A DNA stretch of 64,000 nucleotides. Source: Omnitrophica WOR_2 bacterium GWF2_43_52 (GTDB lineage Bacteria; Omnitrophota; Gorgyraeia; Gygaellales; UBA12090). The notes below the pieces were generated by a model. The model saw only the letters and a program-made list of their open reading frames with translations. It had not been told where the DNA came from and did not search any database. Positions within the stretch are counted from its first letter, which is position 1. The number at the start of each line of letters is the position of its first letter. The DNA lies in assembly GCA_001805445.1 (NCBI GenBank), contig MHGF01000023.1:18859-82858 (forward strand). Reading direction: 5' to 3'. Both the position numbers and the translations under genes were made by a program. Of this stretch, positions 1 to 64,000 are shown piece by piece.

Positions 1-1
1 T

Positions 2-148
2 ATCCCGCGCGATTTTAAAAATGTGAGGGGATTCACTTTTCTCGATTGGCCTCCTCAGTTCGGCACCGACGCAGAGATAGCGGCCTGGAAGAAATATGTC
101 TCGGATAATCCGTATTACATTAAATATCCCGTGATTGATACCGATTGA
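2..148 (+). CDS. 3' end of an upstream CDS of unknown function; the open frame (…TDAEIAAWKKYVSDNPYYIKYPVIDTD*) enters from the window edge
   Basis: Frame is open from base 2 to a TGA at 146-148, followed by a hairpin at 185-213. I recognise no motif in the 49 visible residues. Confidence 0.3.
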   Translation: MPRDFKNVRGFTFLDWPPQFGTDAEIAAWKKYVSDNPYYIKYPVIDTD

Positions 149-233
149 TGTTATGAAGATAAGCAGCTTATTTTCAACAAAAAAGCCCTTTTCCCGTCAC
201 TAGGAAAAAGGGCATAAAGAGAATGTTATATTC

Positions 234-262
234 TTGAAAAAGGGCTTTTTTTGAGGTATACT
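234..262 (+). promoter_or_regulatory. sigma70-like promoter: TTGAAA (234-239), 17-bp spacer, TATACT (257-262)
   Basis: Near-consensus -35 and -10 hexamers with ideal 17-bp spacing. It sits upstream of a ~300-nt region that ends in a terminator at 534-570. Confidence 0.5.
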
Positions 263-533
263 TTAATTAGGAGGACAGTAAAGAGGCACAGAGCGAAACA
301 AGAAGAGGTTTTATGCTGGTAAAGGTTGGTTTTTGGTGAAAGCCAAGGACTCAAGCAAAGCCTCAGGCCTAAAGCTGAGTTAAGGAAAAGCCGTAGCGTT
401 AAGGATTTCCTCAAAAAGAAGAAAGTCCTTAAGGTTAATGAGGCATCTGATAGACAAGCCAAGGCTCGTGAGCTTTAAAAACGAAGAAGGTGATGGCAAA
501 GCGCGCCTTTATCGGCAGTAATGAGAAAAGAGA

Positions 534-570
534 AGAGCATCCGAGATTATTCGGGTGCTCTTTTGCTTTA
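534..570 (+). terminator. Rho-independent terminator: hairpin GAGCATCCGA/TCGGGTGCTC followed by TTTTGCTTT
   Basis: Imperfect 10-bp stem with a 5-nt loop, then a T-rich tract. Confidence 0.5.
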
Positions 571-614
571 GGTTACCGTTTTACCTATCAGACTGTGTTG
601 TAATAGCAAAATGT

Positions 615-754
615 GTGTCATTGCGAATCTCGCCTGCCGGCAGGCAGGCGGAGAAGCCAGCGGCCTTGCCCACGGCTTCGCCGTGAGGCGAGCCGCTAGG
701 CAGGCAATCTTAATCCTAAGATTACTTCGTCGCTGTCGCTCCCCGTAATGACAC
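615..754. repeat. MITE-like repeat, family A (copy A1): ends GTGTCATTGCGA … CGTAATGACAC with a GC-rich palindromic interior
   Basis: It shares terminal inverted repeats and a CTTCGTCGCTG(T/C)CGCTCC core with the copies at 17750-17827 and 44171-44248, and a related core with 8628-8770. The six-frame ORFs across it (for example 568-756 on the minus strand) are spurious. Confidence 0.6.
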
Positions 755-830
755 AATGAGGCATTACTACCCTGCCCGCAAAGGTAAATAATAACATTGT
801 GACACAGCCTGTATGCTATACTATAATGGT

Positions 831-1994
831 ATGAAAAAGAGGATTGTGAGAAGAGCTGGCTTTTTCGCGATTATTTTTGCCTTAATGGTTTTGATTGGTT
901 TTTTGGCCATGAAACCGTTCCTTATGTCTTTGGCTAAAGCAAAAATACGGGAGGTTTTTAGCGAAAGCTCTGTTGTTATCGGAGATTGCGAAGTTAGCTT
1001 TTCGCGGGGAGTAACGTTTTCCAGGATAGAAATTAAAAGAGGCCCGATATATGACGTTACTTTAAAAAGGCTCAACATTGAATATGCCATCTCAGAAATC
1101 CTGAAAGGCAAAATAGCAAGAGTTTCCCTGGAAGGCTTAGAAGCCTCACTTGATATGGGCAATAAGAACATCCAGGAATTTACGCGTTATTGTACCTTCC
1201 CGCAAGGCCAGCCATTTTTTATCATAGGGACAGTTGAAGTATCGGGCCTCAAGCTTAACCTAAAGAGTGCCAATGTAACCCTTGATGCAACTCTTTCTTT
1301 AGGAGTAAATGCCGAGCAGCCAGCCTTACGCTATCTTGATATAACGCTGGGACAATGTAAATCCGGAAATATTCGCCTAGAAGGTCTCAGGTTAAAGGTT
1401 GCAAGAGGCCAAACGTCAGGGCAGTTTTATGTGCGAGAGGCTATGTACGAGAAAATCAAAGTAACTACTATAACATCAAACATTGCCCTAACGGATACAA
1501 GATTGGTATTAGAGTCTTTGTCAGCGCAGATTTTAAACGGCACCATGCGGGCACAGGTAGTTCTGGAGTTAGATAAGGCGATGGCATATCGTATTGCTTT
1601 AGAGGTGCTGGATGTGGATTTGCAAAATTTGGCCAGAGACCTGAAGTTAACCGAAAAGTTCCTAATGACCGGAAAATTGAGCGGGCGCCTTAGGCTTGAA
1701 GGTGAAGGTTTAGCGATGAGTATTGTAGATGGTAAATTTCTAGTAGCGCAGCCGGGAGGCACGCTGATAATCAAGGATAAAAAAGTTATTGAGAATATCG
1801 CGCAAAGTTCCAAACTGCCCTATGAGATAGTAGTAGAAGGTTTTAAGAATTACCGCTATAATAACGGACAGCTATCATTAGCGTTACAAGGAAATGATAT
1901 AGTAGTATCCGCTCTTTTTGAAGGAGAGGCAGGCAAACGCCGATTTGATATCAGGTGGCATAATTTTCAACAGGAAAAGGAGAACAATCAATGA
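831..1994 (+). CDS. AsmA/YdbH-like membrane-anchored protein (N-terminal TM helix; DUF748/YdbH-like)
   Basis: N-terminal TM segment plus a beta-rich body. It sits immediately upstream of, and overlaps, a YnbE/YdbL-type gene, which is the conserved ydbH-ynbE-ydbL arrangement. Start chosen at MKKRIV (831); the ORF track starts at 813. Confidence 0.5.
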   Translation: MKKRIVRRAGFFAIIFALMVLIGFLAMKPFLMSLAKAKIREVFSESSVVIGDCEVSFSRGVTFSRIEIKRGPIYDVTLKRLNIEYAISEILKGKIARVSLEGLEASLDMGNKNIQEFTRYCTFPQGQPFFIIGTVEVSGLKLNLKSANVTLDATLSLGVNAEQPALRYLDITLGQCKSGNIRLEGLRLKVARGQTSGQFYVREAMYEKIKVTTITSNIALTDTRLVLESLSAQILNGTMRAQVVLELDKAMAYRIALEVLDVDLQNLARDLKLTEKFLMTGKLSGRLRLEGEGLAMSIVDGKFLVAQPGGTLIIKDKKVIENIAQSSKLPYEIVVEGFKNYRYNNGQLSLALQGNDIVVSALFEGEAGKRRFDIRWHNFQQEKENNQ

Positions 1995-2575
1995 GAATAA
2001 TTTTCTTCATAGGAATAGTGTTAATGGCAAACGTAGGATGCGCAAGGATAAAGGTTGAGGCGCCTAAAGAGCCGATTAAGATGGATATATCGATGCGTCT
2101 GGATATTTATCAGCACGTAGCCAAGGATATCGATGATATTGAAAATATGATTTCAGGGCCACAAAAGCAGGCAAAGCCTAACAATAGCCAAAGCAGAATC
2201 AGTGATTATTTTATTACCAATGCCTATGCCCAGGAATCCTTAAGCCCTGAGGTTGAGGCGGCGGTATCACGAAGAAAACAAAGGCGCTCTGACTTAATAA
2301 GTTGGGAGCAAAAAGGGGTAATTGGCGAGAATAGTATAGGGTTGGTTGCGGTAAGAGTTTCCGATAGTGTGGATGCCGCGTTAAAAGAGCTGGTGAGCGC
2401 TGAAAATAGCGACCGTATGGTTATTTATCAGTCAGTTGCACAGAAAAACAACGCGTCTATCGCAGAAGTTCAAAAGCCATACGCCAAACGCCTTCAGGAT
2501 GACGCGCCTGTTGGCACGCCTATTGAGGCATTGAATCAGGCAAACGGCTCCTACGAGTGGACAGTAAAGAAATAA
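1991..2575 (+). CDS. Lipoprotein fusing a YnbE-like N-terminus to a YdbL-like (DUF1318) C-terminus
   Basis: Lipobox VGC, then ARIKVEAPKEPIKMDISMRLDI, which matches the YnbE lipoprotein signature (C-x-P-R-I-E-V-A-A-P-K-E-P-I). The C-terminal half (SWEQKGVIGENSIGLV…ENSDRMVIYQSVA) matches the DUF1318/YdbL pattern (GxxGExxxG…ENxDRxxxYxxxA). Confidence 0.55.
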   Translation: MRIIFFIGIVLMANVGCARIKVEAPKEPIKMDISMRLDIYQHVAKDIDDIENMISGPQKQAKPNNSQSRISDYFITNAYAQESLSPEVEAAVSRRKQRRSDLISWEQKGVIGENSIGLVAVRVSDSVDAALKELVSAENSDRMVIYQSVAQKNNASIAEVQKPYAKRLQDDAPVGTPIEALNQANGSYEWTVKK

Positions 2576-2675
2576 CCAAACCGTTTGTCAAGGCGCAGCC
2601 TTGGAAAGTTATTATACATTTTAAGGCTGCGCCTTGATTTTCGTAGTGCATCCGTCTTTTGTCAAGGCCCTCTCA

Positions 2676-3211
2676 TGAGTTTTTTGGAATTAGTCAAGGC
2701 AAGAAGAAGCGTTCGAAAGTATGCTCGGAAGCCAATACCCCGGGAAGTTATAGACAAGTGCCTGGAAGCGGCGCGACTGGCGCCTTCAGCCTGCAATAGC
2801 CAGCCGTGGTATTTTATTGTGGTTGATGATGAGAAGCTTAAAAGCGAACTTACGGACAAGGCATTTGCCGGAATATATTCCATAAACTCCTTTGCTAAGA
2901 AGGCTCCGGTGATTGTGGCGGTGGTTACTGAACGCTCCAAATATATCGCCTGTGTAGGAGGGTATATTCGCGGCGTTGGGTATAGCCTTATTGACATTGG
3001 GATAGCCTGCGAGCATTTTATTCTGCAGGCGCAGGAAGAGGGTTTGGGAACATGCTGGTTAGGATGGTTTGATGAAAAGCAGGTAAAGAGAATATTAGGT
3101 ATTCCCAAAGATAAAAAGGTTGATGTGATGATAAGTGCTGGGTATCCGGAAGGGCCGCCTGCGCGTGAAAAAACGCGAAAATCTTTGAATGAAATCCGTA
3201 GGTTTTGTTAA
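2676..3211 (+). CDS. Nitroreductase-family flavoprotein
   Basis: LVKARRSVRKY…CNSQPW…GWF are typical NAD(P)H nitroreductase motifs. The ORF track starts at 2585; the likely start is MSFLEL. Confidence 0.75.
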
Positions 3212-3245
3212 ACCACTTGAACTTAGTGGGTTAAACCTCTTCTTT

Positions 3246-3635
3246 TTACGGGCCGATGATATTCCGGGCTAAAATAGACAAAATCACCGTTTCCAGTTTT
3301 TCAAAGTCACAGAGCTTATTAATATAATCGCAGGCCCCTGATTTTTTTGCCTCTTTTCTCAAATCCACGTCTTCCATAGCGCTTAACATCACCACTTTTA
3401 TTGAACTGTCCATCTCTTTAATCTTCTTTAAAGTTGTCAAGCCGTTTGTTCCCGGCATACGTTCATCAAGAAGCACCAGTACCGGTTTCTCTTGTTTTAT
3501 CTCTGATAATGCCTGATGGGCATTGGCGGCGCACCTTACGTTAAAACCCTTCATCCCCAGGAGGGCAGCCAATGTTTCTCTTGTCTCCTCGGTATCATCA
3601 ACCACTAAAATACTACCCTTGTCCTTATAGTTGCT
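3246..3635 (-). CDS. Single-domain response regulator (CheY-like receiver)
   Basis: ILVVDD…LLDERMPG…K motifs give the phospho-acceptor Asp and conserved Lys. It is divergent from the Amt-histidine-kinase gene. The ORF track extends to 3677. Confidence 0.8.
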   Translation of the reverse strand, partial: SNYKDKGSILVVDDTEETRETLAALLGMKGFNVRCAANAHQALSEIKQEKPVLVLLDERMPGTNGLTTLKKIKEMDSSIKVVMLSAMEDVDLRKEAKKSGACDYINKLCDFEKLETVILSILARNIIGP

Positions 3636-3880
3636 CATTTGTTCTGCCCTTTCTTTATCCCCATATAAAGTATACACAAATTATTTGACATTGCCAAGTA
3701 TAAGATTTATAATTAGTTACTACAGTTCCGACGAAGCCGGGATCCCTGCAGGGCCGGGAAAAAAGTGGCAGCTCGCGGGGGATTTTAAAGAGTAACAGAG
3801 GCCCCGCTTATCAGGCGGGGTTTGGAATTAGTTATTGCTGAAAAACCCCTGTTTTTTCAGCGGTAACTAATTAAAAACTA

Positions 3881-6025
3881 ATGGTTGAGCAGAAACTTAT
3901 TGACACTCTTTGGATTCTCATTTGTTCTGTGCTGGTTTTTATCATGCAGCCCGGCTTTTCCTGCCTTGAGTCAGGCCTTACCCGCGCCAAGAACACCATT
4001 AATGTTGCCATAAAGAATCTCACCGACTTTGGGATATCCTCAATCTTGTTCTGGGCCTTAGGTTTCGGCTTGATGTTTGGCGAAAGCCGCGGCGGGCTTA
4101 TCGGCACAAGTCATTTCTTCTTATCTCTTGACAGGCACAGCTGGTTTATCGCCTTTTTTCTTTTTGAATTGGTATTCTGCGGGACAGCTACTACAATTAT
4201 TTCGGGCGCGGTCGCGGAACGGATGCGCTTCCGGGCTTACCTTGTAATTGCCGCGATAGTTTCCTGTTTAATCTATCCGGTCTTTGGCCATTGGGTATGG
4301 AACGGCCTTGAAAGTAACGCCTACAGCGGCTGGTTGGGAAAATTAGGGTTCCGGGATTTTGCCGGCTCAACGGTAGTGCATAGCCTTGCCGGATGGGTTT
4401 CCTTATCAGCATTGGTTCTTATCGGCCCTCGCGAAGGCAGGTTTACCAAAAACGCGCCGCCGCGAAAAATCTCCGGCCACGATATCCCGATCTCGGTTTT
4501 GGGGGTATTTTTGCTTTGGTTGGGATGGTTAGGTTTCAACGGCGGAAGCACCTTAGCGATGAACGATGCGGTTTCCCGTATTATCACCAATACCATCCTG
4601 GCAGGGGCCAGTGGAATGGTTACCACCCTGGCTATCGGCTGGAGCATAAAGAGGCTGCCTCATATAGAATTTGTAATAAACGGCTCGCTTGCCGGCTGTG
4701 TAGCTATTACTGCCTCCTGCTATTTTGTAGGCGCGGCCGCGAGTGTGGTAATCGGGGCCATTGGCGGCATAGCTATGCTTATTACTGAGGAGCTGTTAGA
4801 GCGCCTTCGTATTGATGACGCGGTAGGGGCCATACCCGTGCATTTAGGCGCGGGGGTTTGGGGGACCTTGGCAGTAGCGGTGTTTGGCAATCCCGCCCTT
4901 ATCAATACCGGCCTTAGCCCGCTCCAACAATTATCCGCGCAAGGCTTAGGCATAGCGGTATGCGGGCTTTGGGCATTCGGGATAAGTTTCGTCGCGTTTT
5001 ATATCCTTAATCGTTTCGTTCGCCTTAGAGTTAGCCCGGAAGAAGAATATTCCGGGCTCAATATCTCTGAACACGGCTCAAGCACAGAACTTCTGGATTT
5101 TTTCAGGGTAATGGAAAGGCAGATTGAGACAGGCGATTTAAGCTTACGAGCGCCTGTTGAGCCATTTACTGAGGTTGGCCAGATTGCCCAGCGTTACAAC
5201 AGCCTCATAGAGGCATTGGAGAATGCCTCCCGGGAATTAAAAGACGCGTACTTGAAGCTGCGCCAGAGCCAAAGCCAGCTTATTCAATCCGCGAAGATGG
5301 CCGCGGTAGGACAGCTCTCAAGCGGCATCGCGCATGAAATAAACAATCCCTTAGCCGGGGCATTGAATACCCTGCAACTACTTAAAATGCAAGTAGAGCA
5401 GGCAAAAGATTTAAAGACTACTGACGTAAAAAAGCTGTTAAACACCGCTGAAGAATCCCTCTCGCGATGCAGGAAGATAACCACCTCTTTATTAAGTTTT
5501 TCCCGGGCATCAAAAGAATTGTTTCAACCCGTTTCTGTGAATGACGCGGTACAGAAAATTTTAGATATCATAGAATATGAGATACGGTTAGACAATATCG
5601 CTATCCAACCCCGGCTTCAGCCGGATTTGCCGTTGGTTATGGGGGATTCCCAGTTTCTTCAGCAGGTAATCTTTGACCTTGTTTCTAATGCCAGATGGGC
5701 GTTCTTGCATAGAACGCCGTCAGAAAATCAGGTAAGGGTAATCACGATAACCAGCAGTTACGATAGGCAAAACCAAAATGTTATTCTCACTGTTTCGGAC
5801 ACAGGCCCGGGCATTCCTGAAGAAAACCTCGCGAAAATATTTGAGCCATTTTTTACTACTAAGCCTGAGGGCGAGGGAACGGGCTTAGGGCTGTCCATTG
5901 TTGCCCATATTATTGAAGAGCATCAAGGAACAATTGAAGTACAAAGCCGGCTCAACCAAGGAACAACCTTTACGATATCCCTGCCTATAATTCCTTCGGG
6001 AAAACCAGGCGCTGTTTCTCCGTAA
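3881..6025 (+). CDS. Ammonium transporter (Amt/MEP, ~400 aa, 11 TM helices) fused to a C-terminal HisKA + HATPase_c histidine kinase
   Basis: Amt signatures are present (FGxxxGxxxFWxxGFGLMFG, the twin-His region, …GAIAERM-like AVAERMRF). The C-terminus has an H-box (SSGIAHEINNPL) plus N, G1 and G2 boxes (DTGPGIPEE, GTGLGLSIV). Confidence 0.85.
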   Translation: MVEQKLIDTLWILICSVLVFIMQPGFSCLESGLTRAKNTINVAIKNLTDFGISSILFWALGFGLMFGESRGGLIGTSHFFLSLDRHSWFIAFFLFELVFCGTATTIISGAVAERMRFRAYLVIAAIVSCLIYPVFGHWVWNGLESNAYSGWLGKLGFRDFAGSTVVHSLAGWVSLSALVLIGPREGRFTKNAPPRKISGHDIPISVLGVFLLWLGWLGFNGGSTLAMNDAVSRIITNTILAGASGMVTTLAIGWSIKRLPHIEFVINGSLAGCVAITASCYFVGAAASVVIGAIGGIAMLITEELLERLRIDDAVGAIPVHLGAGVWGTLAVAVFGNPALINTGLSPLQQLSAQGLGIAVCGLWAFGISFVAFYILNRFVRLRVSPEEEYSGLNISEHGSSTELLDFFRVMERQIETGDLSLRAPVEPFTEVGQIAQRYNSLIEALENASRELKDAYLKLRQSQSQLIQSAKMAAVGQLSSGIAHEINNPLAGALNTLQLLKMQVEQAKDLKTTDVKKLLNTAEESLSRCRKITTSLLSFSRASKELFQPVSVNDAVQKILDIIEYEIRLDNIAIQPRLQPDLPLVMGDSQFLQQVIFDLVSNARWAFLHRTPSENQVRVITITSSYDRQNQNVILTVSDTGPGIPEENLAKIFEPFFTTKPEGEGTGLGLSIVAHIIEEHQGTIEVQSRLNQGTTFTISLPIIPSGKPGAVSP

Positions 6026-6093
6026 TTACAATTATACGAGTGCACTATAAAGTTAGTTTTTATACGTTATAGACAATGCATTAAGTGGGGGTG

Positions 6094-6126
6094 CCCCGCC
6101 TGATAGGCTAAGCAGGCGGGTTTATT
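6094..6126 (+). terminator. Rho-independent terminator after the Amt-histidine-kinase gene
   Basis: Hairpin CCCGCCTGATAGGCTAAGCAGGCGGG followed by TTTATT. Confidence 0.6.
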
Positions 6127-6138
6127 GTCAGTTATCAA

Positions 6139-6166
6139 TTGCAAAGTTTTCTTTGTCTGTTATAAT
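6139..6166 (+). promoter_or_regulatory. sigma70-like promoter TTGCAA, 16-bp spacer, TATAAT, upstream of htpX
   Basis: Consensus -10 and a good -35 about 25 nt upstream of the RBS GAGGAGG. Confidence 0.5.
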
Positions 6167-6191
6167 AGTAAAAAAATAAGAGGAGGAAGGT

Positions 6192-7214
6192 ATGATGTCA
6201 TTAGCGGGGTTACAATTCAGGATGTGGCTTTTGATTGCTGTATTATTCAGCATAATTTATGGGGTGGTGGTAACTGTAGGGTATTCTTTAGGGATAGTCA
6301 ATTCTTGGGTATACCTTTTTCTTTCGCTTGCGATGCTTTTTATCCAATATATGATTGGCCCAAAGATTATTGAATGGAGTATGCGCGTTAAATATGTTAC
6401 TAAGTCAGAACAGCCTCAGCTTTATGCTATGGTAAGTGAGTTAGCTGCCGCGTCAAAAATACCCATGCCGAAAGTCGGGATTGCGGATGCCGCGATTCCT
6501 AATGCCTTTGCCTTTGGCCGTTGGAAGGCTGACGGCAGGGTGTGCGTGACCAGGGGCATTATGAATTTACTCAGTGAGGATGAATTGCGAGCGGTCCTGG
6601 CCCATGAGGTATCGCACCTTAAGAATAAAGATGTGCTTACCATTACGCTTCTTTCGGTAATACCGCTTATTCTTTACCGGATTGCCATAAGCACGCTTTA
6701 TTATGGAGGAGGCCGCAGGCGCGAAGAAGGCAATAACGCGGCATTGATTGGGATGGCGGCAATGCTCTTTTATTTTATCACTAACCTTTTAGTGCTTTAT
6801 GCCTCAAGGATTAGGGAGTATTTTGCCGATAGGGGGGCGGTTTCTTTAGGGTGCGCGCCCAAGAATTTGGCGTCTGCTTTGTATAAATTAGTTTACGGCT
6901 CAGCACGGCTGGACAACGCGAGTTTAAAGGAAGTTGAAGGGCTTAAGGCATTTTTTGCCAATGACCCATCGCGGGCCTTAAATGAAATTAAGGAATTACG
7001 CCAGCTGGATTTGGATAAGTCAGGGACTCTTGACGCAAGCGAGTTAGCCGCCTTAAGCAGTAAAAAATTGAATATTGGTTTCGCTGAAAGGCTTTTAGAA
7101 ATAATGAGCACGCATCCGAACATGTTGAAGCGAATTAAGCAATTATCCTCTTATAGCGCATACAAAGAAGATAAGAAACAAGCCCGCGGCTATGAAAGAA
7201 TCAATCGTTCTTAA
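6192..7214 (+). CDS. htpX: HtpX-family M48 zinc metalloprotease with an inserted EF-hand-like loop
   Basis: N-terminal TM helices, HEVSHLKNKD (HExxH), and the C-terminal STHPNMLKRI motif. The DLDKSGTLDASE loop matches the canonical 12-residue EF-hand consensus. Confidence 0.8.
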   Translation: MMSLAGLQFRMWLLIAVLFSIIYGVVVTVGYSLGIVNSWVYLFLSLAMLFIQYMIGPKIIEWSMRVKYVTKSEQPQLYAMVSELAAASKIPMPKVGIADAAIPNAFAFGRWKADGRVCVTRGIMNLLSEDELRAVLAHEVSHLKNKDVLTITLLSVIPLILYRIAISTLYYGGGRRREEGNNAALIGMAAMLFYFITNLLVLYASRIREYFADRGAVSLGCAPKNLASALYKLVYGSARLDNASLKEVEGLKAFFANDPSRALNEIKELRQLDLDKSGTLDASELAALSSKKLNIGFAERLLEIMSTHPNMLKRIKQLSSYSAYKEDKKQARGYERINRS

Positions 7215-7265
7215 TCGGTGATGGCGAAAGAGTAGTTTTAAAACGGATTAAGCAGTTAGCTACGT

Positions 7266-7350
7266 ATAAATAGAGTGTTTGGGTGAGCGGGTTAGCCGGT
7301 GAGCGGGTTTACAAGTCAACCCGTACACCCGTTAACCCGCAAACTCGTTA
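7266..7350. repeat. Structured repeat upstream of trpB: GTGAGCGGGTT x2 followed by AACCCG x3 complements
   Basis: Seen directly in the sequence. I recognise no Trp leader peptide or T-box. Confidence 0.3.
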
Positions 7351-7368
7351 ACCGACATTGGATTTTTT

Positions 7369-8559
7369 ATGACGCTTCCAGATAAAACAGGCCATTTTGA
7401 CGGTTTTGGGGGTAAGTTCGTCCCCGAAGTGCTGATGTCCGCGCTTTCTGAGCTTGAGAAAGAATACCAGAAAGCGAAGAAGGATAAGGCATTTAGGAAA
7501 GAACTGGAGTATTACCTTTCCTGTTATTGTGGAAGGCCTACCTCGCTTTACCCTGCCCGTAATCTCACCAAGGCATTAGGAGAAAAGCTCAAAATTTATC
7601 TTAAGCGAGAAGACCTTTTGCATACCGGGGCGCACAAGATTAATAACACCATAGGCCAGGCTTTGCTTGCGATACGGATGAAGAAGCCCCGGGTGATTGC
7701 TGAGACAGGCGCGGGCCAGCATGGTGTGGCAACCGCAACTGTGGCAGCGCTTTTTGGCTTAGAGTGCGATATTTTTATGGGCGAGGAAGATATCGTGCGC
7801 CAGGAATTGAATGTCTTTCGGATGAAACTTCTGGGCGCGAGAGTTATTCCTGTTGCCTCGGGAAGCAGAACGTTAAAAGACGCGATGAATGAGGCAATAC
7901 GCGATTGGGCGACCAATGTGCGTAATACGCATTACATTATAGGCTCAGTGGCCGGGCCGCATCCGTATCCTGTGATGGTGCGGGATTTTCAATCCATAAT
8001 CGGTAAAGAGGCAAAACAACAGATTCTGGGAATGGAAGGGCGTCTGCCGGATTATCTGGTTGCCTGTGTGGGCGGCGGCAGCAACGCCATGGGGTTGTTT
8101 CATTCCTTCTTTAAAGATAGGCAAGTGCAATTTATCGGAGTGGAGGCAGCGGGCTTGGGATTGCATACTTCGCATTATGCGGCGACTTTAACCAAAGGAA
8201 GAGTGGGAGTGCTGCATGGCTCAAAAAGCAAGGTGCTTCAGGATAAAGACGGACAGATTGCCATAGCCCATTCTATTGCCGCGGGGCTTGATTATCCGGG
8301 TGTTGGCCCGGAACACAGTTATTATCAGAAAATAAAGCGCTCGCGCTACGTAAGCGTTACGGATACTCAGGCCTTGGAAGGCTTGAAGCTGCTTTCTGAA
8401 ACAGAAGGCATTATCCCCGCGCTTGAAACAGCGCACGCGGTATATTATCTTAAAGAATTAGCCAAGAAGATAAAATCAAAGAAGGTTGCCATACTTTGCC
8501 TCTCTGGCAGAGGGGATAAGGATATCGGCATAATCAGACAGCATATTAAATTTGGATAA
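7369..8559 (+). CDS. trpB: Tryptophan synthase beta chain
   Basis: [16 protein letters not shown]-terminus, the PLP-lysine region [11 protein letters not shown], and GGGSNAMG. Confidence 0.95.
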
Positions 8560-8627
8560 AAAACTTCGTTGTTACATTCTATCCACGAGTAGTTTTTTAA
8601 TTTAGGTAACAAAAGACGGCGGAGGTT

Positions 8628-8770
8628 CTGTCAAGGTAATGTTTTCGCGGGGACGTTCGTCCGCCATAGGCGGACTCACTCGGCGTAAATTTTTGCGCTC
8701 CTCGCTGTCGCTCGGAGACCAAGCCGCAAAAATTTCCGTACGTGCTGCTCAAACATAACCTTGCCACCCC
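8628..8770. repeat. MITE-like repeat (family D, related to A) in the trpB-trpA spacer
   Basis: Terminal inverted repeats GTCAAGGTAATG / CATAACCTTGCC, internal palindromes, and the shared core CTCGCTGTCGCTCGGAG. The minus-strand ORF 8597-8800 is spurious. Confidence 0.5.
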
Positions 8771-8824
8771 CGCTGGCAAGTGAAGTGTTGCGGATAGCAA
8801 GAATTTATGTCACGGAGCACTATC

Positions 8825-8989
8825 GCGCTGTAAACTTAATTAGTATTAATAGTTCGCAAGTTTGTTAGCTTAAGCGAATGCGCGTGTCAGCTGTTTAGCT
8901 GTTTGGCTCAGTAGCTGTTTAGTTAAATTGTTAATCAGCAAAAGAGCAAATGAGCTAAGCAGCTACTGTTAAAATATACTTTTACAGCG
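8825..8989. repeat. Repeat family C, copy C1
   Basis: About 90% identical to 53105-53212 plus 53339-53408. Here it is uninterrupted; the 53-kb copy carries a nested B element. Confidence 0.65.
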
Positions 8990-9017
8990 CAATGGTAATC
9001 TTCTTAAGGTAGTAATA

Positions 9018-9803
9018 ATGAATAGAATTGATGCGAAATTTAAGGAGCTGAAGGCGCAAGGCAAAAAAGCCTTGATTGTCTATATCACCTGCGGTTATCC
9101 TGATATCGCGACAACGGAAAAATTAGTTCTTGAGTTAGAAAAAAGAGGCGTGGATATTATTGAATTGGGTGTGCCTTTTTCTGATCCATTGGCAGATGGC
9201 CCGATAATTCAGGAGGCATCAAGCTATGCCCTTAAAAAGAAGATTAACCTCAAGGATATATTTTTTTTGGTAAAGCGGTTAAGGCGGAAAAGCCAAATTC
9301 CTCTTTGCCTTATGGGCTACTACAACCCGATTTTTTCTTTTGGCCAGGATAGGTTTGTTGCCGAAGCGATTAACGCTGGAATTGATGGTGTGATTATTCC
9401 GGATTTACCTCCGGAGGAAGATGAGCGGCTTGTGTCTTTGGCCAAGAGGTCCGGGCTTAAGACTATCTTTTTCTTATCTCCTACAAGTTCGTCTGGGCGC
9501 GTAGCATATATCAGTAAAGTTTCAACAGGCTTTATTTACTATGTTTCTTTAACAGGAGTAACGGGAGCACGGCAGGCGTTGCCCGCGGATTTACAACAGA
9601 ACATTAGAGCAATTAAACGCTGTACTACAAAACCGGTATGCGTTGGTTTTGGCATATCCAAGCCAGAGCATATTAAGGAAGTTTTCAAAGCCGCGGATGG
9701 CGTCATTGTGGGAAGCGCGGTGGTTAAAGTAATTAAAGAGAATATCGGTAAACAGGATTTAGTTCAAGGGGTTGGAAGGTTTGTAAAAAATTTGATGAGA
9801 TGA
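9018..9803 (+). CDS. trpA: Tryptophan synthase alpha chain
   Basis: ELGVPFSDPLADGPIIQ and GFGIS motifs. Confidence 0.95.
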   Translation: MNRIDAKFKELKAQGKKALIVYITCGYPDIATTEKLVLELEKRGVDIIELGVPFSDPLADGPIIQEASSYALKKKINLKDIFFLVKRLRRKSQIPLCLMGYYNPIFSFGQDRFVAEAINAGIDGVIIPDLPPEEDERLVSLAKRSGLKTIFFLSPTSSSGRVAYISKVSTGFIYYVSLTGVTGARQALPADLQQNIRAIKRCTTKPVCVGFGISKPEHIKEVFKAADGVIVGSAVVKVIKENIGKQDLVQGVGRFVKNLMR

Positions 9804-9863
9804 GAAATTGTTAAATGGCCGCATTGCTAAACTGTTTGACACTAAGGCAATGACATAAAAACT

Positions 9864-11129
9864 ATGTATGAAAAATCCACATTAGATAACGGTTTACGTT
9901 TAGTTACCCATAAGATGCCCGAACGCAATTCAGCGGCAATTGGTATTTGGGTTGGCGTTGGCGGCCGCTACGAACAAAAGGCAAATAAAGGCATCGCCCA
10001 TTTGATAGAGCATCTTTCGTTTAAGGGCACAAAAAAATATTCAGCTAAAGAAATCAAAGAAAAGATTGAAGGCGTGGGCGGTTCCTTGAACGCCTTTACG
10101 TCTGAAGAGTTTACCTGTTATCTTACCAAGATTATCGCTAAGCATATAGGGCTGGCGATAGATATTTTATCTGATATGGTTTTAGAGCCGCTTTTCGCGC
10201 AAAAAGACCTTGAAAAAGAAAAATCAGTTATCCTGGAAGAAATCAAGATGTATCGCGACCTTCCTCAGGCATACGTGAATGAGCTTTTAGATGAGCTCCT
10301 TTGGCCGGAGCAGCCATTAGGGATGAACCTTGCCGGAACCATGGAATCCGTGAGTGCTTTGTCTCAAAGGCAGGTGGTTGATTTTCAAGAGTTGTTTTAT
10401 CATCCTCGGAATATTGTGGTTTCAGTAAGCGGCGCTATTGAACATAAAAGAATATTTGAATATTTATCAGGGATATTTCTAAAGGCTAAGGCTAAAAATC
10501 CTATACCGTTTCAGAAGGCAGGGCAGGCCCGGAAGCAGCCCTGTACGACATTCTTTCATAAGCAAACTGAGCAAAGCCATTTAGCCATAGGTTATCATGG
10601 ATATAAACGCACGCATCCGGACAGGCACGCCCTCGGGCTTTTGCATATTATCTTGGGCGCGAATATGTCCAGCCGTCTTTTTAATGAGGTGAGGGAGAAG
10701 AAAGGGCTTGCCTATGAGATTGGCACCCACCCCAGGTATTTCCAGGATACCGGGGCGTTTTATATTCACGCGGGGGTAGACAATAAAAAAGTAGCCGCGG
10801 CGCTTTCTACTATCTGTAAAGAAATGGATAAGATTACTAGAATCCCGGTGGCAAAACAGGAATTTATCCGCGCCAAGGAATATTATAGCGGCCAGCTTCT
10901 GATGAGCCTTGAGGATACCCTTGACCATATGGTATGGATGGGAGAGCAGGAGAGCGCTTTAGGAAAAATTAAAAGCGCGCGGGATATCCTCAAGGAAATA
11001 CAGAAAGTAACTATTGATGACTTAACGAGGGTGGCAGAGGATATTTTTAAGCTCACCAATATAAATCTGGCACTCATTGGCCCTCAGGATTCATCGGAAC
11101 AGGAAAGAATCAGGGGTTTATTGTCATGA
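9864..11129 (+). CDS. M16-family zinc peptidase (pitrilysin-like, inverted HxxEH)
   Basis: GIAHLIEHLSFKG matches HxxEH. The length is about 420 aa. Confidence 0.85.
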   Translation: MYEKSTLDNGLRLVTHKMPERNSAAIGIWVGVGGRYEQKANKGIAHLIEHLSFKGTKKYSAKEIKEKIEGVGGSLNAFTSEEFTCYLTKIIAKHIGLAIDILSDMVLEPLFAQKDLEKEKSVILEEIKMYRDLPQAYVNELLDELLWPEQPLGMNLAGTMESVSALSQRQVVDFQELFYHPRNIVVSVSGAIEHKRIFEYLSGIFLKAKAKNPIPFQKAGQARKQPCTTFFHKQTEQSHLAIGYHGYKRTHPDRHALGLLHIILGANMSSRLFNEVREKKGLAYEIGTHPRYFQDTGAFYIHAGVDNKKVAAALSTICKEMDKITRIPVAKQEFIRAKEYYSGQLLMSLEDTLDHMVWMGEQESALGKIKSARDILKEIQKVTIDDLTRVAEDIFKLTNINLALIGPQDSSEQERIRGLLS

Positions 11130-11141
11130 GGCTCTTTAAAA

Positions 11142-12575
11142 ATGAATCAAAATAATCTGCTCAAAACGCATAATAGCCACCAGCGCTATATCTTGAGGCC
11201 AAGTAGTTTTGCCTTGTTGCTGCCTGAATTAAGGGAACTCCTCCAAAGTAAGGAATTTTCTCCTCTAAAAGATGTCCTGAAGACAATCCATTCTATTGAT
11301 TTAGCCGAAGGCTGGACGAAGCTTAATCCGCAGGAAAAAATCCTTATTTTCCGCCTTTTAAGCTCACGCAAGGCTGTCGAAATCTTTGAGGAATTACGCT
11401 TTGAAGAACAATCATATCTTTTGAGCAATCTGGATAACCAGGAGGTGGTTTCAGTAGTAAATGAAATGGTATCAGACCAGCGGGCGCAGCTTTTTAAGGA
11501 TTTAAACCCCAAAACGGTGAAGAAACTTTTTTCGGTAATGAAGAAGGAAGAAGTTGATGATGTGCGTAAGCTCCTTACCTTTAAAGAAGGCCTTGCCGGA
11601 AGCATTATGACTACTGAATTTGTGGAGCTTAAGAAGGCGATGACTGCCCGCCAGGCAATCCTGCGTATTCAGGAGACTTGTAAGGCCGGACAGAATGCCA
11701 ATATTTATTCTATCTATGTCACCGATGACGAGCATAAGCTTACCGGAGGCATCAGCCTGCAGGCGCTTATTACCGCTCCTTCAGATATGCTGGTAAAAGA
11801 TATTATGTCAGATGTTGATGTTATCAAGATTGACTGCCACATGCCAAAAGAAGATGTGGCAAAGCAGTTTTCTAAATATGACTTGCTTGATGCTCCCGTC
11901 GTGGATGATAGTAATCAATTATTGGGGATTATTACTATTGATGATGTGGTGGATTTGATTAATAAAGAAGCGACAAAGGCATTATATGAATTTGGCAAGA
12001 TGGAGGCAAAAGGCGGCGTTGAAATCCGTTATGCCAGCGCTACCGTTAAAGAATTGATACAGCGCAGGGTAGGATGGCTGATGCTGCTGCTTATGTTTGA
12101 CTTTCTTACCGGGACGGTGCTAAAGAATTTTGAACATGCCTTGGGGTCGGTGGTGGCGCTGTCCTTTTTTATCCCGATGCTTTTAGATACCGGGGGCAAT
12201 GCCGGGGCGCAAACGTCAATTACTATTATCAGAGGCTTAGCCACAGGGGATGTTACCATAAAAAATGTCTGGAAGATTGTCCGCCTTGAATTCTTAACCT
12301 CAATTTTTATGGGCTTTATTGTAGGGTTAGTGGCGTTTCTGCGCGCCTTCATGCTGCAGAAGGATTTGATGCTTGCTTTGACCGTAGGCACAACAATGAC
12401 TACGGTTGTGCTCTTAGCGATTGGAACGGGTATATTCTTGCCGCTATTTTCCAAGAAAGTCGGCCTTGACCCGGCGGTATTAGCCGGCCCTATTACTACT
12501 AGTGTTGTTGATGTGGTAGGATTGCTTATTTATTTTAATATCGCGAGAACCTTTATTCCGGCATTGGGGCATTAA
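11142..12575 (+). CDS. mgtE: Magnesium transporter MgtE (N-domain, tandem CBS domains, TM domain)
   Basis: Domain order and the C-terminal TM helices with GNAGAQ…D motifs. Confidence 0.85.
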   Translation: MNQNNLLKTHNSHQRYILRPSSFALLLPELRELLQSKEFSPLKDVLKTIHSIDLAEGWTKLNPQEKILIFRLLSSRKAVEIFEELRFEEQSYLLSNLDNQEVVSVVNEMVSDQRAQLFKDLNPKTVKKLFSVMKKEEVDDVRKLLTFKEGLAGSIMTTEFVELKKAMTARQAILRIQETCKAGQNANIYSIYVTDDEHKLTGGISLQALITAPSDMLVKDIMSDVDVIKIDCHMPKEDVAKQFSKYDLLDAPVVDDSNQLLGIITIDDVVDLINKEATKALYEFGKMEAKGGVEIRYASATVKELIQRRVGWLMLLLMFDFLTGTVLKNFEHALGSVVALSFFIPMLLDTGGNAGAQTSITIIRGLATGDVTIKNVWKIVRLEFLTSIFMGFIVGLVAFLRAFMLQKDLMLALTVGTTMTTVVLLAIGTGIFLPLFSKKVGLDPAVLAGPITTSVVDVVGLLIYFNIARTFIPALGH

Positions 12576-13588
12576 TGCATATCCTCGTATCTATCCCTAC
12601 TATAATAATCCTGGCTGTCTTGGCGTTGTTGTCATTTTTCTTCTCCGCCTCCGAAGCGTCGCTGATTGCCTTAAGCAAACTTAGGGCAAAGCACTTGGTA
12701 AATCAGGGAGTTAAGGGCTCGCAGACAGTATTCCGGTTGATTACGAAATTAGACAGGGTGATAGCGGCGATATTAATAGGCAATAATTTCGTTAATATTT
12801 TGATGTCAAGCCTGGCAACGGTTATCGCGGTAGGCATATTTGGGGCGAATTGGGGAGTGCTTATCGCCACGTTTAGCGTGACTTTATTCGTTTTAATTTT
12901 TTGCGAAATCAGCCCTAAGACTTTAGCTATCCGGTATTCGGAAAAAACCGCGCTTGTTACCGCGCCTTTCTTAGAGGCGTTCGTGAACGCCTTTAGTACC
13001 TTTATTACGTTGTTCATCGGCATAACCAATCTGTTTCTTAAGGCCTTTGGTATCAAGCCGGAGAAACGTTCTCCGCTTATCAGCGAAGAGGAATTAAAGC
13101 TGATGATTGAAATCGGAAAAGACGAAGGGGTTTTGTCCGATGAAGAGCGAAAGATGCTGCATCGGATCTTTGAGTTTGGCGATACCAAGGTTAATTCGGT
13201 AATGATTCCTAGGGAAAAAATGGTTGCCATCAGTAAATCCGCCAACAGCGAGGCATTGCTTGACTTATTAGTTGAAGAAGGCCATGCCAGAATCCCTGTG
13301 TATGAAGGTTCGCCCGATACAATTATCGGGATTATTTACGCGCGGGACCTGCTGTATCTTTGGCGTAACAAGGCGCTTGTGGTAGTGGAGGATTTGATTC
13401 ATCCGGCGTATTATGTAGCTGCCTCTAAGCGGGTGAATGAGCTTTTACGCGAATTTCAATCAAAACGCCTGCAGATTGCGATTGTAAGGGATGAGCATAA
13501 TAAGGCTTTAGGGCTGGTAACGCTTGAGGACCTGTTTGAGGAAATTGTGGGGGAGATAGAAGAAGAAACAATTGACAGGCAGAGGTGA
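12575..13588 (+). CDS. CorC/TlyC-family protein (DUF21 TM domain, CBS pair, CorC_HlyC domain)
   Basis: DUF21 N-terminus, CBS pair and CorC C-domain. Its start overlaps the mgtE stop. Confidence 0.8.
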   Translation: MHILVSIPTIIILAVLALLSFFFSASEASLIALSKLRAKHLVNQGVKGSQTVFRLITKLDRVIAAILIGNNFVNILMSSLATVIAVGIFGANWGVLIATFSVTLFVLIFCEISPKTLAIRYSEKTALVTAPFLEAFVNAFSTFITLFIGITNLFLKAFGIKPEKRSPLISEEELKLMIEIGKDEGVLSDEERKMLHRIFEFGDTKVNSVMIPREKMVAISKSANSEALLDLLVEEGHARIPVYEGSPDTIIGIIYARDLLYLWRNKALVVVEDLIHPAYYVAASKRVNELLREFQSKRLQIAIVRDEHNKALGLVTLEDLFEEIVGEIEEETIDRQR

Positions 13589-13661
13589 TTGTGTTAGTAT
13601 TAACACTCGTTGATTTCAGGGTTGTGCAGAGAGATAACCTTATTATAAGGAGGGATACGTC

Positions 13662-13811
13662 ATGGCTGAAAAGGGATATTGCGTAAAATGTAAGGCGTCG
13701 AAGGAAATGGTGGATGCGCAAGAAGTAACCATGAAAAACGGCCGTAAGGCAATGAAGGGTAAATGCCCTGATTGCTCAACCGGCATGTATAAGATTTTAG
13801 GCAAAAAATAA
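13662..13811 (+). CDS. Small (49 aa) zinc-ribbon protein with C-x2-C…C-x2-C; not in the supplied ORF track
   Basis: Strong RBS AAGGAGGG 7 nt upstream of the ATG. Conserved-looking basic sequence MAEKGYCVKCK…KGKCPDCSTGMYKILGKK. Confidence 0.6.
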   Translation: MAEKGYCVKCKASKEMVDAQEVTMKNGRKAMKGKCPDCSTGMYKILGKK

Positions 13812-13915
13812 ATTCGGACTATCTTTGTAAGATAATAATTGCTGCGTGTACCGTTACGGTAAACGGTACGCGGTGCGCGGTACACGAAACATAGTTTTAC
13901 TATAGGAGCAATACC

Positions 13916-14323
13916 ATAGATTCGTTTGAAAAAGTATATTTAGTTGCCCGCCTCGCGCAGGATAAGAAAGCAGAGGATATCAAGCTCCTGGATATGCGCG
14001 GGGTGAGCAACTTCTGTGATTTCTTCGTTCTCTTGACCGTATCCTCAAGCCGAAGGGCGCAGGCTGTTTCTGACAGTATAAAGGAAGAGCTGTTGAAGCA
14101 GCAGGTCAGGCATAAGGCAGAAGAGGGTACCCCTGAGTCAGGCTGGCTGCTGCTTGACCTATACGATGTCGTAGTGCATATCTTTGACGCCCAGGCGCGA
14201 GAGTTCTTTAACCTTGACAGGCTCTGGGCTGATGCCCCAAGTTTGGAATTTCCCCTAAAGAAACATGTCTCTAAACAAGGTAGAAAATCTTCTCACCGAA
14301 CTCCTCGCCAGAAAACTCAATGA
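13916..14323 (+). CDS. rsfS: Ribosomal silencing factor RsfS (Iojap); start codon uncertain (no ATG, GTG or TTG upstream in frame)
   Basis: DKKAEDIKLLDMRGVSNFCDFFVL…GWLLLDLYDVVVHIF…REFFNLDRLW matches RsfS. The homology begins upstream of the first ATG (13994). RBS GGAG lies at 13894-13897. Confidence 0.7.
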   Translation: MDSFEKVYLVARLAQDKKAEDIKLLDMRGVSNFCDFFVLLTVSSSRRAQAVSDSIKEELLKQQVRHKAEEGTPESGWLLLDLYDVVVHIFDAQAREFFNLDRLWADAPSLEFPLKKHVSKQGRKSSHRTPRQKTQ

Positions 14324-16013
14324 AACGTTCAATGCCCAAGAGCCATTATTTGGGCTTCAGGGACAGCTTTTAGAGTCTCCCAAGGATGAAGCCTTTGGTG
14401 ATATTTCTACCTCGGTTGCCCTCAAATTAGCCGCTATCCTTAAGCGTTCCCCCCGGGACATCGCGAAAGAAATTGTCGCGTGGCTTTACAAAGAAATAGC
14501 GGTGTCCTCGCTAAAAACCTCCATTGAGAAAATCGATATCGCGGGAGCGGGATTTATTAATTTTTACCTGTCGAAAGAATATTTTTATTCTCTTCTGAAA
14601 GAGGCCATTAGCTCGGAGTCGCCTTTTATGGGGCAGGCTAAAAAAGACAGGCGGGTGCTTGTTGAGTTTGTAAGCGCTAACCCTACAGGCCCGCTTTCTG
14701 TCGCCCATGGACGCCAGGCGGCAGTGGGGGATGCGCTGTGTAATGTGCTTAAATATGCAGGCTATGAACTAACCCGGGAATATTATCTCAATGATGAGGG
14801 CAATCAAATCAATATCTTGGGTAAGTCTATCGCCTTGCGTTTACAGGAACTAAAAGGAGAAAGAATAGAATTCCCCGAGGATCACTACCAGGGGGAGTAT
14901 ATCATAGATTTGGCAAAAGAATTGTATCAGGCCAGGGACGAGGGACGAGGGACGAGGGACGAGGGACCATGGACGAGGGATGAGGAACGAGAGACGAGAG
15001 ACGATGGACGAGAGACGATAGGCGAGAGACGATGGACGATAGACGATTGCCGCGACTATGGAGTAAAAAGAATCTTAGAAATAATTAAAAAGGAGCTTGA
15101 GGATTTCGGGGTTAGGTTTGATGCGTGGTATAGCCAGGCATCGTTACAGAAATCAGGCAAAATTGAGGAAACGCTTGCTTTGTTAAGGAGTAAAGGCTTT
15201 ATTTATGACCAGGATTCGGCAGTATGGTTTGCATCAACAAAATTCGGAGACGATAAAGATCGCGTCGTTATTAAATCTGACGGCAGCTATACCTATTTAG
15301 CCCCTGATATCGCCTATCATCAGGATAAATTCAGGCGGGGTTTTGACTGGTTGGTTAATCTGTGGGGCCCTGACCATCACGGCTATATCGGGCGGATGAA
15401 GGCCGCGGTAGAGGCATTAGGAAGAGAGAAAGAGGCTTTGAATGTCGTTATTGTCCAGCTGGCAACGCTTTATAAAGATGGCAAGGTCGTTTCTATGTCA
15501 ACCCGTAGAGGCGAGTACGTTACCTTGCGCCAGGTAATAGATGAGGTAGGAGTGGATGCGGGACGGTTTTTTTTCTTAATGCGCCGTACCGATAGCCACT
15601 TGGATTTTGATTTAGAGCTTGCCAAAAAACAAAGCTCTGAAAATCCCGTGTATTATATTCAATACGCCCACGCGCGCATTGCTAATATTTTAGCTCATGC
15701 CGGTATAGCGCCTGCTCAAATCAAAAACGCGGATATGTCGCTCTTAAAGGAAAAAGAGGAACTATCGTTACTTAAAGCAATTGCCCACTTTGAGAGCTGC
15801 CTGAAAATTGCCGAAATCCAGCTTGATCCTTATTGCGTCAGCACCTATCTGCAGGCTCTGGCAGAAAGTTTTCACCGCTTTTATGATCTTCATAGGGTAT
15901 TAGTTGACGATGTCCCGCTTAAAACCGCGCGGCTGAGCCTTATTTTAGGCTGTAAAACTGTTATTGCCGCGGCCCTTAAACTCTTAGGAGTAAGCGCTCC
16001 GGAGAAGATGTAA
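14265..16013 (+). CDS. argS: Arginine--tRNA ligase
   Basis: ANPTGPLSVAHGR (HIGH-class motif) and a C-terminal anticodon-binding domain. It carries an in-frame simple-sequence insert at 14933-15050. Confidence 0.93.
   Translation: MSLNKVENLLTELLARKLNETFNAQEPLFGLQGQLLESPKDEAFGDISTSVALKLAAILKRSPRDIAKEIVAWLYKEIAVSSLKTSIEKIDIAGAGFINFYLSKEYFYSLLKEAISSESPFMGQAKKDRRVLVEFVSANPTGPLSVAHGRQAAVGDALCNVLKYAGYELTREYYLNDEGNQINILGKSIALRLQELKGERIEFPEDHYQGEYIIDLAKELYQARDEGRGTRDEGPWTRDEERETRDDGRETIGERRWTIDDCRDYGVKRILEIIKKELEDFGVRFDAWYSQASLQKSGKIEETLALLRSKGFIYDQDSAVWFASTKFGDDKDRVVIKSDGSYTYLAPDIAYHQDKFRRGFDWLVNLWGPDHHGYIGRMKAAVEALGREKEALNVVIVQLATLYKDGKVVSMSTRRGEYVTLRQVIDEVGVDAGRFFFLMRRTDSHLDFDLELAKKQSSENPVYYIQYAHARIANILAHAGIAPAQIKNADMSLLKEKEELSLLKAIAHFESCLKIAEIQLDPYCVSTYLQALAESFHRFYDLHRVLVDDVPLKTARLSLILGCKTVIAAALKLLGVSAPEKM
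14933..15050 (+). repeat. Tandem heptanucleotide-type repeat (GGACGAG)n / (GAGACGA)n inside argS, in frame
   Basis: GGGACGAGGGACGAGGGACGAGGGACGAGGGACC…GAGAGACGAGAGACGATGGACGAGAGACGATAGGCGAGAGACGATGGACGATAGACGA encodes a low-complexity R/D/E/G/T insert (RDEGRGTRDEGPWTRDEERETRDDGRETIGERRWTIDD). Confidence 0.8.
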
Positions 16014-17707
16014 TGCCAAAGCTATGGAAGCTAAAACCCGCCGATATCCCCTTACAAAAAAAGCTTAGCCAGGAATTAGGCATTTCTCCAATCCTCGCCC
16101 AGGTATTGATTAACCGTAACATACGCTCGCAAGAATCCGCGCGGGAATTCTTGAATCCCCGTTTATCAGGCCTCCATGATACCAAGCTTCTTCCGGATAT
16201 AGATAAGGCAAAAGAAAGAATTCTAAAAGCCTTTAAGAATAAGGAAAATATTTTGCTGTTTTCCGATTACGATGCTGACGGCTTGACGTCTTTGGCGGTT
16301 TTAAAGATTGCCTTCGGGAAATTGGGAATACCTCATGAGTACTACGTGCCTCATAGGCTTAAGGAAGGATATGGCTTAAGTGAACATTTGGTTACGTATG
16401 CCCATGAACACGGTTTTACTTTAATCATAACTCTTGACTGCGGGATAAGTAATAGCAAGGAGATAGAGGCTCTTAAAAGGCTGGCTATTGATACAATCGT
16501 TATTGATCATCATCAGCTTGACGCGGGAAAACTTCCTCCTGCCCACAGCGTGATTAATCCTAAACGCCAGGATTCCCGGTATCCTTATCAGGAGTTGGCA
16601 GGGGTAGGGCTTAGCTATAAGGTTGCCGTAAGCCTTCTTGATAGCTTAATGGAGGAAGAACTCGATTTGGTGTGTATAGGCACTATCGCGGATGTCGTGC
16701 CGCTGGTAGGGGAAAACCGTATTATTGTCAAAGAGGGCTTGAAAAAACTTGTTTCCACGAAGCGCCAAGGCCTGCAATCGTTAATAGAGGTCACCGGGCT
16801 CAAGAACAAGGCAATCACGGCCGAGCATGTAAGCTTTATTTTGGCTCCTCGCATCAATGCCTGCGGCAGGATTGGCCCATCAGATGCCGCGCTTGAACTG
16901 CTCTTGTGTGACAGCGATGACAAGGCAGGCCTTTTGGCGCGTGAATTACACGACAAGAATAAAGAGCGCCAGCGTATAGAAAGCCGGATTTTGCAAGAGG
17001 CATTACAGCAACTAGAGGCTGAAATTGATTTGGCCAACGAAAGGGTTATCATTGTGCATAATGATAACTGGCATCAGGGTGTCTTGGGGATTATTGCCTC
17101 AAAGATAAGCGATCGGTTTCACCGCCCGGCATTTGTGGTTTCGTTTTCTGATGGGCTGGGCAAAGGCTCGGGGCGTTCCATTGAGAACTTTCATCTCTTT
17201 GAAGGCTTGAGGGAATGCAGCCAGCATCTGGTGGGTTTCGGTGGCCATAAGCGCGCCTGCGGGATGAGTATCCTAAAAAAAGAAATTGAAAATTTCAGAA
17301 AAAGCATCAACAGGATCGCTTTCGAAAAATTGACCCCTCATGACCTTATGCCGAGTATCACCATTGATGCCCAGATGAGCTTATCCAGTCTTTCCCTGGA
17401 TTTACTGCAGGAGCTTTCTTTGTTAGAGCCTTTTGGCAACGCCAATCCAAAGCCGATTTTCTCAAGCGCAAACCTTTCTGTAAAATCAAAACCCGCCCTC
17501 ATGGGCAAAGATACCCTGAAATTTTGGGTGACTGACGGTAAACAGGCCTATCAGGCGATAGGCTTCGGCATGGGCCGTTATTTCGATTTAGTCAGCTGCT
17601 CCGAAACAATAAATCTCGCCTATAGAATTTCCCTTGATACCTGGAATGGAAATAACCAACTGCAGCTTGAGATAGAAGATATCCAGCAATGTCAATGCCA
17701 GGCATAG
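16013..17707 (+). CDS. recJ: Single-stranded-DNA-specific 5'-3' exonuclease RecJ
   Basis: DHH motifs (DYDADG, DHH at LDCG…IDHHQ), a DHHA1 domain, and a C-terminal OB-like domain. Confidence 0.9.
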   Translation: MPKLWKLKPADIPLQKKLSQELGISPILAQVLINRNIRSQESAREFLNPRLSGLHDTKLLPDIDKAKERILKAFKNKENILLFSDYDADGLTSLAVLKIAFGKLGIPHEYYVPHRLKEGYGLSEHLVTYAHEHGFTLIITLDCGISNSKEIEALKRLAIDTIVIDHHQLDAGKLPPAHSVINPKRQDSRYPYQELAGVGLSYKVAVSLLDSLMEEELDLVCIGTIADVVPLVGENRIIVKEGLKKLVSTKRQGLQSLIEVTGLKNKAITAEHVSFILAPRINACGRIGPSDAALELLLCDSDDKAGLLARELHDKNKERQRIESRILQEALQQLEAEIDLANERVIIVHNDNWHQGVLGIIASKISDRFHRPAFVVSFSDGLGKGSGRSIENFHLFEGLRECSQHLVGFGGHKRACGMSILKKEIENFRKSINRIAFEKLTPHDLMPSITIDAQMSLSSLSLDLLQELSLLEPFGNANPKPIFSSANLSVKSKPALMGKDTLKFWVTDGKQAYQAIGFGMGRYFDLVSCSETINLAYRISLDTWNGNNQLQLEIEDIQQCQCQA

Positions 17708-17872
17708 TCAGATGAAAGGTAACAGTTTAGTTTTTGGAAGTATCCGTCGGTGTCATTGCGAGCCCCGAAGGGGCGAAGCAATCTTATAAAAAGACTGCTT
17801 CGTCGCTGCCGCTCCTCGCAGTGACACGGATGCTTCTACGATGAAAGACATTTTGTTTATGCCTGGCATTGA
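17693..17872. mobile_element. Composite MITE-like insertion: ATGCCAGGCAT palindromic terminal inverted repeats enclosing a family-A repeat (17750-17827)
   Basis: Ends are CAATGCCAGGCATAGTCAGATGAAA … TTTGTTTATGCCTGGCATTG. The same two ends occur adjacent to each other at 37937-37985, and variants flank 42899-43226. The left repeat supplies the recJ stop codon; the right end abuts the rpmB stop. Confidence 0.6.
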
Positions 17873-17873
17873 A

Positions 17874-18101
17874 TCAGGCTTTTTTGACTTTTCTGGATTT
17901 GATGCACTTAGTGCAGGCAAAGACAGAGGCGGCCTTTCCTTCAATAATGGCCTTTATTCGCTGCAGATTGGGCTTGATGAGCCGTAAGTTACGGCGGGAA
18001 ATCTTGCTTCCTGTGCCGCCCTTAGCTTTATATTGTCCTTTACGGGACATTACCGCTCCCGCGACCGCTTTCTTACCGCAGTAATAACATATTTTACGCA
18101 T
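17874..18101 (-). CDS. rpmB: 50S ribosomal protein L28
   Basis: MRKICYYCGKKAV…NLQRIKAI…CTKCIKSRKVKKA is the bL28 pattern. Confidence 0.85.
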   Translation of the reverse strand: MRKICYYCGKKAVAGAVMSRKGQYKAKGGTGSKISRRNLRLIKPNLQRIKAIIEGKAASVFACTKCIKSRKVKKA

Positions 18102-18132
18102 GGGTATTATTTTATCATCCTTTCATAGTGTG

Positions 18133-18846
18133 CTAATCGTCATCATCTTTTTCCTTGCAGACTTTTAGACATGGGCCGGGGGTACACTCACTGTCCTCAA
18201 TTTTACCATTTACGTTGGTATCGCAGTTGTTTGCTTTTTCCACCTTGCCTTTGGCCCCTGTAGTTTTTCCTTTAATGCCTCCTGGGGTAATGCCATTCTG
18301 ATAGGTACCGCCGCTGCCGTCTTTATGCCGAAAATACGTACCCTCATCGAGAAGACTGTAAGAGCTGTCTTTCATTAACTTTACTTTCCCAGTAGTAGCG
18401 TTTCTAGTAAAAGTCAGATTTTCGTCGCTTGAGTCGGTGCGCAGTACGTAGGATGAAGGATCCGTTGAAGTATCAAGAGGGCATTTTAATGTCTTTGGGT
18501 TACTGCCATAGTAGCGTTGTGGGAGAGGGATGCCCCAGGCAGGTTTTATGCCAACATGGTTTCTTAAAAAAGCCAGGCAAGGATTTTCCCGCTGTGTGCC
18601 GGTTACTGTTTGATACGCGAGGTAGATTTGCTGTGGGGTAAGCTGGCTTAAGGTGGTTGGAAGGGTATCAGTTTCCATGGTGTAGATATCTACTGCTTTT
18701 TGCAGTACTTGAAGATTTAACAGGCATGCCTTGTCTTTAGAGGAACGGACAGTTTTTTCATAGCTTGCGATAGAAAGAGATACGACAACGGTCAGGATAA
18801 TGATTGCTACCATTACCTCGATTAAGGTAAATGCTATCTTTTTCAT
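18133..18846 (-). CDS. Type IV pilin-like protein with a class III signal (MKKIAFTLIEVMVAIIIL), 237 aa, and a Cys-rich acidic C-terminus
   Basis: The N-terminus has the prepilin consensus with Glu at +5 but Ala instead of Gly at -1. The C-terminus has 6 Cys residues and a DDDD tail. Confidence 0.6.
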   Translation of the reverse strand: MKKIAFTLIEVMVAIIILTVVVSLSIASYEKTVRSSKDKACLLNLQVLQKAVDIYTMETDTLPTTLSQLTPQQIYLAYQTVTGTQRENPCLAFLRNHVGIKPAWGIPLPQRYYGSNPKTLKCPLDTSTDPSSYVLRTDSSDENLTFTRNATTGKVKLMKDSSYSLLDEGTYFRHKDGSGGTYQNGITPGGIKGKTTGAKGKVEKANNCDTNVNGKIEDSECTPGPCLKVCKEKDDDD

Positions 18847-18947
18847 GGGTTTGCCTCCTTTTTAGCTGTGGATTATCATTACAGAAGCTGTTGCCTTTGT
18901 CAAGAAAATTCTTGTAAAAGCTATCTCTCTGTGTTAGAGTTAAGCCG

Positions 18948-21398
18948 ATGGCATACTCTAAAAAAGACGAGGAAACACTGACGGTTGTTTTTTTTCTGTT
19001 TGTGATTTTTCTTATCTATAACTTCATTTTTGGAGTATCAGGTTTTTTTAAAATCCCTACCATAGTAACCGACGATTTTTTTGTCCTGGAAACCCGGGCT
19101 AAAAAACCTCTCCCTCGGGAAATCAAAGATATTATTATTGTCGCGGTTGATAACGATACCCTAAAACAAGTGGGCCTGCAGTGGCCGTGGAAACGTTCTG
19201 TCTATGCTGACCTGGTTGCGAAGATTCATTCGGGCGGCCCTAAGGCGATTTTTCTGGATTTTGCCTTTATGGGAAAGGCTAATGACGAGTCTTCGGATAT
19301 GATTTTTGCCGAGGCGCTTAAAAAAGCAGGCACGGTGATTTTGGCAGGCTATATTGATGAGCGAGGCGAATATGTGAAACCGCTTGAAATGCTTGCCGCT
19401 TTTTCCGCGGGTGTGGGGTTTGTCAATAAAAAGAATTTCAGGGCGCGCGACGCGCAGGAAGTCTTTCATAAGGATACTGTGTTTGAATATGGAGTGGAAG
19501 TAAAGATTTTAGCTCAGGCCCAAGGGATTCCCCGCTCAGCCATTCGTTACGACGCAAATAACATTGTGCTTTCTAAGAAAATAGCCATTCCGGTTAATGA
19601 GTATGGCGTGCTTCCCATCAATTACGCTGCCACGGTCTCAGACTTTACCACAGTTTCCGCGTATAAGGTTTTGGATTCCAGTATTGATAGGGAGGTATTT
19701 AAGGATAAAATAGTTATGGTTGGCATGACTGCGGATAGCGGACAGGATATTCACGATACCTTATTCGGTAAAATCCCCGGTATATACATTAACGCCAATA
19801 CCCTGCTTATGTTTATTTCGGGCAATTTTGTAAACAGGCTGCCCTATGCCTTTGAGAATAAGGAGCTACTTTTGAGTATTATGGGAGGAAGATTTAAGGA
19901 GGCCTTGCCGGGCCTGTTGAACGTGCTTATTTTGCTTTTGTTTACCTTTGGTATCGGTATGTTCGCGTTTCGTTTTAAGGCGTTGTATTCGGCGTTCTTT
20001 GTTTCAGTGGTTTTATATGGAGTGTCTTTAGGATATGGAGCTTTGCAAATCCGCCATAATTTTCGCATGGATATTTTTAGCCTTTTTTTTCTTAGCGGCA
20101 TCTCATTTATAGGGGTTGAGGCATATAAGTATATTAGTTTACTGATGCGTTCTGAAAAATTAAAAACCTCAGCGATTACCGAGCAGGCAACGGGTATTTT
20201 TACCCAACGCTACTTTCAGCTTTCTATGGAATCGGTTCTTATCAAAGGGGGAATACGGCAAAAAGGTTTTTTCTGTTTCATGAGTATTAATGAATTTTCT
20301 AAGATAACGGCATTATCTCCGCAGTCCGCCAGGGATATCATAAAAGCTCTCTCAGCCATACTGAAGGAATATTGCGGCAAAAAAATCATCCTTGCCCGTT
20401 ATGGGGAGAGCGCGCTTGTTGTGTGTCTGTGGCATAACGACAGAAAAAAAGTGGAAAAGGCATTACGCTTAGCAGTAAAAGAAATTGTCGAGCGTGATTT
20501 CATTGTTGAAAATAATGCCCTGAGGCTTTCCGTCAAAATAGCGGCGGTGGCTTTTCCTCAGGAGCATATAAGGAGTTACGCGGATGTAGTATTGACTTCT
20601 GAATCTATGTTACAACGTATGGGCTCTGACGCGCAGGTTCCTGTTGCCGTTTTTGACCCGAAGAGAGATACCGTCGTCAGGGCTAACGCTTCTTGTGATG
20701 CCGCGAAAATACTTCCTAAGGAGGAATTAGAGTACATAAGCATGGATTTGGAGGCGCGTAATAAAGAGCTGGAAGAAGCGCTCCGGGAGTTAAAGAAGCA
20801 GCAGAAAAAGATTGAAGAGACGTATTTTGAAACTATGCATTCCCTGGTCAAGGCCCTTGAAGAAAAGGATCCTTATACCTCAGGCCATTCGGAAAGGGTG
20901 AGCAGGTATGCCCAGACGCTGGCGAAAGGGTTGTTATTACCCGAGAAGGAAATAGACGCGGTCCAAAAAGCGGCATACCTGCACGATATAGGAAAAATCG
21001 GCCTTCCGGATAGAGTGCTGCACAAGAAGGAACGGCTCAATGATGAAGAGTTCGAATATATTAAGCGCCATCAGGCAGATGGGGCGAGAATATTGGAAGG
21101 CCTGCCCTTTTATAAAGAAATCGTGCCGTATATCCTGTATCATCACGAGCGCTACGACGGTAAAGGTTATCCCCACGGTTTATCCGGGGATATGATTCCC
21201 CGGGGGGCCCAGATTATCAGCATTGCCGATGCCTATGACGCGATGACCACCGGACGAGGGTATAATAATCCGCTCACCGCGCAAGAGGCAATCGCGGAAC
21301 TCAAAAAGTCGTTAGGCCAGCAGTTTCATCCACTCTACGCGGAAACCTTTATCAAGCTTCTGGAAGAGAAGAAGATTCACGCCTTTGATAAAGCCTAA
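18948..21398 (+). CDS. CHASE2 sensor - TM - degenerate GGDEF - HD-GYP c-di-GMP phosphodiesterase
   Basis: The periplasmic CHASE2-like N-domain is flanked by TM helices. The middle domain has the GGDEF fold but RYGESAL in place of GG(D/E)EF. The C-terminal HD-GYP domain has HDIGKIGLPD and HHERYDGKGYPHGL. Confidence 0.8.
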   Translation: MAYSKKDEETLTVVFFLFVIFLIYNFIFGVSGFFKIPTIVTDDFFVLETRAKKPLPREIKDIIIVAVDNDTLKQVGLQWPWKRSVYADLVAKIHSGGPKAIFLDFAFMGKANDESSDMIFAEALKKAGTVILAGYIDERGEYVKPLEMLAAFSAGVGFVNKKNFRARDAQEVFHKDTVFEYGVEVKILAQAQGIPRSAIRYDANNIVLSKKIAIPVNEYGVLPINYAATVSDFTTVSAYKVLDSSIDREVFKDKIVMVGMTADSGQDIHDTLFGKIPGIYINANTLLMFISGNFVNRLPYAFENKELLLSIMGGRFKEALPGLLNVLILLLFTFGIGMFAFRFKALYSAFFVSVVLYGVSLGYGALQIRHNFRMDIFSLFFLSGISFIGVEAYKYISLLMRSEKLKTSAITEQATGIFTQRYFQLSMESVLIKGGIRQKGFFCFMSINEFSKITALSPQSARDIIKALSAILKEYCGKKIILARYGESALVVCLWHNDRKKVEKALRLAVKEIVERDFIVENNALRLSVKIAAVAFPQEHIRSYADVVLTSESMLQRMGSDAQVPVAVFDPKRDTVVRANASCDAAKILPKEELEYISMDLEARNKELEEALRELKKQQKKIEETYFETMHSLVKALEEKDPYTSGHSERVSRYAQTLAKGLLLPEKEIDAVQKAAYLHDIGKIGLPDRVLHKKERLNDEEFEYIKRHQADGARILEGLPFYKEIVPYILYHHERYDGKGYPHGLSGDMIPRGAQIISIADAYDAMTTGRGYNNPLTAQEAIAELKKSLGQQFHPLYAETFIKLLEEKKIHAFDKA

Positions 21399-21457
21399 GC
21401 TTTTTTATGCCGGTTTCCTTTTAAAAGGTATTTTTTCAGTACTCTCTAAGAATTCCC

Positions 21458-21485
21458 TTGACAATACTGTGCTATAGTGTATAAA
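21458..21485 (+). promoter_or_regulatory. sigma70-like promoter TTGACA, 16-bp spacer, TATAAA, upstream of merR-like-pilN
   Basis: Consensus -35 hexamer at 21458-21463. Confidence 0.45.
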
Positions 21486-21540
21486 GTAATACTAAGCATA
21501 CTTAGTACATATTAGTACGGACCAAGCAGGATGGCAGGGG

Positions 21541-21750
21541 ATGAAGGAAAAATTTTATTCGACAAAGGATGTGTTAAAGAGGGTTGCGATATCGCGCAAT
21601 ACCTTATTTTTGTGGTTTAAGCACCATAAAATCCCTGAGGCACGGCGCGACCGTAATGGCTACAGGATATTTACAAAAGAAGATATCAGCGCGATTTTGG
21701 CGTATAAGAATAAATTAGTGCTTCCAAAAAGGGCGTCATGGCAAAGATAA
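21541..21750 (+). CDS. Small (69 aa) MerR-type HTH DNA-binding protein
   Basis: YSTKDVLKRVAISRNTLFLWFKHHKIPEARRDRNGYRIFTKEDI matches the MerR N-terminal HTH pattern. It overlaps the pilN start. Confidence 0.6.
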   Translation: MKEKFYSTKDVLKRVAISRNTLFLWFKHHKIPEARRDRNGYRIFTKEDISAILAYKNKLVLPKRASWQR

Positions 21751-22349
21751 ATTTGCTTCCTTCCGAAAGAACAAGTGAAAAGAAAAGCAGAGGGCCCGCA
21801 TTGAGCGTGCGCACGGTGCTTTGGTTTTTGCTTGCCGCCAACATTATTGTTATCCTGGCATCTTTAGGGATAAGGGTTTTCGCGTGGCAGCGCTTAAAAG
21901 GCATGGGCATTATTGACAGTGAATATCAGCAGGCAAGCGCCGTAAGCAGAAAAATACAAACTATAAAGCAGGAACAAAATAAGCTGACACAGGAATTGGG
22001 GGCGTTAGAGAAACTCGCGCAAAGAAATGTTTTATGGAGCGAGGAATTATCCCGCCTGCCGCAGATTATGCCTGAGGAAGTATGGCTTACCAGTTTTTCT
22101 TTTAGGAGTAAATCCTTAAAAGGCCAAGAGGATAAGACCCTTTATTTAAAAGGCGGGCTCAGGCCGCCACCGGAAACAATACCTATGGTTGTATTGAGTA
22201 AGCTTATCAACCAGCTTAAAGAGGATCCGTTATTTTCCGCGGATTTTGATGCCCCCGTCTTAACGGAATCAAAGACCGAAAAAAGAGATATTACGGATAT
22301 CATGACCTTCGCGATAGAGATGTCTTATAAACAGGACACCGGTAAATGA
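21738..22349 (+). CDS. pilN: Type IV pilus assembly protein PilN
   Basis: N-terminal INLLPSE, a single TM helix and a coiled coil. Its position is immediately upstream of the pilO, pilP and pilQ homologues. Confidence 0.65.
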   Translation: MAKINLLPSERTSEKKSRGPALSVRTVLWFLLAANIIVILASLGIRVFAWQRLKGMGIIDSEYQQASAVSRKIQTIKQEQNKLTQELGALEKLAQRNVLWSEELSRLPQIMPEEVWLTSFSFRSKSLKGQEDKTLYLKGGLRPPPETIPMVVLSKLINQLKEDPLFSADFDAPVLTESKTEKRDITDIMTFAIEMSYKQDTGK

Positions 22350-22924
22350 ATAAAAAGCTTCTTGCCAGCCAACAGTCAATTTTTATAACAGTGATAATTT
22401 CCGCGGTGAGCCTGGTGGCAGTAGTGTATTTTGGCTTGTTTCCTTCTCTCGCGAATTTTCAGCAGATAGCCCAGCAGATAAAAGATAAAAAAACAGGGCT
22501 CATCGCGTTAAAAACACCGGCTGAAGAGTATGGGGCGCTGGAGGAAAAGGTAAAAACGCTGGGAGGGCGCAGAGAGGCCTTAAAAAATAAGCTTGTCTGG
22601 GAAAGCGATATCAGTAGTTTCTTAACGCGCATTATCCAGTTAGCTTCTGATTTAAAAATAGAGTTTGTTTCCCTAAGGCCGGAAGTAAAGTCATCGCCTT
22701 CAGAGAAAGTAAAAGGCCTGTCCGATGATTATATGTTGACAGAAGTCCCTATCGTGCTTATAATTAAAAGCAATTACGGGGATTTAATTCAATTCCTGGA
22801 ACGGATAGAGCAATCAGACAAATTTATTGGCGTAGAGTCGTTTTCCATAGATACGCAGCCACTTGATATCTCTACCCACAGTATTAGAATGGATTTGAGC
22901 ATATTTGCCAAGGAAAAGAGGTAG
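22346..22924 (+). CDS. pilO: Type IV pilus assembly protein PilO-like
   Basis: Bitopic membrane protein with a coiled coil, sitting between pilN and pilP. Confidence 0.5.
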   Translation: MNKKLLASQQSIFITVIISAVSLVAVVYFGLFPSLANFQQIAQQIKDKKTGLIALKTPAEEYGALEEKVKTLGGRREALKNKLVWESDISSFLTRIIQLASDLKIEFVSLRPEVKSSPSEKVKGLSDDYMLTEVPIVLIIKSNYGDLIQFLERIEQSDKFIGVESFSIDTQPLDISTHSIRMDLSIFAKEKR

Positions 22925-22937
22925 GGGGGCGGAATCA

Positions 22938-23378
22938 ATGGGAAAGATACTTGCCGCTGTAACGATTGCCATGGCAGCCTATGGCATGTATGTAACCACG
23001 AGTGCCGCGGAACTTCGCGATCCATTTATATCCATTATGGATCTTGAGAAGAAACAAATTGTAGAACAAAAAACTATAGACTTATCCAATGTCGCTCTCA
23101 AGGGAATAATTTGGAATGATGCTTTAGCAGTCGCGGTTATTAACGAAGAATTGATAATGGCCGGAGATACCTGGCGGGATTTTAAGGTTGAGAAGATTGA
23201 AAAAGACAGTGTCCTATTAAGTATCGAAGGCAAAGAATATACACTTTCTCTTGGTGAGGGGGAGAGCCCCGACAAAACAGCGGCCTCGGTACCGCAAACC
23301 CATCAATTATCCCTGCCGGAAGAAGAGCCTTTCACGCAGGGGATCCCCCAGACTGAAGGAGGAAACGAGTGGAGATAA
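22938..23378 (+). CDS. pilP: PilP-like pilus assembly protein
   Basis: ALKGIIWNDALAVAVIN…GDTW…KIEKDSVLLSIEGKEYTLSL fits the PilP beta-sandwich pattern. The ORF track starts at 22905. Confidence 0.5.
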   Translation: MGKILAAVTIAMAAYGMYVTTSAAELRDPFISIMDLEKKQIVEQKTIDLSNVALKGIIWNDALAVAVINEELIMAGDTWRDFKVEKIEKDSVLLSIEGKEYTLSLGEGESPDKTAASVPQTHQLSLPEEEPFTQGIPQTEGGNEWR

Positions 23379-24862
23379 ACGCTAGAAATAAACTGAAGGC
23401 AAAAAGCCTCAGGATTATTTTTTTCTTATCTGTTTTGCTTTGCATGGCTCCGCTATACGCGCAAGAAGTTCCTGCAACCGAGGAGCCCCAGCAGAAGGAG
23501 CAGGAAAGATTCCTTGTGGATTTTGATTTTCGTGATGCCGATATACGCGATGTGGCCAGGGCTTTTTCCCGTATCAGTAAAACCAACATCATTGTCAGCG
23601 ATGACGTAAAAGCCAATGTTACCATGAAGGTCCAAACTATGGATTGGAAAGAGGCGCTGACGATGATCTTGGGCGCCTACAATATCACCCTGATGGAAAA
23701 AGACAGCTATATTATTATCACGACGGCAGAAAGGCGTAAGCAGGCCGAGGAAAGCGGTGAGCTGCAGACTCGTGTCGTAAGCCTTAATTTTGTTAATGTT
23801 GTTGATACCCAAAAGACTTTGCTTTCTATGTTAAGCAGCAGGGGTAGAATAGAAATAGACGCGCGGACAAACAGCCTGGTCATTACCGATATCCCCGAAA
23901 AAGCGGATAAAATTCACAATGTGGCTTTGGAATTGGACACAAAAACTCCGCAGGTAATGATTGAGGCCTTGATAGTGACCGTGAAACTTAATGATGACGA
24001 ACAGTTTGGAATTGACTGGTTGCTCAAGCCTGTTGAAACAAATGAATGGAATTTCCGCCAGGATTTAGCATTGGATAGAACAACGGGTTTTCAGGCAGGC
24101 TGGGCTAAAACGGTTCTCCCTACATGGGCTGACCTTTCAACGCTCATTGAATACTGGAAGGAGCAGAAAAGGGTGAATATCCTTGCCAGCCCTCGGGTAA
24201 TGACCTTGGATAATTTTACCGCTACCATAGACCTTACCGAACAAGTCCCCTATACCTCGCAAAGCCAGTCTACCAGCGGCAGCGGAGAAACGGTGCAGTC
24301 AACGCAATTTAAGGATATCCCGATCAGCCTTTATGTCAAACCTCATATCACCAAGGATAACTACATTTTTATGAATATCAAAACAGAGCAAAGTATTCAT
24401 AGCGGCGATACCTCTGATTTTCAGCCTATTGTTGATTCACGCAAAGCGGAAACCAATGTCATGGTCAGAGACGGAGAAACCGTAGTTATCGGTGGCTTAC
24501 GAAAGAAAGAGCATACGACGACCGTTGATAAGCTGCCCTTTATCAGCGATATTCCTTACGTAGGGAATTTATTTAAAAAAACTATAACCGCGGAGGTGGA
24601 TACGGAACTTCTTATTTTTGTTACTCCGCGCATTGTTACTGAAGCAATGATGACCGAGCATGAGAAAGCGCAGTTGGCAGCCTCAAGCGTATTGAAAGAA
24701 TATGACGAAAAAGGCCTCAACGAGAAAGGCAAGAGCCTAAAACAGAATAGGGTAAAGGAAATTCCAAAGCCTCAAGAGCAAATAAAAACAGCGGGGGATG
24801 TCCCGGGGTTATTTGGGCAGGGTGTTCCTTTTCCTTTGAGGCCGCCTTCAGAATTGAAATAG
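23369..24862 (+). CDS. pilQ: Type IV pilus secretin PilQ (GTG start)
   Basis: Signal peptide, N-domains, and a secretin domain (ETVVIGGL…LPFISDIPYVGNLFK…LLIFVTPRIV). Confidence 0.85.
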   Translation: MEINARNKLKAKSLRIIFFLSVLLCMAPLYAQEVPATEEPQQKEQERFLVDFDFRDADIRDVARAFSRISKTNIIVSDDVKANVTMKVQTMDWKEALTMILGAYNITLMEKDSYIIITTAERRKQAEESGELQTRVVSLNFVNVVDTQKTLLSMLSSRGRIEIDARTNSLVITDIPEKADKIHNVALELDTKTPQVMIEALIVTVKLNDDEQFGIDWLLKPVETNEWNFRQDLALDRTTGFQAGWAKTVLPTWADLSTLIEYWKEQKRVNILASPRVMTLDNFTATIDLTEQVPYTSQSQSTSGSGETVQSTQFKDIPISLYVKPHITKDNYIFMNIKTEQSIHSGDTSDFQPIVDSRKAETNVMVRDGETVVIGGLRKKEHTTTVDKLPFISDIPYVGNLFKKTITAEVDTELLIFVTPRIVTEAMMTEHEKAQLAASSVLKEYDEKGLNEKGKSLKQNRVKEIPKPQEQIKTAGDVPGLFGQGVPFPLRPPSELK

Positions 24863-24879
24863 AAGGGAGAAAAATTTCT

Positions 24880-26055
24880 ATGGCATGGTGGAAAAATGTT
24901 TTTACAGCTTTTGTTTGTGTAAGCGTACCTTTCTTGGCCTTAACGTTATGTAATGCCCAAGATGACGCAACTCTACAGGAAAGCGACGATACCTTGTCTA
25001 TCTTTGAATCGCGAATCAACGCGCTTATTGAAGAAAATATAATGTTAAAGAAGAAGTTAAAGGATTTTGACAGCGGGCTTTCTTCTGTCCAGCGAGGGGC
25101 TTTTTCAGGCGCGGACACGAAGAGCCAAAAGTTGCAAGAAGAAAATCAATCCTTATCAGGGGAATTAGAGAAAAAAGACAAAGAAATTGTCGCGCTGCAA
25201 AAGCAGTTGGCAAACCTTAAAGAAAGCAATCAGGATGCTGAGCCAGCCTCAAAGAGCAAGCTGAAATCTTTAGAAGCAGAAGTGCAGTCTCTGCGCGCGC
25301 AACGAGATGAAAGCAGTAAAGAGAACGCCAGCCTCCGTGGCCAGCTGGAGAAGGCAAAAGATGAAATAGCGGTGGTTGCTGATTTACAAAGTAAACTTAA
25401 GTCTTTGGAAGATGCGGCGCAGTCACTGCGTACAGAGATAGAGGAAAGCAGCAAAGAGAAGAGCGAGCTCCGCGGCCAGATGGAGAAGGCAAAGGGTGAA
25501 ATAGCCGCAGCCGCTAGTGTTTCTGAGGCGTTTAATAAGCTTCAAGAAGAAAACAAAGAATTGCGGGAAAATGTTGCCGCGTTGCAAGAGGCAAATAGCG
25601 CCCAGGCCTTAGAAAGGACCATGTTAGAAGCGATGTTACGCAGGCATCCTCAAGGCCTAAAGCCGCCGCAACCTGCGGGCCCGGATGAAGGTAATTTTGA
25701 CGTGATGATACATACGAATTTAGGATTCGCTTATGCCATGAAGGAAAATATTGATGAGGCTGTCCGAGAATATCAGCAAGCGCTGAGCGCTAACCCTGAA
25801 GATAAGGATATCCATTATAATTTAGGATATCTTCTCAATAAGCAAAATAATTATTCAGAAGCAATTAAAGAGTATTCTCAAGCGCTTAAAGGCACGCCTC
25901 AGGATCAGGAAATATATTATAATGTCGCGCTTATCTACGCGCTTGGCCTTAAAGATGTAAAGACGGCTGAGGAATACCACCAGAAATTTTTGAGCCTTGC
26001 TTCTCCCGATTCCGGTTCTTCATCTCCCGTAGAGGAAGCCGGGAAGGCAAAATAA
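24880..26055 (+). CDS. Lipoprotein with a long coiled coil plus a C-terminal TPR domain; candidate secretin pilotin (PilF/Tgl-like)
   Basis: Lipobox LTLC. It has more than 200 aa of heptad-like E/K/L/Q-rich sequence, then TPR repeats (AYAMKENIDEAVREYQQALSANPED…). Confidence 0.5.
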   Translation: MAWWKNVFTAFVCVSVPFLALTLCNAQDDATLQESDDTLSIFESRINALIEENIMLKKKLKDFDSGLSSVQRGAFSGADTKSQKLQEENQSLSGELEKKDKEIVALQKQLANLKESNQDAEPASKSKLKSLEAEVQSLRAQRDESSKENASLRGQLEKAKDEIAVVADLQSKLKSLEDAAQSLRTEIEESSKEKSELRGQMEKAKGEIAAAASVSEAFNKLQEENKELRENVAALQEANSAQALERTMLEAMLRRHPQGLKPPQPAGPDEGNFDVMIHTNLGFAYAMKENIDEAVREYQQALSANPEDKDIHYNLGYLLNKQNNYSEAIKEYSQALKGTPQDQEIYYNVALIYALGLKDVKTAEEYHQKFLSLASPDSGSSSPVEEAGKAK

Positions 26056-26058
26056 ACA

Positions 26059-27087
26059 ATGCAAGGTGAAAATCCTCTGAGAGCTATCTTTCATCAGCCT
26101 TCCTGCCGCAGCGGGTTAGATATAGGAAATTACAGCGTTAAGTTCGTTACCATCAAAAAAGCGCCTCTGCGCAAAAAAAGCCTTCTTTCTTTTTCTGCCG
26201 TAACACTTGCCAAGAATGCCTCAGGCCAGAATATACAAGACGCCATCGTACAGGCATCGCAGGGCATGCCTCCGGAGTCAAAAAAAATAAAATTGTCTAT
26301 TTCTGGCCCAAATATCATTGCCCGGTATATCCTTTTGCCGGCGATGAAGGAGTCTGATTTAGCGAAAGCGCTAGAGTTCGAGTTGGAAAAATACATCCCC
26401 TATAAAAAGGAAGAGGCGATTATTAATTATTATATATTAACCCGCCTGCCTAATAACCAGATGGTCGTGTTGTTTGTTGCCGCGGAGCGTAAGGTTGTGC
26501 AGGAACGGATTGATTTGGTTAAAGGCGCTGGCTTGGAGCCGCAGCTTATTACTATCGATGCCCTTGCTTTATGCGAGATTTTTAAAGCTTTGGTCCCAAA
26601 ATATAAAGGGGTGGCAGTTATTTTAGATATCGGATACCGCTTGACCAAGTTGGTAGTCTTAGAAAATAATATCCCCTTTTTCTCCCGGGATATAGAAATC
26701 GGAGAATATGACATTATTCAAATGATTGCCGACAGGATGAATATCTCCTATGTAACAGCAAAAGAACAGGCCTGCGGCGCAGATGAGCATAAGGTGAAGG
26801 AGTTAGCCGAGGCAGCAAAAACCGAGTTGCATACTTTATTGAATGAAATTTCGTTATCTTTTGAATATTGCGAAAGAAATCTGGAAAAAAAGGTGCAGCA
26901 AATCTTCTTATGCGGCGGAGGCTCAAGAATAAAAATCTTATCAGGCTTCTTAGAAGGAATTCCTGATGTTAAAATAAGCTTTCTTGACCTTGCGCAAGGA
27001 TTTAGCGTAGTTTCAGCAGCCAGTTCTCAGGAAATTCATGATTCTGCCTCTTTTCTCTGTGTGGGGGCAGGCTTAGCGCTTAGTTAG
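26059..27087 (+). CDS. pilM: Type IV pilus assembly ATPase-fold protein PilM (actin-like)
   Basis: GLDIGNYSVKFV N-terminus and a C-terminal …LCGGGSRI motif. Confidence 0.8.
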   Translation: MQGENPLRAIFHQPSCRSGLDIGNYSVKFVTIKKAPLRKKSLLSFSAVTLAKNASGQNIQDAIVQASQGMPPESKKIKLSISGPNIIARYILLPAMKESDLAKALEFELEKYIPYKKEEAIINYYILTRLPNNQMVVLFVAAERKVVQERIDLVKGAGLEPQLITIDALALCEIFKALVPKYKGVAVILDIGYRLTKLVVLENNIPFFSRDIEIGEYDIIQMIADRMNISYVTAKEQACGADEHKVKELAEAAKTELHTLLNEISLSFEYCERNLEKKVQQIFLCGGGSRIKILSGFLEGIPDVKISFLDLAQGFSVVSAASSQEIHDSASFLCVGAGLALS

Positions 27088-27429
27088 TGAGCACTGAAAA
27101 GTGGTAACTAATTAGCGGACGTATCAAGCAACCGCGGCCTTAATTTTTAAGACAGTAACAAGAATATCTTCCTTTCTATCATTTTCTTCTTTTCCTATCC
27201 AAAAATGCAGCGCATTGTTTAACCACAGAATAGTCATTCTCTGTAAAATGAGGGATAATACCATTTGATTTTTATCTATTTTGGTGCTATATATATATTT
27301 GTTTTATCAGCCTGCAAGAAGCGAGCTTTAACGCTTCTTACGCGGTAAACTTTGGTTCATTCGTAAATAATGTGGAGCACTTAGCGTAACTGTTTGATAA
27401 TAAAGGGGAATTGCTAAAATCACTAGCAA

Positions 27430-27705
27430 TAGCGAAACTAATAGTTTTTGCAGCGAATGGTTCGACTACGCTCACCATTCGTACTGAGCAAAGTCGAAGT
27501 ACGAATGATGATTTTAGGCAAAAAGTCCGAATAGTTTCGGGAATCCCGATGCTCTCTAAGTATCATCGGAGCAATATCGGGACGACGAGGATGTGTGAGC
27601 CCCGACGAGTCCGGCGGGGCGAGTTCCGCAGTCGCCGAAACTATGAGAGGCTTTTTGACGTGAAAAAATCGTCCTGAGCGAAAAAATTATTAGTTTTGCA
27701 AACCA
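27430..27705 (+). ncRNA. Highly structured ~275-bp intergenic element of unknown identity, bounded by imperfect direct repeats (ACTAATAGTTTTTGCA / ATTATTAGTTTTGCAA)
   Basis: It contains multiple nested stem-loops (CGAATGG…CCATTCG; GTACTGAGCAAAGTCGAAGTAC; CGGGAATCCCGATG…CATCGG; CCCCGACGAGTCCGGCGGGG). The ORF 27411-27677 across it is implausible. I found no other copy in the window. Confidence 0.3.
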
Positions 27706-27763
27706 CTACATCCACAAAATTCACGAAAGAACCTAAACTTTTAACAGGATTATACTGTTAGCA

Positions 27764-30700
27764 ATGGAACCTTCCGAGAATATACAAAGAGCCGCAGAAA
27801 AAGATATCCGTTTCGCCGAACCTACCTTTATTGACCCTTTGACGAGATTATATAACCAATACTATCTTTTCCAGTTTCTTCCAGAGGAGATTAAAAAAGC
27901 GAATTTAGGGAATTATTCCTTGGCAGTCTTTATGATTGACTTGGACGGTTTTAAATATGTCAATGATACCTATGGCCACCTCTGCGGGGATGATGTTTTA
28001 AAGCAGATGGCAGAGATCCTTAAAAAATCAGTGCGCCAGACCGATATGGTGATTCGCTACGCGGGCGATGAATTTACCATTCTTTTGCCGGGCGTTGATT
28101 TGGCGCGGGTTGAAAAGTTGTCTGGGCAGCTTATAGAAAATGTCGCGAAAAACCCTTTTAAGGGATTAGAGGGAGAAAGCCTGAATCTGACCATAAGCAT
28201 GGGTTTTGCTATGTGCCCTGAAGATGGTACCGAGGTAGACAGGCTGATAGAATTGGCGGATAAGGCGCTCTACTTATCGAAACAGAGAGGGAAAAACCGT
28301 GTTTCTCAGGCAAAAGAAGTAACCCAGGAGAAAGTAAGTTCCCTTATCGCGTTGGATTCATTTCCTTGCCCCGCGTTTATCGATAGGCGCAAGGAAATAG
28401 ACACGCTCGCAAATATCTTTGATACGAAAGTATCGCAGGATAATTCATTACAGATGGCATTGATTTCCGGTGACGCGGGAATCGGCAAGTCTCGGCTGCT
28501 GACAGAATTAAATAATTATGTCCATGATAAGGCGGTTGTCATTGGCTGCCATGCTTCTCTTACGCACAAGGGGAATCCTTATTTTCTCTTTGCCCAGGGG
28601 ATCTCAAATTATATTCAGAAGATCGGCCCGCGTAATCCTCAGCTTGCTAATCTTCTCGCTAATGTCCCTATTGAAGAAGTCACAGAGCTCAGCCGAATCA
28701 TCCCCTTATTAGCTCCTCTGGTTGGAAGTTCGCAGGAGGTATCAGGAGAGGATAAGAAAGCGCGATTTTTACTCTTTAAGGGATTGCTTGACTTTTTTAT
28801 AGAGCTTACGCGCCATTCGGCGGTTGTATTTTCGTTTGATGACCTGCAATGGGCAGATAAGGCAAGTATCGAGCTGTTGCGCTACCTTTCCAAACAGGAA
28901 AAAAACAGGCGCATATTTATCGTATGCAGCCTTTCAGGGGATAGCTATGGAGAAGCAGTCAGGGATAATTATTTCAGGCCTTGGCAGGAAGAATTGAGCC
29001 TTATGGATAACGTTGCCGTAGTAAAGCTATCAACCCTTTCGTCAGAAGACGCGTCGAAAATGGTTGATGCTATTTTTCCCGGGACAGGCAGGGATGGGGA
29101 ATTTTGTAAGTCATTGTACGCGGCCACAAAGGGAAACCCTTCTTTTATTGAAGAAGTGCTGAAGTCGCTTGTGGAGAATTCGGTGATTCTGTATCAGGAT
29201 AACCGCTGGATGATAAAAAAAGAACTGTATAACCAGGGAACGTCATTTTCGCTGGAGGAGATTATCAAAAAACGCTTGAAAAGCCTGGATGAAGAGACCA
29301 AGGAGATGATTGTCCAGGCGGCAGTCATCGGGGAAGATTTTTCGCTTGATTTTTTAAGGAAGATCGATAATCGTGATGAAGGGTTTATGCTTGAGCTTTT
29401 AAACCGGGCAAAGAAAATGCGTTTGATAGATGAGACCGAACAAAAAGGCAAATACGGCTTTATCAATAAAAATATACAGCATATGCTCTATAACGAATTA
29501 AATGAAGAAGAGCGCGCACAGCTTCATCATAAGATTGCCAATGTTCTCGGCCAAGAGCATAAAGACAATTTATCCCAAGTGGCAGGAGAAATGGCATTCC
29601 ATTATACCCAGGCGCCCGGACAGGAGAAATCGGATGAGTTTCGTAGGACGCTTCTGGAAAAAGCCTCGGAACTTTTCAGCCCGGTCGAGATTGTCGAATA
29701 CCTCGATAACCTTTCAAAAAAAGCTCCTCTGGCAGAAGAAAAGGTGCTTCCCCTTACTGATGAAGCGCTTATTCATGAGGCAGTGAGGTTTGTTCGAATG
29801 CTTCAGAACGCCAGAAAGGTTTTTCATTTGTATCCTCCGGGAGCGATGAGAATCAACGCGGTGCAGGAGGCATTTGGCCTGGTAGAGCATATACTGAAAA
29901 GCACCGCGATGGTTGTGATAAGCCAGTCAGAAAGAAGGCTGCTTCTTAACGGAGAAGCAGTGATTATTAAAGAGGTTGATCAGGCAAGCGTTGAGAGTTT
30001 TTTGCAGCTTTTGTTGGAATATAATATCCAGTCACTATCCTTTAAGAACGGCATTATTCCCGAGGAATTGAATATTTTTCTCGATTACGCCAGTGCTCCT
30101 TCGGAAAAGATTAAGGAAAAAGGCGGCTGGGGGGCAATTTTCAATAAGGAAACCATGAAATCCCTCAAGGTTAATGACGCGCGTTTCGCGCAACCTGCGG
30201 GGCAGGAAAAAGAATCGGGAAAGAAAGATAAGCTCAAAGATATGATGCTCATGGAATTTTTCTTGGGTAAAGCAGGTATGGGAGGGATAGATAAAAAAAC
30301 GGTTATTAGTACAATCGAGAACGAACCGCAGAGTTTTGCCCGCACGCTTCAGGAAGCAGCCAAAGAATCGCTCAAGGAGGGTAAGACCAAGGATGAGGCA
30401 AAGGCGGTTACCGAAAGCATTGAAAAGATACATTCGCAGATATTCGGTAAGCAGCTGCAAAAAGCCTCTGACCCTAAGGCATTGGCCCGGATTATTATAG
30501 AGCTTGAACCGGGATTAAGAACCCGGGTTATACGGCTTCATTTGAAGGAGCAATCTTTGAAGACACCCGATACAAAAGACGATATGCTGTACGTGCTTCC
30601 TGAGGCGATTATCGTTGAGGCGCTTATCGTGGAATATAAGGAGTCCCAGGGAAATCTTATTGTCGTTAAGGCTTGCTTTGACAAAGCCTTTGGCAATGAC

Positions 30701-31843
30701 GCGGCAAGAAAACAGGCGGCATTAGCTTTATTAGAAGTATCGCTGGGTGAGCTTCAGGCGGAGAAAAGCGCCGCGCCTTTTATCGGCGGGCAGTTTCCCT
30801 GGGAGAATGTTTCACTTCCCGCGCGCCTGGAGACTCTTGCTAGCTTGCCGGATAACTATTACCCTGCTGAATTAGGAAAAATAAAATTATTATTGGAAGA
30901 GTTAACCTCGCATCAGAAGCCGGTGGAGTTGGAAAAATTTATATCGCACCTGCTTGCGAAAGTAGGCAAGTTTGACCCCTTGATCCGTAAGGACATTATT
31001 ATGGCGCTCTCTGGCGTAGTGAAAACATCGTTATGTAACGATACTATTGACAGCCTTAAAATGCAGGATAGGTTAGGAATTATATGGAAACTTTTAAAGG
31101 CTGAATCACAGCCAAGAGAATTCCGTGTTTTACTGGATATCCTTCGGGATGCCTGCAGGGAACTTGCTTCTCATTTGCAATTACTGGGTGATGTGGTTCT
31201 TGAAAGAGACAAGCCTGAAGTGAAGAAATATGTCGCGTTTATACGCCAGCTTTGTTTTTCCCTTGGAGAGGCAATGCAAAAAGAAAAAAACAGTGATTCG
31301 GAAATATGCAAGCTTGCCGCCGGATTTATAAAAGATATAGTGTATGGCAGGCTTTTAGAGGTTTTCGCCTATGCTGTTGTCAGTGCTTCTGGAGAAGAAA
31401 GAGCGAAGGTAAAGATACTCTTTCCTTTTATTTACGAGAAACTAGCGGATGCTGTGATCGCTTTTCATGCCTCCAAGGATATAAAGTTTGGAGATTCGTT
31501 TTCAGAGTACGCGATAATCAAGGGAAGCGCTGATGTTTTGCTGGAACTTGGGGAGCCGGCATTGCATAGGCTAAAGCAGAAATTATCCCAGGCACGCGAT
31601 GATATATCCGTATCACTCATTGAGTTAATCAAACACCTTAATAAAGAGGAATTAATAGAGCCGTTATCTTCACTGATTCACCACAAAAATCAGGTAATAC
31701 GCTATAAGGTGATTGTAGCTTTAGCCGCTATCGGAACCCAGAAGGCGCACGAAGTGCTTGTTGGGGCGCTCAAGGGAGAGAAAGATAAAAGGATGCGGTC
31801 GTTACTTAAAGACGAAGTGCGTAAGTTAAAGGCGAAAAGATAA
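27764..31843 (+). CDS. 1359-aa protein with GGDEF (AGDEF variant, intact RxxD I-site), AAA_16/STAND NTPase, a helical domain and C-terminal HEAT/ARM-like repeats
   Basis: The GGDEF domain spans residues ~15-185 (DLDGFKYVNDTYGH…RQTDMVIRYAGDEFTILLPG). Walker A is GDAGIGKSRLLTEL and Walker B is VVFSFDDLQWAD. The C-terminal ~300 aa hold PBS-lyase/HEAT-like repeats (…VIRYKVIVALAAIGTQKAHEVLVGAL). Confidence 0.8.
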   Translation: MEPSENIQRAAEKDIRFAEPTFIDPLTRLYNQYYLFQFLPEEIKKANLGNYSLAVFMIDLDGFKYVNDTYGHLCGDDVLKQMAEILKKSVRQTDMVIRYAGDEFTILLPGVDLARVEKLSGQLIENVAKNPFKGLEGESLNLTISMGFAMCPEDGTEVDRLIELADKALYLSKQRGKNRVSQAKEVTQEKVSSLIALDSFPCPAFIDRRKEIDTLANIFDTKVSQDNSLQMALISGDAGIGKSRLLTELNNYVHDKAVVIGCHASLTHKGNPYFLFAQGISNYIQKIGPRNPQLANLLANVPIEEVTELSRIIPLLAPLVGSSQEVSGEDKKARFLLFKGLLDFFIELTRHSAVVFSFDDLQWADKASIELLRYLSKQEKNRRIFIVCSLSGDSYGEAVRDNYFRPWQEELSLMDNVAVVKLSTLSSEDASKMVDAIFPGTGRDGEFCKSLYAATKGNPSFIEEVLKSLVENSVILYQDNRWMIKKELYNQGTSFSLEEIIKKRLKSLDEETKEMIVQAAVIGEDFSLDFLRKIDNRDEGFMLELLNRAKKMRLIDETEQKGKYGFINKNIQHMLYNELNEEERAQLHHKIANVLGQEHKDNLSQVAGEMAFHYTQAPGQEKSDEFRRTLLEKASELFSPVEIVEYLDNLSKKAPLAEEKVLPLTDEALIHEAVRFVRMLQNARKVFHLYPPGAMRINAVQEAFGLVEHILKSTAMVVISQSERRLLLNGEAVIIKEVDQASVESFLQLLLEYNIQSLSFKNGIIPEELNIFLDYASAPSEKIKEKGGWGAIFNKETMKSLKVNDARFAQPAGQEKESGKKDKLKDMMLMEFFLGKAGMGGIDKKTVISTIENEPQSFARTLQEAAKESLKEGKTKDEAKAVTESIEKIHSQIFGKQLQKASDPKALARIIIELEPGLRTRVIRLHLKEQSLKTPDTKDDMLYVLPEAIIVEALIVEYKESQGNLIVVKACFDKAFGNDAARKQAALALLEVSLGELQAEKSAAPFIGGQFPWENVSLPARLETLASLPDNYYPAELGKIKLLLEELTSHQKPVELEKFISHLLAKVGKFDPLIRKDIIMALSGVVKTSLCNDTIDSLKMQDRLGIIWKLLKAESQPREFRVLLDILRDACRELASHLQLLGDVVLERDKPEVKKYVAFIRQLCFSLGEAMQKEKNSDSEICKLAAGFIKDIVYGRLLEVFAYAVVSASGEERAKVKILFPFIYEKLADAVIAFHASKDIKFGDSFSEYAIIKGSADVLLELGEPALHRLKQKLSQARDDISVSLIELIKHLNKEELIEPLSSLIHHKNQVIRYKVIVALAAIGTQKAHEVLVGALKGEKDKRMRSLLKDEVRKLKAKR

Positions 31844-31846
31844 ACA

Positions 31847-32302
31847 ATGTCACCGCTCAGGCGTGTTAAGGCAAAAATCGGGGATTTGCTGCTACAGGAT
31901 GGCCTCATTACCGAGGCGCAGCTGCAGGAGGCCATTTCTTTGCAGAAGACTAATGCTAAAGACAAGACCTTGGGGCAAATTTTGTTAGAATTCGGGTATG
32001 TCAAGAAAGATGATTTATATACCGTTTTGGCTGTTCAAAGCGGCTATCCTTATCTTGCTATTCATCATTGCGTTGTCAATCCCAAGGTCTTAGCGCTTTT
32101 ACCGGAATCAGTAGTAAGAAAACATCAGGCGTTTCCTATTGATAAAATCCATGATATTTTTACCGTCGCCATGGTAAATCCTCTGGATAGGGCTGCTCTT
32201 GAGCAGATTGAAGATCTTGTTCAAAGCAGGGTGAGGGTTTTTTTAACAACGCCCGCGGATTTGGAAAAGGCGTTGAACCGCTACTATAGCGTAAAAACGT
32301 AG
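31847..32302 (+). CDS. Free-standing MshEN / T2SSE_N (PilB N1) domain protein; candidate c-di-GMP receptor
   Basis: KIGDLLLQDGLITEAQLQEAISLQ matches the 24-residue MshEN c-di-GMP-binding motif RLGxx(L/V/I)(L/V/I)xxG(L/V/I)(L/V/I)xxxx(L/V/I)xxx(L/V/I/F)xxQ. The rest is a GspE_N fold. It is in frame with the downstream ATPase but separated from it by TAG and TAA stops. Confidence 0.7.
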   Translation: MSPLRRVKAKIGDLLLQDGLITEAQLQEAISLQKTNAKDKTLGQILLEFGYVKKDDLYTVLAVQSGYPYLAIHHCVVNPKVLALLPESVVRKHQAFPIDKIHDIFTVAMVNPLDRAALEQIEDLVQSRVRVFLTTPADLEKALNRYYSVKT

Positions 32303-32359
32303 GGGGACGACATTTGTTTTTCGTCTCCTGCTTTATTATCATAACCTATAGATAAGCAC

Positions 32360-33592
32360 ATGCCGCCATCTGAAAAAAACGAAAAGCCGATACAAGAGCC
32401 AGCCATCCCCTCGGGTGTCATTGATGATAATCCTGTTGTGCTGGCGGTCAATAAGATTCTGGTTGAGGGAATAGAGAAAGGTTCAAGCGACATTTTGATC
32501 GAACCGTTAGATAATGAAGTGCAGGTGCGCTACCGGATTGACGGAATACTTCACAGGATGCATCTTTTTCCTAAAAGCTTTCAGGATGGAATCGTAGGCC
32601 GTATAAAGGTAATGTCCGGGCTGGATATCAGTGAGCACAGGCTTCCTCAGGACGGAAGGCTGAAAATGACGTATAGCTCTAAGGAGGTAGATTTACGGGT
32701 TTCTGTTCTGCCCGCGAGCCTGGGTGAAAAAGTAGTATTGAGAGTATTGGATAAATCAAGGACCGTGCTTGATATCAGTACCTTAGGATTTGACCAGCGC
32801 ACGCTTGAGCTGTTAAAGGTTAATTTAGTTAAGCCGGTAGGCATGATTTTGGTTTGTGGAGCAACAGGTTCCGGAAAGACGACAACACTCTATTCCGCGG
32901 TACAATACATTGATTCTATCGATAAGAATATCGTTACCGTTGAAGACCCCGTAGAATACCAATTGTACGGGATCAATCAAGTAGCGGTCTCTGAAGATAT
33001 AGGGCTGAATTTCGCCTCTGCCTTGCGCTCCATACTGCGCCAGGACCCCGATGTGGTGCTTGTGGGAGAAATAAGGGATTTTGAAGCTGCCGACATCGCT
33101 ATTAAGGCATCGTTAACCGGCCACCTGCTTTTAAGCACGCTCCACACCATTTCCGCGACCGGGTCTACGGTGCGTTTGATGAATATGGGCATAGAGCCGT
33201 TTCTCATTGCCTCGTCGTGCCTTTTAGTGGTAGCGCAGGTTTTAGCGCGCCTCTTGTGCCCTAAGTGTAAAGAGCCCTATCATCCGTCAAAAGAAGTAGC
33301 GGATGTTCTTCGGGCTTCTCATCTTAGCCTGGATGAACAAACAGTGTTGTATCGGAAGAAAGGCTGCAACGAGTGCAATCATGCCGGGTTTAAAGGAAGG
33401 ACGGTCGTTGCTGAAAGTTTAGAGATTACCGCTAGTATCAGAGATTTGATTATCGCGCGCGCGTCGGAACAAGATATCAGGAATGCCGCCTATAAAGAGG
33501 GGATGGTAAGTATCAGCGAGAATGGCTTTCAATTAGTATTGGAAGGGCTTACCACGATGGATGAGATTTTACGCGTAACCTCTCTTGAATGA
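32360..33592 (+). CDS. PilB/GspE-family secretion ATPase lacking the N1 domain (N2 domain, RecA-like ATPase and tetracysteine Zn motif)
   Basis: Walker A GATGSGKTTTLY, Asp and His boxes, and CPKC…CNEC. Confidence 0.85.
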   Translation: MPPSEKNEKPIQEPAIPSGVIDDNPVVLAVNKILVEGIEKGSSDILIEPLDNEVQVRYRIDGILHRMHLFPKSFQDGIVGRIKVMSGLDISEHRLPQDGRLKMTYSSKEVDLRVSVLPASLGEKVVLRVLDKSRTVLDISTLGFDQRTLELLKVNLVKPVGMILVCGATGSGKTTTLYSAVQYIDSIDKNIVTVEDPVEYQLYGINQVAVSEDIGLNFASALRSILRQDPDVVLVGEIRDFEAADIAIKASLTGHLLLSTLHTISATGSTVRLMNMGIEPFLIASSCLLVVAQVLARLLCPKCKEPYHPSKEVADVLRASHLSLDEQTVLYRKKGCNECNHAGFKGRTVVAESLEITASIRDLIIARASEQDIRNAAYKEGMVSISENGFQLVLEGLTTMDEILRVTSLE

Positions 33593-35285
33593 GGTAAAAC
33601 GTTACATCGCTATGGATACGAAGAATCAAAATAACTATTCCGGTGATAAAATAAAGGGGGATACTCCTTTGTCAGCCTCTGTCTCCTTGCGGCTTGAGGC
33701 TGATTCGCTGGAGGAACTGCAGCTAAAGAAAATACTTTCTTTTTGCGAAGACCTGGATATCCCGGTCATTAACCTAGCCAACTATAAAATTCCTCCTGAA
33801 TTGCTGCGCTTAATTTCCGAAGATTTGGCAAGGACGTACAAAATTATTCCTGTGGCCAAATATGGGAATATGCTTACCGTCGCTACCGCGGATCCGTTTG
33901 ATATTGTGGCTATAGATAATTTTAAGACGATAACAAAATTAGACATCCGTCTGGTCTTAAGCGCTCCCGCGCAGATAGCCAAGGCCTTAAATGACTACTA
34001 TAGCGCGCTCAATTTAGAAAAGGCTATGGATGAGAATCAAGTCCTGGTAGAAGAAACGCTTAAGGTTGAGGCAGTTGCCAATGACGCGATAAATATTGAA
34101 GAGATCGCGGAATTAAGCCAGCAGGTACAGATAGTTGAGATGGTTAATAGTATTTTAACCGATGGCCTGAAGCAGCGTGCCTCAGATATCCACATTGAGC
34201 CCTATGCCCAGAAGTTCCGGATACGGTATCGTATCGATGGTATTTTACAGGAGAGAAAGCTTGCCATAGAGAAGCAGTATGAATACGCGGTGATTGCCCG
34301 GCTTAAGATCATGTCACAACTGGATATTACGCAGCGCAGGCTTCCTCAAGACGGAAGGATTTCGATTAAAGTAGCCGATAAAGAAATTGACCTTCGGGTA
34401 TCGGTCTTGCCGCTGGCTACCGGTGAAAAGATAGTCATGAGAATCCTGGAAAAAGGCAATGTGCAGGTAAACCTGGAAAAATTAGGGTTTTCTGCTACCG
34501 CGCAAGAAGCGTTTAGAAGGGTTATTCACAGGCCTAACGGCATGATCCTCGTTACCGGCCCTACCGGAAGCGGAAAGTCTACCACACTCTACGCGATATT
34601 AAGCCTTTTAAATGTTCCGGAAAAAAACTTGATTACTGTCGAAGATCCTGTAGAATATCAAATGAAAGGGATAACGCAGGTTCATGTGCGTTCAGATATC
34701 GGTTTGACCTTTGCCAGCGTTTTAAGGGCGATTTTGAGGCAGACCCCTGATGTTGTTATGGTGGGTGAAATCCGCGATTTTGAAACCGTGGATATAGCAA
34801 TTAAAGCAGCGCTCACCGGCCACCTTATCTTAAGCACCCTGCATACCAATGACGCCCCCAGCACCATTGTGCGCCTTATCAATATAGGGGTAGAGCCGTT
34901 TTTAATTGCCTCAACGGTTAATCTTATTGCCGCGCAGAGGCTTTGCCGTAAGATCTGCCAGCAATGCAAAGAATCCTATACCTTGCCTCCCATGAACCTG
35001 AAAGGATTACCCGCTGAATATAAGGATAAAAAAGCGATTTTTTTCCGGGGCAAGGGTTGTCCGCGGTGTAACAATACCGGTTATTACGGACGGGTGGCAA
35101 TAATCGAGGCGCTGGTGATGGATGATGTTGTACGCCAGATGATTACGGATAAGGTGCCGATACCGAATATTGCCGAGTACGCCCGTAAGCATGGGATGAA
35201 GACCTTGCGGGAAGATGCCATCGATAAATGTTTGTTAGGCGAGATTTCTTTAGAGGAAGCTTTACGGGTAACCCCTGAAGGCTAA
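33585..35285 (+). CDS. pilB: Type IV pilus assembly ATPase PilB (full length, with N1 domain)
   Basis: GspE_N domain, Walker A GPTGSGKSTTLY, and CQQC…CPRC. 566 aa. Confidence 0.9.
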   Translation: MNEVKRYIAMDTKNQNNYSGDKIKGDTPLSASVSLRLEADSLEELQLKKILSFCEDLDIPVINLANYKIPPELLRLISEDLARTYKIIPVAKYGNMLTVATADPFDIVAIDNFKTITKLDIRLVLSAPAQIAKALNDYYSALNLEKAMDENQVLVEETLKVEAVANDAINIEEIAELSQQVQIVEMVNSILTDGLKQRASDIHIEPYAQKFRIRYRIDGILQERKLAIEKQYEYAVIARLKIMSQLDITQRRLPQDGRISIKVADKEIDLRVSVLPLATGEKIVMRILEKGNVQVNLEKLGFSATAQEAFRRVIHRPNGMILVTGPTGSGKSTTLYAILSLLNVPEKNLITVEDPVEYQMKGITQVHVRSDIGLTFASVLRAILRQTPDVVMVGEIRDFETVDIAIKAALTGHLILSTLHTNDAPSTIVRLINIGVEPFLIASTVNLIAAQRLCRKICQQCKESYTLPPMNLKGLPAEYKDKKAIFFRGKGCPRCNNTGYYGRVAIIEALVMDDVVRQMITDKVPIPNIAEYARKHGMKTLREDAIDKCLLGEISLEEALRVTPEG

Positions 35286-35300
35286 GCTCGTTACCACTGA

Positions 35301-35430
35301 GATACACGAATTCCCACGAATTGCACACTAATCATCACGAATACAGCGACGAAGTAATTCGTGTGTATTTGTGTGTAATTTGTGCCTATTCGTGCAAAAT
35401 AAAGGTTTTTCAGCAGTAACTAAACTATTA
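35301..35430 (+). repeat. Repeat family B, copy B1 (CACGAATTACACAC-type structured ~125-bp element)
   Basis: More than 90% identical to 43036-43165 (reverse complement) and 53213-53340. It has internal inverted repeats and ends in TTTTTCAGCAGTAACTAA. Confidence 0.7.
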
Positions 35431-35438
35431 GAGGGAAA

Positions 35439-36647
35439 ATGTCACTTTTTAGCTATACGGCAACCGATTATAGCGGGCAGAAGATAACCGGAAGAATGGA
35501 GGCAAAAGACAGGGCTGTCCTTATCAATAATTTGAGGAAGAATCAGTTGGTTATCATCGCGATAAGGGAGCTCAAAGAATCGGAGGTCCGCGCGCTTAAG
35601 AAAAGCGGCAGGGTAAAGCTGGATGACTTGACGGTATGCTTCAGGCAGTTAGCCGCCTTGGTGAAAGCGGGCATTCCGCTGGTAAAAAGCTTGAATATCC
35701 TTTTTGCCCAGGCCGAGAGCCCTTTTTTGAAAGAAATTCTTTCCTCATTACTAGCTAAAATAGAATCCGGCACAAGCCTTTCCGAGGCAATGAGCAGTTA
35801 TCCCCAGGTATTTTTATCTATGCATATCAATATGATTAGGGCAGGTGAAGTTAGCGGTGCGCTGGAAACGATTTTAGAGAGGCTTGCTCTTTACTTAGAG
35901 TCATCAAGTAAACTTAACCGCAAGGTGAAATCCGCGATGATGTATCCTGCCGTGGTTATCAGTGTCGCGCTTATGATTACCACGGGTATATTTATCTTCG
36001 TCATCCCTCAGTTCCAGGGCATGTTTGCCTCGTTAGGGGCAAATTTACCGCTTCCTACGCAGATTATGATTAACTTAAGCAATTTTCTTCGGCAGTACTT
36101 TGTTGCCCTTATTATTTGTGGTATACTTCTATGGGTAGCTTTACAAAAGGTTATGGCGAAGCCACAGGTTAGGGTAAGATGGGACAGGATAAAGCTGGAT
36201 TTACCTGTGGCGGGAAAACTAATCCGTAAGATTGTCGTCGCCCGTTTCGCGCGGACAACCTCCACCTTGCTTAAAAGCGGAGTGACTATTCTTTCGGCCC
36301 TCGATATCGGCAGTAAGACCACGGAAAATAGGACTATTGAAATAACCTTGGCGAAAGTAATCAACAGAGTCAGTAAGGGAGAGAGAATTGGGGAGTCATT
36401 GGCAGAAAATAAGGTCTTTTCGCCCATGGTAGTCAGTCTTATCGCGGTAGGTGAGGAAACCGGAGACCTTGGCTCTATGCTGGATAAGATTGCCAGTTTT
36501 TATGAAGATGAGGTTGATACCGCCATTAGCGGGCTTACCTCTTTGCTTGAGCCGTTTATCATTGTCTTTTTAGGAGGCATGATCGGCACTATTGTGCTGT
36601 CGTTATTTTTGCCTATTTTTAAAATTACCCAATATGTGGGAAGGTAA
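35439..36647 (+). CDS. pilC: Type IV pilus inner-membrane platform protein PilC (GspF family)
   Basis: Two GspF repeats, three TM segments, about 400 aa. Confidence 0.9.
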   Translation: MSLFSYTATDYSGQKITGRMEAKDRAVLINNLRKNQLVIIAIRELKESEVRALKKSGRVKLDDLTVCFRQLAALVKAGIPLVKSLNILFAQAESPFLKEILSSLLAKIESGTSLSEAMSSYPQVFLSMHINMIRAGEVSGALETILERLALYLESSSKLNRKVKSAMMYPAVVISVALMITTGIFIFVIPQFQGMFASLGANLPLPTQIMINLSNFLRQYFVALIICGILLWVALQKVMAKPQVRVRWDRIKLDLPVAGKLIRKIVVARFARTTSTLLKSGVTILSALDIGSKTTENRTIEITLAKVINRVSKGERIGESLAENKVFSPMVVSLIAVGEETGDLGSMLDKIASFYEDEVDTAISGLTSLLEPFIIVFLGGMIGTIVLSLFLPIFKITQYVGR

Positions 36648-36651
36648 GGAG

Positions 36652-37149
36652 ATGAACACGATGATAGGAAAGCAGAATACGGTAAGAAGGCAAAAGGCTG
36701 TTACCCTTATTGAGCTTTTAATTTCGCTTTTTATCGGGGTTGTGGTAATTGGCGCCTTGCTGGGGTTGGTTAATTATACCTCCGAATTGCAGGAAACATC
36801 GCGCAATAAAATGATTGCCTTAAACGACGCCCGGCAGGTTATTGAGCAGATAAAATATGCTGCCGATACCAGTTTTGATAATGCGATCAGCCAGTACAGC
36901 GCTGCCGCGAATCAGACGTTTACTCCCGCGGGATTAGACGCTAGAGGAAGGATTATCTTAAATAACGTAGCCGGAGGCGGCGGTGACCTTTATGATGTGA
37001 TGGTTCTTGTCTGCTGGAGGCAGCGAAGAAACAGGATAATCGGCGAGTGTGTAAATAGTGGCGGGGTGCTGCAATTTAGCGATTTGGATGGAGATGGAAA
37101 CCTTGAATCGCCTTGCTCGCTCACTACAGCTATCAGGAGGACGAATTAA
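36652..37149 (+). CDS. Pseudopilin / minor pilin (class III signal …QKAVTLIELLISLFIGVVV)
   Basis: Prepilin-like N-terminus with Glu at +5 and Ala at -1. RBS AAGGAG lies upstream. The ORF track starts at 36592. Confidence 0.6.
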   Translation: MNTMIGKQNTVRRQKAVTLIELLISLFIGVVVIGALLGLVNYTSELQETSRNKMIALNDARQVIEQIKYAADTSFDNAISQYSAAANQTFTPAGLDARGRIILNNVAGGGGDLYDVMVLVCWRQRRNRIIGECVNSGGVLQFSDLDGDGNLESPCSLTTAIRRTN

Positions 37150-37152
37150 CCT

Positions 37153-37725
37153 ATGAAAAAAGGATACAGCCTTTTGGAAGTCTTAATCGTGGCAGGCTTG
37201 ATTGTTGTGGTAACAGCTTTGCTATTGAATATGTCAAATACTTTTAATTTAAGCTGGGATGTCCAAAATGTCAAGATGGAATTAGACCAGCAGGCACGCC
37301 GCGGCATAGACGAGATGATAAGAGATTTATATGAGGCTACGTCTACTTCTGGTCAAACCACGGTTACTGCTAATAGCGTTAATTTCAGAGTCCCGGTAGT
37401 GGTTGATGACAATTTTCCTAATCCTCCGGATATTTATGACGCCAGCGGCAATATTTATTGGGGGGCAGACGGAGTAGTCGGCAATAATATTAGCTACCGC
37501 GTCAATTCAGGCCAGTTAGTAAGAGAAGTGATAAGCGGAACGAGTATAATCAGCAGCCGTGTCTACGCTAATAATGTTACAAACTTAGCTTTCACCCAGC
37601 AGCCTCCTAGCCCGCAGTTTCCCAGAGCTATAGCGATAAATATTACTTGCCAGAAGCCGGTGCGCAGGGGGTCTCTTACCCTGGCTAATTCCACTATGCA
37701 GTCACAGGTTACTCTGAGAAATTAA
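37153..37725 (+). CDS. Pseudopilin / minor pilin (MKKGYSLLEVLIVAGLIVVV)
   Basis: Canonical G at -1, Y at +1, and E at +5. Confidence 0.7.
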   Translation: MKKGYSLLEVLIVAGLIVVVTALLLNMSNTFNLSWDVQNVKMELDQQARRGIDEMIRDLYEATSTSGQTTVTANSVNFRVPVVVDDNFPNPPDIYDASGNIYWGADGVVGNNISYRVNSGQLVREVISGTSIISSRVYANNVTNLAFTQQPPSPQFPRAIAINITCQKPVRRGSLTLANSTMQSQVTLRN

Positions 37726-37936
37726 CCCATGGCAACCTTGAAAAGTTACACACTCTATGATATACTATAAGTAGTAATTTAGAAAGAGACCTATTGTTAA
37801 AGGCAAATCCGCCGTAAGGCGGAGACGCAAAGCCAATGAGCCCGCCAACGATATGTGGCGAGGTAGTCAGGTTGCCAAAGGGTAATAAGTTTTAAGAATC
37901 CTGCAGGCATTCTGCGGGATTTTTTTATGGAGTATT

Positions 37937-37985
37937 CAATGCCAGGCATAAACAAAGGTTTTTTCATCTGACTATGCCTGGCATT
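37937..37985. repeat. Back-to-back ATGCCAGGCAT terminal repeats (CAATGCCAGGCATAAACAAA-GGTTTT-TTCATCTGACTATGCCTGGCATTG): apparent solo or empty carrier element
   Basis: Both end types seen at 17693-17872 are here directly adjacent with nothing between them. Confidence 0.55.
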
Positions 37986-38012
37986 GAAAAAGCTTTGACA
38001 AGGAGGATAAAA

Positions 38013-40457
38013 ATGGATTCCTACAAAAATAAAAATAACAAAGGTGTGGCATTAATTATGGCTTTGGGGGTTTCCAGTGTTTTGCTTACCTTGAGTATGG
38101 CCTATGTGGGCGGGGCTATACAGGAGAGTAATCTCAGCCAGCGTTATCAGGATTCTATGACTGCGCTTTATGAGGCAGAGCGGGGGTTAGCCTATGCCTT
38201 CGGTGAGGCGCAAAATGCGGGGTATGACTGGTTTACCCATGATGTAGATAGCAATGATGCCAATAGGAATGGCGATACCACGGAATTCATAAGGCCAGCC
38301 AACTCTCCTGGAGTAACATTAGGAGATGTTAGGGATAATCAGGGAATAGTAATCAATAGTGCAGGTAATTACCAGATACCCTTAGGAGGGGCTTCTCTTA
38401 TTCAGGTGCGCAGTTACACCAATCCTAATGATACAAACCAGATGTTTCTTATGGCTCAAGCTACCGTAGGCTCTGCCAGCCGTACCTTAAAGACCAAGAT
38501 TATCCGCAGGCCGCTATTCAAATATTTTTATTACTATCCTGGGTGGAAATATTTTGAAGGCAGTGATTTTGACGGAGAAGGAATAGGCGGTGTCTATGTC
38601 AAAGATGGTATAACCTTACGCAATGTAAATTTTAAAAACATAACTGAATTAGCCACCGGTCCTAACGGATATATCGTAGCGGCAAGTGATCAATATACCT
38701 CTCCTAAAGGAGTAGATTGGTTCATAGGGGGGATTAACGGAAAAGCGCCTTTACCCTCTAAGTATGACAGCAGTGGGCAACTTGTTTGGGATGACGGATA
38801 TAACGGCAATAACCCTTGGGGGCAGTGGAGGTGGCCGCCTCAGTACTCCTTTCCGTGGGACTGGAGGCGCGTCTATGACCATTTTTTTAATCCAGGAACG
38901 GTTAACAAGGTTACTCTCCCTACTAAGGATGATGCAGTGAATAATTTATGGCCAGAGTGGCAGTGGAATAAATATCCGCAGAGTGATAATTCCGAAGTAC
39001 CGGTACAGTTTTGTAACCCTTGCGGGGAGCGCGATATTAACGGAGATGGAGTGAAGGATACAGTCTATGCCACTCCCCAGTATTGGGCGGCGTTTTCAGA
39101 AGCAAGATGCGGTGCGGGGAAAACAAATAACGAGTGCGGCCTCATTGACCCGGATTTCTGGAGGGATAAGATTTATGACCGCCAGACTCCGACCGAAATG
39201 GTAAGGTATCTTCATACCAAAAAGCAGGCAGGGGCATGGCAGGGGTGGGTTAATAGCGCTACCATTCCTTTAGGACAAGACCAGTATAACGAAGGCCAGC
39301 CTTTGTCTTCAGTGGTAAAAGAGGGACAAACCGGCGGCTATGATATTGAAATGCCTAAGATTGATCAAAACTATGCCGGGCTGGCGAAAAAGGACGGCCT
39401 CTATATCGGTGAGGATGGGGTGTATCTTAACGGAAGCCCGGACTCTTTGCCATCCTGCATAAGAGATAATGTAGAATTTTTTAATACGCTCCGTCCGCAG
39501 GATAGAAACGGGGATGGCACCCTTGACCCGGAAAATGTCTTAGAGATTAATATTGAGCAATGCCGGACGACAAGGGAGGTGCCGAATAACGGCATTATCT
39601 ATGTTGCCCACAAGAATCTCCGGTTAACCAATGCCAAACAAATGCCGGATAATGGCCTGACAGTGGCCTCTCCTTATAATATCTATATAAAGGGTAATTA
39701 TAACTATGATCCTTCCAATGACCCGGATACGAATGATCGCAACTGGCGCCCGTCTGCGGTTATCAGCAATAGTTATGTCTATATTCTTTCCGGCAACTTT
39801 ACCGACCCTCAGGCTCTGCCTGATTACGTCGTTCCCCGTGAATATCCGTATGAAACAACCAGGATTGCTAGTAACATTGATTATAATAATGCAACCCAAA
39901 GAGCGACTTTGCAAAATAAGGTACAAACTTATTTTGGGTTACCTAATTTTACTATGGCAGGAGTGAACAGCAAAACTGGGCTGGAGAGTAAGATTCGCAG
40001 CCAGCATGCAAGCGAATGTAGCAATACCATGCCTAATATAGCCAGCCCTACTACGGTAAGAAGCGCTATTGTGTCTCCCAAAGATATGACTGGGGTAAGC
40101 TGGGATGAAAACAAGTTTTATCAGCTGGAGCGCTGGCCTACCAATCCGGTGCTAAGAGGCGCGTTTATTCTTTTGGGAGAAAGCTGGGTAAAGGATAACG
40201 AGGGTAATGATATACAGGATATCCCTATTTATGGTTATGACTGGCAAGGCGTTCCTATTAATACCCCCCGGAGTGTACGCAGAGGCACAGGCGGCAGTGC
40301 GACTATTGACAAGGGAGAGGATGTAATGTGGATCAATACGCCGGGCTCCAAGTTAAAATACGAATACTTGTTTGACACTGATACTATGCCTCCCGGGAAT
40401 CTTGCCGGTGGCACGGAAGCCGGCTGGCAGGAGGTTAGCGATTTCAATCATTCCTAG
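38013..40457 (+). CDS. Giant (~815 aa) PilX_N-domain minor-pilin-like protein, paralog 1; candidate pilus-tip adhesin
   Basis: The N-terminus NKGVALIMALGVSSVLLTLSMAYVGGAIQESNLSQRYQDSMTALYEAERG matches the PilX N-terminal domain. The body is rich in N/Y/W/G/D. The C-terminus …AGWQEVSDFNHS is shared with paralog 2. The ORF track starts at 37974. Confidence 0.65.
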   Translation: MDSYKNKNNKGVALIMALGVSSVLLTLSMAYVGGAIQESNLSQRYQDSMTALYEAERGLAYAFGEAQNAGYDWFTHDVDSNDANRNGDTTEFIRPANSPGVTLGDVRDNQGIVINSAGNYQIPLGGASLIQVRSYTNPNDTNQMFLMAQATVGSASRTLKTKIIRRPLFKYFYYYPGWKYFEGSDFDGEGIGGVYVKDGITLRNVNFKNITELATGPNGYIVAASDQYTSPKGVDWFIGGINGKAPLPSKYDSSGQLVWDDGYNGNNPWGQWRWPPQYSFPWDWRRVYDHFFNPGTVNKVTLPTKDDAVNNLWPEWQWNKYPQSDNSEVPVQFCNPCGERDINGDGVKDTVYATPQYWAAFSEARCGAGKTNNECGLIDPDFWRDKIYDRQTPTEMVRYLHTKKQAGAWQGWVNSATIPLGQDQYNEGQPLSSVVKEGQTGGYDIEMPKIDQNYAGLAKKDGLYIGEDGVYLNGSPDSLPSCIRDNVEFFNTLRPQDRNGDGTLDPENVLEINIEQCRTTREVPNNGIIYVAHKNLRLTNAKQMPDNGLTVASPYNIYIKGNYNYDPSNDPDTNDRNWRPSAVISNSYVYILSGNFTDPQALPDYVVPREYPYETTRIASNIDYNNATQRATLQNKVQTYFGLPNFTMAGVNSKTGLESKIRSQHASECSNTMPNIASPTTVRSAIVSPKDMTGVSWDENKFYQLERWPTNPVLRGAFILLGESWVKDNEGNDIQDIPIYGYDWQGVPINTPRSVRRGTGGSATIDKGEDVMWINTPGSKLKYEYLFDTDTMPPGNLAGGTEAGWQEVSDFNHS

Positions 40458-40480
40458 AGCAAAAGCTCATTAAAGAAAGG

Positions 40481-42892
40481 ATGGGTACTATGTCTTCCTA
40501 CAAAAATAAAAATAATAAAGGCGTGGCATTGATTCTGGCGCTGGGGGTTTCCAGTGTTTTGCTTACCCTGGGCATGGCCTATGTGGGCGGAGCAATACAG
40601 GAGAGCAATCTCAGCCAGCGCTATCAGGATTCCATGGCTAGTTTATACGAGGCAGAGCGGGGAGTTCAGTATGCGGTACTTGAGGCCAGGAATTCCGGAT
40701 GGCAGTTTTTAACCCATAATGTTAATCCTGATAGGACATTGGCTCGGCAAACCGGCCCGGCCCTTATCCCGATAATCATCAGTGACGCGCAAAGGACCGT
40801 TGGTTTCGAAGCTGACGGAGATTATAGTATTGTGAGCCCTGCCTCAAGGATAGAAGTAAGGACGTATATTGACGCTGTACTAGATCCGCAGGATATCTTT
40901 GTTTTAGCCCGCAGCACCTCTTTGGCTACGAGCACCCAGAAAATAATCAAACTGCGCGTAGGTGCCAACTCGCTGTATCAGTATCAAATGTTTACTCCGG
41001 GAAGCATGGAATTGCGCTCAATTGACGGCAGAGGTATAGGCATGATACATGCTAATGGAAATATCCAGTGGCAGACGAATGGAAATGCCCGAAATTTGGA
41101 GAGTGTTGACTGCGCTGGCTTTATGCGCTATAGTTACAGTTACCGTGTCCCTGCATACCTCTTAGACGGTTTAGACGGAATTATGGATGGGAACGCCCCC
41201 TTGCCAAATGGGTCTTCTACTTACAGGGAGTGGAACCTTAACGATTATAATACGTGGTATAGCGGCTTAACTGCTGCTCAACAAACTCAGGCTGTAGCTC
41301 CTCCTACAGTACCGTATAATACTCCCTCTAATGTCAATAATTTCCCCTGGCTAAAATTAAACTGGTGGTATAATAGCAACCAAAATTACAGCTGGCACCC
41401 GTCATGGGCTTCAATACAAGGTGATTTTGCCTCTGCTTCACTTCAGCAGAATTCCGGCGTATCGTATAACTGGAACGAAGCGGTGGATACTTCAAATTCA
41501 GGCGGGTTAAGCCCCCATTATAATTGGAGTTTTGGTTCAGTTGCCAGTTACCCTATATTCTATAATACACTGGGCAGTAATTTTGATACCTATAATGGCA
41601 TCGGTAATTATGATTATACAAATTTTCGCAATCAAAGTGTCGATAACAGTAGAGTTGATTCATTATTTGGCTCCGGTATGCGTATCAATGGCGTTCAAAT
41701 CCCCTTTAGGTTAACAGGAGGCGACTCCTACCAATTTGACCCCTTTTATAAAGATCCTGTGGTAGACGCTCCGCGTACTGTCAGGTACGCGAACACAGAA
41801 CTACTGCCTAATAATTGGAGTACTTTTTCAAATGGGGCAACTATCCCGAATAATTTTATGGGAGATCCGCAGCCGCACGCGCTCGAGCCTTTAAGCGCGA
41901 TACTCAAAGATAGAAATAACGGAGGCAAGTATATTGACCCGGTTCCTGTTGATTCGGCTTATTTTAGCTCTTTGGCGGCGACAGGCGGGATAGTGATTCG
42001 CTGCGATGGCACTATTACTAATCGCGCGGATATCCCCTTGGGAGTTATCAGTACTTCCAGTTTTATCAATCATATTCATCCTTCCCTGGTGGGTGGGGTT
42101 CCGCAGCCAGACCAGGTAGTCAATGTTGATATAGGAACACTCAAGAATTGGGCAGCGGCTAATAACTTTAACGGGGTAATCTATTTTGATGGAAGCTCTT
42201 GCAGCGGCAGCAGCGGCATCCGCCTGAAGAATGCTAAAGAACTACCCGACCAGACAGCCACTAACACCAGCGGCGGCCTTAGCGTTTATTCCACGCGCCA
42301 GGTATATCTGCAGGGCGATTTTAATTATGACAGCACCAGGAGTGATTCATATAACGAGGATATCTGGCAGCCGGGAAGTGTGATTGCCACCAGCAGGGTG
42401 TATTATCTTTCTGATGGTTTTAGTGACCCGCAAACCTTGCCCACGCTGGTGCATAATAGGAATTGGCCTCAGATTACTGATGCTCCTAGCGCATTAATGT
42501 ATTGGACTAATAATGTGGGAAACATGCCTAATGAGGCAGCCCCTGAAGCAGGGAGCCAGAGTACCGTTACCTATCGCGCGTCTATTGTTTCTACAGATAG
42601 TTTATGGCAGGATAATATCCTTGAGCGCTGGAGAAACGGGCGAACCGGCCCGGATTATAGGCGCAGGATTATTGGCGCTCAGGTAGCGATAAATGGAACC
42701 AATAATGTTGTTTCTTCTTGGAATCGCGGGCGTTCCTGGGGAGGCCCCGCGCCTTTTCTTACCAGTTCTTATGATGGGGGCGCAACAACTTTTGAATATG
42801 ACCCTATGTTATTACAGCGAACCCCCCCGGGTGATTTCCTAGCTGGTTTTGAGGCTTCATGGCAGGAGGTGTCTGACTTTGATAACGCGTGA
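40481..42892 (+). CDS. Giant (803 aa) PilX_N-domain minor-pilin-like protein, paralog 2
   Basis: The first ~75 aa are about 85% identical to paralog 1 (about 88% at the DNA level over ~170 bp), with a divergent core and a conserved C-terminal …ASWQEVSDFDNA. Confidence 0.65.
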   Translation: MGTMSSYKNKNNKGVALILALGVSSVLLTLGMAYVGGAIQESNLSQRYQDSMASLYEAERGVQYAVLEARNSGWQFLTHNVNPDRTLARQTGPALIPIIISDAQRTVGFEADGDYSIVSPASRIEVRTYIDAVLDPQDIFVLARSTSLATSTQKIIKLRVGANSLYQYQMFTPGSMELRSIDGRGIGMIHANGNIQWQTNGNARNLESVDCAGFMRYSYSYRVPAYLLDGLDGIMDGNAPLPNGSSTYREWNLNDYNTWYSGLTAAQQTQAVAPPTVPYNTPSNVNNFPWLKLNWWYNSNQNYSWHPSWASIQGDFASASLQQNSGVSYNWNEAVDTSNSGGLSPHYNWSFGSVASYPIFYNTLGSNFDTYNGIGNYDYTNFRNQSVDNSRVDSLFGSGMRINGVQIPFRLTGGDSYQFDPFYKDPVVDAPRTVRYANTELLPNNWSTFSNGATIPNNFMGDPQPHALEPLSAILKDRNNGGKYIDPVPVDSAYFSSLAATGGIVIRCDGTITNRADIPLGVISTSSFINHIHPSLVGGVPQPDQVVNVDIGTLKNWAAANNFNGVIYFDGSSCSGSSGIRLKNAKELPDQTATNTSGGLSVYSTRQVYLQGDFNYDSTRSDSYNEDIWQPGSVIATSRVYYLSDGFSDPQTLPTLVHNRNWPQITDAPSALMYWTNNVGNMPNEAAPEAGSQSTVTYRASIVSTDSLWQDNILERWRNGRTGPDYRRRIIGAQVAINGTNNVVSSWNRGRSWGGPAPFLTSSYDGGATTFEYDPMLLQRTPPGDFLAGFEASWQEVSDFDNA

Positions 42893-42898
42893 TAAAGA

Positions 42899-43226
42899 TA
42901 ATGCCAGGCATACACAAGCAGTGCTCTGTCAAATTATATTTTAACTGCAGCTCTTTAGCTGATTAGCTAATGAGCTAAACAGCCGATGAATTCATTAGCT
43001 TGAACTAACGAACCTGCGAACTATTAACAATTAAGTTAGTTACTGCTGAAAAACCTTTATTTTGCACGAATAGGCACAAATTACACACAAATACACACGA
43101 ATTACTTCGCCGCTGTATTCGTGATGATTAGTGTGTAATTCGTGGGAATTCGTGTTTAAAAGACGTTTATTCAGTGATAACTAAGTTAACAACAAATAGT
43201 ATACAAGTTGTCTATGCCTGGCATTT
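42899..43226. mobile_element. Composite MITE: ATGCCAGGCAT-type terminal repeats enclosing a degenerate family-C fragment (42945-43035, minus) and family-B copy B2 (43036-43165, minus)
   Basis: Left end AATGCCAGGCATACACAAGC, right end GTTGTCTATGCCTGGCATTT. The interior matches the C and B elements at 53.1-53.4 kb. Confidence 0.6.
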
Positions 43227-43259
43227 CCTAAGATATCCCCTTTTTGCACTAAAAACATC

Positions 43260-43288
43260 TTGACATTTTGACATTATGATGTTATGCT
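43260..43288 (+). promoter_or_regulatory. Promoter and putative operator of the toxin-antitoxin operon: tandem TTGACATT TTGACATT (the first is the -35), 17-bp spacer, TATGCT
   Basis: Direct repeats overlapping the -35 are typical of ribbon-helix-helix antitoxin autoregulation. RBS GGGAGGG lies 7 nt before the ATG at 43318. Confidence 0.5.
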
Positions 43289-43317
43289 CCTATTGAAAAG
43301 TAAGGGAGGGATGACGT

Positions 43318-43545
43318 ATGTTAACGAAACGTTCTACCGTATATTTTGATCCGGCTATCCACAGGGTTCTTAAGCTTATGGCTATTGAAACAGAACAGTC
43401 AATTTCTGATATTGTTAATGAGGCTATCCGTCATGAATTAGCTCAAGATCAGGAAGACCTTGCGGTATTCGCGAAAAGGGCAAAAGAGCCGAGCATGTCT
43501 TACGAGGCACTCTTAAAGAAATTAAAGGCCGATGGGAAGATATAG
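43318..43545 (+). CDS. Type II antitoxin (RelB/DinJ/ParD-like, ribbon-helix-helix)
   Basis: 75 aa; the N-terminal strand and helices (STVYFDPAIHRVLKLMAIETEQSISDIVNEAIRHEL) fit the pattern. It overlaps the toxin gene by 14 nt. Confidence 0.7.
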   Translation: MLTKRSTVYFDPAIHRVLKLMAIETEQSISDIVNEAIRHELAQDQEDLAVFAKRAKEPSMSYEALLKKLKADGKI

Positions 43546-43795
43546 GCTCGAGATTAAGAAATCAGCTGTTAAGGAAATCGAACGCCTGCCTCGCAAGGAT
43601 ATGAAGGCAGTTCTTGGAAGAATAGAATCTCTTTCCGATAATCCTAGGCCGCGCGATTGCAAGAAATTATCAGCTCAAGAGAAGTATCGGGTTCGTTGCG
43701 GGAATTATCGAATACTTTATTCTATCGAGGATGATATTCTCATCGTTTTTGTCGTTAAGGTAGGGCATCGTAAAGATGTTTACCGGGGTAACTGA
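43532..43795 (+). CDS. RelE/ParE-family toxin
   Basis: …YRVRCGNYRILYSIEDDILIVFVVKVGHRKDVYR is the RelE/ParE C-terminal signature. Confidence 0.8.
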   Translation: MGRYRLEIKKSAVKEIERLPRKDMKAVLGRIESLSDNPRPRDCKKLSAQEKYRVRCGNYRILYSIEDDILIVFVVKVGHRKDVYRGN

Positions 43796-44014
43796 CAGGA
43801 AAAATGGCGAAAAAAGAAAAAAAGGGGGGGGGGTAACACAAAAACATCCGCTTAATAAGCGGCGGTCAAAGAAAGTAAATAAATAGTATCGTTACCTTTC
43901 GCGCATTTCTTCGTAATCAAAAGAGCCGAGGACGCCCCTGTGAAGGAAGCCCGCCCATTTTAAACACGTGCCATAAGATTTTTCAGCGATAACCAAAATA
44001 ATCCTCTAAAGTTC

Positions 44015-44043
44015 TTGACGATTATAAGGCGCTCGTGTATACT
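44015..44043 (+). promoter_or_regulatory. sigma70-like promoter TTGACG, 17-bp spacer, TATACT, upstream of rpsO-pnp
   Basis: Near-consensus hexamers with 17-bp spacing. Confidence 0.5.
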
Positions 44044-44138
44044 ATCTTCTCAGGCATTTTCTGTAAAGAGAGTAGCGGGAGTTTGTTTGCCTTTGGCATA
44101 GGTGAGAAAAAACAATGTTTTTGGTAAAAGAAAACAAT

Positions 44139-44255
44139 AGTAACAGTTTAGCTCCTGGAAGTGTCCGTCGGTGTCATTGCGAGCCCCGAAGGGGCGAAGC
44201 AATCCTATAAAGAGACTGCTTCGTCGCTGCCGCTCCTCGCAGTGACACGAATGTT
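44139..44255. repeat. MITE family A, copy A3, in the rpsO leader
   Basis: About 95% identical to 17718-17835, including flanks GTAACAGTTTAG…GGAAGT(A/G)TCCGTCG and terminal repeats GTGTCATTGCGAG / CTCGCAGTGACAC. Confidence 0.75.
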
Positions 44256-44308
44256 TCCGAGGGCTGAACTATTACAAACAATAATGTTTTATAAGCGGAG
44301 GTGTTACG

Positions 44309-44578
44309 TTGGCAATTGAAAAGGTGAAAAAGGAAAGGTTGATTTCAGAGTATAAAGAGCATCCTCAGGATACAGGCTCAGCGGTAGTGCAGGTGGCATT
44401 GCTTACCGAGCGTATCAACCAGCTGGGGGAGCATTTTAAGACGCATAAAAAAGACCATCATTCCCGCCGGGGGCTTCTGACTATGGTAGGAAGAAGGCGC
44501 AAGCTCTTAAGCTACCTGAAGAAAGAAGACAATAAAAAATATCAAGAAACATTAGATAAACTTAGCTTGAGAAAATAA
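44309..44578 (+). CDS. rpsO: 30S ribosomal protein S15 (TTG start)
   Basis: …[53 protein letters not shown]. Confidence 0.9.
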
Positions 44579-44673
44579 ACCCTTCGATTTAAGGCTATTC
44601 CTTAGGCGGTGCCCGTTTTTTGCATCACAAGAGGTTAGAATGTGGCGCTATCGAAGCATACAAAGGTGGAAAA

Positions 44674-46758
44674 ATGGAGTTAAAACAAGTTAGTATCAAA
44701 TGCGGCAGGCAGGATGTTCTTATAGAAACAGGCAAAATCGCCAAGCAGGCAAACGGCGCGGTAGTGGTAAGCTGCGGAGGTACGGTAGTTTTAGTTACTG
44801 CCTGTATGTCAAAGCGGACCAAGGAATCATTAGGATTTTTTCCTTTAACGGTAGAGTATCAGGAGAAAACCTATGCCGCCGGAAGAATTCCCGGAGGGTT
44901 TTTTAAACGCGAAGGCAGGCCTTCGGAAAGCGAAATCCTCGCCGCCCGCCTTATTGACCGGCCTATCCGGCCGCTTTTTTCTAAAGGGATAACCAACGAG
45001 GTTCAGGTTATTGCCATAGTTTTATCCAGCGACGGCGAAAATGACCCCGATGTCTTGGCGGTAAACGGCGCGTCGGCGGCGTTATCCATTTCCGATATAC
45101 CCTTTAACGGCCCCATAGGGGCAGTGAGGGTTGGTTATATTGACAATGGTTTTGTTATCAATCCGACCTATGCCGAAATAGCGAAAAGCTCTTTAGATTT
45201 GGTGGTTGCGGCCAACAAAAGCGGCGTGATGATGATTGAGAGTAAGCTTAAGGAAGTTCCCGAGGATCTGGTGCTTGAGGCACTACGCTTTGGTTTTACG
45301 AATATCCAGGGCATTATCCAGGCGCAGGATAATTTTGTAAAGCAGGTAGGCAAGGAAAAGGCGGTGCTTGAATATAAAAAGATTGATGAAAAGTTATATA
45401 CTACAGTCGAGTCTTTGGCAAAAGACAGGCTTTCAGAGATATGCCTTTTATCCGGTAAAGAGCAGCGCGAAGAAGCAGTAAGCATATTGGCAAAGGAATT
45501 AGATGAGAAGCTTACCGGAGAAGACTATGAGAGCCAGGATATCCGCGCAGCCTTAGAAGAAGTTGAAAAGCGCAGTGTCAGGAACTATATTTTAGAAAAA
45601 GGGGTGCGCGTTGATAACCGCGGCCCTTATGATATCCGGCCCATTACCTGTGAAATCGGAGTGCTTCCCCGGACCCACGGCTCAGGATTGTTTACCCGAG
45701 GACAGACCCAGAGTTTGGCAGTTACCACCTTAGGCTCAAGCGCTGATGAGCAGTTGGTTGAGGCCTTGGAAGGTGAAACCTCCAAGAGTTTTATGCTTCA
45801 CTATAGCTTTCCGCCTTTTTCAGTGGGTGAGACCGCGCCGCTTCGCGGCCCGGGCAGGCGTGAAATAGGCCACGGGGCATTGGCTGAGAAGGCGTTAGCG
45901 TTTGTGATGCCTTTAAAAGAGGAATTTCCTTATACGGTAAGGGTAGTTTCCGAGATATTAGAGTCCAACGGTTCCTCCAGCATGGCAACGGTCTGTGCCT
46001 CAACCTTATCCCTTATGGATGCCGGTGTGCCTATCAAAAAACCGGTTGCCGGTATTGCCATGGGATTAATTAAAGAAGGGCCTCGCAGTATTATCGTAAC
46101 CGATATAAGCGGCATTGAAGACCACTTCGGCGATATGGATTTTAAGGTTGCCGGCACCAGGGACGGGATTACGGCAATACAATTGGACTTGAAGACTGCC
46201 GGTATAGACCTCGCGTTGATTGCCACTATCATTAGCGATGCCAAGAACGCGCGCTTGATAGTGCTGGATAAGATGCAGCAGGCAATTACCCGGCCGCGCG
46301 AGGAATTATCCGCCTTCGCGCCAAGGATTACCATTTTAAAAATCAGCACCGATAAAATCGGCGAGTTGATCGGGCCCGGAGGAAAAAATATCAAGAAAAT
46401 CATCAGTACGACCGGGGCCTCTGTTGATATTGAGGATGATGGCTCGGTTTTCGTTGCTTCTAATGACTCTGTTGCCGCTCAAAAGGCAATCGATATGATC
46501 AAGGGCTTAACCGAGGCCCCGGAGGTAGGTAAAATCTATTCCGGTAAGATAAAGAGGATTATGGCCTTTGGAGCGTTTTGCGAGATTTTGCCTAATAAAG
46601 AAGGCTTGATACATGTTTCTGAATTGGCTGATAAGTTTGTCAAAAATGTTGAGGATGTCGTCAAGATCGGCGATGAGGTAAAGGTAAAAATCGTAGGTAT
46701 TGACGAATTAGGCAGAGTCAACCTGAGTATAAAGCAGGTTGTTGAAACTAAAGCATAA
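44674..46758 (+). CDS. pnp: Polyribonucleotide nucleotidyltransferase (PNPase)
   Basis: Two RNase PH domains, a KH domain (GPGGKNIKKI) and a C-terminal S1 domain. The ORF track starts at 44620; the likely start is MELKQV with an RBS. Confidence 0.95.
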   Translation: MELKQVSIKCGRQDVLIETGKIAKQANGAVVVSCGGTVVLVTACMSKRTKESLGFFPLTVEYQEKTYAAGRIPGGFFKREGRPSESEILAARLIDRPIRPLFSKGITNEVQVIAIVLSSDGENDPDVLAVNGASAALSISDIPFNGPIGAVRVGYIDNGFVINPTYAEIAKSSLDLVVAANKSGVMMIESKLKEVPEDLVLEALRFGFTNIQGIIQAQDNFVKQVGKEKAVLEYKKIDEKLYTTVESLAKDRLSEICLLSGKEQREEAVSILAKELDEKLTGEDYESQDIRAALEEVEKRSVRNYILEKGVRVDNRGPYDIRPITCEIGVLPRTHGSGLFTRGQTQSLAVTTLGSSADEQLVEALEGETSKSFMLHYSFPPFSVGETAPLRGPGRREIGHGALAEKALAFVMPLKEEFPYTVRVVSEILESNGSSSMATVCASTLSLMDAGVPIKKPVAGIAMGLIKEGPRSIIVTDISGIEDHFGDMDFKVAGTRDGITAIQLDLKTAGIDLALIATIISDAKNARLIVLDKMQQAITRPREELSAFAPRITILKISTDKIGELIGPGGKNIKKIISTTGASVDIEDDGSVFVASNDSVAAQKAIDMIKGLTEAPEVGKIYSGKIKRIMAFGAFCEILPNKEGLIHVSELADKFVKNVEDVVKIGDEVKVKIVGIDELGRVNLSIKQVVETKA

Positions 46759-46803
46759 ATTCCGTTATATACCCTATTTCAACCTACGAGGTTGAAATAG
46801 GGG

Positions 46804-49050
46804 GTGACTTTTGGTACATCTTCAATGAATCCCCGCCATCTCAATGAAATCAAAGCAATTATCATCATCGCGGTAGGGCTGTTAGTTTTATTAGGACTAC
46901 TTTCCTACACCCCTTACGATATTTCTTTTTTTAGTTATCCGGTAAATAGCCCCGCGCGGAATCTCATCCGTATTTTTGGCGCATGGATGTCCTTTGGCTT
47001 GTTTTTTATTTTTGGCTGGGTTAGCTATCTTCTGCCTATGGTTTGTTTTGCCTGGGCGGTTGCTAAATTTAAGGGAAAGTCTTTCTTTGATCCTTTCAAA
47101 ATCCCGGGGCTCTTGCTCCTGGCGTTTTCTCTTAGCAGCCTCATGGGGCTTACCTCAAGAATACATGAGGCAGGTTTCGCCAGAGGTGGGATGCTTGGGT
47201 TTATGTTTTCAAGGTTCCTGGTTACGTATTTTGGCAGCGGCTCATGGGTTGTTCTGATAAGCCTTACGCTGCTGGCGTGTGTTTTAGTAATGGAATTCCT
47301 GGTTTCCCGTTTCATTCTTACGGCGGTTGAAGGATTAAAAGAAACGGTAAAATTTCCCGTAATCGGCTTTAAGCCTAAACAAAAGAAGGAAACGCTTATT
47401 ATTTCAGAGTCTCCCCGGTATAACCTCAAGCAGCCTTCTCTCTTACAGCCTCGGCAGAAAGAAACAGCCGAGAATAAAAAGAGTGCCCTCGATAAGGAAG
47501 ATGGCTTGGAGGCGGCGCAGGGTAACAGGATAGCTTTAAAAATAAAAGATTCCCCGAAAGAAATAAAGGCGGGGAAACCAAAGTCCGTAGAAATGAAAAC
47601 CGGCACCTATATACTTCCTTCTTTGGATCTGTTGGAGTCTCCGGCTCTGGGCTCTGCCCGAAAATCGCTGGAAGAAGATTTAACCGGCAATGCCAAGATT
47701 CTTGAGGAGACCTTGCTTGATTTTAGCGTTTTGGTTAAGGTCACCAATATTGAACGCGGGCCGGTACTTACCCGATATGAGCTTGAACCGGCGCCGGGAG
47801 TAAAGGTGCAGAAGATCATCTCTTTGGGGGATGATATTGCCTTGGCAATGAAGGCCCCGTCGGTAAGGATTGTCGCGCCTATCCCGGGAAAAAGCCGGGT
47901 TGGTATCGAAGTCCCTAATACCTCAATAGGAGCGGTGTATCTTAAAGAAGTGCTTTCGAGCGCTGAGTTTCAAAACGCGGCGGGGAAGTTAACCTTAGCA
48001 CTCGGTAAGGATATTACCGGAAGGGCGGCAGTTTCGGATTTGGGGGAAATGCCGCATCTTTTAATTGCCGGGACTACCGGCTCAGGAAAGACCGTCTGTG
48101 TTAATTCTTTAATCCTTTCCATACTTTTTCGCGCTACCCCGGAGGAAGTAAAGTTTATGATGGTTGACCCAAAAATGGTAGAGATGTCCGTCTATAACGG
48201 ACTGCCGCATTTGATTTGTCCGGTCGTAACCGACGCCAAGAAGGTCTCTCATGCCCTTAGTTGGGTTGTGGCTGAAATGGAAAACAGGTATAAAATGCTG
48301 GCTAAAGTGGCGGCAAGGAATATTGAATCGTACAACCAAAAACAGCCGGATGAAAAACTTTCATATATTGTTGTCGTCATTGACGAGCTTGCTGACCTGA
48401 TGGCAGTTGCCGCAAACCATATCGAGAACGCTATTACCCGCTTAGCCCAGCTTTCCCGGGCAGTAGGAATACATTTGATTTTGGCTACGCAGAGGCCTTC
48501 AGTCGATGTGATTACCGGCGTTATCAAGGCTAATTTTCCCGCCCGTATTTCTTTTAAGGTGGCATCAAAGGTAGATTCGCGTACCGTTTTGGATGCTAAC
48601 GGCGCGGATAAGCTTTTAGGTAAAGGCGATATGCTCTTTATGCGTCCCGGTGAGGCAAAACTTATCCGCGCGCAGGCCTCATTTCTAAAAGACGCTGAAA
48701 TTGAAAGGGTCGTCGCGTTTATCAAAGAACAGGCTGAGCCGGTATTTGAGGAGGCAATCCTAAAAGAGCAGTCCAGAGCCCAGAGCCTTCCTGAAAGAGA
48801 AAGGGACGAGTTGTTTGAAGAGGCAACCCGCCTGATAGTAGAAAGCAACCAGGCATCGGTTTCTATCCTTCAAAGGAGGCTTATGCTTGGGTATGCCCGT
48901 GCCGCGAGGCTTATTGACGCGATGGAACAGGAGGGAATTGTCGGCCCTTATCAAGGGAGCAAGCCGCGTAAGATTATGGTTGACCGGGAATCATGGCTTA
49001 AGGAACACGGCTATAGCCCTCTGGTTTCAAAAGAAACATTACAGGAATAG
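46804..49050 (+). CDS. ftsK: DNA translocase FtsK
   Basis: N-terminal TM helices, a linker, the motor domain (Walker A GTTGSGKT), and a C-terminal gamma winged helix. Confidence 0.93.
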   Translation: MTFGTSSMNPRHLNEIKAIIIIAVGLLVLLGLLSYTPYDISFFSYPVNSPARNLIRIFGAWMSFGLFFIFGWVSYLLPMVCFAWAVAKFKGKSFFDPFKIPGLLLLAFSLSSLMGLTSRIHEAGFARGGMLGFMFSRFLVTYFGSGSWVVLISLTLLACVLVMEFLVSRFILTAVEGLKETVKFPVIGFKPKQKKETLIISESPRYNLKQPSLLQPRQKETAENKKSALDKEDGLEAAQGNRIALKIKDSPKEIKAGKPKSVEMKTGTYILPSLDLLESPALGSARKSLEEDLTGNAKILEETLLDFSVLVKVTNIERGPVLTRYELEPAPGVKVQKIISLGDDIALAMKAPSVRIVAPIPGKSRVGIEVPNTSIGAVYLKEVLSSAEFQNAAGKLTLALGKDITGRAAVSDLGEMPHLLIAGTTGSGKTVCVNSLILSILFRATPEEVKFMMVDPKMVEMSVYNGLPHLICPVVTDAKKVSHALSWVVAEMENRYKMLAKVAARNIESYNQKQPDEKLSYIVVVIDELADLMAVAANHIENAITRLAQLSRAVGIHLILATQRPSVDVITGVIKANFPARISFKVASKVDSRTVLDANGADKLLGKGDMLFMRPGEAKLIRAQASFLKDAEIERVVAFIKEQAEPVFEEAILKEQSRAQSLPERERDELFEEATRLIVESNQASVSILQRRLMLGYARAARLIDAMEQEGIVGPYQGSKPRKIMVDRESWLKEHGYSPLVSKETLQE

Positions 49051-49055
49051 AGCCA

Positions 49056-49934
49056 ATGAATAAGGCAGGAACCTACTTAAAAAATATCCGTGAAGAAAAG
49101 GGGTATTCTCTTTCCGAGGTAAGCAAGGCCACTAAAATCTCTCCGACGGTGCTTCGGGCGCTTGAGGAGGGGAGTTTTGAGAATATCGACCAGGTTTATT
49201 TAAAGAGTTTTGTGAAAATGTATTGCCGTTTCCTTGAGGTGAAGTGGGAGGGGTTCCTCAAAGAATACCCTCTCAATCCTCTCGAGCCAAAGCATACTGC
49301 CAAGCAGGCTGTTATCCAGAAAGAGAAAAAGGAGCAGATAAAAAGCGCGGCTAAAAAAACTTTTTCTTTTAGTGAGATTTTGGTAAAGCATAAGAAAATA
49401 ATCCTTACTATCCTTTCGGCGGTTGCCCTCATACTTTTTCTTATGGTAACTATCAGGGGTTGCCGCGCCATCCTCAAAAACCTTCCCAAAAAGCAGCATT
49501 CAAACCTTGCGCAGAGCAAGAAGAAAACCCCTTCCCCTGCGGCTACGGCACCTAAACCACGGCAATCTTTGAAACCTCCCCAGCCAAAAGAGGAAGTTAC
49601 GGCGAAACCGCTAAAATCATCCCCTGAAACCACCTCGACGGGCTCCAGCGCGACTCAACCGAAAGAATCAAAGCCTAAGGAAATTACTGTGGCAATCAGC
49701 GCTCATGAAGACAGTTTTCTTAAGATTAAGGTTGATGGCCAGGCGCTCTACCAGGGGATGCTGCGGAAGGGGAAAGCTGAAAGCTGGAGAGCAAAAGAAA
49801 AGATCGAGCTTTCGGTAGGCAATGCCGGAGGCATTGTGCTTGAGGCTAACGGCAAGATGTTCTCTCCTCTTGGCAGGCGCGGCCAATCAATTAAAAACAT
49901 AGTGATTACGAGCGAGGGGCTTAAGATATTATAA
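49056..49934 (+). CDS. rodZ: RodZ-like cytoskeletal protein (XRE HTH, TM helix, Pro/Lys-rich linker, C-terminal DUF4115)
   Basis: HTH (YLKNIREEKGYSLSEVSKATKISPTVLRALEEG), a single TM helix, and a DUF4115-like C-terminus (SFLKIKVDGQ…GNAGGIVLEANGK). Confidence 0.7.
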   Translation: MNKAGTYLKNIREEKGYSLSEVSKATKISPTVLRALEEGSFENIDQVYLKSFVKMYCRFLEVKWEGFLKEYPLNPLEPKHTAKQAVIQKEKKEQIKSAAKKTFSFSEILVKHKKIILTILSAVALILFLMVTIRGCRAILKNLPKKQHSNLAQSKKKTPSPAATAPKPRQSLKPPQPKEEVTAKPLKSSPETTSTGSSATQPKESKPKEITVAISAHEDSFLKIKVDGQALYQGMLRKGKAESWRAKEKIELSVGNAGGIVLEANGKMFSPLGRRGQSIKNIVITSEGLKIL

Positions 49935-50095
49935 TCCCCAATTGTAAAATAACCAAACATCACTATCCAATAACCAAATAATAACCAATGTGCCAATGAC
50001 CAAACGATGTGGTTATTGCATGGCTGCCGTTAGGCATGTATTTTTAATGATGCCTACTCCATAATCTTAGTCACACTGCACGAGTCAGGTTAGAA

Positions 50096-51379
50096 ATGAA
50101 ACAGGCAACCATCGGCATTATCAGCTTAGGCTGTCCGCGGAACCTCGTTGATTCGCAAAATTTGTTAGGATCCTTTCAGGCAAAAGGCTATAAAATCGTA
50201 GATATTCAAAAGGCAGATATAGGCCTGGTGAACACTTGTTCTTTTATTGAGGATGCTAAGAAGGAATCTATTGACGCGATACTGGATTTAGTCGCTTTAA
50301 AGAAAGAAGGCCGCCTGAAAAAGATTATTGTGGCAGGATGCCTTTCACAGCGCTATAAAGAAGCGCTTCTCCCTCAGCTTAAGGAAGTGGATGCCTTTAT
50401 CGGCACACGCGGCCTTGGCAATGAAGCCGATAAGAGCTATAACCTTATACCTCGCCACATTGCGTATCTTAAAATATCTGAAGGCTGTAATCATCCCTGC
50501 ACTTTTTGCGTGATTCCCAAGATTAAGGGGAAGCTGCAAAGCCGCGCCATGGAAGCGCTCTTTGAAGAAGCGCAAGGCCTAGAGGCTAAGGGAATTTCCG
50601 AGCTTAACATTATCGGGCAGGATATCAGCCACTACGGGCTGGATATTTATAAAAAAGCGCGCCTCTCTTTGCTCCTTCGCGGGATGTGCGCTTCTCTTAA
50701 GAAAATACACTGGATACGCCTTCTCTATCTGCATCCGAATCATGTTACAGATGGCCTCATTGATGTCATAGCCAACGAAGAAAAGATTTGTAAGTATGTT
50801 GATGTTCCTCTCCAGCATATCTCTAGCCGTGTTTTGAAGGCGATGAAGCGCCAAACGACTACGAAAAGGATACTGCACTTTTTGTCGCGGCTGCGGAAAA
50901 AAATCCCGGGAGTCGCGTTACGCACCTCTTTGATTGTGGGGTTTCCCGGAGAAACAGAAAAAGAGTTTAAGCAACTTCTTTCATTTGTAAAGGAACAAAA
51001 ATTCGAGCGCTTGGGAGTTTTTAAATATTCAAGAGAAGAAGGAACTCCTGCCTATGAGTACGCGGGCCAAATCCCACAGCGCCTCAAAGCGGAGCGTTTT
51101 AAAGCGCTTATGCAGTTACAACAGCGTATATCCTTAGAGTTTAACCGTAAGCTTATCGGTAGAGAGTTTGAGGTATTAATTGATGGTAAAAGCTCGGGGG
51201 CAAGGTATTGTGGCAGGTTAGCTATTGACGCTCCGGAAGTTGACGGGGCTGTGTATGTCAGCGCGGACAGGGAATTAAAACCCGGTGAATTTGTCAGGGT
51301 GAAAATTACCGATGCTTACGAATACGATGTAGCCGGCAGGCATATTCCTTTAACGCAAGAACAGAAAAAGAGCGCATGA
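50096..51379 (+). CDS. rimO: Ribosomal protein S12 methylthiotransferase RimO (radical SAM MTTase with TRAM domain)
   Basis: IGIISLGCPRNLVDSQ N-terminus, radical SAM CxxxCxxC (CNHPCTFC), and a TRAM domain. Confidence 0.8.
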   Translation: MKQATIGIISLGCPRNLVDSQNLLGSFQAKGYKIVDIQKADIGLVNTCSFIEDAKKESIDAILDLVALKKEGRLKKIIVAGCLSQRYKEALLPQLKEVDAFIGTRGLGNEADKSYNLIPRHIAYLKISEGCNHPCTFCVIPKIKGKLQSRAMEALFEEAQGLEAKGISELNIIGQDISHYGLDIYKKARLSLLLRGMCASLKKIHWIRLLYLHPNHVTDGLIDVIANEEKICKYVDVPLQHISSRVLKAMKRQTTTKRILHFLSRLRKKIPGVALRTSLIVGFPGETEKEFKQLLSFVKEQKFERLGVFKYSREEGTPAYEYAGQIPQRLKAERFKALMQLQQRISLEFNRKLIGREFEVLIDGKSSGARYCGRLAIDAPEVDGAVYVSADRELKPGEFVRVKITDAYEYDVAGRHIPLTQEQKKSA

Positions 51380-51969
51380 ATCTTCCCAATAAACTTACTC
51401 TTCTGCGGATAGTGTTGACCTTTGTTTTTATGTTTTTCCTCTTTTCGCAGGGTTTAGGCGCTAAAGTTACGGCGTTATGCGTCTTTAGCCTAGCAGCCCT
51501 TACCGACCTTCTTGACGGAATGATTGCCAAATCCCGTAATTTGATAACCAATTTCGGCAAGATTATGGATCCTATCGCGGATAAGATCCTGGTTTTAGCC
51601 GCTTTTTTGAGCTTTATCCAGTTACAGCTTATTCCCGCCTGGATGGTAATCGTTATTATAGCGCGGGAATCGATAATTACTTCCTTGCGCCTTTTTGCCC
51701 TTTCTAAGGGGATAGTTATCGCGGCCTCAAAAGGCGGAAAACACAAGACCGTCTCTCAGATCGTGGCGATCTTCATTATTCTTCTTTCGCTTATTTTAAA
51801 AGAGGCAATGAAGCAATGCATGAGCTGGCAGCCGGATTACGACAGGGTTATTGCCGATGTCGGATATTGGGCGATGTTTTCCGCGGTTATCCTTACGCTT
51901 ATTTCAGGGGTTTCGTATCTATGGAATAACCGCCACATTTTTCTGGGGGCAGCCCATGCGCAAAAATAA
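51376..51969 (+). CDS. pgsA: CDP-diacylglycerol--glycerol-3-phosphate 3-phosphatidyltransferase
   Basis: The CDP-alcohol phosphatidyltransferase motif DLLDGMIAKSRNLITNFGKIMDPIADK. Confidence 0.85.
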   Translation: MNLPNKLTLLRIVLTFVFMFFLFSQGLGAKVTALCVFSLAALTDLLDGMIAKSRNLITNFGKIMDPIADKILVLAAFLSFIQLQLIPAWMVIVIIARESIITSLRLFALSKGIVIAASKGGKHKTVSQIVAIFIILLSLILKEAMKQCMSWQPDYDRVIADVGYWAMFSAVILTLISGVSYLWNNRHIFLGAAHAQK

Positions 51970-52429
51970 TCTTACCGAAAGGGTTATTATTGTTGTAAGC
52001 AGTGTTTTTTATATCGGCTGCAGCCCATTTTTGGCCGGGACTATGGCATCCCTGGCCGCGTTTCTGGTTGATATACTGATTATCAAAGCTAATGTTATTT
52101 TACATCTGGGCATTGTTGGTTGTATTACTTTTATCGGCTTTTTAGTTTCAGGAAGGGCAGAGAAAGTATTCGGGCAGAAAGACGCGAGGGAGATTGTCAT
52201 TGATGATTTTAACGGTGTCCTGGTGGGCTTACTTTTTCTTCCCTACAGCCTGAAAATCAGTATCCTTGGATTTATTATCTTTCGGATCATGGATGGGCTT
52301 AAACCCTATCCGATTTATAAGATGGAGAAGCTCAAAGGCAGTTGGGGTGTCATGGGGGATGACCTTGTTGCCGGGGTGTATACCAATATTGTTTTGCAGC
52401 TATTGCGCGCGCTTCTTGCCTGGCGATAG
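51956..52429 (+). CDS. pgpA: Phosphatidylglycerophosphatase A
   Basis: PgpA-like TM protein (GTMASLAAF…VIDDFNGVLVGLLFLP). It overlaps the pgsA stop. The ORF track starts at 51851. Confidence 0.65.
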   Translation: MRKNNLTERVIIVVSSVFYIGCSPFLAGTMASLAAFLVDILIIKANVILHLGIVGCITFIGFLVSGRAEKVFGQKDAREIVIDDFNGVLVGLLFLPYSLKISILGFIIFRIMDGLKPYPIYKMEKLKGSWGVMGDDLVAGVYTNIVLQLLRALLAWR

Positions 52430-52482
52430 GCTGTTGGCGCTGCTTATGCAAAAACCGGGTTTAAAGAAGGAGGAAGGGCTTA

Positions 52483-53090
52483 TGGAGCGTTACTATAGAA
52501 TAATTATTACCTGTGGAGTTTTCACCTTAGGTTTACTCTCAGGCTGTGCTTCGGTAAAAGTTACTCGTACCGAGGTTACGAAAACAGTAGATTTAAGCGG
52601 CAGATGGAATGATACCGACTCACGTTTGGTTTCCGAGGAGATGATTAAAGACTGTCTGGCTCGGCCTTGGTTAGGGGAGTTTACTACAAAAGCCGGAAAA
52701 AGTCCGTATGTCATTGTGGGAACTGTGCTTAACAGAAGTTCAGAACATATCGACGCTCAACTTTTTATTAAGGACCTGGAGGCTGACTTGCTTAATTCCG
52801 GAAAGGTAAAATTTGTCGCTTCAAAAGAGCCTCGCCAAGAAATCCGGGAAGAAAGGGCTGATCAAACGCGATTTTCCTCAAAAGAAACCGCCAAGGCTTT
52901 TGGCAGGGAATCGGGGGCTGATTTTATGCTTCAGGGAACCATTAATTCGGTCACCGATGAGCTTAAGGGTAAGTCTTCCATTTTGTATCAGGTCAATCTT
53001 GAGTTGGTCAACTTAGAGACCAATGAAAAAGCCTGGATTGGCCAGAAGAAAATCAAGAAGATTGTTTCCCGAAGCGCGTTCGGCTTATAA
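52483..53090 (+). CDS. LpoB-like/COG3417-like lipoprotein of unknown function
   Basis: Lipobox LLSGCAS; YVIVGTVLNRS…FMLQGTINSV resembles the LpoB/FlgO-type fold motifs. RBS AAGGAGGAAGG lies upstream. The ORF track starts at 52266. Confidence 0.4.
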
Positions 53091-53104
53091 GTAGCGCACT
53101 GTAA

Positions 53105-53408
53105 ACTTAATTAGTAATAATAGTTCGTGAGTTTGTTAGCTTAAGCGAATGTGCGTATCAGCTGTTTAGCTTTTCAGCTCATTAGCTGTTTAGTTAGTTA
53201 TCAATGAAAAAGCGTCTTTTAAACACGAATTCCCACGAATTACACACTAATCATCACGAATACAGCGACGAAGTAATTCGTGTGTATTTGTGTGTAATTT
53301 GTGCCTATTCGTGCAAAATAAATGTTTTTCAGCAGTAACTAGTTAAATTGTTAATCAGCTAAAGAGCAAATGAGCTAAGCAGCTACTGTTAAAAAATAAT
53401 TTTACAGC
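53105..53408. mobile_element. Nested repeat: family-C copy C2 (53105-53212 plus 53339-53408) interrupted by family-B copy B3 (53213-53340)
   Basis: Aligning it with the uninterrupted C1 (8825-8989) shows the B element inserted precisely at …AGCTGTTTAGTTA|AATTGTTAATCAGC…. Confidence 0.7.
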
Positions 53409-53418
53409 GTACTATTGT

Positions 53419-54780
53419 ATGGGGCGTTTGTTATCAGTTTTTTCCGGTAAGCGTTTATTCCTTTCTTTTTTTCTTTTCCTCTCCTCTTGTTCGACGGCCC
53501 TTAAAGACCAGTCGCAGGTCTCTCGCCTTTGCCTCCAGGATAACTACGTAAAGGCAAAAGCAATCCTTAACGATAATTCGCATCTTTATGGCAGGAAGAA
53601 TACTTTATTGTATTTTCTGGATAAGGGGCTTATCCTGCATTTGTCGGGAGACTATAAAGAAAGTATCGCTGCCTTTGATAAGGCAAAGCGGACATTTGAT
53701 GAGCTTTATACCCGATCACTAAGTGCTATGGCAGGAACATGGCTTGTGAATGAGTATAGCGCCAGCTATCATGGAGAAGATTTCGAACGGGTGATGATTA
53801 ACATCTTTCAGGCATTGAATTATCTTATGGTAGGAGACTTGGATGAGGCCTTGGTTGAGGCGCGCCAGGTAGATAGCAAGCTTTCTGTAATCAATAGCCG
53901 TTATAAGCCGGGTGAAAAAAATGCCTATAAAGAAGATGCCTTTGCGCGGCTGTTTATGGGGATTATCTATGAGGCAAGCAATACGCCTGAGGATATGAAT
54001 AATGCCTTTATTTCATATAGAAAAGCGCTTGAAACCTATGAGACTGATTATCGGAAAAATTACGATTTCAGCGCTCCTTCGCTGCTTAAGGAAAACCTGT
54101 TAGCAACCGCGGATTATATGGGGATAGAGGAAGCTAGGGAATACCGGAAAAAATATCAGGGTATTCCTTACTTGAGCTTAAAGGAAAAATCTCAAAAAGC
54201 CCAGGTGTACCTTATTCAGTATGAGGGTGTTTCGCCGACAAAAGAAGAAGGCTCATTGGTAATTCCTCTTCCTGACGGCTATCTGGTAAAAATGGCTTTT
54301 CCAAAATATCGGCGTATACCATCAAAGATAAAGTCCTCGTTTTTTAGCGCGCGCGATAGTTCTAACGGGGTTATTAAGGCGCAGGTAGAGACGGGAGAAG
54401 ATATAAGCGCTCTGGCCATGCAGAATCTTGAGAGCCGTAAGGTACGAGTGATGGCTAAGGCAATTGCCGTAAGCAGCGCCAAATATCTGGTTGAGAGACA
54501 GCAGGAAGAGGCGATAAGGAAGAAATTCGGCGCAAAAGCGGCGGATAGTTTCAAAATCGCGAGCAGCGTTTTTAATGCCTTTTCGACGAAAGCCGATACG
54601 CGTTCATGGCAGACTTTACCGTCTGAAATACGCATCGCGCGGCTTTGTTTGAATGCGGGGGAATACAGTTTCTTTGTGGAGAATACCGATAGTGAAGGGG
54701 GTTTTTTGGAAAGCGTCACCTTAGGGAAGATAAAGGTTGCCCCGGGAGAGACGAAATTCTTTCTCATCAGGAGTTTGTAG
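53419..54780 (+). CDS. 453-aa lipoprotein with TPR-like helical repeats, unknown function
   Basis: Lipobox LSSC, and an alpha-helical repeat N-domain. Confidence 0.45.
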   Translation: MGRLLSVFSGKRLFLSFFLFLSSCSTALKDQSQVSRLCLQDNYVKAKAILNDNSHLYGRKNTLLYFLDKGLILHLSGDYKESIAAFDKAKRTFDELYTRSLSAMAGTWLVNEYSASYHGEDFERVMINIFQALNYLMVGDLDEALVEARQVDSKLSVINSRYKPGEKNAYKEDAFARLFMGIIYEASNTPEDMNNAFISYRKALETYETDYRKNYDFSAPSLLKENLLATADYMGIEEAREYRKKYQGIPYLSLKEKSQKAQVYLIQYEGVSPTKEEGSLVIPLPDGYLVKMAFPKYRRIPSKIKSSFFSARDSSNGVIKAQVETGEDISALAMQNLESRKVRVMAKAIAVSSAKYLVERQQEEAIRKKFGAKAADSFKIASSVFNAFSTKADTRSWQTLPSEIRIARLCLNAGEYSFFVENTDSEGGFLESVTLGKIKVAPGETKFFLIRSL

Positions 54781-54852
54781 GTTAGAACGTTACTTTTGGT
54801 TTTGCCGTGGGTGGTACCCAGGGATGCTCAGCTTAAATATGAGGAGATAATT

Positions 54853-55422
54853 ATGAAGCAACAATGTGCGATACACATAAAAGAGAGTATAGTTTTTTTG
54901 GTTATGGCTATCGTGTTTTCTTCTTCTCTTTGGGCAGAGGAAGCTCACAATGAGGAGGTTCCCGTAGGCATGGAAATAATTATGGTGAAGCCTGGAATGA
55001 AGCAAATTGTCCCTAAGGGCACCAAGGTTTCCAAAAAGGGGGATTTGATAGTTTTGGAAGATAGTAATGAGTATTCCGCGAGAAGATTCGAAGAAATGGA
55101 AAACCGTTTCAAATCCCTTGAGGCTGAGCTGGATACCTTTAAGAAAGGCCTGGAAACCTGTTCTCTGAGTGTTAAGGATGCTCGCGAAACGATCATAACG
55201 GATTTGGAAGAAAGATTTTCCAAGATTGAATCCAGCCTTGAAACTAATAAGCAAGGATTAACCGGCCGGTTTGAAAAAAAAGAGCTTGACCAGGAGGCTT
55301 TACGGAAAAACGTTGATAAGCTTACCGTAAGGCAGGAAGAGCTTAAAGATGAAATTGAAAGGCTTAAAGATGTGGTAATTGAGGCCAGAGAAGCGATAGA
55401 AGAAGTAAAACAGAAGAAATAA
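54853..55422 (+). CDS. Secreted coiled-coil protein, unknown function
   Basis: Signal peptide, and a C-terminal 100-aa heptad-rich region. Confidence 0.45.
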   Translation: MKQQCAIHIKESIVFLVMAIVFSSSLWAEEAHNEEVPVGMEIIMVKPGMKQIVPKGTKVSKKGDLIVLEDSNEYSARRFEEMENRFKSLEAELDTFKKGLETCSLSVKDARETIITDLEERFSKIESSLETNKQGLTGRFEKKELDQEALRKNVDKLTVRQEELKDEIERLKDVVIEAREAIEEVKQKK

Positions 55423-55689
55423 AGCTTTTCTACAGCATGGATAATTATGCGTACAACATGTTCATTATGAATCAGTTATAACTTTAAGAATAAATAGCAG
55501 ATGCCCCAGATTATGCTTAAGGGTAAGACCAGGTTTGGCAAGAAAATTATTGTAAACCTTTTGGGATGAATTTCGTCTAATTAAGTAGAGGAGAAGGGAT
55601 GAGATTGTCGAAGCCCTGCTTTCTGAGCAGGTAGTGAAGCGCTTTGTATTCGTATAATAACAATAGAGTTACTATGAAAGGAGGCTGTT

Positions 55690-56469
55690 ATGAAAAGAGA
55701 TAGGGTAATAATGTTCATAATAGTGGTGGGCGTAGTGTTGTGTATTCCGTCTTCGAGCTTTGCTGAGGATAAAACGCCTCCGGGTATTTCTCAAAAGGAG
55801 GCTATTCCCGGAAAAGGCAAGCACAAAGGCTGGGAACAGGGAAAACATAAGGGCTGGGATAAGGAGAAATTGGAGAAACTAAAGGCAGAGGACCCTGAGA
55901 AGTTTAAGGAAGAGGCTGCAGAGCATCGAAAAGAGACAAAAGAAAGGATGGAATATCTTAAGGAGCATGACCCTGAGAAATATCAGGAAATCAAGCAAGC
56001 CAGGAGGCAAAAGCGCAAAGAAGAGCTCTTTAAGTTAAAAGAAGAGAATCCCGAAAAGTTTAAAGAGATTATGCAAAAACGCAAACAGGCGCTTGATGAG
56101 AAGCTTGAGAAGATGAAGACAGAAAACCCTGAGCAATATGCGCGCATTATGAAACACCGTGAAGAAATGCGGGAGCTCCAGAGATTAAAGAAGGAAGACC
56201 CTGAGAAATATAAGGAATACCTAAAACAGCATCCGCATTTACGTGAGCGTTTAGAGGATGCCAGGGATAAGCGTGAAGATACGCGGGATAAAAGAAAGGA
56301 TAGCTTTGACCAAAAGCATACTAACTCTAAGGCTGATATGCTTGAAGATATAGAAGGCAAGAAAGAGAGTAAAAGGGATAAGAAGGAGGATGTCCGTGGC
56401 CGGAGAGAAGATTCCCGTGAGAGCAGCCATCCCTATAGCTTGGAAGGACGCGGGAGCAAGGGAAAATAG
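55690..56469 (+). CDS. Secreted K/E-rich repeat protein with about 7 copies of an (E/D)(N/D)PEK(F/Y)KE-containing ~24-aa repeat
   Basis: Signal peptide, then HKGWEQGKHKGWDKEK, then repeats DPEKFKEE / DPEKYQEI / NPEKFKEI / NPEQYARI / DPEKYKEY. It sits immediately upstream of the ECF sigma gene. Confidence 0.55.
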   Translation: MKRDRVIMFIIVVGVVLCIPSSSFAEDKTPPGISQKEAIPGKGKHKGWEQGKHKGWDKEKLEKLKAEDPEKFKEEAAEHRKETKERMEYLKEHDPEKYQEIKQARRQKRKEELFKLKEENPEKFKEIMQKRKQALDEKLEKMKTENPEQYARIMKHREEMRELQRLKKEDPEKYKEYLKQHPHLRERLEDARDKREDTRDKRKDSFDQKHTNSKADMLEDIEGKKESKRDKKEDVRGRREDSRESSHPYSLEGRGSKGK

Positions 56470-56474
56470 TCTTG

Positions 56475-57062
56475 ATGGAGCCTGAATTAAGCCTTTCAGA
56501 TGAATGGGTTTTGATTGCAAAAGTAAAAGAGGGCAGGCGCTCAAGTTTCGATACGCTGGTAAGCCTTTACCAGCACCGGGGCTTGAGCATTGCCTATACC
56601 ATGGTGGGCAATGTTGAAGACGCCCAGGATGTTTTGCAGGAGGCATTTGTTAAGGTGTATATCAGTATCAATGATTTTAAAGGAAAGGCAAAGTTCGGCA
56701 CATGGTTTTACCGGATTGTAGTCAATTGCGCCCTTGATTTTTTAAGGCGGCGAAAAAGAAGCGCGAAAGTTTTTATCGATATCATGGCTGATAAAGATGA
56801 GGGAGGAATTTTTCCGGAGGCCATTGATGTCAGCACTGAGCCTCGCCGAGTATCATCTTCGAGAGAGTTTGTCTATAAGCTTGATGAGTCTATAGCCACA
56901 TTGTCAAGGATGCAAAGGTCTTGCTTTATTTTAAGGCATCAGAACAGATTGGCCATTCAGGAGATAGCAAAAGTGCTTAAGTGCAGCCCTTCAACCGTTA
57001 AGGTGCACCTGTTTCGGGCCGTGTGGCGTTTACGGAAACATTTGCTGCATTATTTTAGATAA
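56475..57062 (+). CDS. ECF-subfamily sigma-70 factor
   Basis: Sigma70 region 2 (…YTMVGNVEDAQDVLQEAFVKVY…WFYRIVVNCALDFLRRR) and region 4 (LSRMQRSCFILRHQNRLAIQEIAKVL). Confidence 0.85.
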   Translation: MEPELSLSDEWVLIAKVKEGRRSSFDTLVSLYQHRGLSIAYTMVGNVEDAQDVLQEAFVKVYISINDFKGKAKFGTWFYRIVVNCALDFLRRRKRSAKVFIDIMADKDEGGIFPEAIDVSTEPRRVSSSREFVYKLDESIATLSRMQRSCFILRHQNRLAIQEIAKVLKCSPSTVKVHLFRAVWRLRKHLLHYFR

Positions 57063-57101
57063 ATACCGGAGAGTAGGCAAGGGAATGCAGAGGTTAGAGT
57101 T

Positions 57102-57614
57102 ATGGAGGCTTGTATGTTAGAATGTTTCCTTTTAAAAAGAAAACTTTATGATTGCCTGGATAATAGCCTTTCTGAAAAAGACCGGATGAGAATAAAAAAA
57201 CATCTTGATGTGTGCCCTCATTGCCAAGAGCGGCTTACCCAGCTAAAAGTTATCCTTGATTATGCCTCTTCAAAGCATATCCCTAGTCCGAATAATCAAT
57301 TTTGGTATACTTTTAATGCGGGGCTCGCCCGGAGGCTCGATACTATAGTATCCGAATCCGGCACCATGACGCAAAAGCCGAAGGTGTATCGAAAACCAGC
57401 ATTGGTGAACGCGGTTTTGTGCGTATTTTTTCTCGCGATAGGGATTTTTCTGTTTAAATTTTCACACCCAACAGGGATGCCGTTAGGACGACAGGTTAAT
57501 GTATTGGTTGAGGAGTTTACTTCTTCTGATGAGTTTAGTGAAGCATCGGAATTAAATCATGAAGATGATTATCTTGAAGAAATGGATTTACTTATGCAGT
57601 TAGAGTTGGCATAA
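57102..57614 (+). CDS. Zinc-binding (ZAS-type) anti-sigma factor with one TM helix
   Basis: HLDVCPHCQERL matches the H-x3-C-x2-C ZAS motif. TM helix ALVNAVLCVFFLAIGIFLF. Acidic C-terminus. Confidence 0.7.
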   Translation: MEACMLECFLLKRKLYDCLDNSLSEKDRMRIKKHLDVCPHCQERLTQLKVILDYASSKHIPSPNNQFWYTFNAGLARRLDTIVSESGTMTQKPKVYRKPALVNAVLCVFFLAIGIFLFKFSHPTGMPLGRQVNVLVEEFTSSDEFSEASELNHEDDYLEEMDLLMQLELA

Positions 57615-57698
57615 GGAGTTAATCGGAACGCAGAAATCCTCTGATTTTATCCGGAGATGAATGCGAGACGATTACCCCGTGCTTTAGCATGGGGAGAT

Positions 57699-58769
57699 TC
57701 ATTCAAAAAGCTTTTTATATTCTTTGTAGTTTTCTTTTTCTAAGTCTTCCTTAGGGATGAAACGAAGGGCGGCAGAGTTCATACAGTAACGTAAGCCGGT
57801 AGGTTTTGGCCCATCAGAGAATACATGGCCAAGGTGGCTATTGGCATGCTTACTGCGGACTTCGGTTCTGACGGTAAATAAGCTTCGGTCTTGTTTTTCC
57901 ACGATATTCCGGGGCTCAAGCGGTTTGGTAAAGCTTGGCCAGCCGGTGCCGGATTCAAACTTATCACGGGAAGAGAACAGCGGCTCTCCAGAAATAATAT
58001 CCACGTAAATACCTTCCTTCTTGTTATTCCAGTATTCATTATCAAAAGGGCGCTCAGTGCCGTTTTCCTGGGTTATTTTGTATTGCAGGGGAGTTAGTTT
58101 CTTGCGGAGCGTATCTTTTTCCGATTTCTTGTATTTGTCGGGGCTCTCTTCCGCGGGTTTATTTTTTAGTTCATCACCCCATACTTTTTTCAAGAATTGG
58201 TCGCGGCCGGAATTAAAACGGTAAAACTTATATTTCAACGCGCTCTTTTTATAATAATCCTGATGATAGTCTTCGGCAGGATAAAAGATAGTGGCTTTGA
58301 TAATTTCGGTGACAATGGGCTTGCCGAATCTTCCGGACTGGGCAAGGCTTTTTTTTGATTCTTCAGCCAAGCGTTTCTGCTGGTCGCTATGGTAAAAGAT
58401 GATTGAACGGTATTGAGAGCCGCGGTCAACAAATTGGCCGCCGGCGTCAGTTGGGTCAATCTGCCGCCAGAAAACATCCAAGAGTTTTTGATAACTTATT
58501 GTAGAAGGGTCGTAGGTGATTTGTATGGCTTCGACGTGGCCTGTAGCTCCTGAGGAAACCTCTTTATACGTTGGATTTTCTTTATGTCCGCCGCTATAGC
58601 CTGAGATAACCTCTTGTACTCCATCTAATTTCTCAAAAGGCGCCTCCATGCACCAGAAGCATCCTCCGGTAAATGTGGCTTTCTCTAATTTTACCTGGGC
58701 AAATAGGTTGTTTTGTGCCATAAGCATAAGAAGCGGTAAAAGCAGGCCGCTGAGTATTCTGGTTGCCAT
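57699..58769 (-). CDS. msrAB: Secreted bifunctional methionine sulfoxide reductase MsrA-MsrB
   Basis: Signal peptide, the MsrA GCFWC motif, and the Msr[10 protein letters not shown] with its Zn-binding CxxC motifs. The ORF track extends to 58871. Confidence 0.85.
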
Positions 58770-58934
58770 ATACCTCACATCCTTACCTAGCTCAAACTTT
58801 ATATATCTGTTTATCATTATACTCCTCAAAAATAGAAAAACAATGAAGAAGTGATAGATTAACCATAACACTATTTAATTTGCATTTTACCTTGCTTAGA
58901 GTTAGAATTGATTTAACGGAAAGAAAATGCAGAA

Positions 58935-59312
58935 ATGATAGACCGTAAAAAAATAGCCGTAGTCCACATTATCAAAAAGGAGCTTCATTTAAGTGATGAT
59001 GAATATCGGGATATCCTTTTTAAGGCAGCAGGGGTACGGAGCGCAAAGGAACTTGATGAGCAAAAGTTTCGGAAGCTTATGCGCTATTTTGTGCGCAGCA
59101 AATATTATACGATAAATGACAACGGGCTTACCCTGCGCCAGAAGCTATACATCCAGTATTTGAGCCAGCAACTAGGATGGACGGACGAACATTGTACCAA
59201 TTTTATCCGTAAATATTACCATAAGGATTGTCTAGGGCATCTTACCAGAAAAGAGGCGATAAAAGTAATAGAGTCTCTTAAACAAATATTGTTTCATCAG
59301 AGTAAAATCTAA
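58935..59312 (+). CDS. Phage GemA/gp16-like protein (DUF1018-like)
   Basis: KKIAVVHIIKKELHLSDDEYRDILFKAAGVRSAKEL… resembles Mu GemA-family proteins of about 125 aa. Confidence 0.4.
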   Translation: MIDRKKIAVVHIIKKELHLSDDEYRDILFKAAGVRSAKELDEQKFRKLMRYFVRSKYYTINDNGLTLRQKLYIQYLSQQLGWTDEHCTNFIRKYYHKDCLGHLTRKEAIKVIESLKQILFHQSKI

Positions 59313-59315
59313 TTT

Positions 59316-59360
59316 TACGCCCCTGGGGACCTTTTACACCCCTGGGGTGTAAAAGGGGGG
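59316..59360. terminator. Bidirectional terminator between convergent genes: palindrome TTTTACACCCCTGGGGTGTAAAA followed by a G8 run
   Basis: Perfect 10-bp stem with a 3-nt loop, flanked by T/A runs on both strands. Confidence 0.6.
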
Positions 59361-59362
59361 GG

Positions 59363-60703
59363 CTAGGAAGTAAAATTAAAATCCTTGATATACAGGGTAG
59401 GTGTGTAGACTGAGCCTAGGGCTTCTAAGTGGTCGGCAATAAGGGCGCGTTCCTTAGAGATATGCTTTATTCGCGAGAATGCCTCAAGAATTGATTCGGT
59501 AAAGCGCATATCTTTGATCGCGCTTTTTATTTTTCCATTTTTAATCAAAAACGTTCCGTCGCGGGTCATTCCGGTCATCAGTGCCTTATGGGTATTAAGG
59601 AAGCCGTTGATATAGTGAAAGCGGGTAATCAGAATCGCGCGCTTTGCGGAGCGCGTGATTTCATCCTGCGGTAATTTTCCCCCTTCCATGATTATATTGT
59701 AACCAAGCGGCCCGTCAACATCATCAGGGAAGTTAGCATGGCCATTGGATTTCATTTTTAAAAGCCCTGCGTAATAACTATCGCAGAGAGGCTTACCGGC
59801 AATGCCTTTTTTTATCAGGTATACTTTTTCCCGCTTTTGCCCCTCAAAATCAAAAGGAAGAATAAAAGTGTTTTTATCCGCCCCAGAATCATAGAGCGTT
59901 ACCGAATCTCCGGTAATGCGTTTTCCCGCCTTGCCGTGTAAAAAGCTGGTTTCTTCGACTACTGACTTTGCGCCAAAGCCTATATAGTTGAGCCAATGGA
60001 TAATATCGGCAACCGCCTGCGGTTCTAAAATGACATCGTAACGAGCGCTGGGAAGGTTTATTTTCTTAAGGCTAATGAGGCATTTTTCCATTGCGGTATC
60101 CGCGGCTTGTTTGGGATTGAGTTGGTTGATATCATAGCTTGTCCGCGCGGCATAGCCGCTTGCATCTAGTTGTGTAGCGATGAATTTTATCCCCGCGAAA
60201 GAATAATCCTGATACGCGAGCTTTCCTTGCGGAGAGATGACCGCGTACTGGGTGAGGCCATTGTAGAAATTACCGGAAAATTTTATTTTTAGGTTTTGTC
60301 CGTCGGTAAAAATCTTCTGTAAAATCTTTACCCGCGCGCGCGGGGAGAAATGCGCGGTCTCCGGGTAATAAACATTAGTTAAAGTATGAAGAGGCAAAAA
60401 GAAGGGGATATCTTTTTTGCCGTGCGTCCTTATCTTAAGCTGTGCTCTATGGAGGGCTTTTTTAAAAGTTTCATTCAGATTATGATCATCGAAGGAATTA
60501 GTTGAAGCGACGCCTAACCTGCCGTCAATGGCGACGCGGAAATAGATGAGCTGTTGTTCATCGCTCATATGCTGATGTACCTGGGAATTGGCAAAGCGGC
60601 TTACCTGTAAGCGCGTGCGAAAGAAAACAATGCCTATTTTATCCGCTTCTTTGGTTTTGATAAAAGGGAGTAATGTTTTTTTAAGTTGGTCAGGAGTAAT
60701 CAT
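59363..60703 (-). CDS. pmbA: Metalloprotease PmbA/TldE
   Basis: TldD/PmbA family, 446 aa, downstream of and co-oriented with tldD. Confidence 0.8.
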   Translation of the reverse strand: MITPDQLKKTLLPFIKTKEADKIGIVFFRTRLQVSRFANSQVHQHMSDEQQLIYFRVAIDGRLGVASTNSFDDHNLNETFKKALHRAQLKIRTHGKKDIPFFLPLHTLTNVYYPETAHFSPRARVKILQKIFTDGQNLKIKFSGNFYNGLTQYAVISPQGKLAYQDYSFAGIKFIATQLDASGYAARTSYDINQLNPKQAADTAMEKCLISLKKINLPSARYDVILEPQAVADIIHWLNYIGFGAKSVVEETSFLHGKAGKRITGDSVTLYDSGADKNTFILPFDFEGQKREKVYLIKKGIAGKPLCDSYYAGLLKMKSNGHANFPDDVDGPLGYNIIMEGGKLPQDEITRSAKRAILITRFHYINGFLNTHKALMTGMTRDGTFLIKNGKIKSAIKDMRFTESILEAFSRIKHISKERALIADHLEALGSVYTPTLYIKDFNFTS

Positions 60704-60727
60704 CGTATGTATGGTACAGTGTTTGCA

Positions 60728-62170
60728 TTATTTTTTCACGCCCACCGTAATCTTCTCAAACCTTGCCGGGCTTACCCCATGGCCTACATGCATTGCCTGC
60801 GCCGGTTCGCCTTTGCCGCATGAGGGGATACCCCATACGTACCAGGAATCCTTATTTGCTATTCCTGAGCAGTTATTCCAAAAGTACGGTGTGTTTGAAT
60901 GGTATACGGGATTTTTATAGGCGCGGCCTAATTTTCCGTTTTTAATCTCCCAGGCTATTTCGGTGCCAAACTGAAAATTGAGGCGCAGATCATCAATGCT
61001 CCAGCTTTTATTGGTGCAGAGATAGAGCCCTTTCCTGGTATCGGCAAGCAACTCTTCGAGGCTTGGCTTTCCCGGCTCTAAGTTAATATTGGTCATGCGG
61101 ACCAGGGGAATGTTGTTCCAGCTTTCAGCGCGCATGGTGGCGTTACTTTCTTTTTTAATCACAGGAGCAGTTTCCCTGGAGCTTAAGTAATTGGTAAAGA
61201 TGCCGTGTTTTATGAGCTCTACGCGTTGGGCCTTTACGCCTTCATCGTCATAGGCAAAACTTCCTACGCCGCCGGCTAATGTCGCGTCGGCGCTGATGTT
61301 GACCAATGGTGAGCCATAACGGAATTTCCCGTATTTTTCTAAGGTCAAGAAACTGCCTCCCGCATAGCTTATCTCTGAACCAAGCACTCTATCAAGTTCA
61401 ACCGGGTGGCCGCAGGATTCGTGAACCTGAAGCGCTGTTTGATAGCCATCGGTGATAATGGCCATTTCTCCTTCAGGGCAGGTGGGCGCGTCAAGGAGCA
61501 TGATTGCCTCGTCGCGTACGCGCGGCGCGTTTTCGGGAAAATTGAGTTCTTTGATATATTCGTAGCCTGCCTGACGGATTTGCGAGTGATGCGAAATAGG
61601 ATAAGAGCGCTTTTGCGTAGCCATCCCGCTGACGGCAACCGTTTCTAAAAACCCGCCGCTTTCAATAAAGGATTGTTCTATTTCTGAGCCTTCGGTATTG
61701 ACAAAAAGCTTATCCGTGCGGTAAAAATCCAAGCTTGACTGGGCGAATTTAATCTTTGGCGATTGCAAAAGAATTTCGTTAGTGTAGAGCAGATACTGAA
61801 GTTTTGTTTCTAGCGAGACACTAAAAGGATCCACTTCGTAGTTTGAGGCATACCGCGCGTGGACAGCCGGGTAAGCGCCAAAGGTTACCTTTTCTTTATT
61901 TATGGCGCTTGAGGCGCGGGCAATGGTAAGCGCAAGCTTTATATTCTTTTCTATAGCCTTTTCTTCGAAAATGCTTCCGCAGGAAAATCCCCATGCGCCG
62001 TTATACAGCAAGCGTATCCCATAGCCTTCATCGATATGGTGGGAGAGATTCTCGACGCTTTGGTTGAATACGGAAATATTCTCATGCTGTCTTTTTACCC
62101 AGCGGATATCCGCGTATTCTACGCCTTTTGCCTGTAACGTGTGTATCATCGAACGTAATAAATGCTTATT
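60728..62170 (-). CDS. tldD: Metalloprotease TldD
   Basis: TldD family with HExxxH-like HESCGHPVE. The ORF track extends to 62266; the likely start is MNKHLL. Confidence 0.8.
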   Translation of the reverse strand, partial: NKHLLRSMIHTLQAKGVEYADIRWVKRQHENISVFNQSVENLSHHIDEGYGIRLLYNGAWGFSCGSIFEEKAIEKNIKLALTIARASSAINKEKVTFGAYPAVHARYASNYEVDPFSVSLETKLQYLLYTNEILLQSPKIKFAQSSLDFYRTDKLFVNTEGSEIEQSFIESGGFLETVAVSGMATQKRSYPISHHSQIRQAGYEYIKELNFPENAPRVRDEAIMLLDAPTCPEGEMAIITDGYQTALQVHESCGHPVELDRVLGSEISYAGGSFLTLEKYGKFRYGSPLVNISADATLAGGVGSFAYDDEGVKAQRVELIKHGIFTNYLSSRETAPVIKKESNATMRAESWNNIPLVRMTNINLEPGKPSLEELLADTRKGLYLCTNKSWSIDDLRLNFQFGTEIAWEIKNGKLGRAYKNPVYHSNTPYFWNNCSGIANKDSWYVWGIPSCGKGEPAQAMHVGHGVSPARFEKITVGVKK

Positions 62171-62256
62171 CATAATAGTTACTATAACATCGCAGAGGTT
62201 ACGCCGCAATAGATTTTGATATTTGTAAGAATATGTACTATAATAAATGTACCCAC

Positions 62257-62718
62257 ATGAAAACAATAATCAATTACTTAGGAGTAATTATATGCGTAAT
62301 CGCAATCGCTTCTTGCTCTGTAAAAGAAGAGCTGGCAGTAGTTTCCTCCCAGGAAGCGTATAATGACGGCTTTGAGGTACTCCTGATAGATAACGATACA
62401 ATGGATAGCTTTCATCTTAAGGATGCAGAAGAGACGGTTAAAAAAACATCCTCTGCTACTTTTTTGCTCCCTCAGGATACAATCGGCACCTTAGAGAAGA
62501 AATTAGAGATACAGGTAAAAGATACTCCGGAATCACGATATCCTTTCGTCAGTATTGATTTGGAGGTGATAGAGAATAAGAAACAAATTATAGATGTGTC
62601 ATTCCATTATTCTAAAAGCACCTATCACTATTGTTATGAGGCACTTCCCAAAGAGATAAAGCCTTTATGGTCAAGCTATAGTGATTTAGCGCGGAATAAA
62701 AAAACCATCTATAAATGA
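62257..62718 (+). CDS. Small lipoprotein, unknown function
   Basis: MKTIINYLGVIICVIAIASCS lipobox. Confidence 0.4.
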   Translation: MKTIINYLGVIICVIAIASCSVKEELAVVSSQEAYNDGFEVLLIDNDTMDSFHLKDAEETVKKTSSATFLLPQDTIGTLEKKLEIQVKDTPESRYPFVSIDLEVIENKKQIIDVSFHYSKSTYHYCYEALPKEIKPLWSSYSDLARNKKTIYK

Positions 62719-64000
62719 GAAAGCATATCGTCTGGAAGCTTAATCATTATTTTAAATCCCTCAAGGAAAAAGAGATAACCCGGATTGCGGGGATTTTTAA
62801 TCAGCAGATACAGCATCTGAATATCAGATATTTTAGTGATTCCGGCAAGCCGCGCGATATTCAGCTTGTTTTGCGGCCGTGGTTTATCAAGCCGCGGGAA
62901 CTTGCCTTTTTTCACCGCCTTATTTACGCCTTCAAAGCCGCCCACCAGAGGCTTTGCGAATTGTATCTTCATAATAGGGCCATTCAGGAAATTATGCCCT
63001 TACGCCCTGATGAGAAAAAATGGTTTGATCTTATTAACAGGGATAAATTTCAAAAATATCAGGTTGTTTTCGGCAGATGGGACACGAATGTTTCTTTTGA
63101 TGAAAGAGAGAGGATTACGGATGTAAAATTCCTGGAAACCAATACCGTGGGAATCGGCGGCATTCACTATATCCCGGTTGTTTCTGAGGCGATAAAAAAA
63201 ATATTACAGATTACGTTTGAAAAGGACATCCATCCTTATCACCTGAAATTTCAGGCAGACCCCCGCCATCTTTTGGCGGAGGAAATAAAACGCCATGCCC
63301 GGCTCATCGGCCGTAGAAGCCTGAATGTGGCATTTTTGGAGAATCGCGATTATTTAGGCGGGACGGTTGAAATCCCGGAATTGACCAAGTATTTTCTTTC
63401 CTTAGGAATCCACGCGGTGTCCGTTGACCCCCGGGATTTGCATCTTAAGGCGGATGAAATATATTATCGGGATACAAATATAGATATGATTTACCGTGAT
63501 TCAGAACTTCAGGAGCTCATCGATATTGAGAAAAAGGGCCACGCGATGGCGGTACTCAAGCAGGCATTCGTTAACAATCAGGTTATTTCATCCATTGCCG
63601 GAGAATTAGACCATAAGAGCAGTTTCGAAATATTTACTAACCCTGAGTTTGCCGCTTTCTTTAATAACGCGCAGAAGGCGCTATTTAAGAAATATCTCCC
63701 CTGGACGCGGATGATAAAAGAGAGAAAGACTGCAGACCCCAATAATCGCGCCGTCGATTTAATCCCTTACATCATAAAAAAAAAGGATTTTCTTACCATA
63801 AAACCAAGCCGTGCCTATGGCGGCCAAGGAGTGGTTATTGGTAAGTTAACGGAAAAAATAAAGTGGAGTGAGTATGTCCAGAAAGCGCTCCGTAAACCGG
63901 GGGAGTATGTGGCGCAGAGTTTTGTTAATATCCGTCAGGAAACCTTTCCTGTACTAAGCTCAGATAAAAAGATAGAATTCCAGAAATTCTATTCTGTCTC
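62718..64000 (+). CDS. ATP-grasp-like enzyme (circularly-permuted ATP-grasp or GspS-like amidoligase), 5' partial; the open frame runs off the window end
   Basis: Starts at ATGAGAAAGCATATC and is open for 427 codons with no stop. …FLTIKPSRAYGGQGVVIG… is an ATP-grasp-like nucleotide-binding loop. Confidence 0.4.

Follow-up and report, generated by a model that had tools for sequence, protein, structure and literature searches.

The window, that is, the whole 64,000-nucleotide stretch of Omnitrophota DNA that was analysed, carries a pilus gene cluster in which a short gene encoding a free-standing MshEN protein of 151 amino acids (31847..32302, + strand) is situated between a gene for a GGDEF protein and two genes for PilB-family ATPases. 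The preceding gene (27764..31843, +) encodes a 1359-amino acid protein in which GGDEF, STAND (AAA_16) and HEAT regions are recognised by Pfam and NCBIfam, and its stop codon lies 3 nt before the MshEN start. Both the AGDEF A-site and the RxxD I-site of the GGDEF protein are invariant in nine orthologues. The AGDEF sequence is a non-canonical A-site. Downstream, the MshEN gene is followed by a 57-nt intergenic spacer (32303..32359, +), by a gene for a 410-amino acid ATPase of the PilB/GspE family that has the N2 and C-terminal domains and a zinc-binding Cys4 site and is devoid of N1 (32360..33592, +), by a second PilB paralogue of 566 amino acids (33585..35285, +) and by a gene for the PilC platform protein (35439..36647, +; two copies of PF00482). 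PilM is encoded at 26059..27087 (+; PF11104), and a protein with CHASE2, weak GGDEF and HD-GYP-type (HD_5) domains, a probable c-di-GMP phosphodiesterase, is encoded some 10 kb upstream in the same cluster (18948..21398, +). The original prediction had described a GGDEF protein adjoining the MshEN gene and an HD-GYP enzyme, and both are present.

The 151-amino acid protein consists of a four-helix MshEN_N bundle and a T2SSE_N1 subdomain and contains nothing else, as had been predicted from the reading frame. The NCBIfam model for the MshE-related c-di-GMP-binding domain, NF053729, matches residues 10-64 (59.9 bits; cutoff 38), residues 66-148 are matched by Pfam PF05157 with 68.5 bits, and a phmmer comparison with the crystallised MshEN domain of Vibrio cholerae (5HTL) aligns residues 3-147 with residues 2-145, i.e. 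over the full length, with an E-value of 5.8e-16. The AlphaFold2 (AF2) model, with a pLDDT of 87, places helices at residues 11-17, 23-35, 42-48 and 54-64 ahead of an alpha/beta part, and the top Foldseek matches to this model, structures of MshEN and PilF GSPII, were 9g1w, 5htl and 8pdk, with TM-scores of 0.57-0.67. Model, phmmer alignment and both domain matches all agree with the two-subdomain MshEN fold. The identical protein is present on at least 24 independently assembled contigs, and 28 homologues with 40-99% identity are all 141-162 amino acids in length. Outside this family, a profile search returned 17 single-domain MshEN clusters and 32 tandem proteins composed only of MshEN modules among its best 150 matches, counts that are upper bounds since at least one of the apparent single-domain proteins (P0148) is a fragment at a contig end.

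The residues that contact c-di-GMP in MshEN domains reside in two tandem 24-residue motifs, for which the published consensus is RLGxx(L/V/I)(L/V/I)xxG(L/V/I)(L/V/I)xxxxLxxxLxxQ, with position 1 extended to R/K/L. When scored against the relaxed motif of Wang et al. (2016), motif I of the 151-amino acid protein (KIGDLLLQDGLITEAQLQEAISLQ, residues 10-33; 31874..31945, +) agrees at every constrained position, in line with the fit that the original prediction had reported; the lysine at position 1 falls within the extended consensus, and isoleucine replaces leucine at positions 2 and 21. Motif II (TLGQILLEFGYVKKDDLYTVLAVQ, residues 41-64; 31967..32038, +) retains Gly3, the hydrophobic positions and the last glutamine, and departs from the relaxed motif only at position 1, where threonine lies outside both [RKPN] and R/K/L. 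Across the 36 members of the family associated with the type A operons described below, position 1 of motif I is lysine or arginine in 29, whereas that of motif II is variable (including L in 10, P in six, T in five and R in four). Glycine is retained in 34 of 36 members at G11 and in all 36 at G40, the Leu-triad positions in 32-35 members and Q61 in 35, while the Q32 position is occupied by glutamine in 27 and by lysine in nine. Conservation of the contact residues had been put forward as a test of the original prediction; it holds for the glycines, the glutamines and the first basic residue of motif I, and does not extend to the arginine of motif II. Nor does it extend to the spacing, since the gap between the motifs is seven residues long in all 36 sequences instead of the five that give a 53-residue unit. 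A tested precedent for a seven-residue spacer was not found in the literature; a spacer of five is present in 15 of 16 free-standing proteins from the type B operons.

The 410-amino acid product of the second ORF has PF00437 (residues 22-405, 424.7 bits) as its sole domain-level Pfam match, the other, FtsK_SpoIIIE, being under its cutoff. PF05157 does not match this protein, and TIGR02533 and TIGR02538 match it only from model positions 104 and 174 onward, respectively, indicating that an N1 domain is absent from the polypeptide. Scores fall under the equivalog cutoffs of both models (514.6 versus 630.25, and 509.6 versus 675.65). Conversely, the Walker A (GATGSGKTT), Walker B (DPDVVLVGEIRD), Asp box and His box (TGHLLLSTLH) motifs are intact, as is the tetracysteine zinc site at residues 300-339, such that the protein has the complete PilB/GspE core of N2 and C-terminal ATPase domains. 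Assignment as a PilT/PilU retraction ATPase was considered and rejected, the TIGR01420 score being 163.1 bits against a cutoff of 319.1 and the Cys4 site being present. The family comprises more than 60 clusters with 57-100% identity and lengths of 384-430 amino acids, two of which (384 and 388 amino acids) carry the label partial, and all have PF00437 only, with no N1. Identity to the core of the neighbouring PilB is 48%. On these matches the second ORF is predicted to encode an intact PilB-family extension ATPase from which N1 has been deleted in evolution.

The 566-amino acid PilB has the T2SSE_N1 part (PF05157, residues 57-140) in addition to its ATPase domain (PF00437, residues 179-561); however, NF053729 does not match it, and alignment to MshE revealed that the four-helix bundle is missing from this protein and from all seven of its orthologues, which bears out the view that its N1 is without the binding motif. 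The attached N1 domains in type B operons are likewise degenerate: G11 is replaced in eight of eight first-position proteins (PilB1), which also all lack Q61, and in five of five second-position proteins (PilB2). In both operon types, then, the glycine, leucine and glutamine residues of the binding type are kept only in the free-standing protein, while the N1 domains of the PilB proteins are degenerate or truncated.

The MshEN ORF closes with TAG at 32300-32302, a second stop codon in the same frame, TAA at 32342-32344, lies within the 57-nt spacer, and the ATG at 32360, which initiates the 410-codon ORF ending at 33592, is also in the frame of the MshEN ORF (offset 513 nt). Reading frames and domain searches thus agree with the earlier description of two in-frame stops followed by an ATPase without N1. 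That description had gone on to treat the arrangement as one PilB gene cut by two stop codons. Errors of sequencing or assembly, or nonsense mutations of recent date, in a single pilB would indeed account for a common frame with no interruption other than TAG and TAA in a span of 57 nt. However, at least 24 contigs from independent projects bear the identical split, which excludes sequencing error; two genes, each with an intact ORF, are the fixed state in lineages with as little as approximately 42% identity; the catalytic motifs of the ATPase are undamaged; and in most cases the frames of the two genes differ. When orthologous loci were checked for fused or split states, as the original prediction had advised, all close relatives were split and no fused orthologue was found above approximately 40% identity. 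With no fused close relatives, no confinement of the split to one lineage and no decay of either part, a pseudogene origin by nonsense mutation was rejected, and the probability that the arrangement is an artefact or a dead gene is considered negligible. Programmed readthrough or recoding, by which the two in-frame ORFs would yield a fused, full-length PilB, draws on the common frame seen in the window and in loci L009 and L017, but would require passage through two different stop codons. Moreover, a common frame in three of 11 orthologous loci or lineages equals the one-in-three expectation by chance, and so is taken as coincidence; orthologous spacers are only 2-25 nt long, with the downstream gene mostly in another frame; and the spacer in the window shows no significant RNA structure (z -0.54) and no terminator-like site. 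Readthrough is accordingly regarded as extremely improbable. Sequence comparison indicates instead that the two ORFs are real, separate genes, fixed in a clade of Omnitrophota, and not a broken gene.

The gene order of the window (diguanylate cyclase, MshEN protein of approximately 150 amino acids, N1-less ATPase of 397-430 amino acids, PilB and PilC), referred to here as type A, recurs across divergent Omnitrophota and is complete in loci L009, L010, L013, L016-L018, L020, L095 and L100; loci L019 and L022 show it only as far as their contigs reach. In type B operons, from sister Omnitrophota, the same small MshEN gene precedes a full-length PilB1 that is orthologous to the 410-amino acid ATPase. 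Indeed, the nearest full-length relatives of this ATPase are preceded by an MshEN gene of 149-150 codons. In every type A locus, as in type B loci L024 and L099, the MshEN gene has a GGDEF gene directly 5' of it, and most loci of either type for which the upstream gene is seen have a cyclase gene in this position. A PilT-like gene intervenes between cyclase and MshEN genes in L023 and L098, and in L012 and L098 it is this gene, rather than that of the cyclase, that stands immediately upstream of the MshEN gene. PilB genes, by comparison, are always directly 3' of the MshEN gene.

Since the type B operons pair the small gene with a full-length PilB1, the small gene probably predates the loss of N1 and is therefore not simply the N1 domain shed by the 410-amino acid ATPase. 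Neighbour-joining trees, which are weakly supported for the order of events, are consistent with such a history: the free-standing proteins of types A and B group together and away from the N1 of PilB1 (bootstrap 47% for the joint clade), and in the tree of ATPase cores the first-position PilB1 proteins of type B are the neighbours of the N1-less clade (bootstrap 21% for B1A plus B1B). It appears more probable that the free-standing protein was already present in the lineage in which N1 was lost from PilB1. Simple fission of the downstream gene is disfavoured by the same combination of a small gene and a full-length PilB1 in type B operons, subject to the weak support in the neighbour-joining trees. 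The earlier notion of a receptor detached from its motor is thus upheld as regards a separate polypeptide beside an intact N1-less ATPase, but must be amended in that the polypeptide is not simply the N1 of this particular ATPase.

Comparison with characterised systems provides a framework for the probable function of the small protein. Like MshE of V. cholerae (5HTL; Wang et al. 2016, PMC5013675), it has a two-subdomain fold that aligns over the full length, two tandem 24-residue motifs with the glycine, Leu-triad and glutamine positions, and a place in a type IV pilus extension system. The differences are that in MshE the MshEN domain is joined covalently to the ATPase as its N-terminus, as opposed to a separate 151-amino acid protein for which binding is predicted, that R9 and R38 of MshE correspond to K and T, and that the inter-motif spacer is seven residues as opposed to five. 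First residues other than arginine have a precedent in PilF of Thermus, where GSPII-B, with K167 and L196 at these positions, binds c-di-GMP with a KD of 6 nM, and GSPII-C, with P335 as a first residue, still binds; type A proteins similarly have mostly K in motif I and L, P, T or R in motif II. The PilF domains, on the other hand, are fused in tandem to the ATPase, with spacers that are not seven residues long, and next to the binding domains stands GSPII-A, which is near-consensus and yet does not bind. Restoration of a perfect consensus in GSPII-A did not restore binding, and a good motif is therefore insufficient; S39 of GSPII-A was judged harmful, and is comparable to the threonine at position 1 of motif II in the 151-amino acid protein.

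Proteins composed only of MshEN modules were noted by Wang et al. (2016), namely PA3740 of Pseudomonas aeruginosa (MshEN_N plus a diverged T2SSE_N1), in which an LxxxLxxQ c-di-GMP-binding motif has been identified and which has been linked to swarming, and cce_1044 of Cyanothece ((MshEN_N)2). Compared by description only, these resemble the present protein in being small, with MshEN modules and no fused output domain, whereas the latter has a canonical T2SSE_N1 subdomain and a gene hemmed in by a cyclase gene on one side and two pilB genes on the other; a pilB-operon setting or an N1-less ATPase partner for PA3740 or cce_1044 was not found in the literature consulted. Input of c-di-GMP to PilB in trans by separate proteins is also a feature of the PilZ-FimX-PilB system of Xanthomonas and Pseudomonas (7LKM-7LKO; PMC8389850, PMC11656802), in which the EAL domain of FimX serves as receptor and the N1 domain of PilB is bound by an adaptor, PilZ. 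At the present locus, in contrast, the separate protein is itself a homologue of N1/MshEN, and one of the motors is without any N1. The 410-amino acid protein, for its part, is like canonical PilB/GspE (TIGR02538, TIGR02533) in its N2 and C-terminal domains, Walker A and B motifs, Asp and His boxes and tetracysteine site, and unlike it in the absence of the whole N1 region.

The best reading of these data, and one favoured with some reservation, is that the 151-amino acid MshEN protein acts as a trans-acting c-di-GMP receptor for pilus extension motors. Gene integrity and conservation, domain content, retained motifs and operon linkage are shown by the sequences, whereas the mechanism that follows is inferred as regards binding of the ligand, the identity of the partner and the direction in which the protein acts. 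The cyclase encoded immediately upstream, with its AGDEF A-site, RxxD I-site and STAND plus HEAT sensor part, would produce c-di-GMP locally, and this would be bound by the small MshEN protein via the two Leu triads, the backbone amides of the glycines and the glutamine residues. The liganded protein would then act in trans on the motor to license pilus extension, its T2SSE_N1 subdomain perhaps docking on the N1-less ATPase, the paralogous PilB or the PilM/PilC platform, and the CHASE2/HD-GYP enzyme would reset the signal. Because the small gene also accompanies full-length PilB proteins, its role need not be that of completing the N1-less ATPase. A more elaborate version, in which c-di-GMP sensing has moved from the motor to one small subunit that is loaded by a co-encoded, possibly co-localised cyclase and serves two paralogous PilB motors in trans, the first devoid of N1 and the second of the sensor bundle, is put forward more tentatively.

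The MshEN protein could instead be a structural adaptor of the N1 type that does not bind the nucleotide, docking, independently of c-di-GMP, on the ATPases or PilM/PilC and so selecting, for instance, the PilB paralogue that engages the platform. The lack of arginine in motif II and the seven-residue spacer would suit such a role, the example of GSPII-A illustrates that a near-consensus MshEN-like domain can fail to bind, and the N1 subdomain of type II secretion systems binds the PilM-like GspL (2bh1 and 4pht were weak matches in the structure comparison of the 151-amino acid model). Against this, the glycine, glutamine and leucine residues that contact the ligand have been kept over deep divergence while being lost from the N1 domains of the neighbouring PilB proteins, the NF053729 match is above its cutoff, and a cyclase gene recurs directly upstream, so that a non-binding adaptor is a real but clearly less probable explanation than a receptor. 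It is also conceivable that the small protein serves mainly the upstream cyclase, as a product sink, feedback partner or c-di-GMP buffer, and not the motor directly. The 3-nt gap between cyclase stop and MshEN start would fit with this, as would the recurrence of the cyclase-MshEN adjacency with two different cyclase architectures and the listing of FrgA of Myxococcus xanthus as MshEN-UNK-HEAT, which resembles an MshEN-HEAT fusion. However, the position immediately upstream of the MshEN gene is taken by the PilT-like gene in L012 and L098, whereas that immediately after it is always taken by a PilB gene, and a function confined largely to the cyclase is considered improbable. The trans-acting receptor is thus retained as the preferred explanation.

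The contribution of the N1/MshEN domain of PilB to catalysis and pilus extension is poorly understood, according to a recent review (PMC11656802). As judged from its sequence, the present locus is a naturally occurring form, in two pieces, of a known motor under signal control, with c-di-GMP sensing predicted; it supplies an N1 module that nature has separated and a natural N1-less, otherwise intact motor, both under selection and beside a probable source of the signal. It makes directly testable whether N1 functions in trans, whether partner binding or catalysis is what c-di-GMP controls, and which partner is involved, matters on which truncated versions of fused proteins give only ambiguous answers. 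If sensing does reside on the detached subunit, N1/MshEN would be a detachable regulatory subunit, and the locus would provide a natural system for defining the effect of N1 on the hexamer and on the PilM/PilC platform. MshEN-only proteins, which appear to be common in metagenomes, also gain a defined operon context; to our knowledge, none has a worked-out mechanism. The findings bear additionally on the regulation of pili in Omnitrophota, many of which are considered to be host-dependent nanobacteria with a reliance on pili.

The 676 nt that separate pilM from the cyclase gene gave no Rfam match when examined for a riboswitch. A c-di-GMP-I-GGC variant aptamer (RF03167) is present at 37793..37880 (+), upstream of an 827-codon ORF, where the full model is matched with a score of 64.7 bits against a gathering score of 59.

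The open reading frame at 31847-32302 (+), which terminates with TAG at 32300, had been described as encoding essentially only a GspE_N/MshEN domain, and the evidence agrees with that description. NCBIfam model NF053729 ("cyclic di-GMP-binding domain, MshE-related") matched residues 10-64 of the 151-aa product with 59.9 bits against a cutoff of 38, residues 66-148 correspond to Pfam PF05157, and phmmer aligned the protein (residues 3-147) to the V. cholerae MshEN crystal structure 5HTL (residues 2-145; E = 5.8e-16), as well as to the N-terminal regions of PilB from Geobacter and PilF from Thermus. An AlphaFold2 model (28 homologues, pLDDT 87) shows four helices at the N-terminus and then an alpha/beta subdomain, and its top Foldseek matches in the PDB were PilF GSPII-A, MshEN with c-di-GMP, Xanthomonas PilB-N and PilF GSPII-B (TM-scores 0.57-0.67). 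Both fold and motif I place the protein within the MshEN family, and it consists of that domain alone. Downstream, the same frame holds a TAA codon at 32342 and an ATG at 32360 that opens a 410-aa reading frame, and this common frame was confirmed from the sequence.

The 410-aa protein (32360-33592, +) is assigned by its motifs to the PilB/GspE-core ATPases: Walker A, Walker B and His-box motifs and a Cys4 site are intact, and PF00437 (residues 22-405) is its sole domain-level Pfam match, a second match to FtsK_SpoIIIE falling below the cutoff. The GspE and PilB equivalog models align with it only from model positions 104 and 174 onward, such that the N1 domain of PilB/GspE ATPases is lacking, as had been claimed. 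The following 566-aa PilB (33585-35285, +) has a T2SSE_N1 part without the four-helix bundle, which upholds the claim that its N1 lacks the binding motif. An adjacent GGDEF protein and a nearby HD-GYP enzyme were likewise both seen in the pilus cluster, the former with AAA_16 and HEAT regions (27764-31843, +) and ending 3 nt before the small gene, the latter as a CHASE2/HD-GYP protein in company with PilM, PilC, pseudopilins, PilO and a secretin.

The original prediction treated the locus as one PilB cut by two stop codons, a reading that gave way to that of a two-gene system of long standing, conserved across lineages. Independent ENA, JGI and NCBI assemblies contain at least 24 contigs with the identical 151-aa sequence, its neighbours being the same each time, which excludes the possibility that the stops are sequencing errors. 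Among 5.8 billion proteins, searched by word index, 28 homologues were found at 40-99% identity, all of 141-162 aa, and the ATPase is represented by more than 60 90%-identity clusters (57-100% identity, many labelled Omnitrophota), all of 384-430 aa and with PF00437 only; two of these (384 and 388 aa) bear a partial label. Orthologous loci were split, with both genes present, and the order cyclase (~1360 aa), MshEN (~150 aa), N1-less ATPase (408-430 aa), PilB (536-569 aa) and PilC, hereafter type A, is kept even in loci where the small protein shares no more than 42-71% identity with that of the window. This order is complete in loci L010, L013, L016-L018, L020, L095 and L100 from other assemblies, and partial in L009, L019 and L022, which reach contig ends. 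The independent contigs and the split conserved at such divergence rule out a sequencing error or pseudogene. Readthrough or recoding was rejected also: only three lineages among 11, namely those of the window, L009 and L017, have the two genes in one frame, as expected by chance, and neither significant structure (z = -0.54) nor a terminator-like site was found within the window's 57-nt spacer; the distance in the other type A loci is 2-25 nt. The arrangement is real and conserved, and is suggestive of function. A locus that does appear to have been split by error offers a contrasting picture to that of the window: in L011 (Logan assembly SRR27925880) the cyclase, both ATPase genes and pilC each lie in several ORFs, apparently through assembly or read-error frameshifts, around an intact, identical 152-aa MshEN gene.

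When the family profile was run against a single genome from each GTDB species and the best 80 of at least 542 matches were kept, the free-standing state was seen only in Omnitrophota-type MAGs (taxon labels being those of the MAG records). Loci from other phyla among these 80 were all at 41% identity or less and were mostly ordinary PilB N-termini, with a few in ORFs of other lengths. Two operon types occur within Omnitrophota, the window being type A. In type B (L012, L023-L026, L036, L038, L043, L098 and L099) a free-standing MshEN gene of 142-165 aa precedes two full-length PilBs, and in L026 and L043 a second small MshEN gene, which forms a distinct subclade in the N1 tree, stands before pilC, such that MshEN genes flank the two pilBs (L026, 3096-3545 and 6989-7420; L043, 3783-4280 and 7742-8170).

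The first-position type B PilB (PilB1) is the closer relative of the 410-aa protein: its core is 46-52% identical to that protein, versus 42-47% to the 566-aa PilB, and the nearest full-length database matches of the 410-aa ATPase are PilB1-like type B proteins with a small MshEN gene ahead of them. In neighbour-joining trees constructed from short alignments, the ATPase cores place the N1-less proteins as a clade (100%) next to type B PilB1, and the second-position PilBs (PilB2) of both types join at 91%, while in the N1-domain tree the free-standing proteins of type A (100%) fall with those of type B and not with PilB1 N1, at a bootstrap of 47%. The N-terminal tails of the N1-less ATPases are short, charged and variable, and look like linker remnants. 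Direct fission of one gene could, less probably, have given rise to the MshEN protein and the N1-less ATPase, a course for which the 47% bootstrap of the joint free-standing grouping leaves room, but the small gene also stands before full-length PilB1 in type B. The most economical history would place a free-standing MshEN gene first, before two pilB paralogues, with subsequent loss of N1 from type A PilB1 and of the helix bundle from PilB2.

Conservation of the predicted binding site was examined in 36 type A family members (V. cholerae MshE numbering). The expectation that residues contacting c-di-GMP would be conserved held at the Gly and Gln positions, with G11 kept in 34, G40 in all 36, Q61 in 35 and the Q32 position occupied by Q (27) or K (9), but failed at the Arg positions: that of R9 is K in 24, R in five and E in five, and that of R38 varies (L in 10, P in six, T in five, R in four), the window protein having K and, at position 1 of motif II, T respectively. 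The leucine triads are largely retained (L25 34/36, L29 33/36, L39 34/36, L54 32/36, L58 35/36), with the L10 position mostly I (31/36; L in 3/36). The inter-motif spacer is seven residues in every type A member, in contrast to the canonical five of MshE and of 15 of 16 type B free-standing proteins, and no tested precedent for a seven-residue spacer was found in the literature searched. In MshE, mutation of hydrophobic residues reduces affinity more than 10-fold and G11L abolishes binding, whereas changes to Arg9, Asp12 or Gln32 shift affinity by about fivefold at most; Thermus PilF GSPII-B, whose two motifs naturally begin with K and L, has a KD of 6 nM for c-di-GMP, GSPII-C has P at a first position, and the consensus at position 1 has been extended to R/K/L in published work. 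The Arg deviation of type A is accordingly less weighty. Conversely, PilF GSPII-A fails to bind even with the consensus restored, and a motif match therefore falls short of proving binding. Among the neighbouring PilBs, the type B PilB1 N1 has G11 replaced in 8/8, G40 replaced in 6/8 and Q61 absent in 8/8, type B PilB2 has G11 replaced in 5/5, and type A PilB2 has no bundle, indicating that the free-standing protein alone keeps a binding-type site in every operon examined. It seems reasonably likely that the small protein binds c-di-GMP.

Every type A locus has a GGDEF gene of the STAND/HEAT type immediately before the small gene. In the nine orthologues checked (window 27764-31843, L010, L013, L016-L020 and L022) its A-site is invariably AGDEF, not GGDEF, and a canonical RxxD I-site stands five residues upstream. 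AGDEF is non-canonical, and the AGDEF cyclase VCA0965 of V. cholerae is active; the protein here is a predicted cyclase. The type B cyclases differ in architecture. Those near the small gene in L098 and L099 are HAMP-GAF-GGDEF proteins, whose gene adjoins it on the upstream side in L099 and is separated from it by a PilT-like gene in L098; L024 and L023 encode other GGDEF proteins, immediately upstream and with one gene intervening, respectively. In L099, REC-GGDEF, REC-HD-GYP and STAND-type GGDEF genes follow the pilB genes. The window has, besides its CHASE2/HD-GYP gene, a predicted c-di-GMP-I-GGC variant riboswitch aptamer at 37793-37880 (+; Rfam RF03167, full model, 64.7 bits, gathering score 59), between a pseudopilin gene (37153-37725) and an 827-aa ORF (37974-40457). 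Pfam gave no match for this ORF or the next, of 803 aa, whose products could feasibly be riboswitch-controlled pilus-associated proteins.

The locus is best read as a putative local c-di-GMP module, in which the upstream cyclase would produce c-di-GMP, the small MshEN protein would receive the signal and work in trans on the extension machinery, and the HD-GYP enzyme would clear it. The target could be the N1-less ATPase, reconstituting an MshE-like motor, the second PilB, or the PilM/PilC platform, by analogy with the binding of GspL by GspE N1. Since the small gene also stands beside full-length PilBs with degenerate N1 sites, its role is presumably not specific to the truncated motor, which argues for a general sensor of the operon over mere completion of the N1-less ATPase.

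MshEN is a well-described receptor domain, for which fusions to ATPases, glycosyltransferases, REC and others have been listed along with two MshEN-only architectures, PA3740 and cce_1044 (Wang et al. 2016, PMC5013675), and input of c-di-GMP to PilB in trans is already known from PilZ-FimX (PMC11656802). In the literature searched, no conserved operon was found described with a canonical MshEN/N1 module as a separate gene, nor such a gene between a cyclase gene and pilBs with N1 missing or degenerate. MshEN-only proteins, single or tandem, were not rare in a full-library profile search, some singles being contig-end fragments. Among the matches listed from the profile search (P0029-P0177), many were metagenomic proteins consisting only of two to six tandem MshEN modules, and others had up to seven modules with unassigned regions of more than 1000 aa.

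Between pilM and the cyclase gene lies a 676-nt gap without a long ORF (27088-27763), for which an Rfam scan gave no match at E<=1 and a consensus scan indicated promoter-like sites at 27155-27259. Elsewhere in the window, a 714-aa ORF (3881-6025, +) joins an ammonium transporter (PF00909) to HisKA and HATPase_c histidine-kinase domains, apparently a transporter-sensor fusion that has no connection with the pilus locus.

What the first reader, a model, noticed from the sequence alone, without database searches (positions are those of the whole stretch)
38013..42892. Tandem ~800-aa PilX_N-domain paralogs with conserved ends and divergent cores
Both proteins start with a near-identical PilX-type hydrophobic N-domain (about 85% aa, about 88% nt identity) and end with …EYxxDxxxxPPGxxAG…WQEVSDF. 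Their central 600 aa are N/Y/W/G/D-rich beta-type sequence that has diverged strongly. The size is several-fold larger than typical PilX proteins (~200 aa). The pattern suggests pilus-tip adhesins under diversifying selection, with conserved ends for pilus incorporation and for recombination between copies. Carrier-MITE ends flank the pair on both sides (37937-37985 and 42899-43226).
Basis: partly seen in the sequence, partly recalled or inferred. Interest (0 to 1): 0.65.

Follow-up and report, generated by a model that had tools for sequence, protein, structure and literature searches.

The report
Paired giant pilus-tip pilins behind riboswitch
Two neighbouring ~800-residue genes in an Omnitrophota pilus cluster most likely encode oversized "cap" subunits for the tip of a type IV pilus (same predicted build as the Thermus tip pilin ComZ), and they sit behind a c-di-GMP riboswitch; they are old paralogs, not a fast-diversifying cassette system.

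Summary
Gene A (38013-40457) and gene B (40490-42892) are full-length paralogs. Their first ~50 residues are 91-92% identical (87.5% nt over 168 nt). They share a C-terminal PPG..WQEVSDF motif and have N/Y/W/G-rich cores. 13-nt inverted-repeat elements flank the pair.

Pfam PilX_N does not recognise either protein. However, both have a prepilin-type leader without Glu5. AlphaFold models (pLDDT 86 and 74) show a 60-residue pilin helix, a four-strand sheet, a ~620-residue beta-rich insert and a final strand. For each model, the only significant PDB fold match is the tip pilin ComZ.

The paralogs are ancient: each has closer orthologs elsewhere than its neighbour. No silent copies exist in the window. 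Only the 5' ~55 codons show gene conversion, from B-type into A. The C-terminal motif is conserved at protein level only.

Verdict: a new, unannotated family of a known kind, of moderate interest.

The parts
38013..40457 (+). Gene A. An 814-aa ComZ/PilX-like giant minor pilin with leader MDSYKNKNNKG|VALIM (no Glu5), alpha1 at residues 9-68, a sheet at 120-167, a beta-rich insert at ~170-790 and a last strand at 798-808.
   Evidence: ORF. NCBI protein P0001 is 100% identical. The AF2 model has pLDDT 85.6 and pTM 0.85. Foldseek against the PDB finds only ComZ 6QVI, E 1.9e-7.
40490..42892 (+). Gene B. An 800-aa paralog with leader MSSYKNKNNKG|VALIL, the same layout as A, and a low-confidence S/N/W-rich stretch at residues 240-426.
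   Evidence: P0004. The AF2 model has pLDDT 74.1. Foldseek against the PDB finds only ComZ, E 1.3e-6.
38018..38185 (+). Gene-conversion tract at the 5' end of A. Its partner in B is 40495-40662.
   Evidence: The tracts are 87.5% identical at nucleotide level. Identical codons at identical residues: 35/48 here against 74/201 in the rest, p=8e-6. A against the B-type ortholog L003 gives 33/47 vs 76/213. A against its own ortholog L002 gives 14/41 vs 145/306.
37738..37766 (+). Sigma-70-like promoter, TTGAAA-17-(TG)TATACT, in front of the riboswitch.
   Evidence: 10/12 matches, extended -10. Similar TTGAAA...TATACT/TATATT sites lie upstream of the aptamers in L001 and L002 (read by eye).
37793..37880 (+). 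c-di-GMP-I class riboswitch aptamer. The best-scoring Rfam model is RF03167, the GGC variant.
   Evidence: 64.7 bits against a gathering score of 59, E 5e-13, with the full model matched. An aptamer sits at the same position in L001 (61.6 bits) and L002 (RF01051, 45.5 bits).
37894..37931 (+). Intrinsic-terminator-like hairpin (13 bp, loop GCAUU) followed by a U-run. This is the presumed expression platform.
   Evidence: Folds. Equivalent hairpin-plus-U-run structures follow the aptamers in L001 and L002.
37938..37985 (.). 48-bp palindromic element with 13-16-nt terminal inverted repeats, inside the leader of gene A, just before the SD sequence GGAGG (38002-38006).
   Evidence: It forms a 16-bp hairpin in the leader fold.
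42900..43225 (.). 326-bp element with the same 13-nt terminal inverted repeats, starting 8 nt after the stop codon of B.
36655..37149 (+). Minor pseudopilin 1 (…QKA|VTLIELL, Glu5 present).
   Evidence: Pfam N_methyl E 3.4e-6. Weak NCBIfam hits to ComGE, HpsC, PilV and GspI.
37153..37725 (+). Minor pseudopilin 2 (MKKG|YSLLEVL, Glu5 present).
   Evidence: The order small pilin, small pilin, large family member recurs in L001, L002, L009, L011 and L012; L010 shows one small upstream gene.
31847..36647 (+). Stand-alone MshEN protein, a GspE/PilB-type ATPase, an MshEN-GspE/PilB ATPase, and the PilC/GspF platform protein.
18133..31843 (.). The rest of the pilus/c-di-GMP cluster: pilin (18133-18846, - strand), CHASE2-GGDEF-HD-GYP (18948-21398), PilN, PilO, secretin, TPR protein, PilM, and GGDEF-AAA_16-HEAT (27764-31843).

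Best explanation
A and B are two paralogous 'cap' minor pilins of a type IV filament machine. Each is made with a short prepilin-type leader (…KNNKG|VALI…). Like GspK and PilX, each lacks the Glu5 that lets a further subunit dock above it, so it can only sit at the distal end of the filament.

The protein is a pilin fold: a long N-terminal helix, four antiparallel strands and one last strand. A ~620-residue beta-rich (solenoid-like) module is inserted into it before the last strand, as in the Thermus tip pilin ComZ. This explains the 'conserved ends, divergent core' pattern. The two ends are the parts of one small pilin domain that must fit the two upstream minor pilins and the fibre core. The bulky insert is the exposed business end. 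I infer that it is an adhesin or plug for attachment to surfaces or host cells.

The two genes form their own transcription unit: promoter-like site, c-di-GMP-I aptamer, terminator hairpin, then A and B separated by 32 nt. Tip production is therefore gated by c-di-GMP separately from the machine. The machine itself carries MshEN c-di-GMP receptor domains and sits beside GGDEF and HD-GYP enzymes.

The first ~55 codons of A were overwritten by B-type sequence (gene conversion). This keeps the docking helix of both caps nearly identical, so either cap fits the same partners. I infer that they are alternative tips.

What is shown: paralogy, leader features, predicted fold, the ComZ match, synteny, the riboswitch, and the conversion signature. 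What is inferred: tip location, adhesin role, alternative use of A and B, and the direction of the switch.
For: Leader and Glu5:
- G(-1) followed by V/I-A/V-L-I, with a hydrophobic residue at +5, in every family member examined.
- The same register appears in weak alignments to geopilin and to E. coli GspK.

Fold:
- AF2 of A has pLDDT 85.6 and pTM 0.85, with H9-68, strands at 120-167 and a final strand at 798-808.
- B has the same layout.
- Among 350,542 PDB chains, only ComZ 6QVI is significant, for both models (E 1.9e-7 and 1.3e-6, prob 1.0).
[quoted passage not shown] It was argued to be tip-only (PMC6561018).
- Cyanobacterial PilX proteins have the same build and have been proposed as tip plugs (bioRxiv 10.64898/2026.02.12.705559).

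Family and context:
- The family has 658 representatives at E<=1e-3.
- 2 of 55 members weakly hit PilX_N.
- Genes sit right after two small N_methyl pilins inside PilMNOQ / PilB / PilC clusters in 6+ loci.

Riboswitch. Promoter-like site and terminator.

Gene conversion.

Old paralogy.

c-di-GMP proteins in the cluster.
Against: - The Pfam PilX_N, N_methyl and T2SSK models and all NCBIfam models miss A and B.
- hhalign against GspK gives only 22.7% probability, over the leader only.
- There is no sequence-level hit to ComZ or to any PDB chain.
- The Foldseek TM-scores to ComZ are low (0.15-0.29) and rmsd is ~20 A, so the match is in local structure and topology, not a clean superposition.
- I could not read the model coordinates. 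That the last strand pairs with the N-terminal sheet is inferred from the order of secondary-structure elements and from ComZ.
- Both ATPases are of the assembly type and no PilT lies in the cluster, so a non-retractile, T2SS-like pseudopilus is possible.
- Two Glu5-less caps per machine is unusual, and how they share a tip is unknown.
- The riboswitch direction is unresolved.
Confidence: 0.62

Rival explanations
1. These are competence-pilus DNA receptors. A and/or B bind extracellular DNA at the pilus tip, as proposed for ComZ, rather than acting as adhesins.
For: ComZ is the only solved structure that matches either model, and ComZ binds dsDNA (PMC6561018). The core of A has 4.8% Lys.
Against: There is no sequence homology to ComZ. 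The core of B is very poor in Lys (1.1%) and in charged residues generally. No competence genes were seen among the ORFs read in the window, though I did not search for them specifically. The literature on this phylum favours pili for attachment to hosts (PMC10066038).
Confidence: 0.12
2. These are GspK-like tips of a short, non-retractile T2SS-type pseudopilus that pushes cargo through the secretin. The big insert would contact cargo or the secretin, not the outside world.
For: Both ATPases score about equally on the GspE and PilB models, and no PilT is present. PilC scores best as GspF. The 237-aa pilin scores best, though weakly, on GspG. The leader motif [KR]GVAL[IL] is the same as in E. 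coli GspK.
Against: The alignment complex is PilM_2/PilN/PilO rather than GspL/M. There are no T2SSK domains. An ~800-aa cap with a ~620-aa insert is hard to fit in a periplasmic pseudopilus. ComZ and the cyanobacterial PilX proteins belong to true pili.
Confidence: 0.13
3. This is the first reader's model: a diversifying adhesin cassette system in which the conserved ends serve recombination between expressed and silent copies (pilE/pilS-like antigenic variation).
For: The 5' ends carry a real conversion signature. Repeat elements flank the pair. The region around residues 214-430 is indel-rich and is poorly modelled in B.
Against: There are only two copies, both full-length with their own start sites, and no fragments elsewhere in the 64 kb. 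A and B lie in separate deep clades, each with orthologs. Divergence outside the 5' tract is at synonymous saturation and is roughly even. The 3' motif shows no nucleotide-level conservation. Conversion homogenises the constant helix rather than shuffling the cores.
Confidence: 0.05
4. These are not filament subunits at all. They would be membrane-anchored or secreted beta-helix surface proteins that merely carry a pilin-like signal anchor.
For: No pilin HMM recognises them. The Foldseek TM-scores are low.
Against: The position directly after two minor pilins is conserved across many loci. The 60-residue alpha1 helix plus sheet is predicted with pLDDT above 90. The leader has G(-1). The sole fold match is a pilin.
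Confidence: 0.08

Closest known systems
ComZ of Thermus thermophilus (PDB 6QVI), a competence-pilus tip pilin
   Same: ComZ is the only significant PDB fold match for both models. Like A and B it is an atypical pilin missed by pilin predictors, and it is encoded next to small minor pilins. It is a pilin fold with a large beta-rich insert placed before the last strand, which matches the order of elements in the models.
   Different: There is no detectable sequence similarity. A and B are ~50% longer, with an insert of ~620 residues against ~380. They occur as two paralogs per locus and sit behind a riboswitch. DNA binding is untested. The superposition is poor (TM 0.15-0.29).
Cyanobacterial PilX proteins with a beta-solenoid (PilX-EPS/HpsA-like and PilX-Com)
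   Same: These are Glu5-less cap pilins carrying a bulky solenoid. They come in several paralogs per genome, pair with particular small minor pilins, and have been proposed to replace PilY1 as a tip plug or adhesin. The first upstream pseudopilin here weakly hits HpsC.
   Different: The phylum is different. No NCBIfam or Pfam model links the two groups. I did not compare structures directly.
GspK (T2SS) and PilX (T4aP) cap pseudopilins; Pfam PilX_N and T2SSK
   Same: The leader is [KR]G|VAL[IL] with no Glu5, the gene comes last in the minor-pilin set, and the role is to cap the filament.
   Different: PilX_N and T2SSK do not hit A or B. Only 2 of 55 relatives hit PilX_N weakly. GspK's insert is alpha-helical and sits at a different position in the sheet.
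c-di-GMP-I (GEMM-I) riboswitches upstream of pilus and motility genes
   Same: The aptamer scores above Rfam's gathering threshold, a terminator hairpin follows it, and pilus genes lie downstream.
   Different: Here the aptamer sits inside a pilus cluster and isolates only the tip genes. The best-scoring model is the GGC variant, although the window RNA has A where that model's consensus has G (GACGCAAAGCC). I could not obtain the paper that describes the variant.
PilY1/PilC tip adhesins
   Same: They have a comparable size and the same presumed job at the pilus tip. Gene A has three DxNxDG calcium-loop-like motifs; that these resemble the PilY1 calcium site is from my own knowledge.
   Different: PilY1 is not a pilin and has a beta-propeller. 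No such Pfam or fold hit was found here.

Membership tests
GspK/PilX-class cap minor pilin | Prepilin-type leader ending in Gly(-1), followed by a hydrophobic alpha1N segment | tested here: met
   …KNNKG|VALIMALGVSSVLLTL… in A and B. The same pattern is present in all 14 family members inspected. The register agrees with weak alignments to geopilin and to GspK.
GspK/PilX-class cap minor pilin | No Glu at mature position 5 | tested here: met
   Position +5 is Met in A and Leu in B, and is non-acidic in all members checked. The two upstream small pilins do have Glu5.
GspK/PilX-class cap minor pilin | Match to Pfam PilX_N (PF14341) or T2SSK | tested here: not met
   There were no hits for the full proteins at E<=1 or for the 78-aa N-termini at E<=10. 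Only 2 of 55 relatives hit PilX_N, best E 2.5e-4. hhalign against E. coli GspK gives 22.7% probability.
GspK/PilX-class cap minor pilin | Gene placed with the other minor pilins of a type IV filament cluster | tested here: met
   In the window the order is PilC, two N_methyl pilins, A, B. The same order is seen in L001, L009, L011 and L012.
GspK/PilX-class cap minor pilin | Cleaved by the prepilin peptidase and found at the filament tip | not testable with these tools
   This needs biochemistry or imaging.
ComZ-like solenoid-bearing tip pilin | Fold similarity to ComZ (6QVI) | tested here: met
   Foldseek E is 1.9e-7 for A and 1.3e-6 for B, prob 1.0, and the next hit has E>0.7. Caveat: TM-scores are 0.15-0.29. 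These are predicted models only.
ComZ-like solenoid-bearing tip pilin | [quoted passage not shown] | tested here: inconclusive
   The order of elements fits: helix, four strands (120-167), ~620 residues, last strand (798-808). I could not read the coordinates to confirm strand pairing.
ComZ-like solenoid-bearing tip pilin | Sequence homology to ComZ | tested here: not met
   Profile searches of PDB sequences with A2 and A3 found nothing significant.
PilY1/PilC tip adhesin | C-terminal beta-propeller (Pfam Neisseria_PilC) and absence of a pilin N-terminus | tested here: not met
   There is no Pfam hit and no PilY1 structure among the fold matches. A pilin-type helix is present.
c-di-GMP-I riboswitch (Rfam clan CL00126) | Covariance-model score above the curated threshold | tested here: met
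   RF03167 scores 64.7 bits against 59, with the model matched end to end. Orthologous positions score 61.6 bits in L001 and 45.5 bits (RF01051) in L002.
c-di-GMP-I riboswitch (Rfam clan CL00126) | Expression platform linking the aptamer to the downstream gene | tested here: inconclusive
   A terminator hairpin plus U-run follows the aptamer in all three loci. No clear, conserved anti-terminator was found, so ON versus OFF is unresolved.
c-di-GMP-I riboswitch (Rfam clan CL00126) | Binds c-di-GMP | not testable with these tools
   This needs in-line probing or ITC.
Antigenic-variation cassette system (pilE/pilS type) | Silent partial copies that donate variable segments to an expressed gene | tested here: not met
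   hmmsearch, tblastn and blastn of the window find only A and B. The rest of the genome was not available.
MITE-like element | Short non-coding element with terminal inverted repeats, present in several copies | tested here: met
   There are three copies with identical 13-nt ends. Copies 1 and 2 share ~25 nt at each end in opposite orientation.
MITE-like element | Target-site duplication and a cognate transposase | tested here: inconclusive
   No clear duplication is visible at the ends. No transposase was looked for. The motif is absent from the 15 other loci held at that point.

The most novel reading that the evidence does not exclude
A single pilus machine in an ultra-small, probably host-attached bacterium carries two interchangeable giant tip adhesins. 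Gene conversion keeps their docking helix identical, while their ~620-residue exposed modules have diverged to about 30% identity. A c-di-GMP riboswitch decides, independently of pilus assembly, whether the pilus is armed with these tips. That would be a second-messenger switch of tip identity or host attachment.
Probability: 0.2. Interest if true: 0.6.

Novelty: new member of a known kind. Interest (0 to 1): 0.42.

Why it matters
Omnitrophota are uncultured nanobacteria. Type IV pili are the main proposed means by which they attach to hosts or prey (PMC10066038), but the part of the pilus that would touch the partner has not been named.

These genes are annotated only as 'hypothetical protein'. 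They belong to a sizeable family with no Pfam model (658 cluster representatives), and they are the obvious candidates for that contact. The riboswitch gives a simple, testable handle on when they are made.

The case also adds a third lineage, after Thermus ComZ and cyanobacterial PilX, in which the cap pilin itself carries a big beta module in place of a PilY1-type adhesin. It is also a clean example of gene conversion confined to the helix that must fit shared partners.

Tried and rejected
- Pfam and NCBIfam scans of the full proteins and of the isolated N-termini gave no hits.
- Profile searches of PDB sequences with A2, A3 and the L001 DUF4900 protein found nothing significant.
- hhalign of the mini-pilin profile against E. 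coli GspK aligned the leader only, at 22.7% probability.
- A word-indexed search with the 55-sequence profile added almost nothing. Cluster look-ups returned no names or taxa.
- Pattern-based locus scans of genomes and metagenomes returned only 5 and 3 loci, mostly shorter PilX-like proteins.
- I could not obtain the paper that defines the GGC riboswitch variant.
- Folding the leaders gave no convincing anti-terminator shared by the three loci. Two weak and opposite hints were found: GCC..AGGGU pairing with the terminator 5' arm, and 37790-37802 pairing with 37993-38006 across the SD. I therefore do not commit to ON or OFF.
- dN/dS between A and B was not attempted. Synonymous sites are saturated, with codon identity of 0.37 at identical residues.
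- The PilY1/propeller idea was rejected.
Full report
**What is there**

The window comes from Omnitrophica WOR_2 bacterium GWF2_43_52. The two proteins are identical to NCBI 'hypothetical proteins' A2Y00_07750 (814 aa) and A2Y00_07755 (800 aa). Gene A runs 38013-40457 and gene B 40490-42892. They are 32 nt apart on the + strand.

BLASTP aligns them end to end at 29% identity, E 2e-71. The first 50 residues are 46/50 identical. The 5' ends are 87.5% identical in DNA over 168 nt, whereas the 3' ends give no blastn hit. Both proteins end in PPG…WQEVSDF.

The cores are enriched in N, Y, W and G relative to housekeeping genes of the window. The 13-mer AATGCCAGGCATA occurs six times as three inverted pairs, where 0.13 matches are expected. 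Two of the pairs bracket the gene pair.

**Context**

The pair closes a type IV filament cluster. In order, the cluster holds:
- a pilin (18133-18846, - strand)
- a CHASE2-GGDEF-HD-GYP protein
- PilN and PilO
- a secretin
- a TPR protein
- PilM
- a 1359-aa GGDEF-AAA_16-HEAT protein
- a stand-alone MshEN protein
- two GspE/PilB-type ATPases, one of them carrying MshEN
- PilC/GspF
- two small N_methyl pseudopilins
- A and B

. A ParE toxin gene, rpsO and pnp follow.

**Family**

Word-indexed search found only five relatives. An exhaustive profile search found 658 cluster representatives at E<=1e-3 and 130 at E<=1e-30, mostly 750-1100 aa.

None of the 10 clusters looked up carries a name. No Pfam family hits A or B. 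Only 2 of 55 members touch PilX_N, best E 2.5e-4.

In nine loci the large gene follows two small pilin-like genes inside PilM/N/O/secretin/ATPase/PilC clusters. Two large paralogs per locus occur in the window, L001, L009 and L011.

**What the proteins are**

All members inspected have a short basic leader ending in Gly. It is followed by V/I-A/V-L-I and a hydrophobic stretch, with a non-acidic residue at +5. This is the GspK/PilX pattern. E. coli GspK reads …QRG|VALLIV.

AlphaFold2 with a 55-sequence alignment gives a confident model of A (pLDDT 85.6, pTM 0.85). It has a 60-residue helix (9-68), four antiparallel strands (120-167), a ~620-residue beta-rich region and a final 11-residue strand (798-808). 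That final strand is the WQEVSDF motif. B gives the same layout, with pLDDT 74.1 and a poorly modelled stretch at 240-426.

Against 350,542 PDB chains, the only significant Foldseek match for either model is ComZ of Thermus thermophilus (E 1.9e-7 and 1.3e-6, probability 1.0). The next hits have E>0.7.

[quoted passage not shown] Its bulk was argued to restrict it to the pilus tip (PMC6561018). Cyanobacterial PilX proteins share this build and have been proposed as tip plugs that replace PilY1 (bioRxiv 10.64898/2026.02.12.705559).

Caveats:
- TM-scores to ComZ are low (0.15-0.29).
- There is no sequence-level link to ComZ or to any PDB chain.
- I could not inspect the coordinates, so the pairing of the last strand with the N-terminal sheet is inferred from topology.

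On this reading the 'conserved ends' are the two halves of one small pilin domain, and the 'divergent core' is the inserted module.

**Diversification or old paralogs?**

In a neighbour-joining tree, A groups with P0002 (49% identity) and several others at about 40%. B groups with P0005 (57%). A and B are only 35% identical. The L001 pair (62% identical) is a separate duplication inside the A clade. No further copies or fragments exist in the window. Identity per 50-residue window outside the N-terminus is fairly even, at 11-23. So the duplication is old, and there is no cassette system in view.

**Gene conversion at the 5' end**

At identical, degenerate residues I counted how often the codon is also identical, in the first 56 codons and in the rest of the gene (similar):

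| Comparison | First 56 codons | Rest of gene | Fisher p |
|---|---|---|---|
| A vs B | 35/48 | 74/201 | 8e-6 |
| A vs its ortholog L002 | 14/41 | 145/306 | n.s. |
| A vs B-type ortholog L003 | 33/47 | 76/213 | 1.8e-5 |
| B vs L003 | 29/49 | 196/371 | n.s. |
| L001 pair | 39/47 | 223/399 | 2.6e-4 |

Two other pairs show no excess similarity at the N-terminus: the L009 pair by this codon test (22/39 vs 312/559, p=1) and the L011 pair by amino-acid identity (44% N-terminus vs 43% rest).

The simplest reading is that the 5' ~55 codons of A were replaced by B-type sequence. The effect is to homogenise the docking helix, not to diversify the cores. At the C-terminal motif only 2/12 codons are identical, which indicates protein-level constraint only.

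**The riboswitch**

Rfam finds a full-length c-di-GMP-I-class aptamer at 37793-37880 (RF03167, 64.7 bits against a gathering score of 59). It lies in the 287-nt gap between the second small pilin and gene A.

The leader elements, in order, are:
- a promoter-like TTGAAA-17-TGnTATACT at 37738-37766
- the aptamer at 37793-37880
- a 13-bp hairpin plus U-run at 37894-37931
- the 48-bp palindromic element at 37938-37985
- the SD sequence GGAGG at 38002-38006

The same promoter-aptamer-terminator-gene order is present in L001 (61.6 bits) and L002 (RF01051, 45.5 bits). More distant loci, where the large gene abuts the small pilins, lack it.

Other c-di-GMP-I aptamers precede PilX-like or pseudopilin operons in L001 (second operon) and L016.

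The window RNA has the canonical GACGCAAAGCC where the GGC model's consensus has G. I could not obtain the paper that defines the variant.

The direction of control is unresolved. The terminator forms by default in all folds, and the two alternative pairings I found point in opposite directions.

**Mechanism proposed**

A and B are Glu5-less cap pilins with an exposed beta-rich module. They are made from their own c-di-GMP-gated transcript and mounted on the two small minor pilins at the tip of the filament. I infer that they are alternative tips, because both lack Glu5 and share a converted docking helix. I also infer that they mediate attachment, in line with the proposed host-associated lifestyle of the phylum (PMC10066038).

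The rivals are listed with their weights in the rival explanations: a DNA receptor, a T2SS-like pseudopilus tip, cassette variation, and a non-pilin surface protein.

**Novelty**

The kind is known: ComZ, solenoid-bearing PilX, and GEMM riboswitches on pilus genes. This family, its presence in Omnitrophota, the paired caps with a converted helix, and the riboswitch that isolates only the tip genes have not been described in the literature I could search. I rate it a new member of a known kind, of moderate interest.

Noticed in passing
It is conserved in L001 (7518-7593) and L002 (1211-1334).
   Followed up: yes
window 17694-17870, 37938-37985, 42900-43225: There are three elements with identical 13-nt terminal inverted repeats (AATGCCAGGCATA). 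The 48-bp copy looks like an 'empty' version of the 177-bp copy: about 25 nt are shared at each end, in opposite orientation. The 326-bp copy has an unrelated interior. The 48-bp copy forms a 16-bp hairpin in the leader of gene A. The motif is absent from the 15 other loci held at that point.
   Followed up: partly
window 31847-33592 and 33585-35285: Both cluster ATPases are of the GspE/PilB assembly type. One has an N-terminal MshEN domain. The other lacks it but is preceded by a stand-alone 151-aa MshEN protein, which looks like a split gene. The same split is seen in L001. No PilT-type ATPase is in the cluster.
   Followed up: partly
window 18948-21398 and 27764-31843: Two large c-di-GMP-related proteins lie in the pilus cluster: CHASE2-GGDEF(weak)-HD-GYP, and GGDEF(motif AGDEF)-AAA_16-HEAT (1359 aa). 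The latter is syntenic in L001 and L011.
   Followed up: partly
gene A residues 82-91, 341-349, 497-505 (window ~38256, ~39033, ~39501): Gene A has three DxNxDG-type calcium-loop-like motifs and gene B has none. A similar DxDGDG loop recurs after the TH motif, at about residues 70-110, in several family members (P0006-P0009, P0017, P0023).
   Followed up: partly
L001 19750-22237 (-): A second minor-pilin operon with a 434-aa DUF4900 protein has an N-terminal 200 residues that match this family's profile (E 1e-15). It is preceded by its own c-di-GMP-I riboswitch (22156-22237). L016 shows a similar riboswitch about 1 kb upstream of a 397-aa PilX-like gene.
   Followed up: partly
window ~43319-43795 (+): A ParE-family toxin (43532-43795, Pfam E 2.4e-12), with a small upstream ORF that looks like its antitoxin, lies immediately after the 326-bp repeat element.
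   Followed up: no
window 14265-16013 (+), about residues 222-262: The arginyl-tRNA synthetase-like ORF carries an odd repetitive charged insert (…RDEGRGTRDEGPWTRDEERETRDDGRETIGERRWTIDD…).
   Followed up: no
window versus L001: The PilN-PilO-secretin-TPR-PilM block lies upstream of the GGDEF/ATPase genes in the window, but downstream of the large-pilin pair in L001. This is a rearrangement whose breakpoint in the window coincides with the 326-bp repeat element.
   Followed up: no
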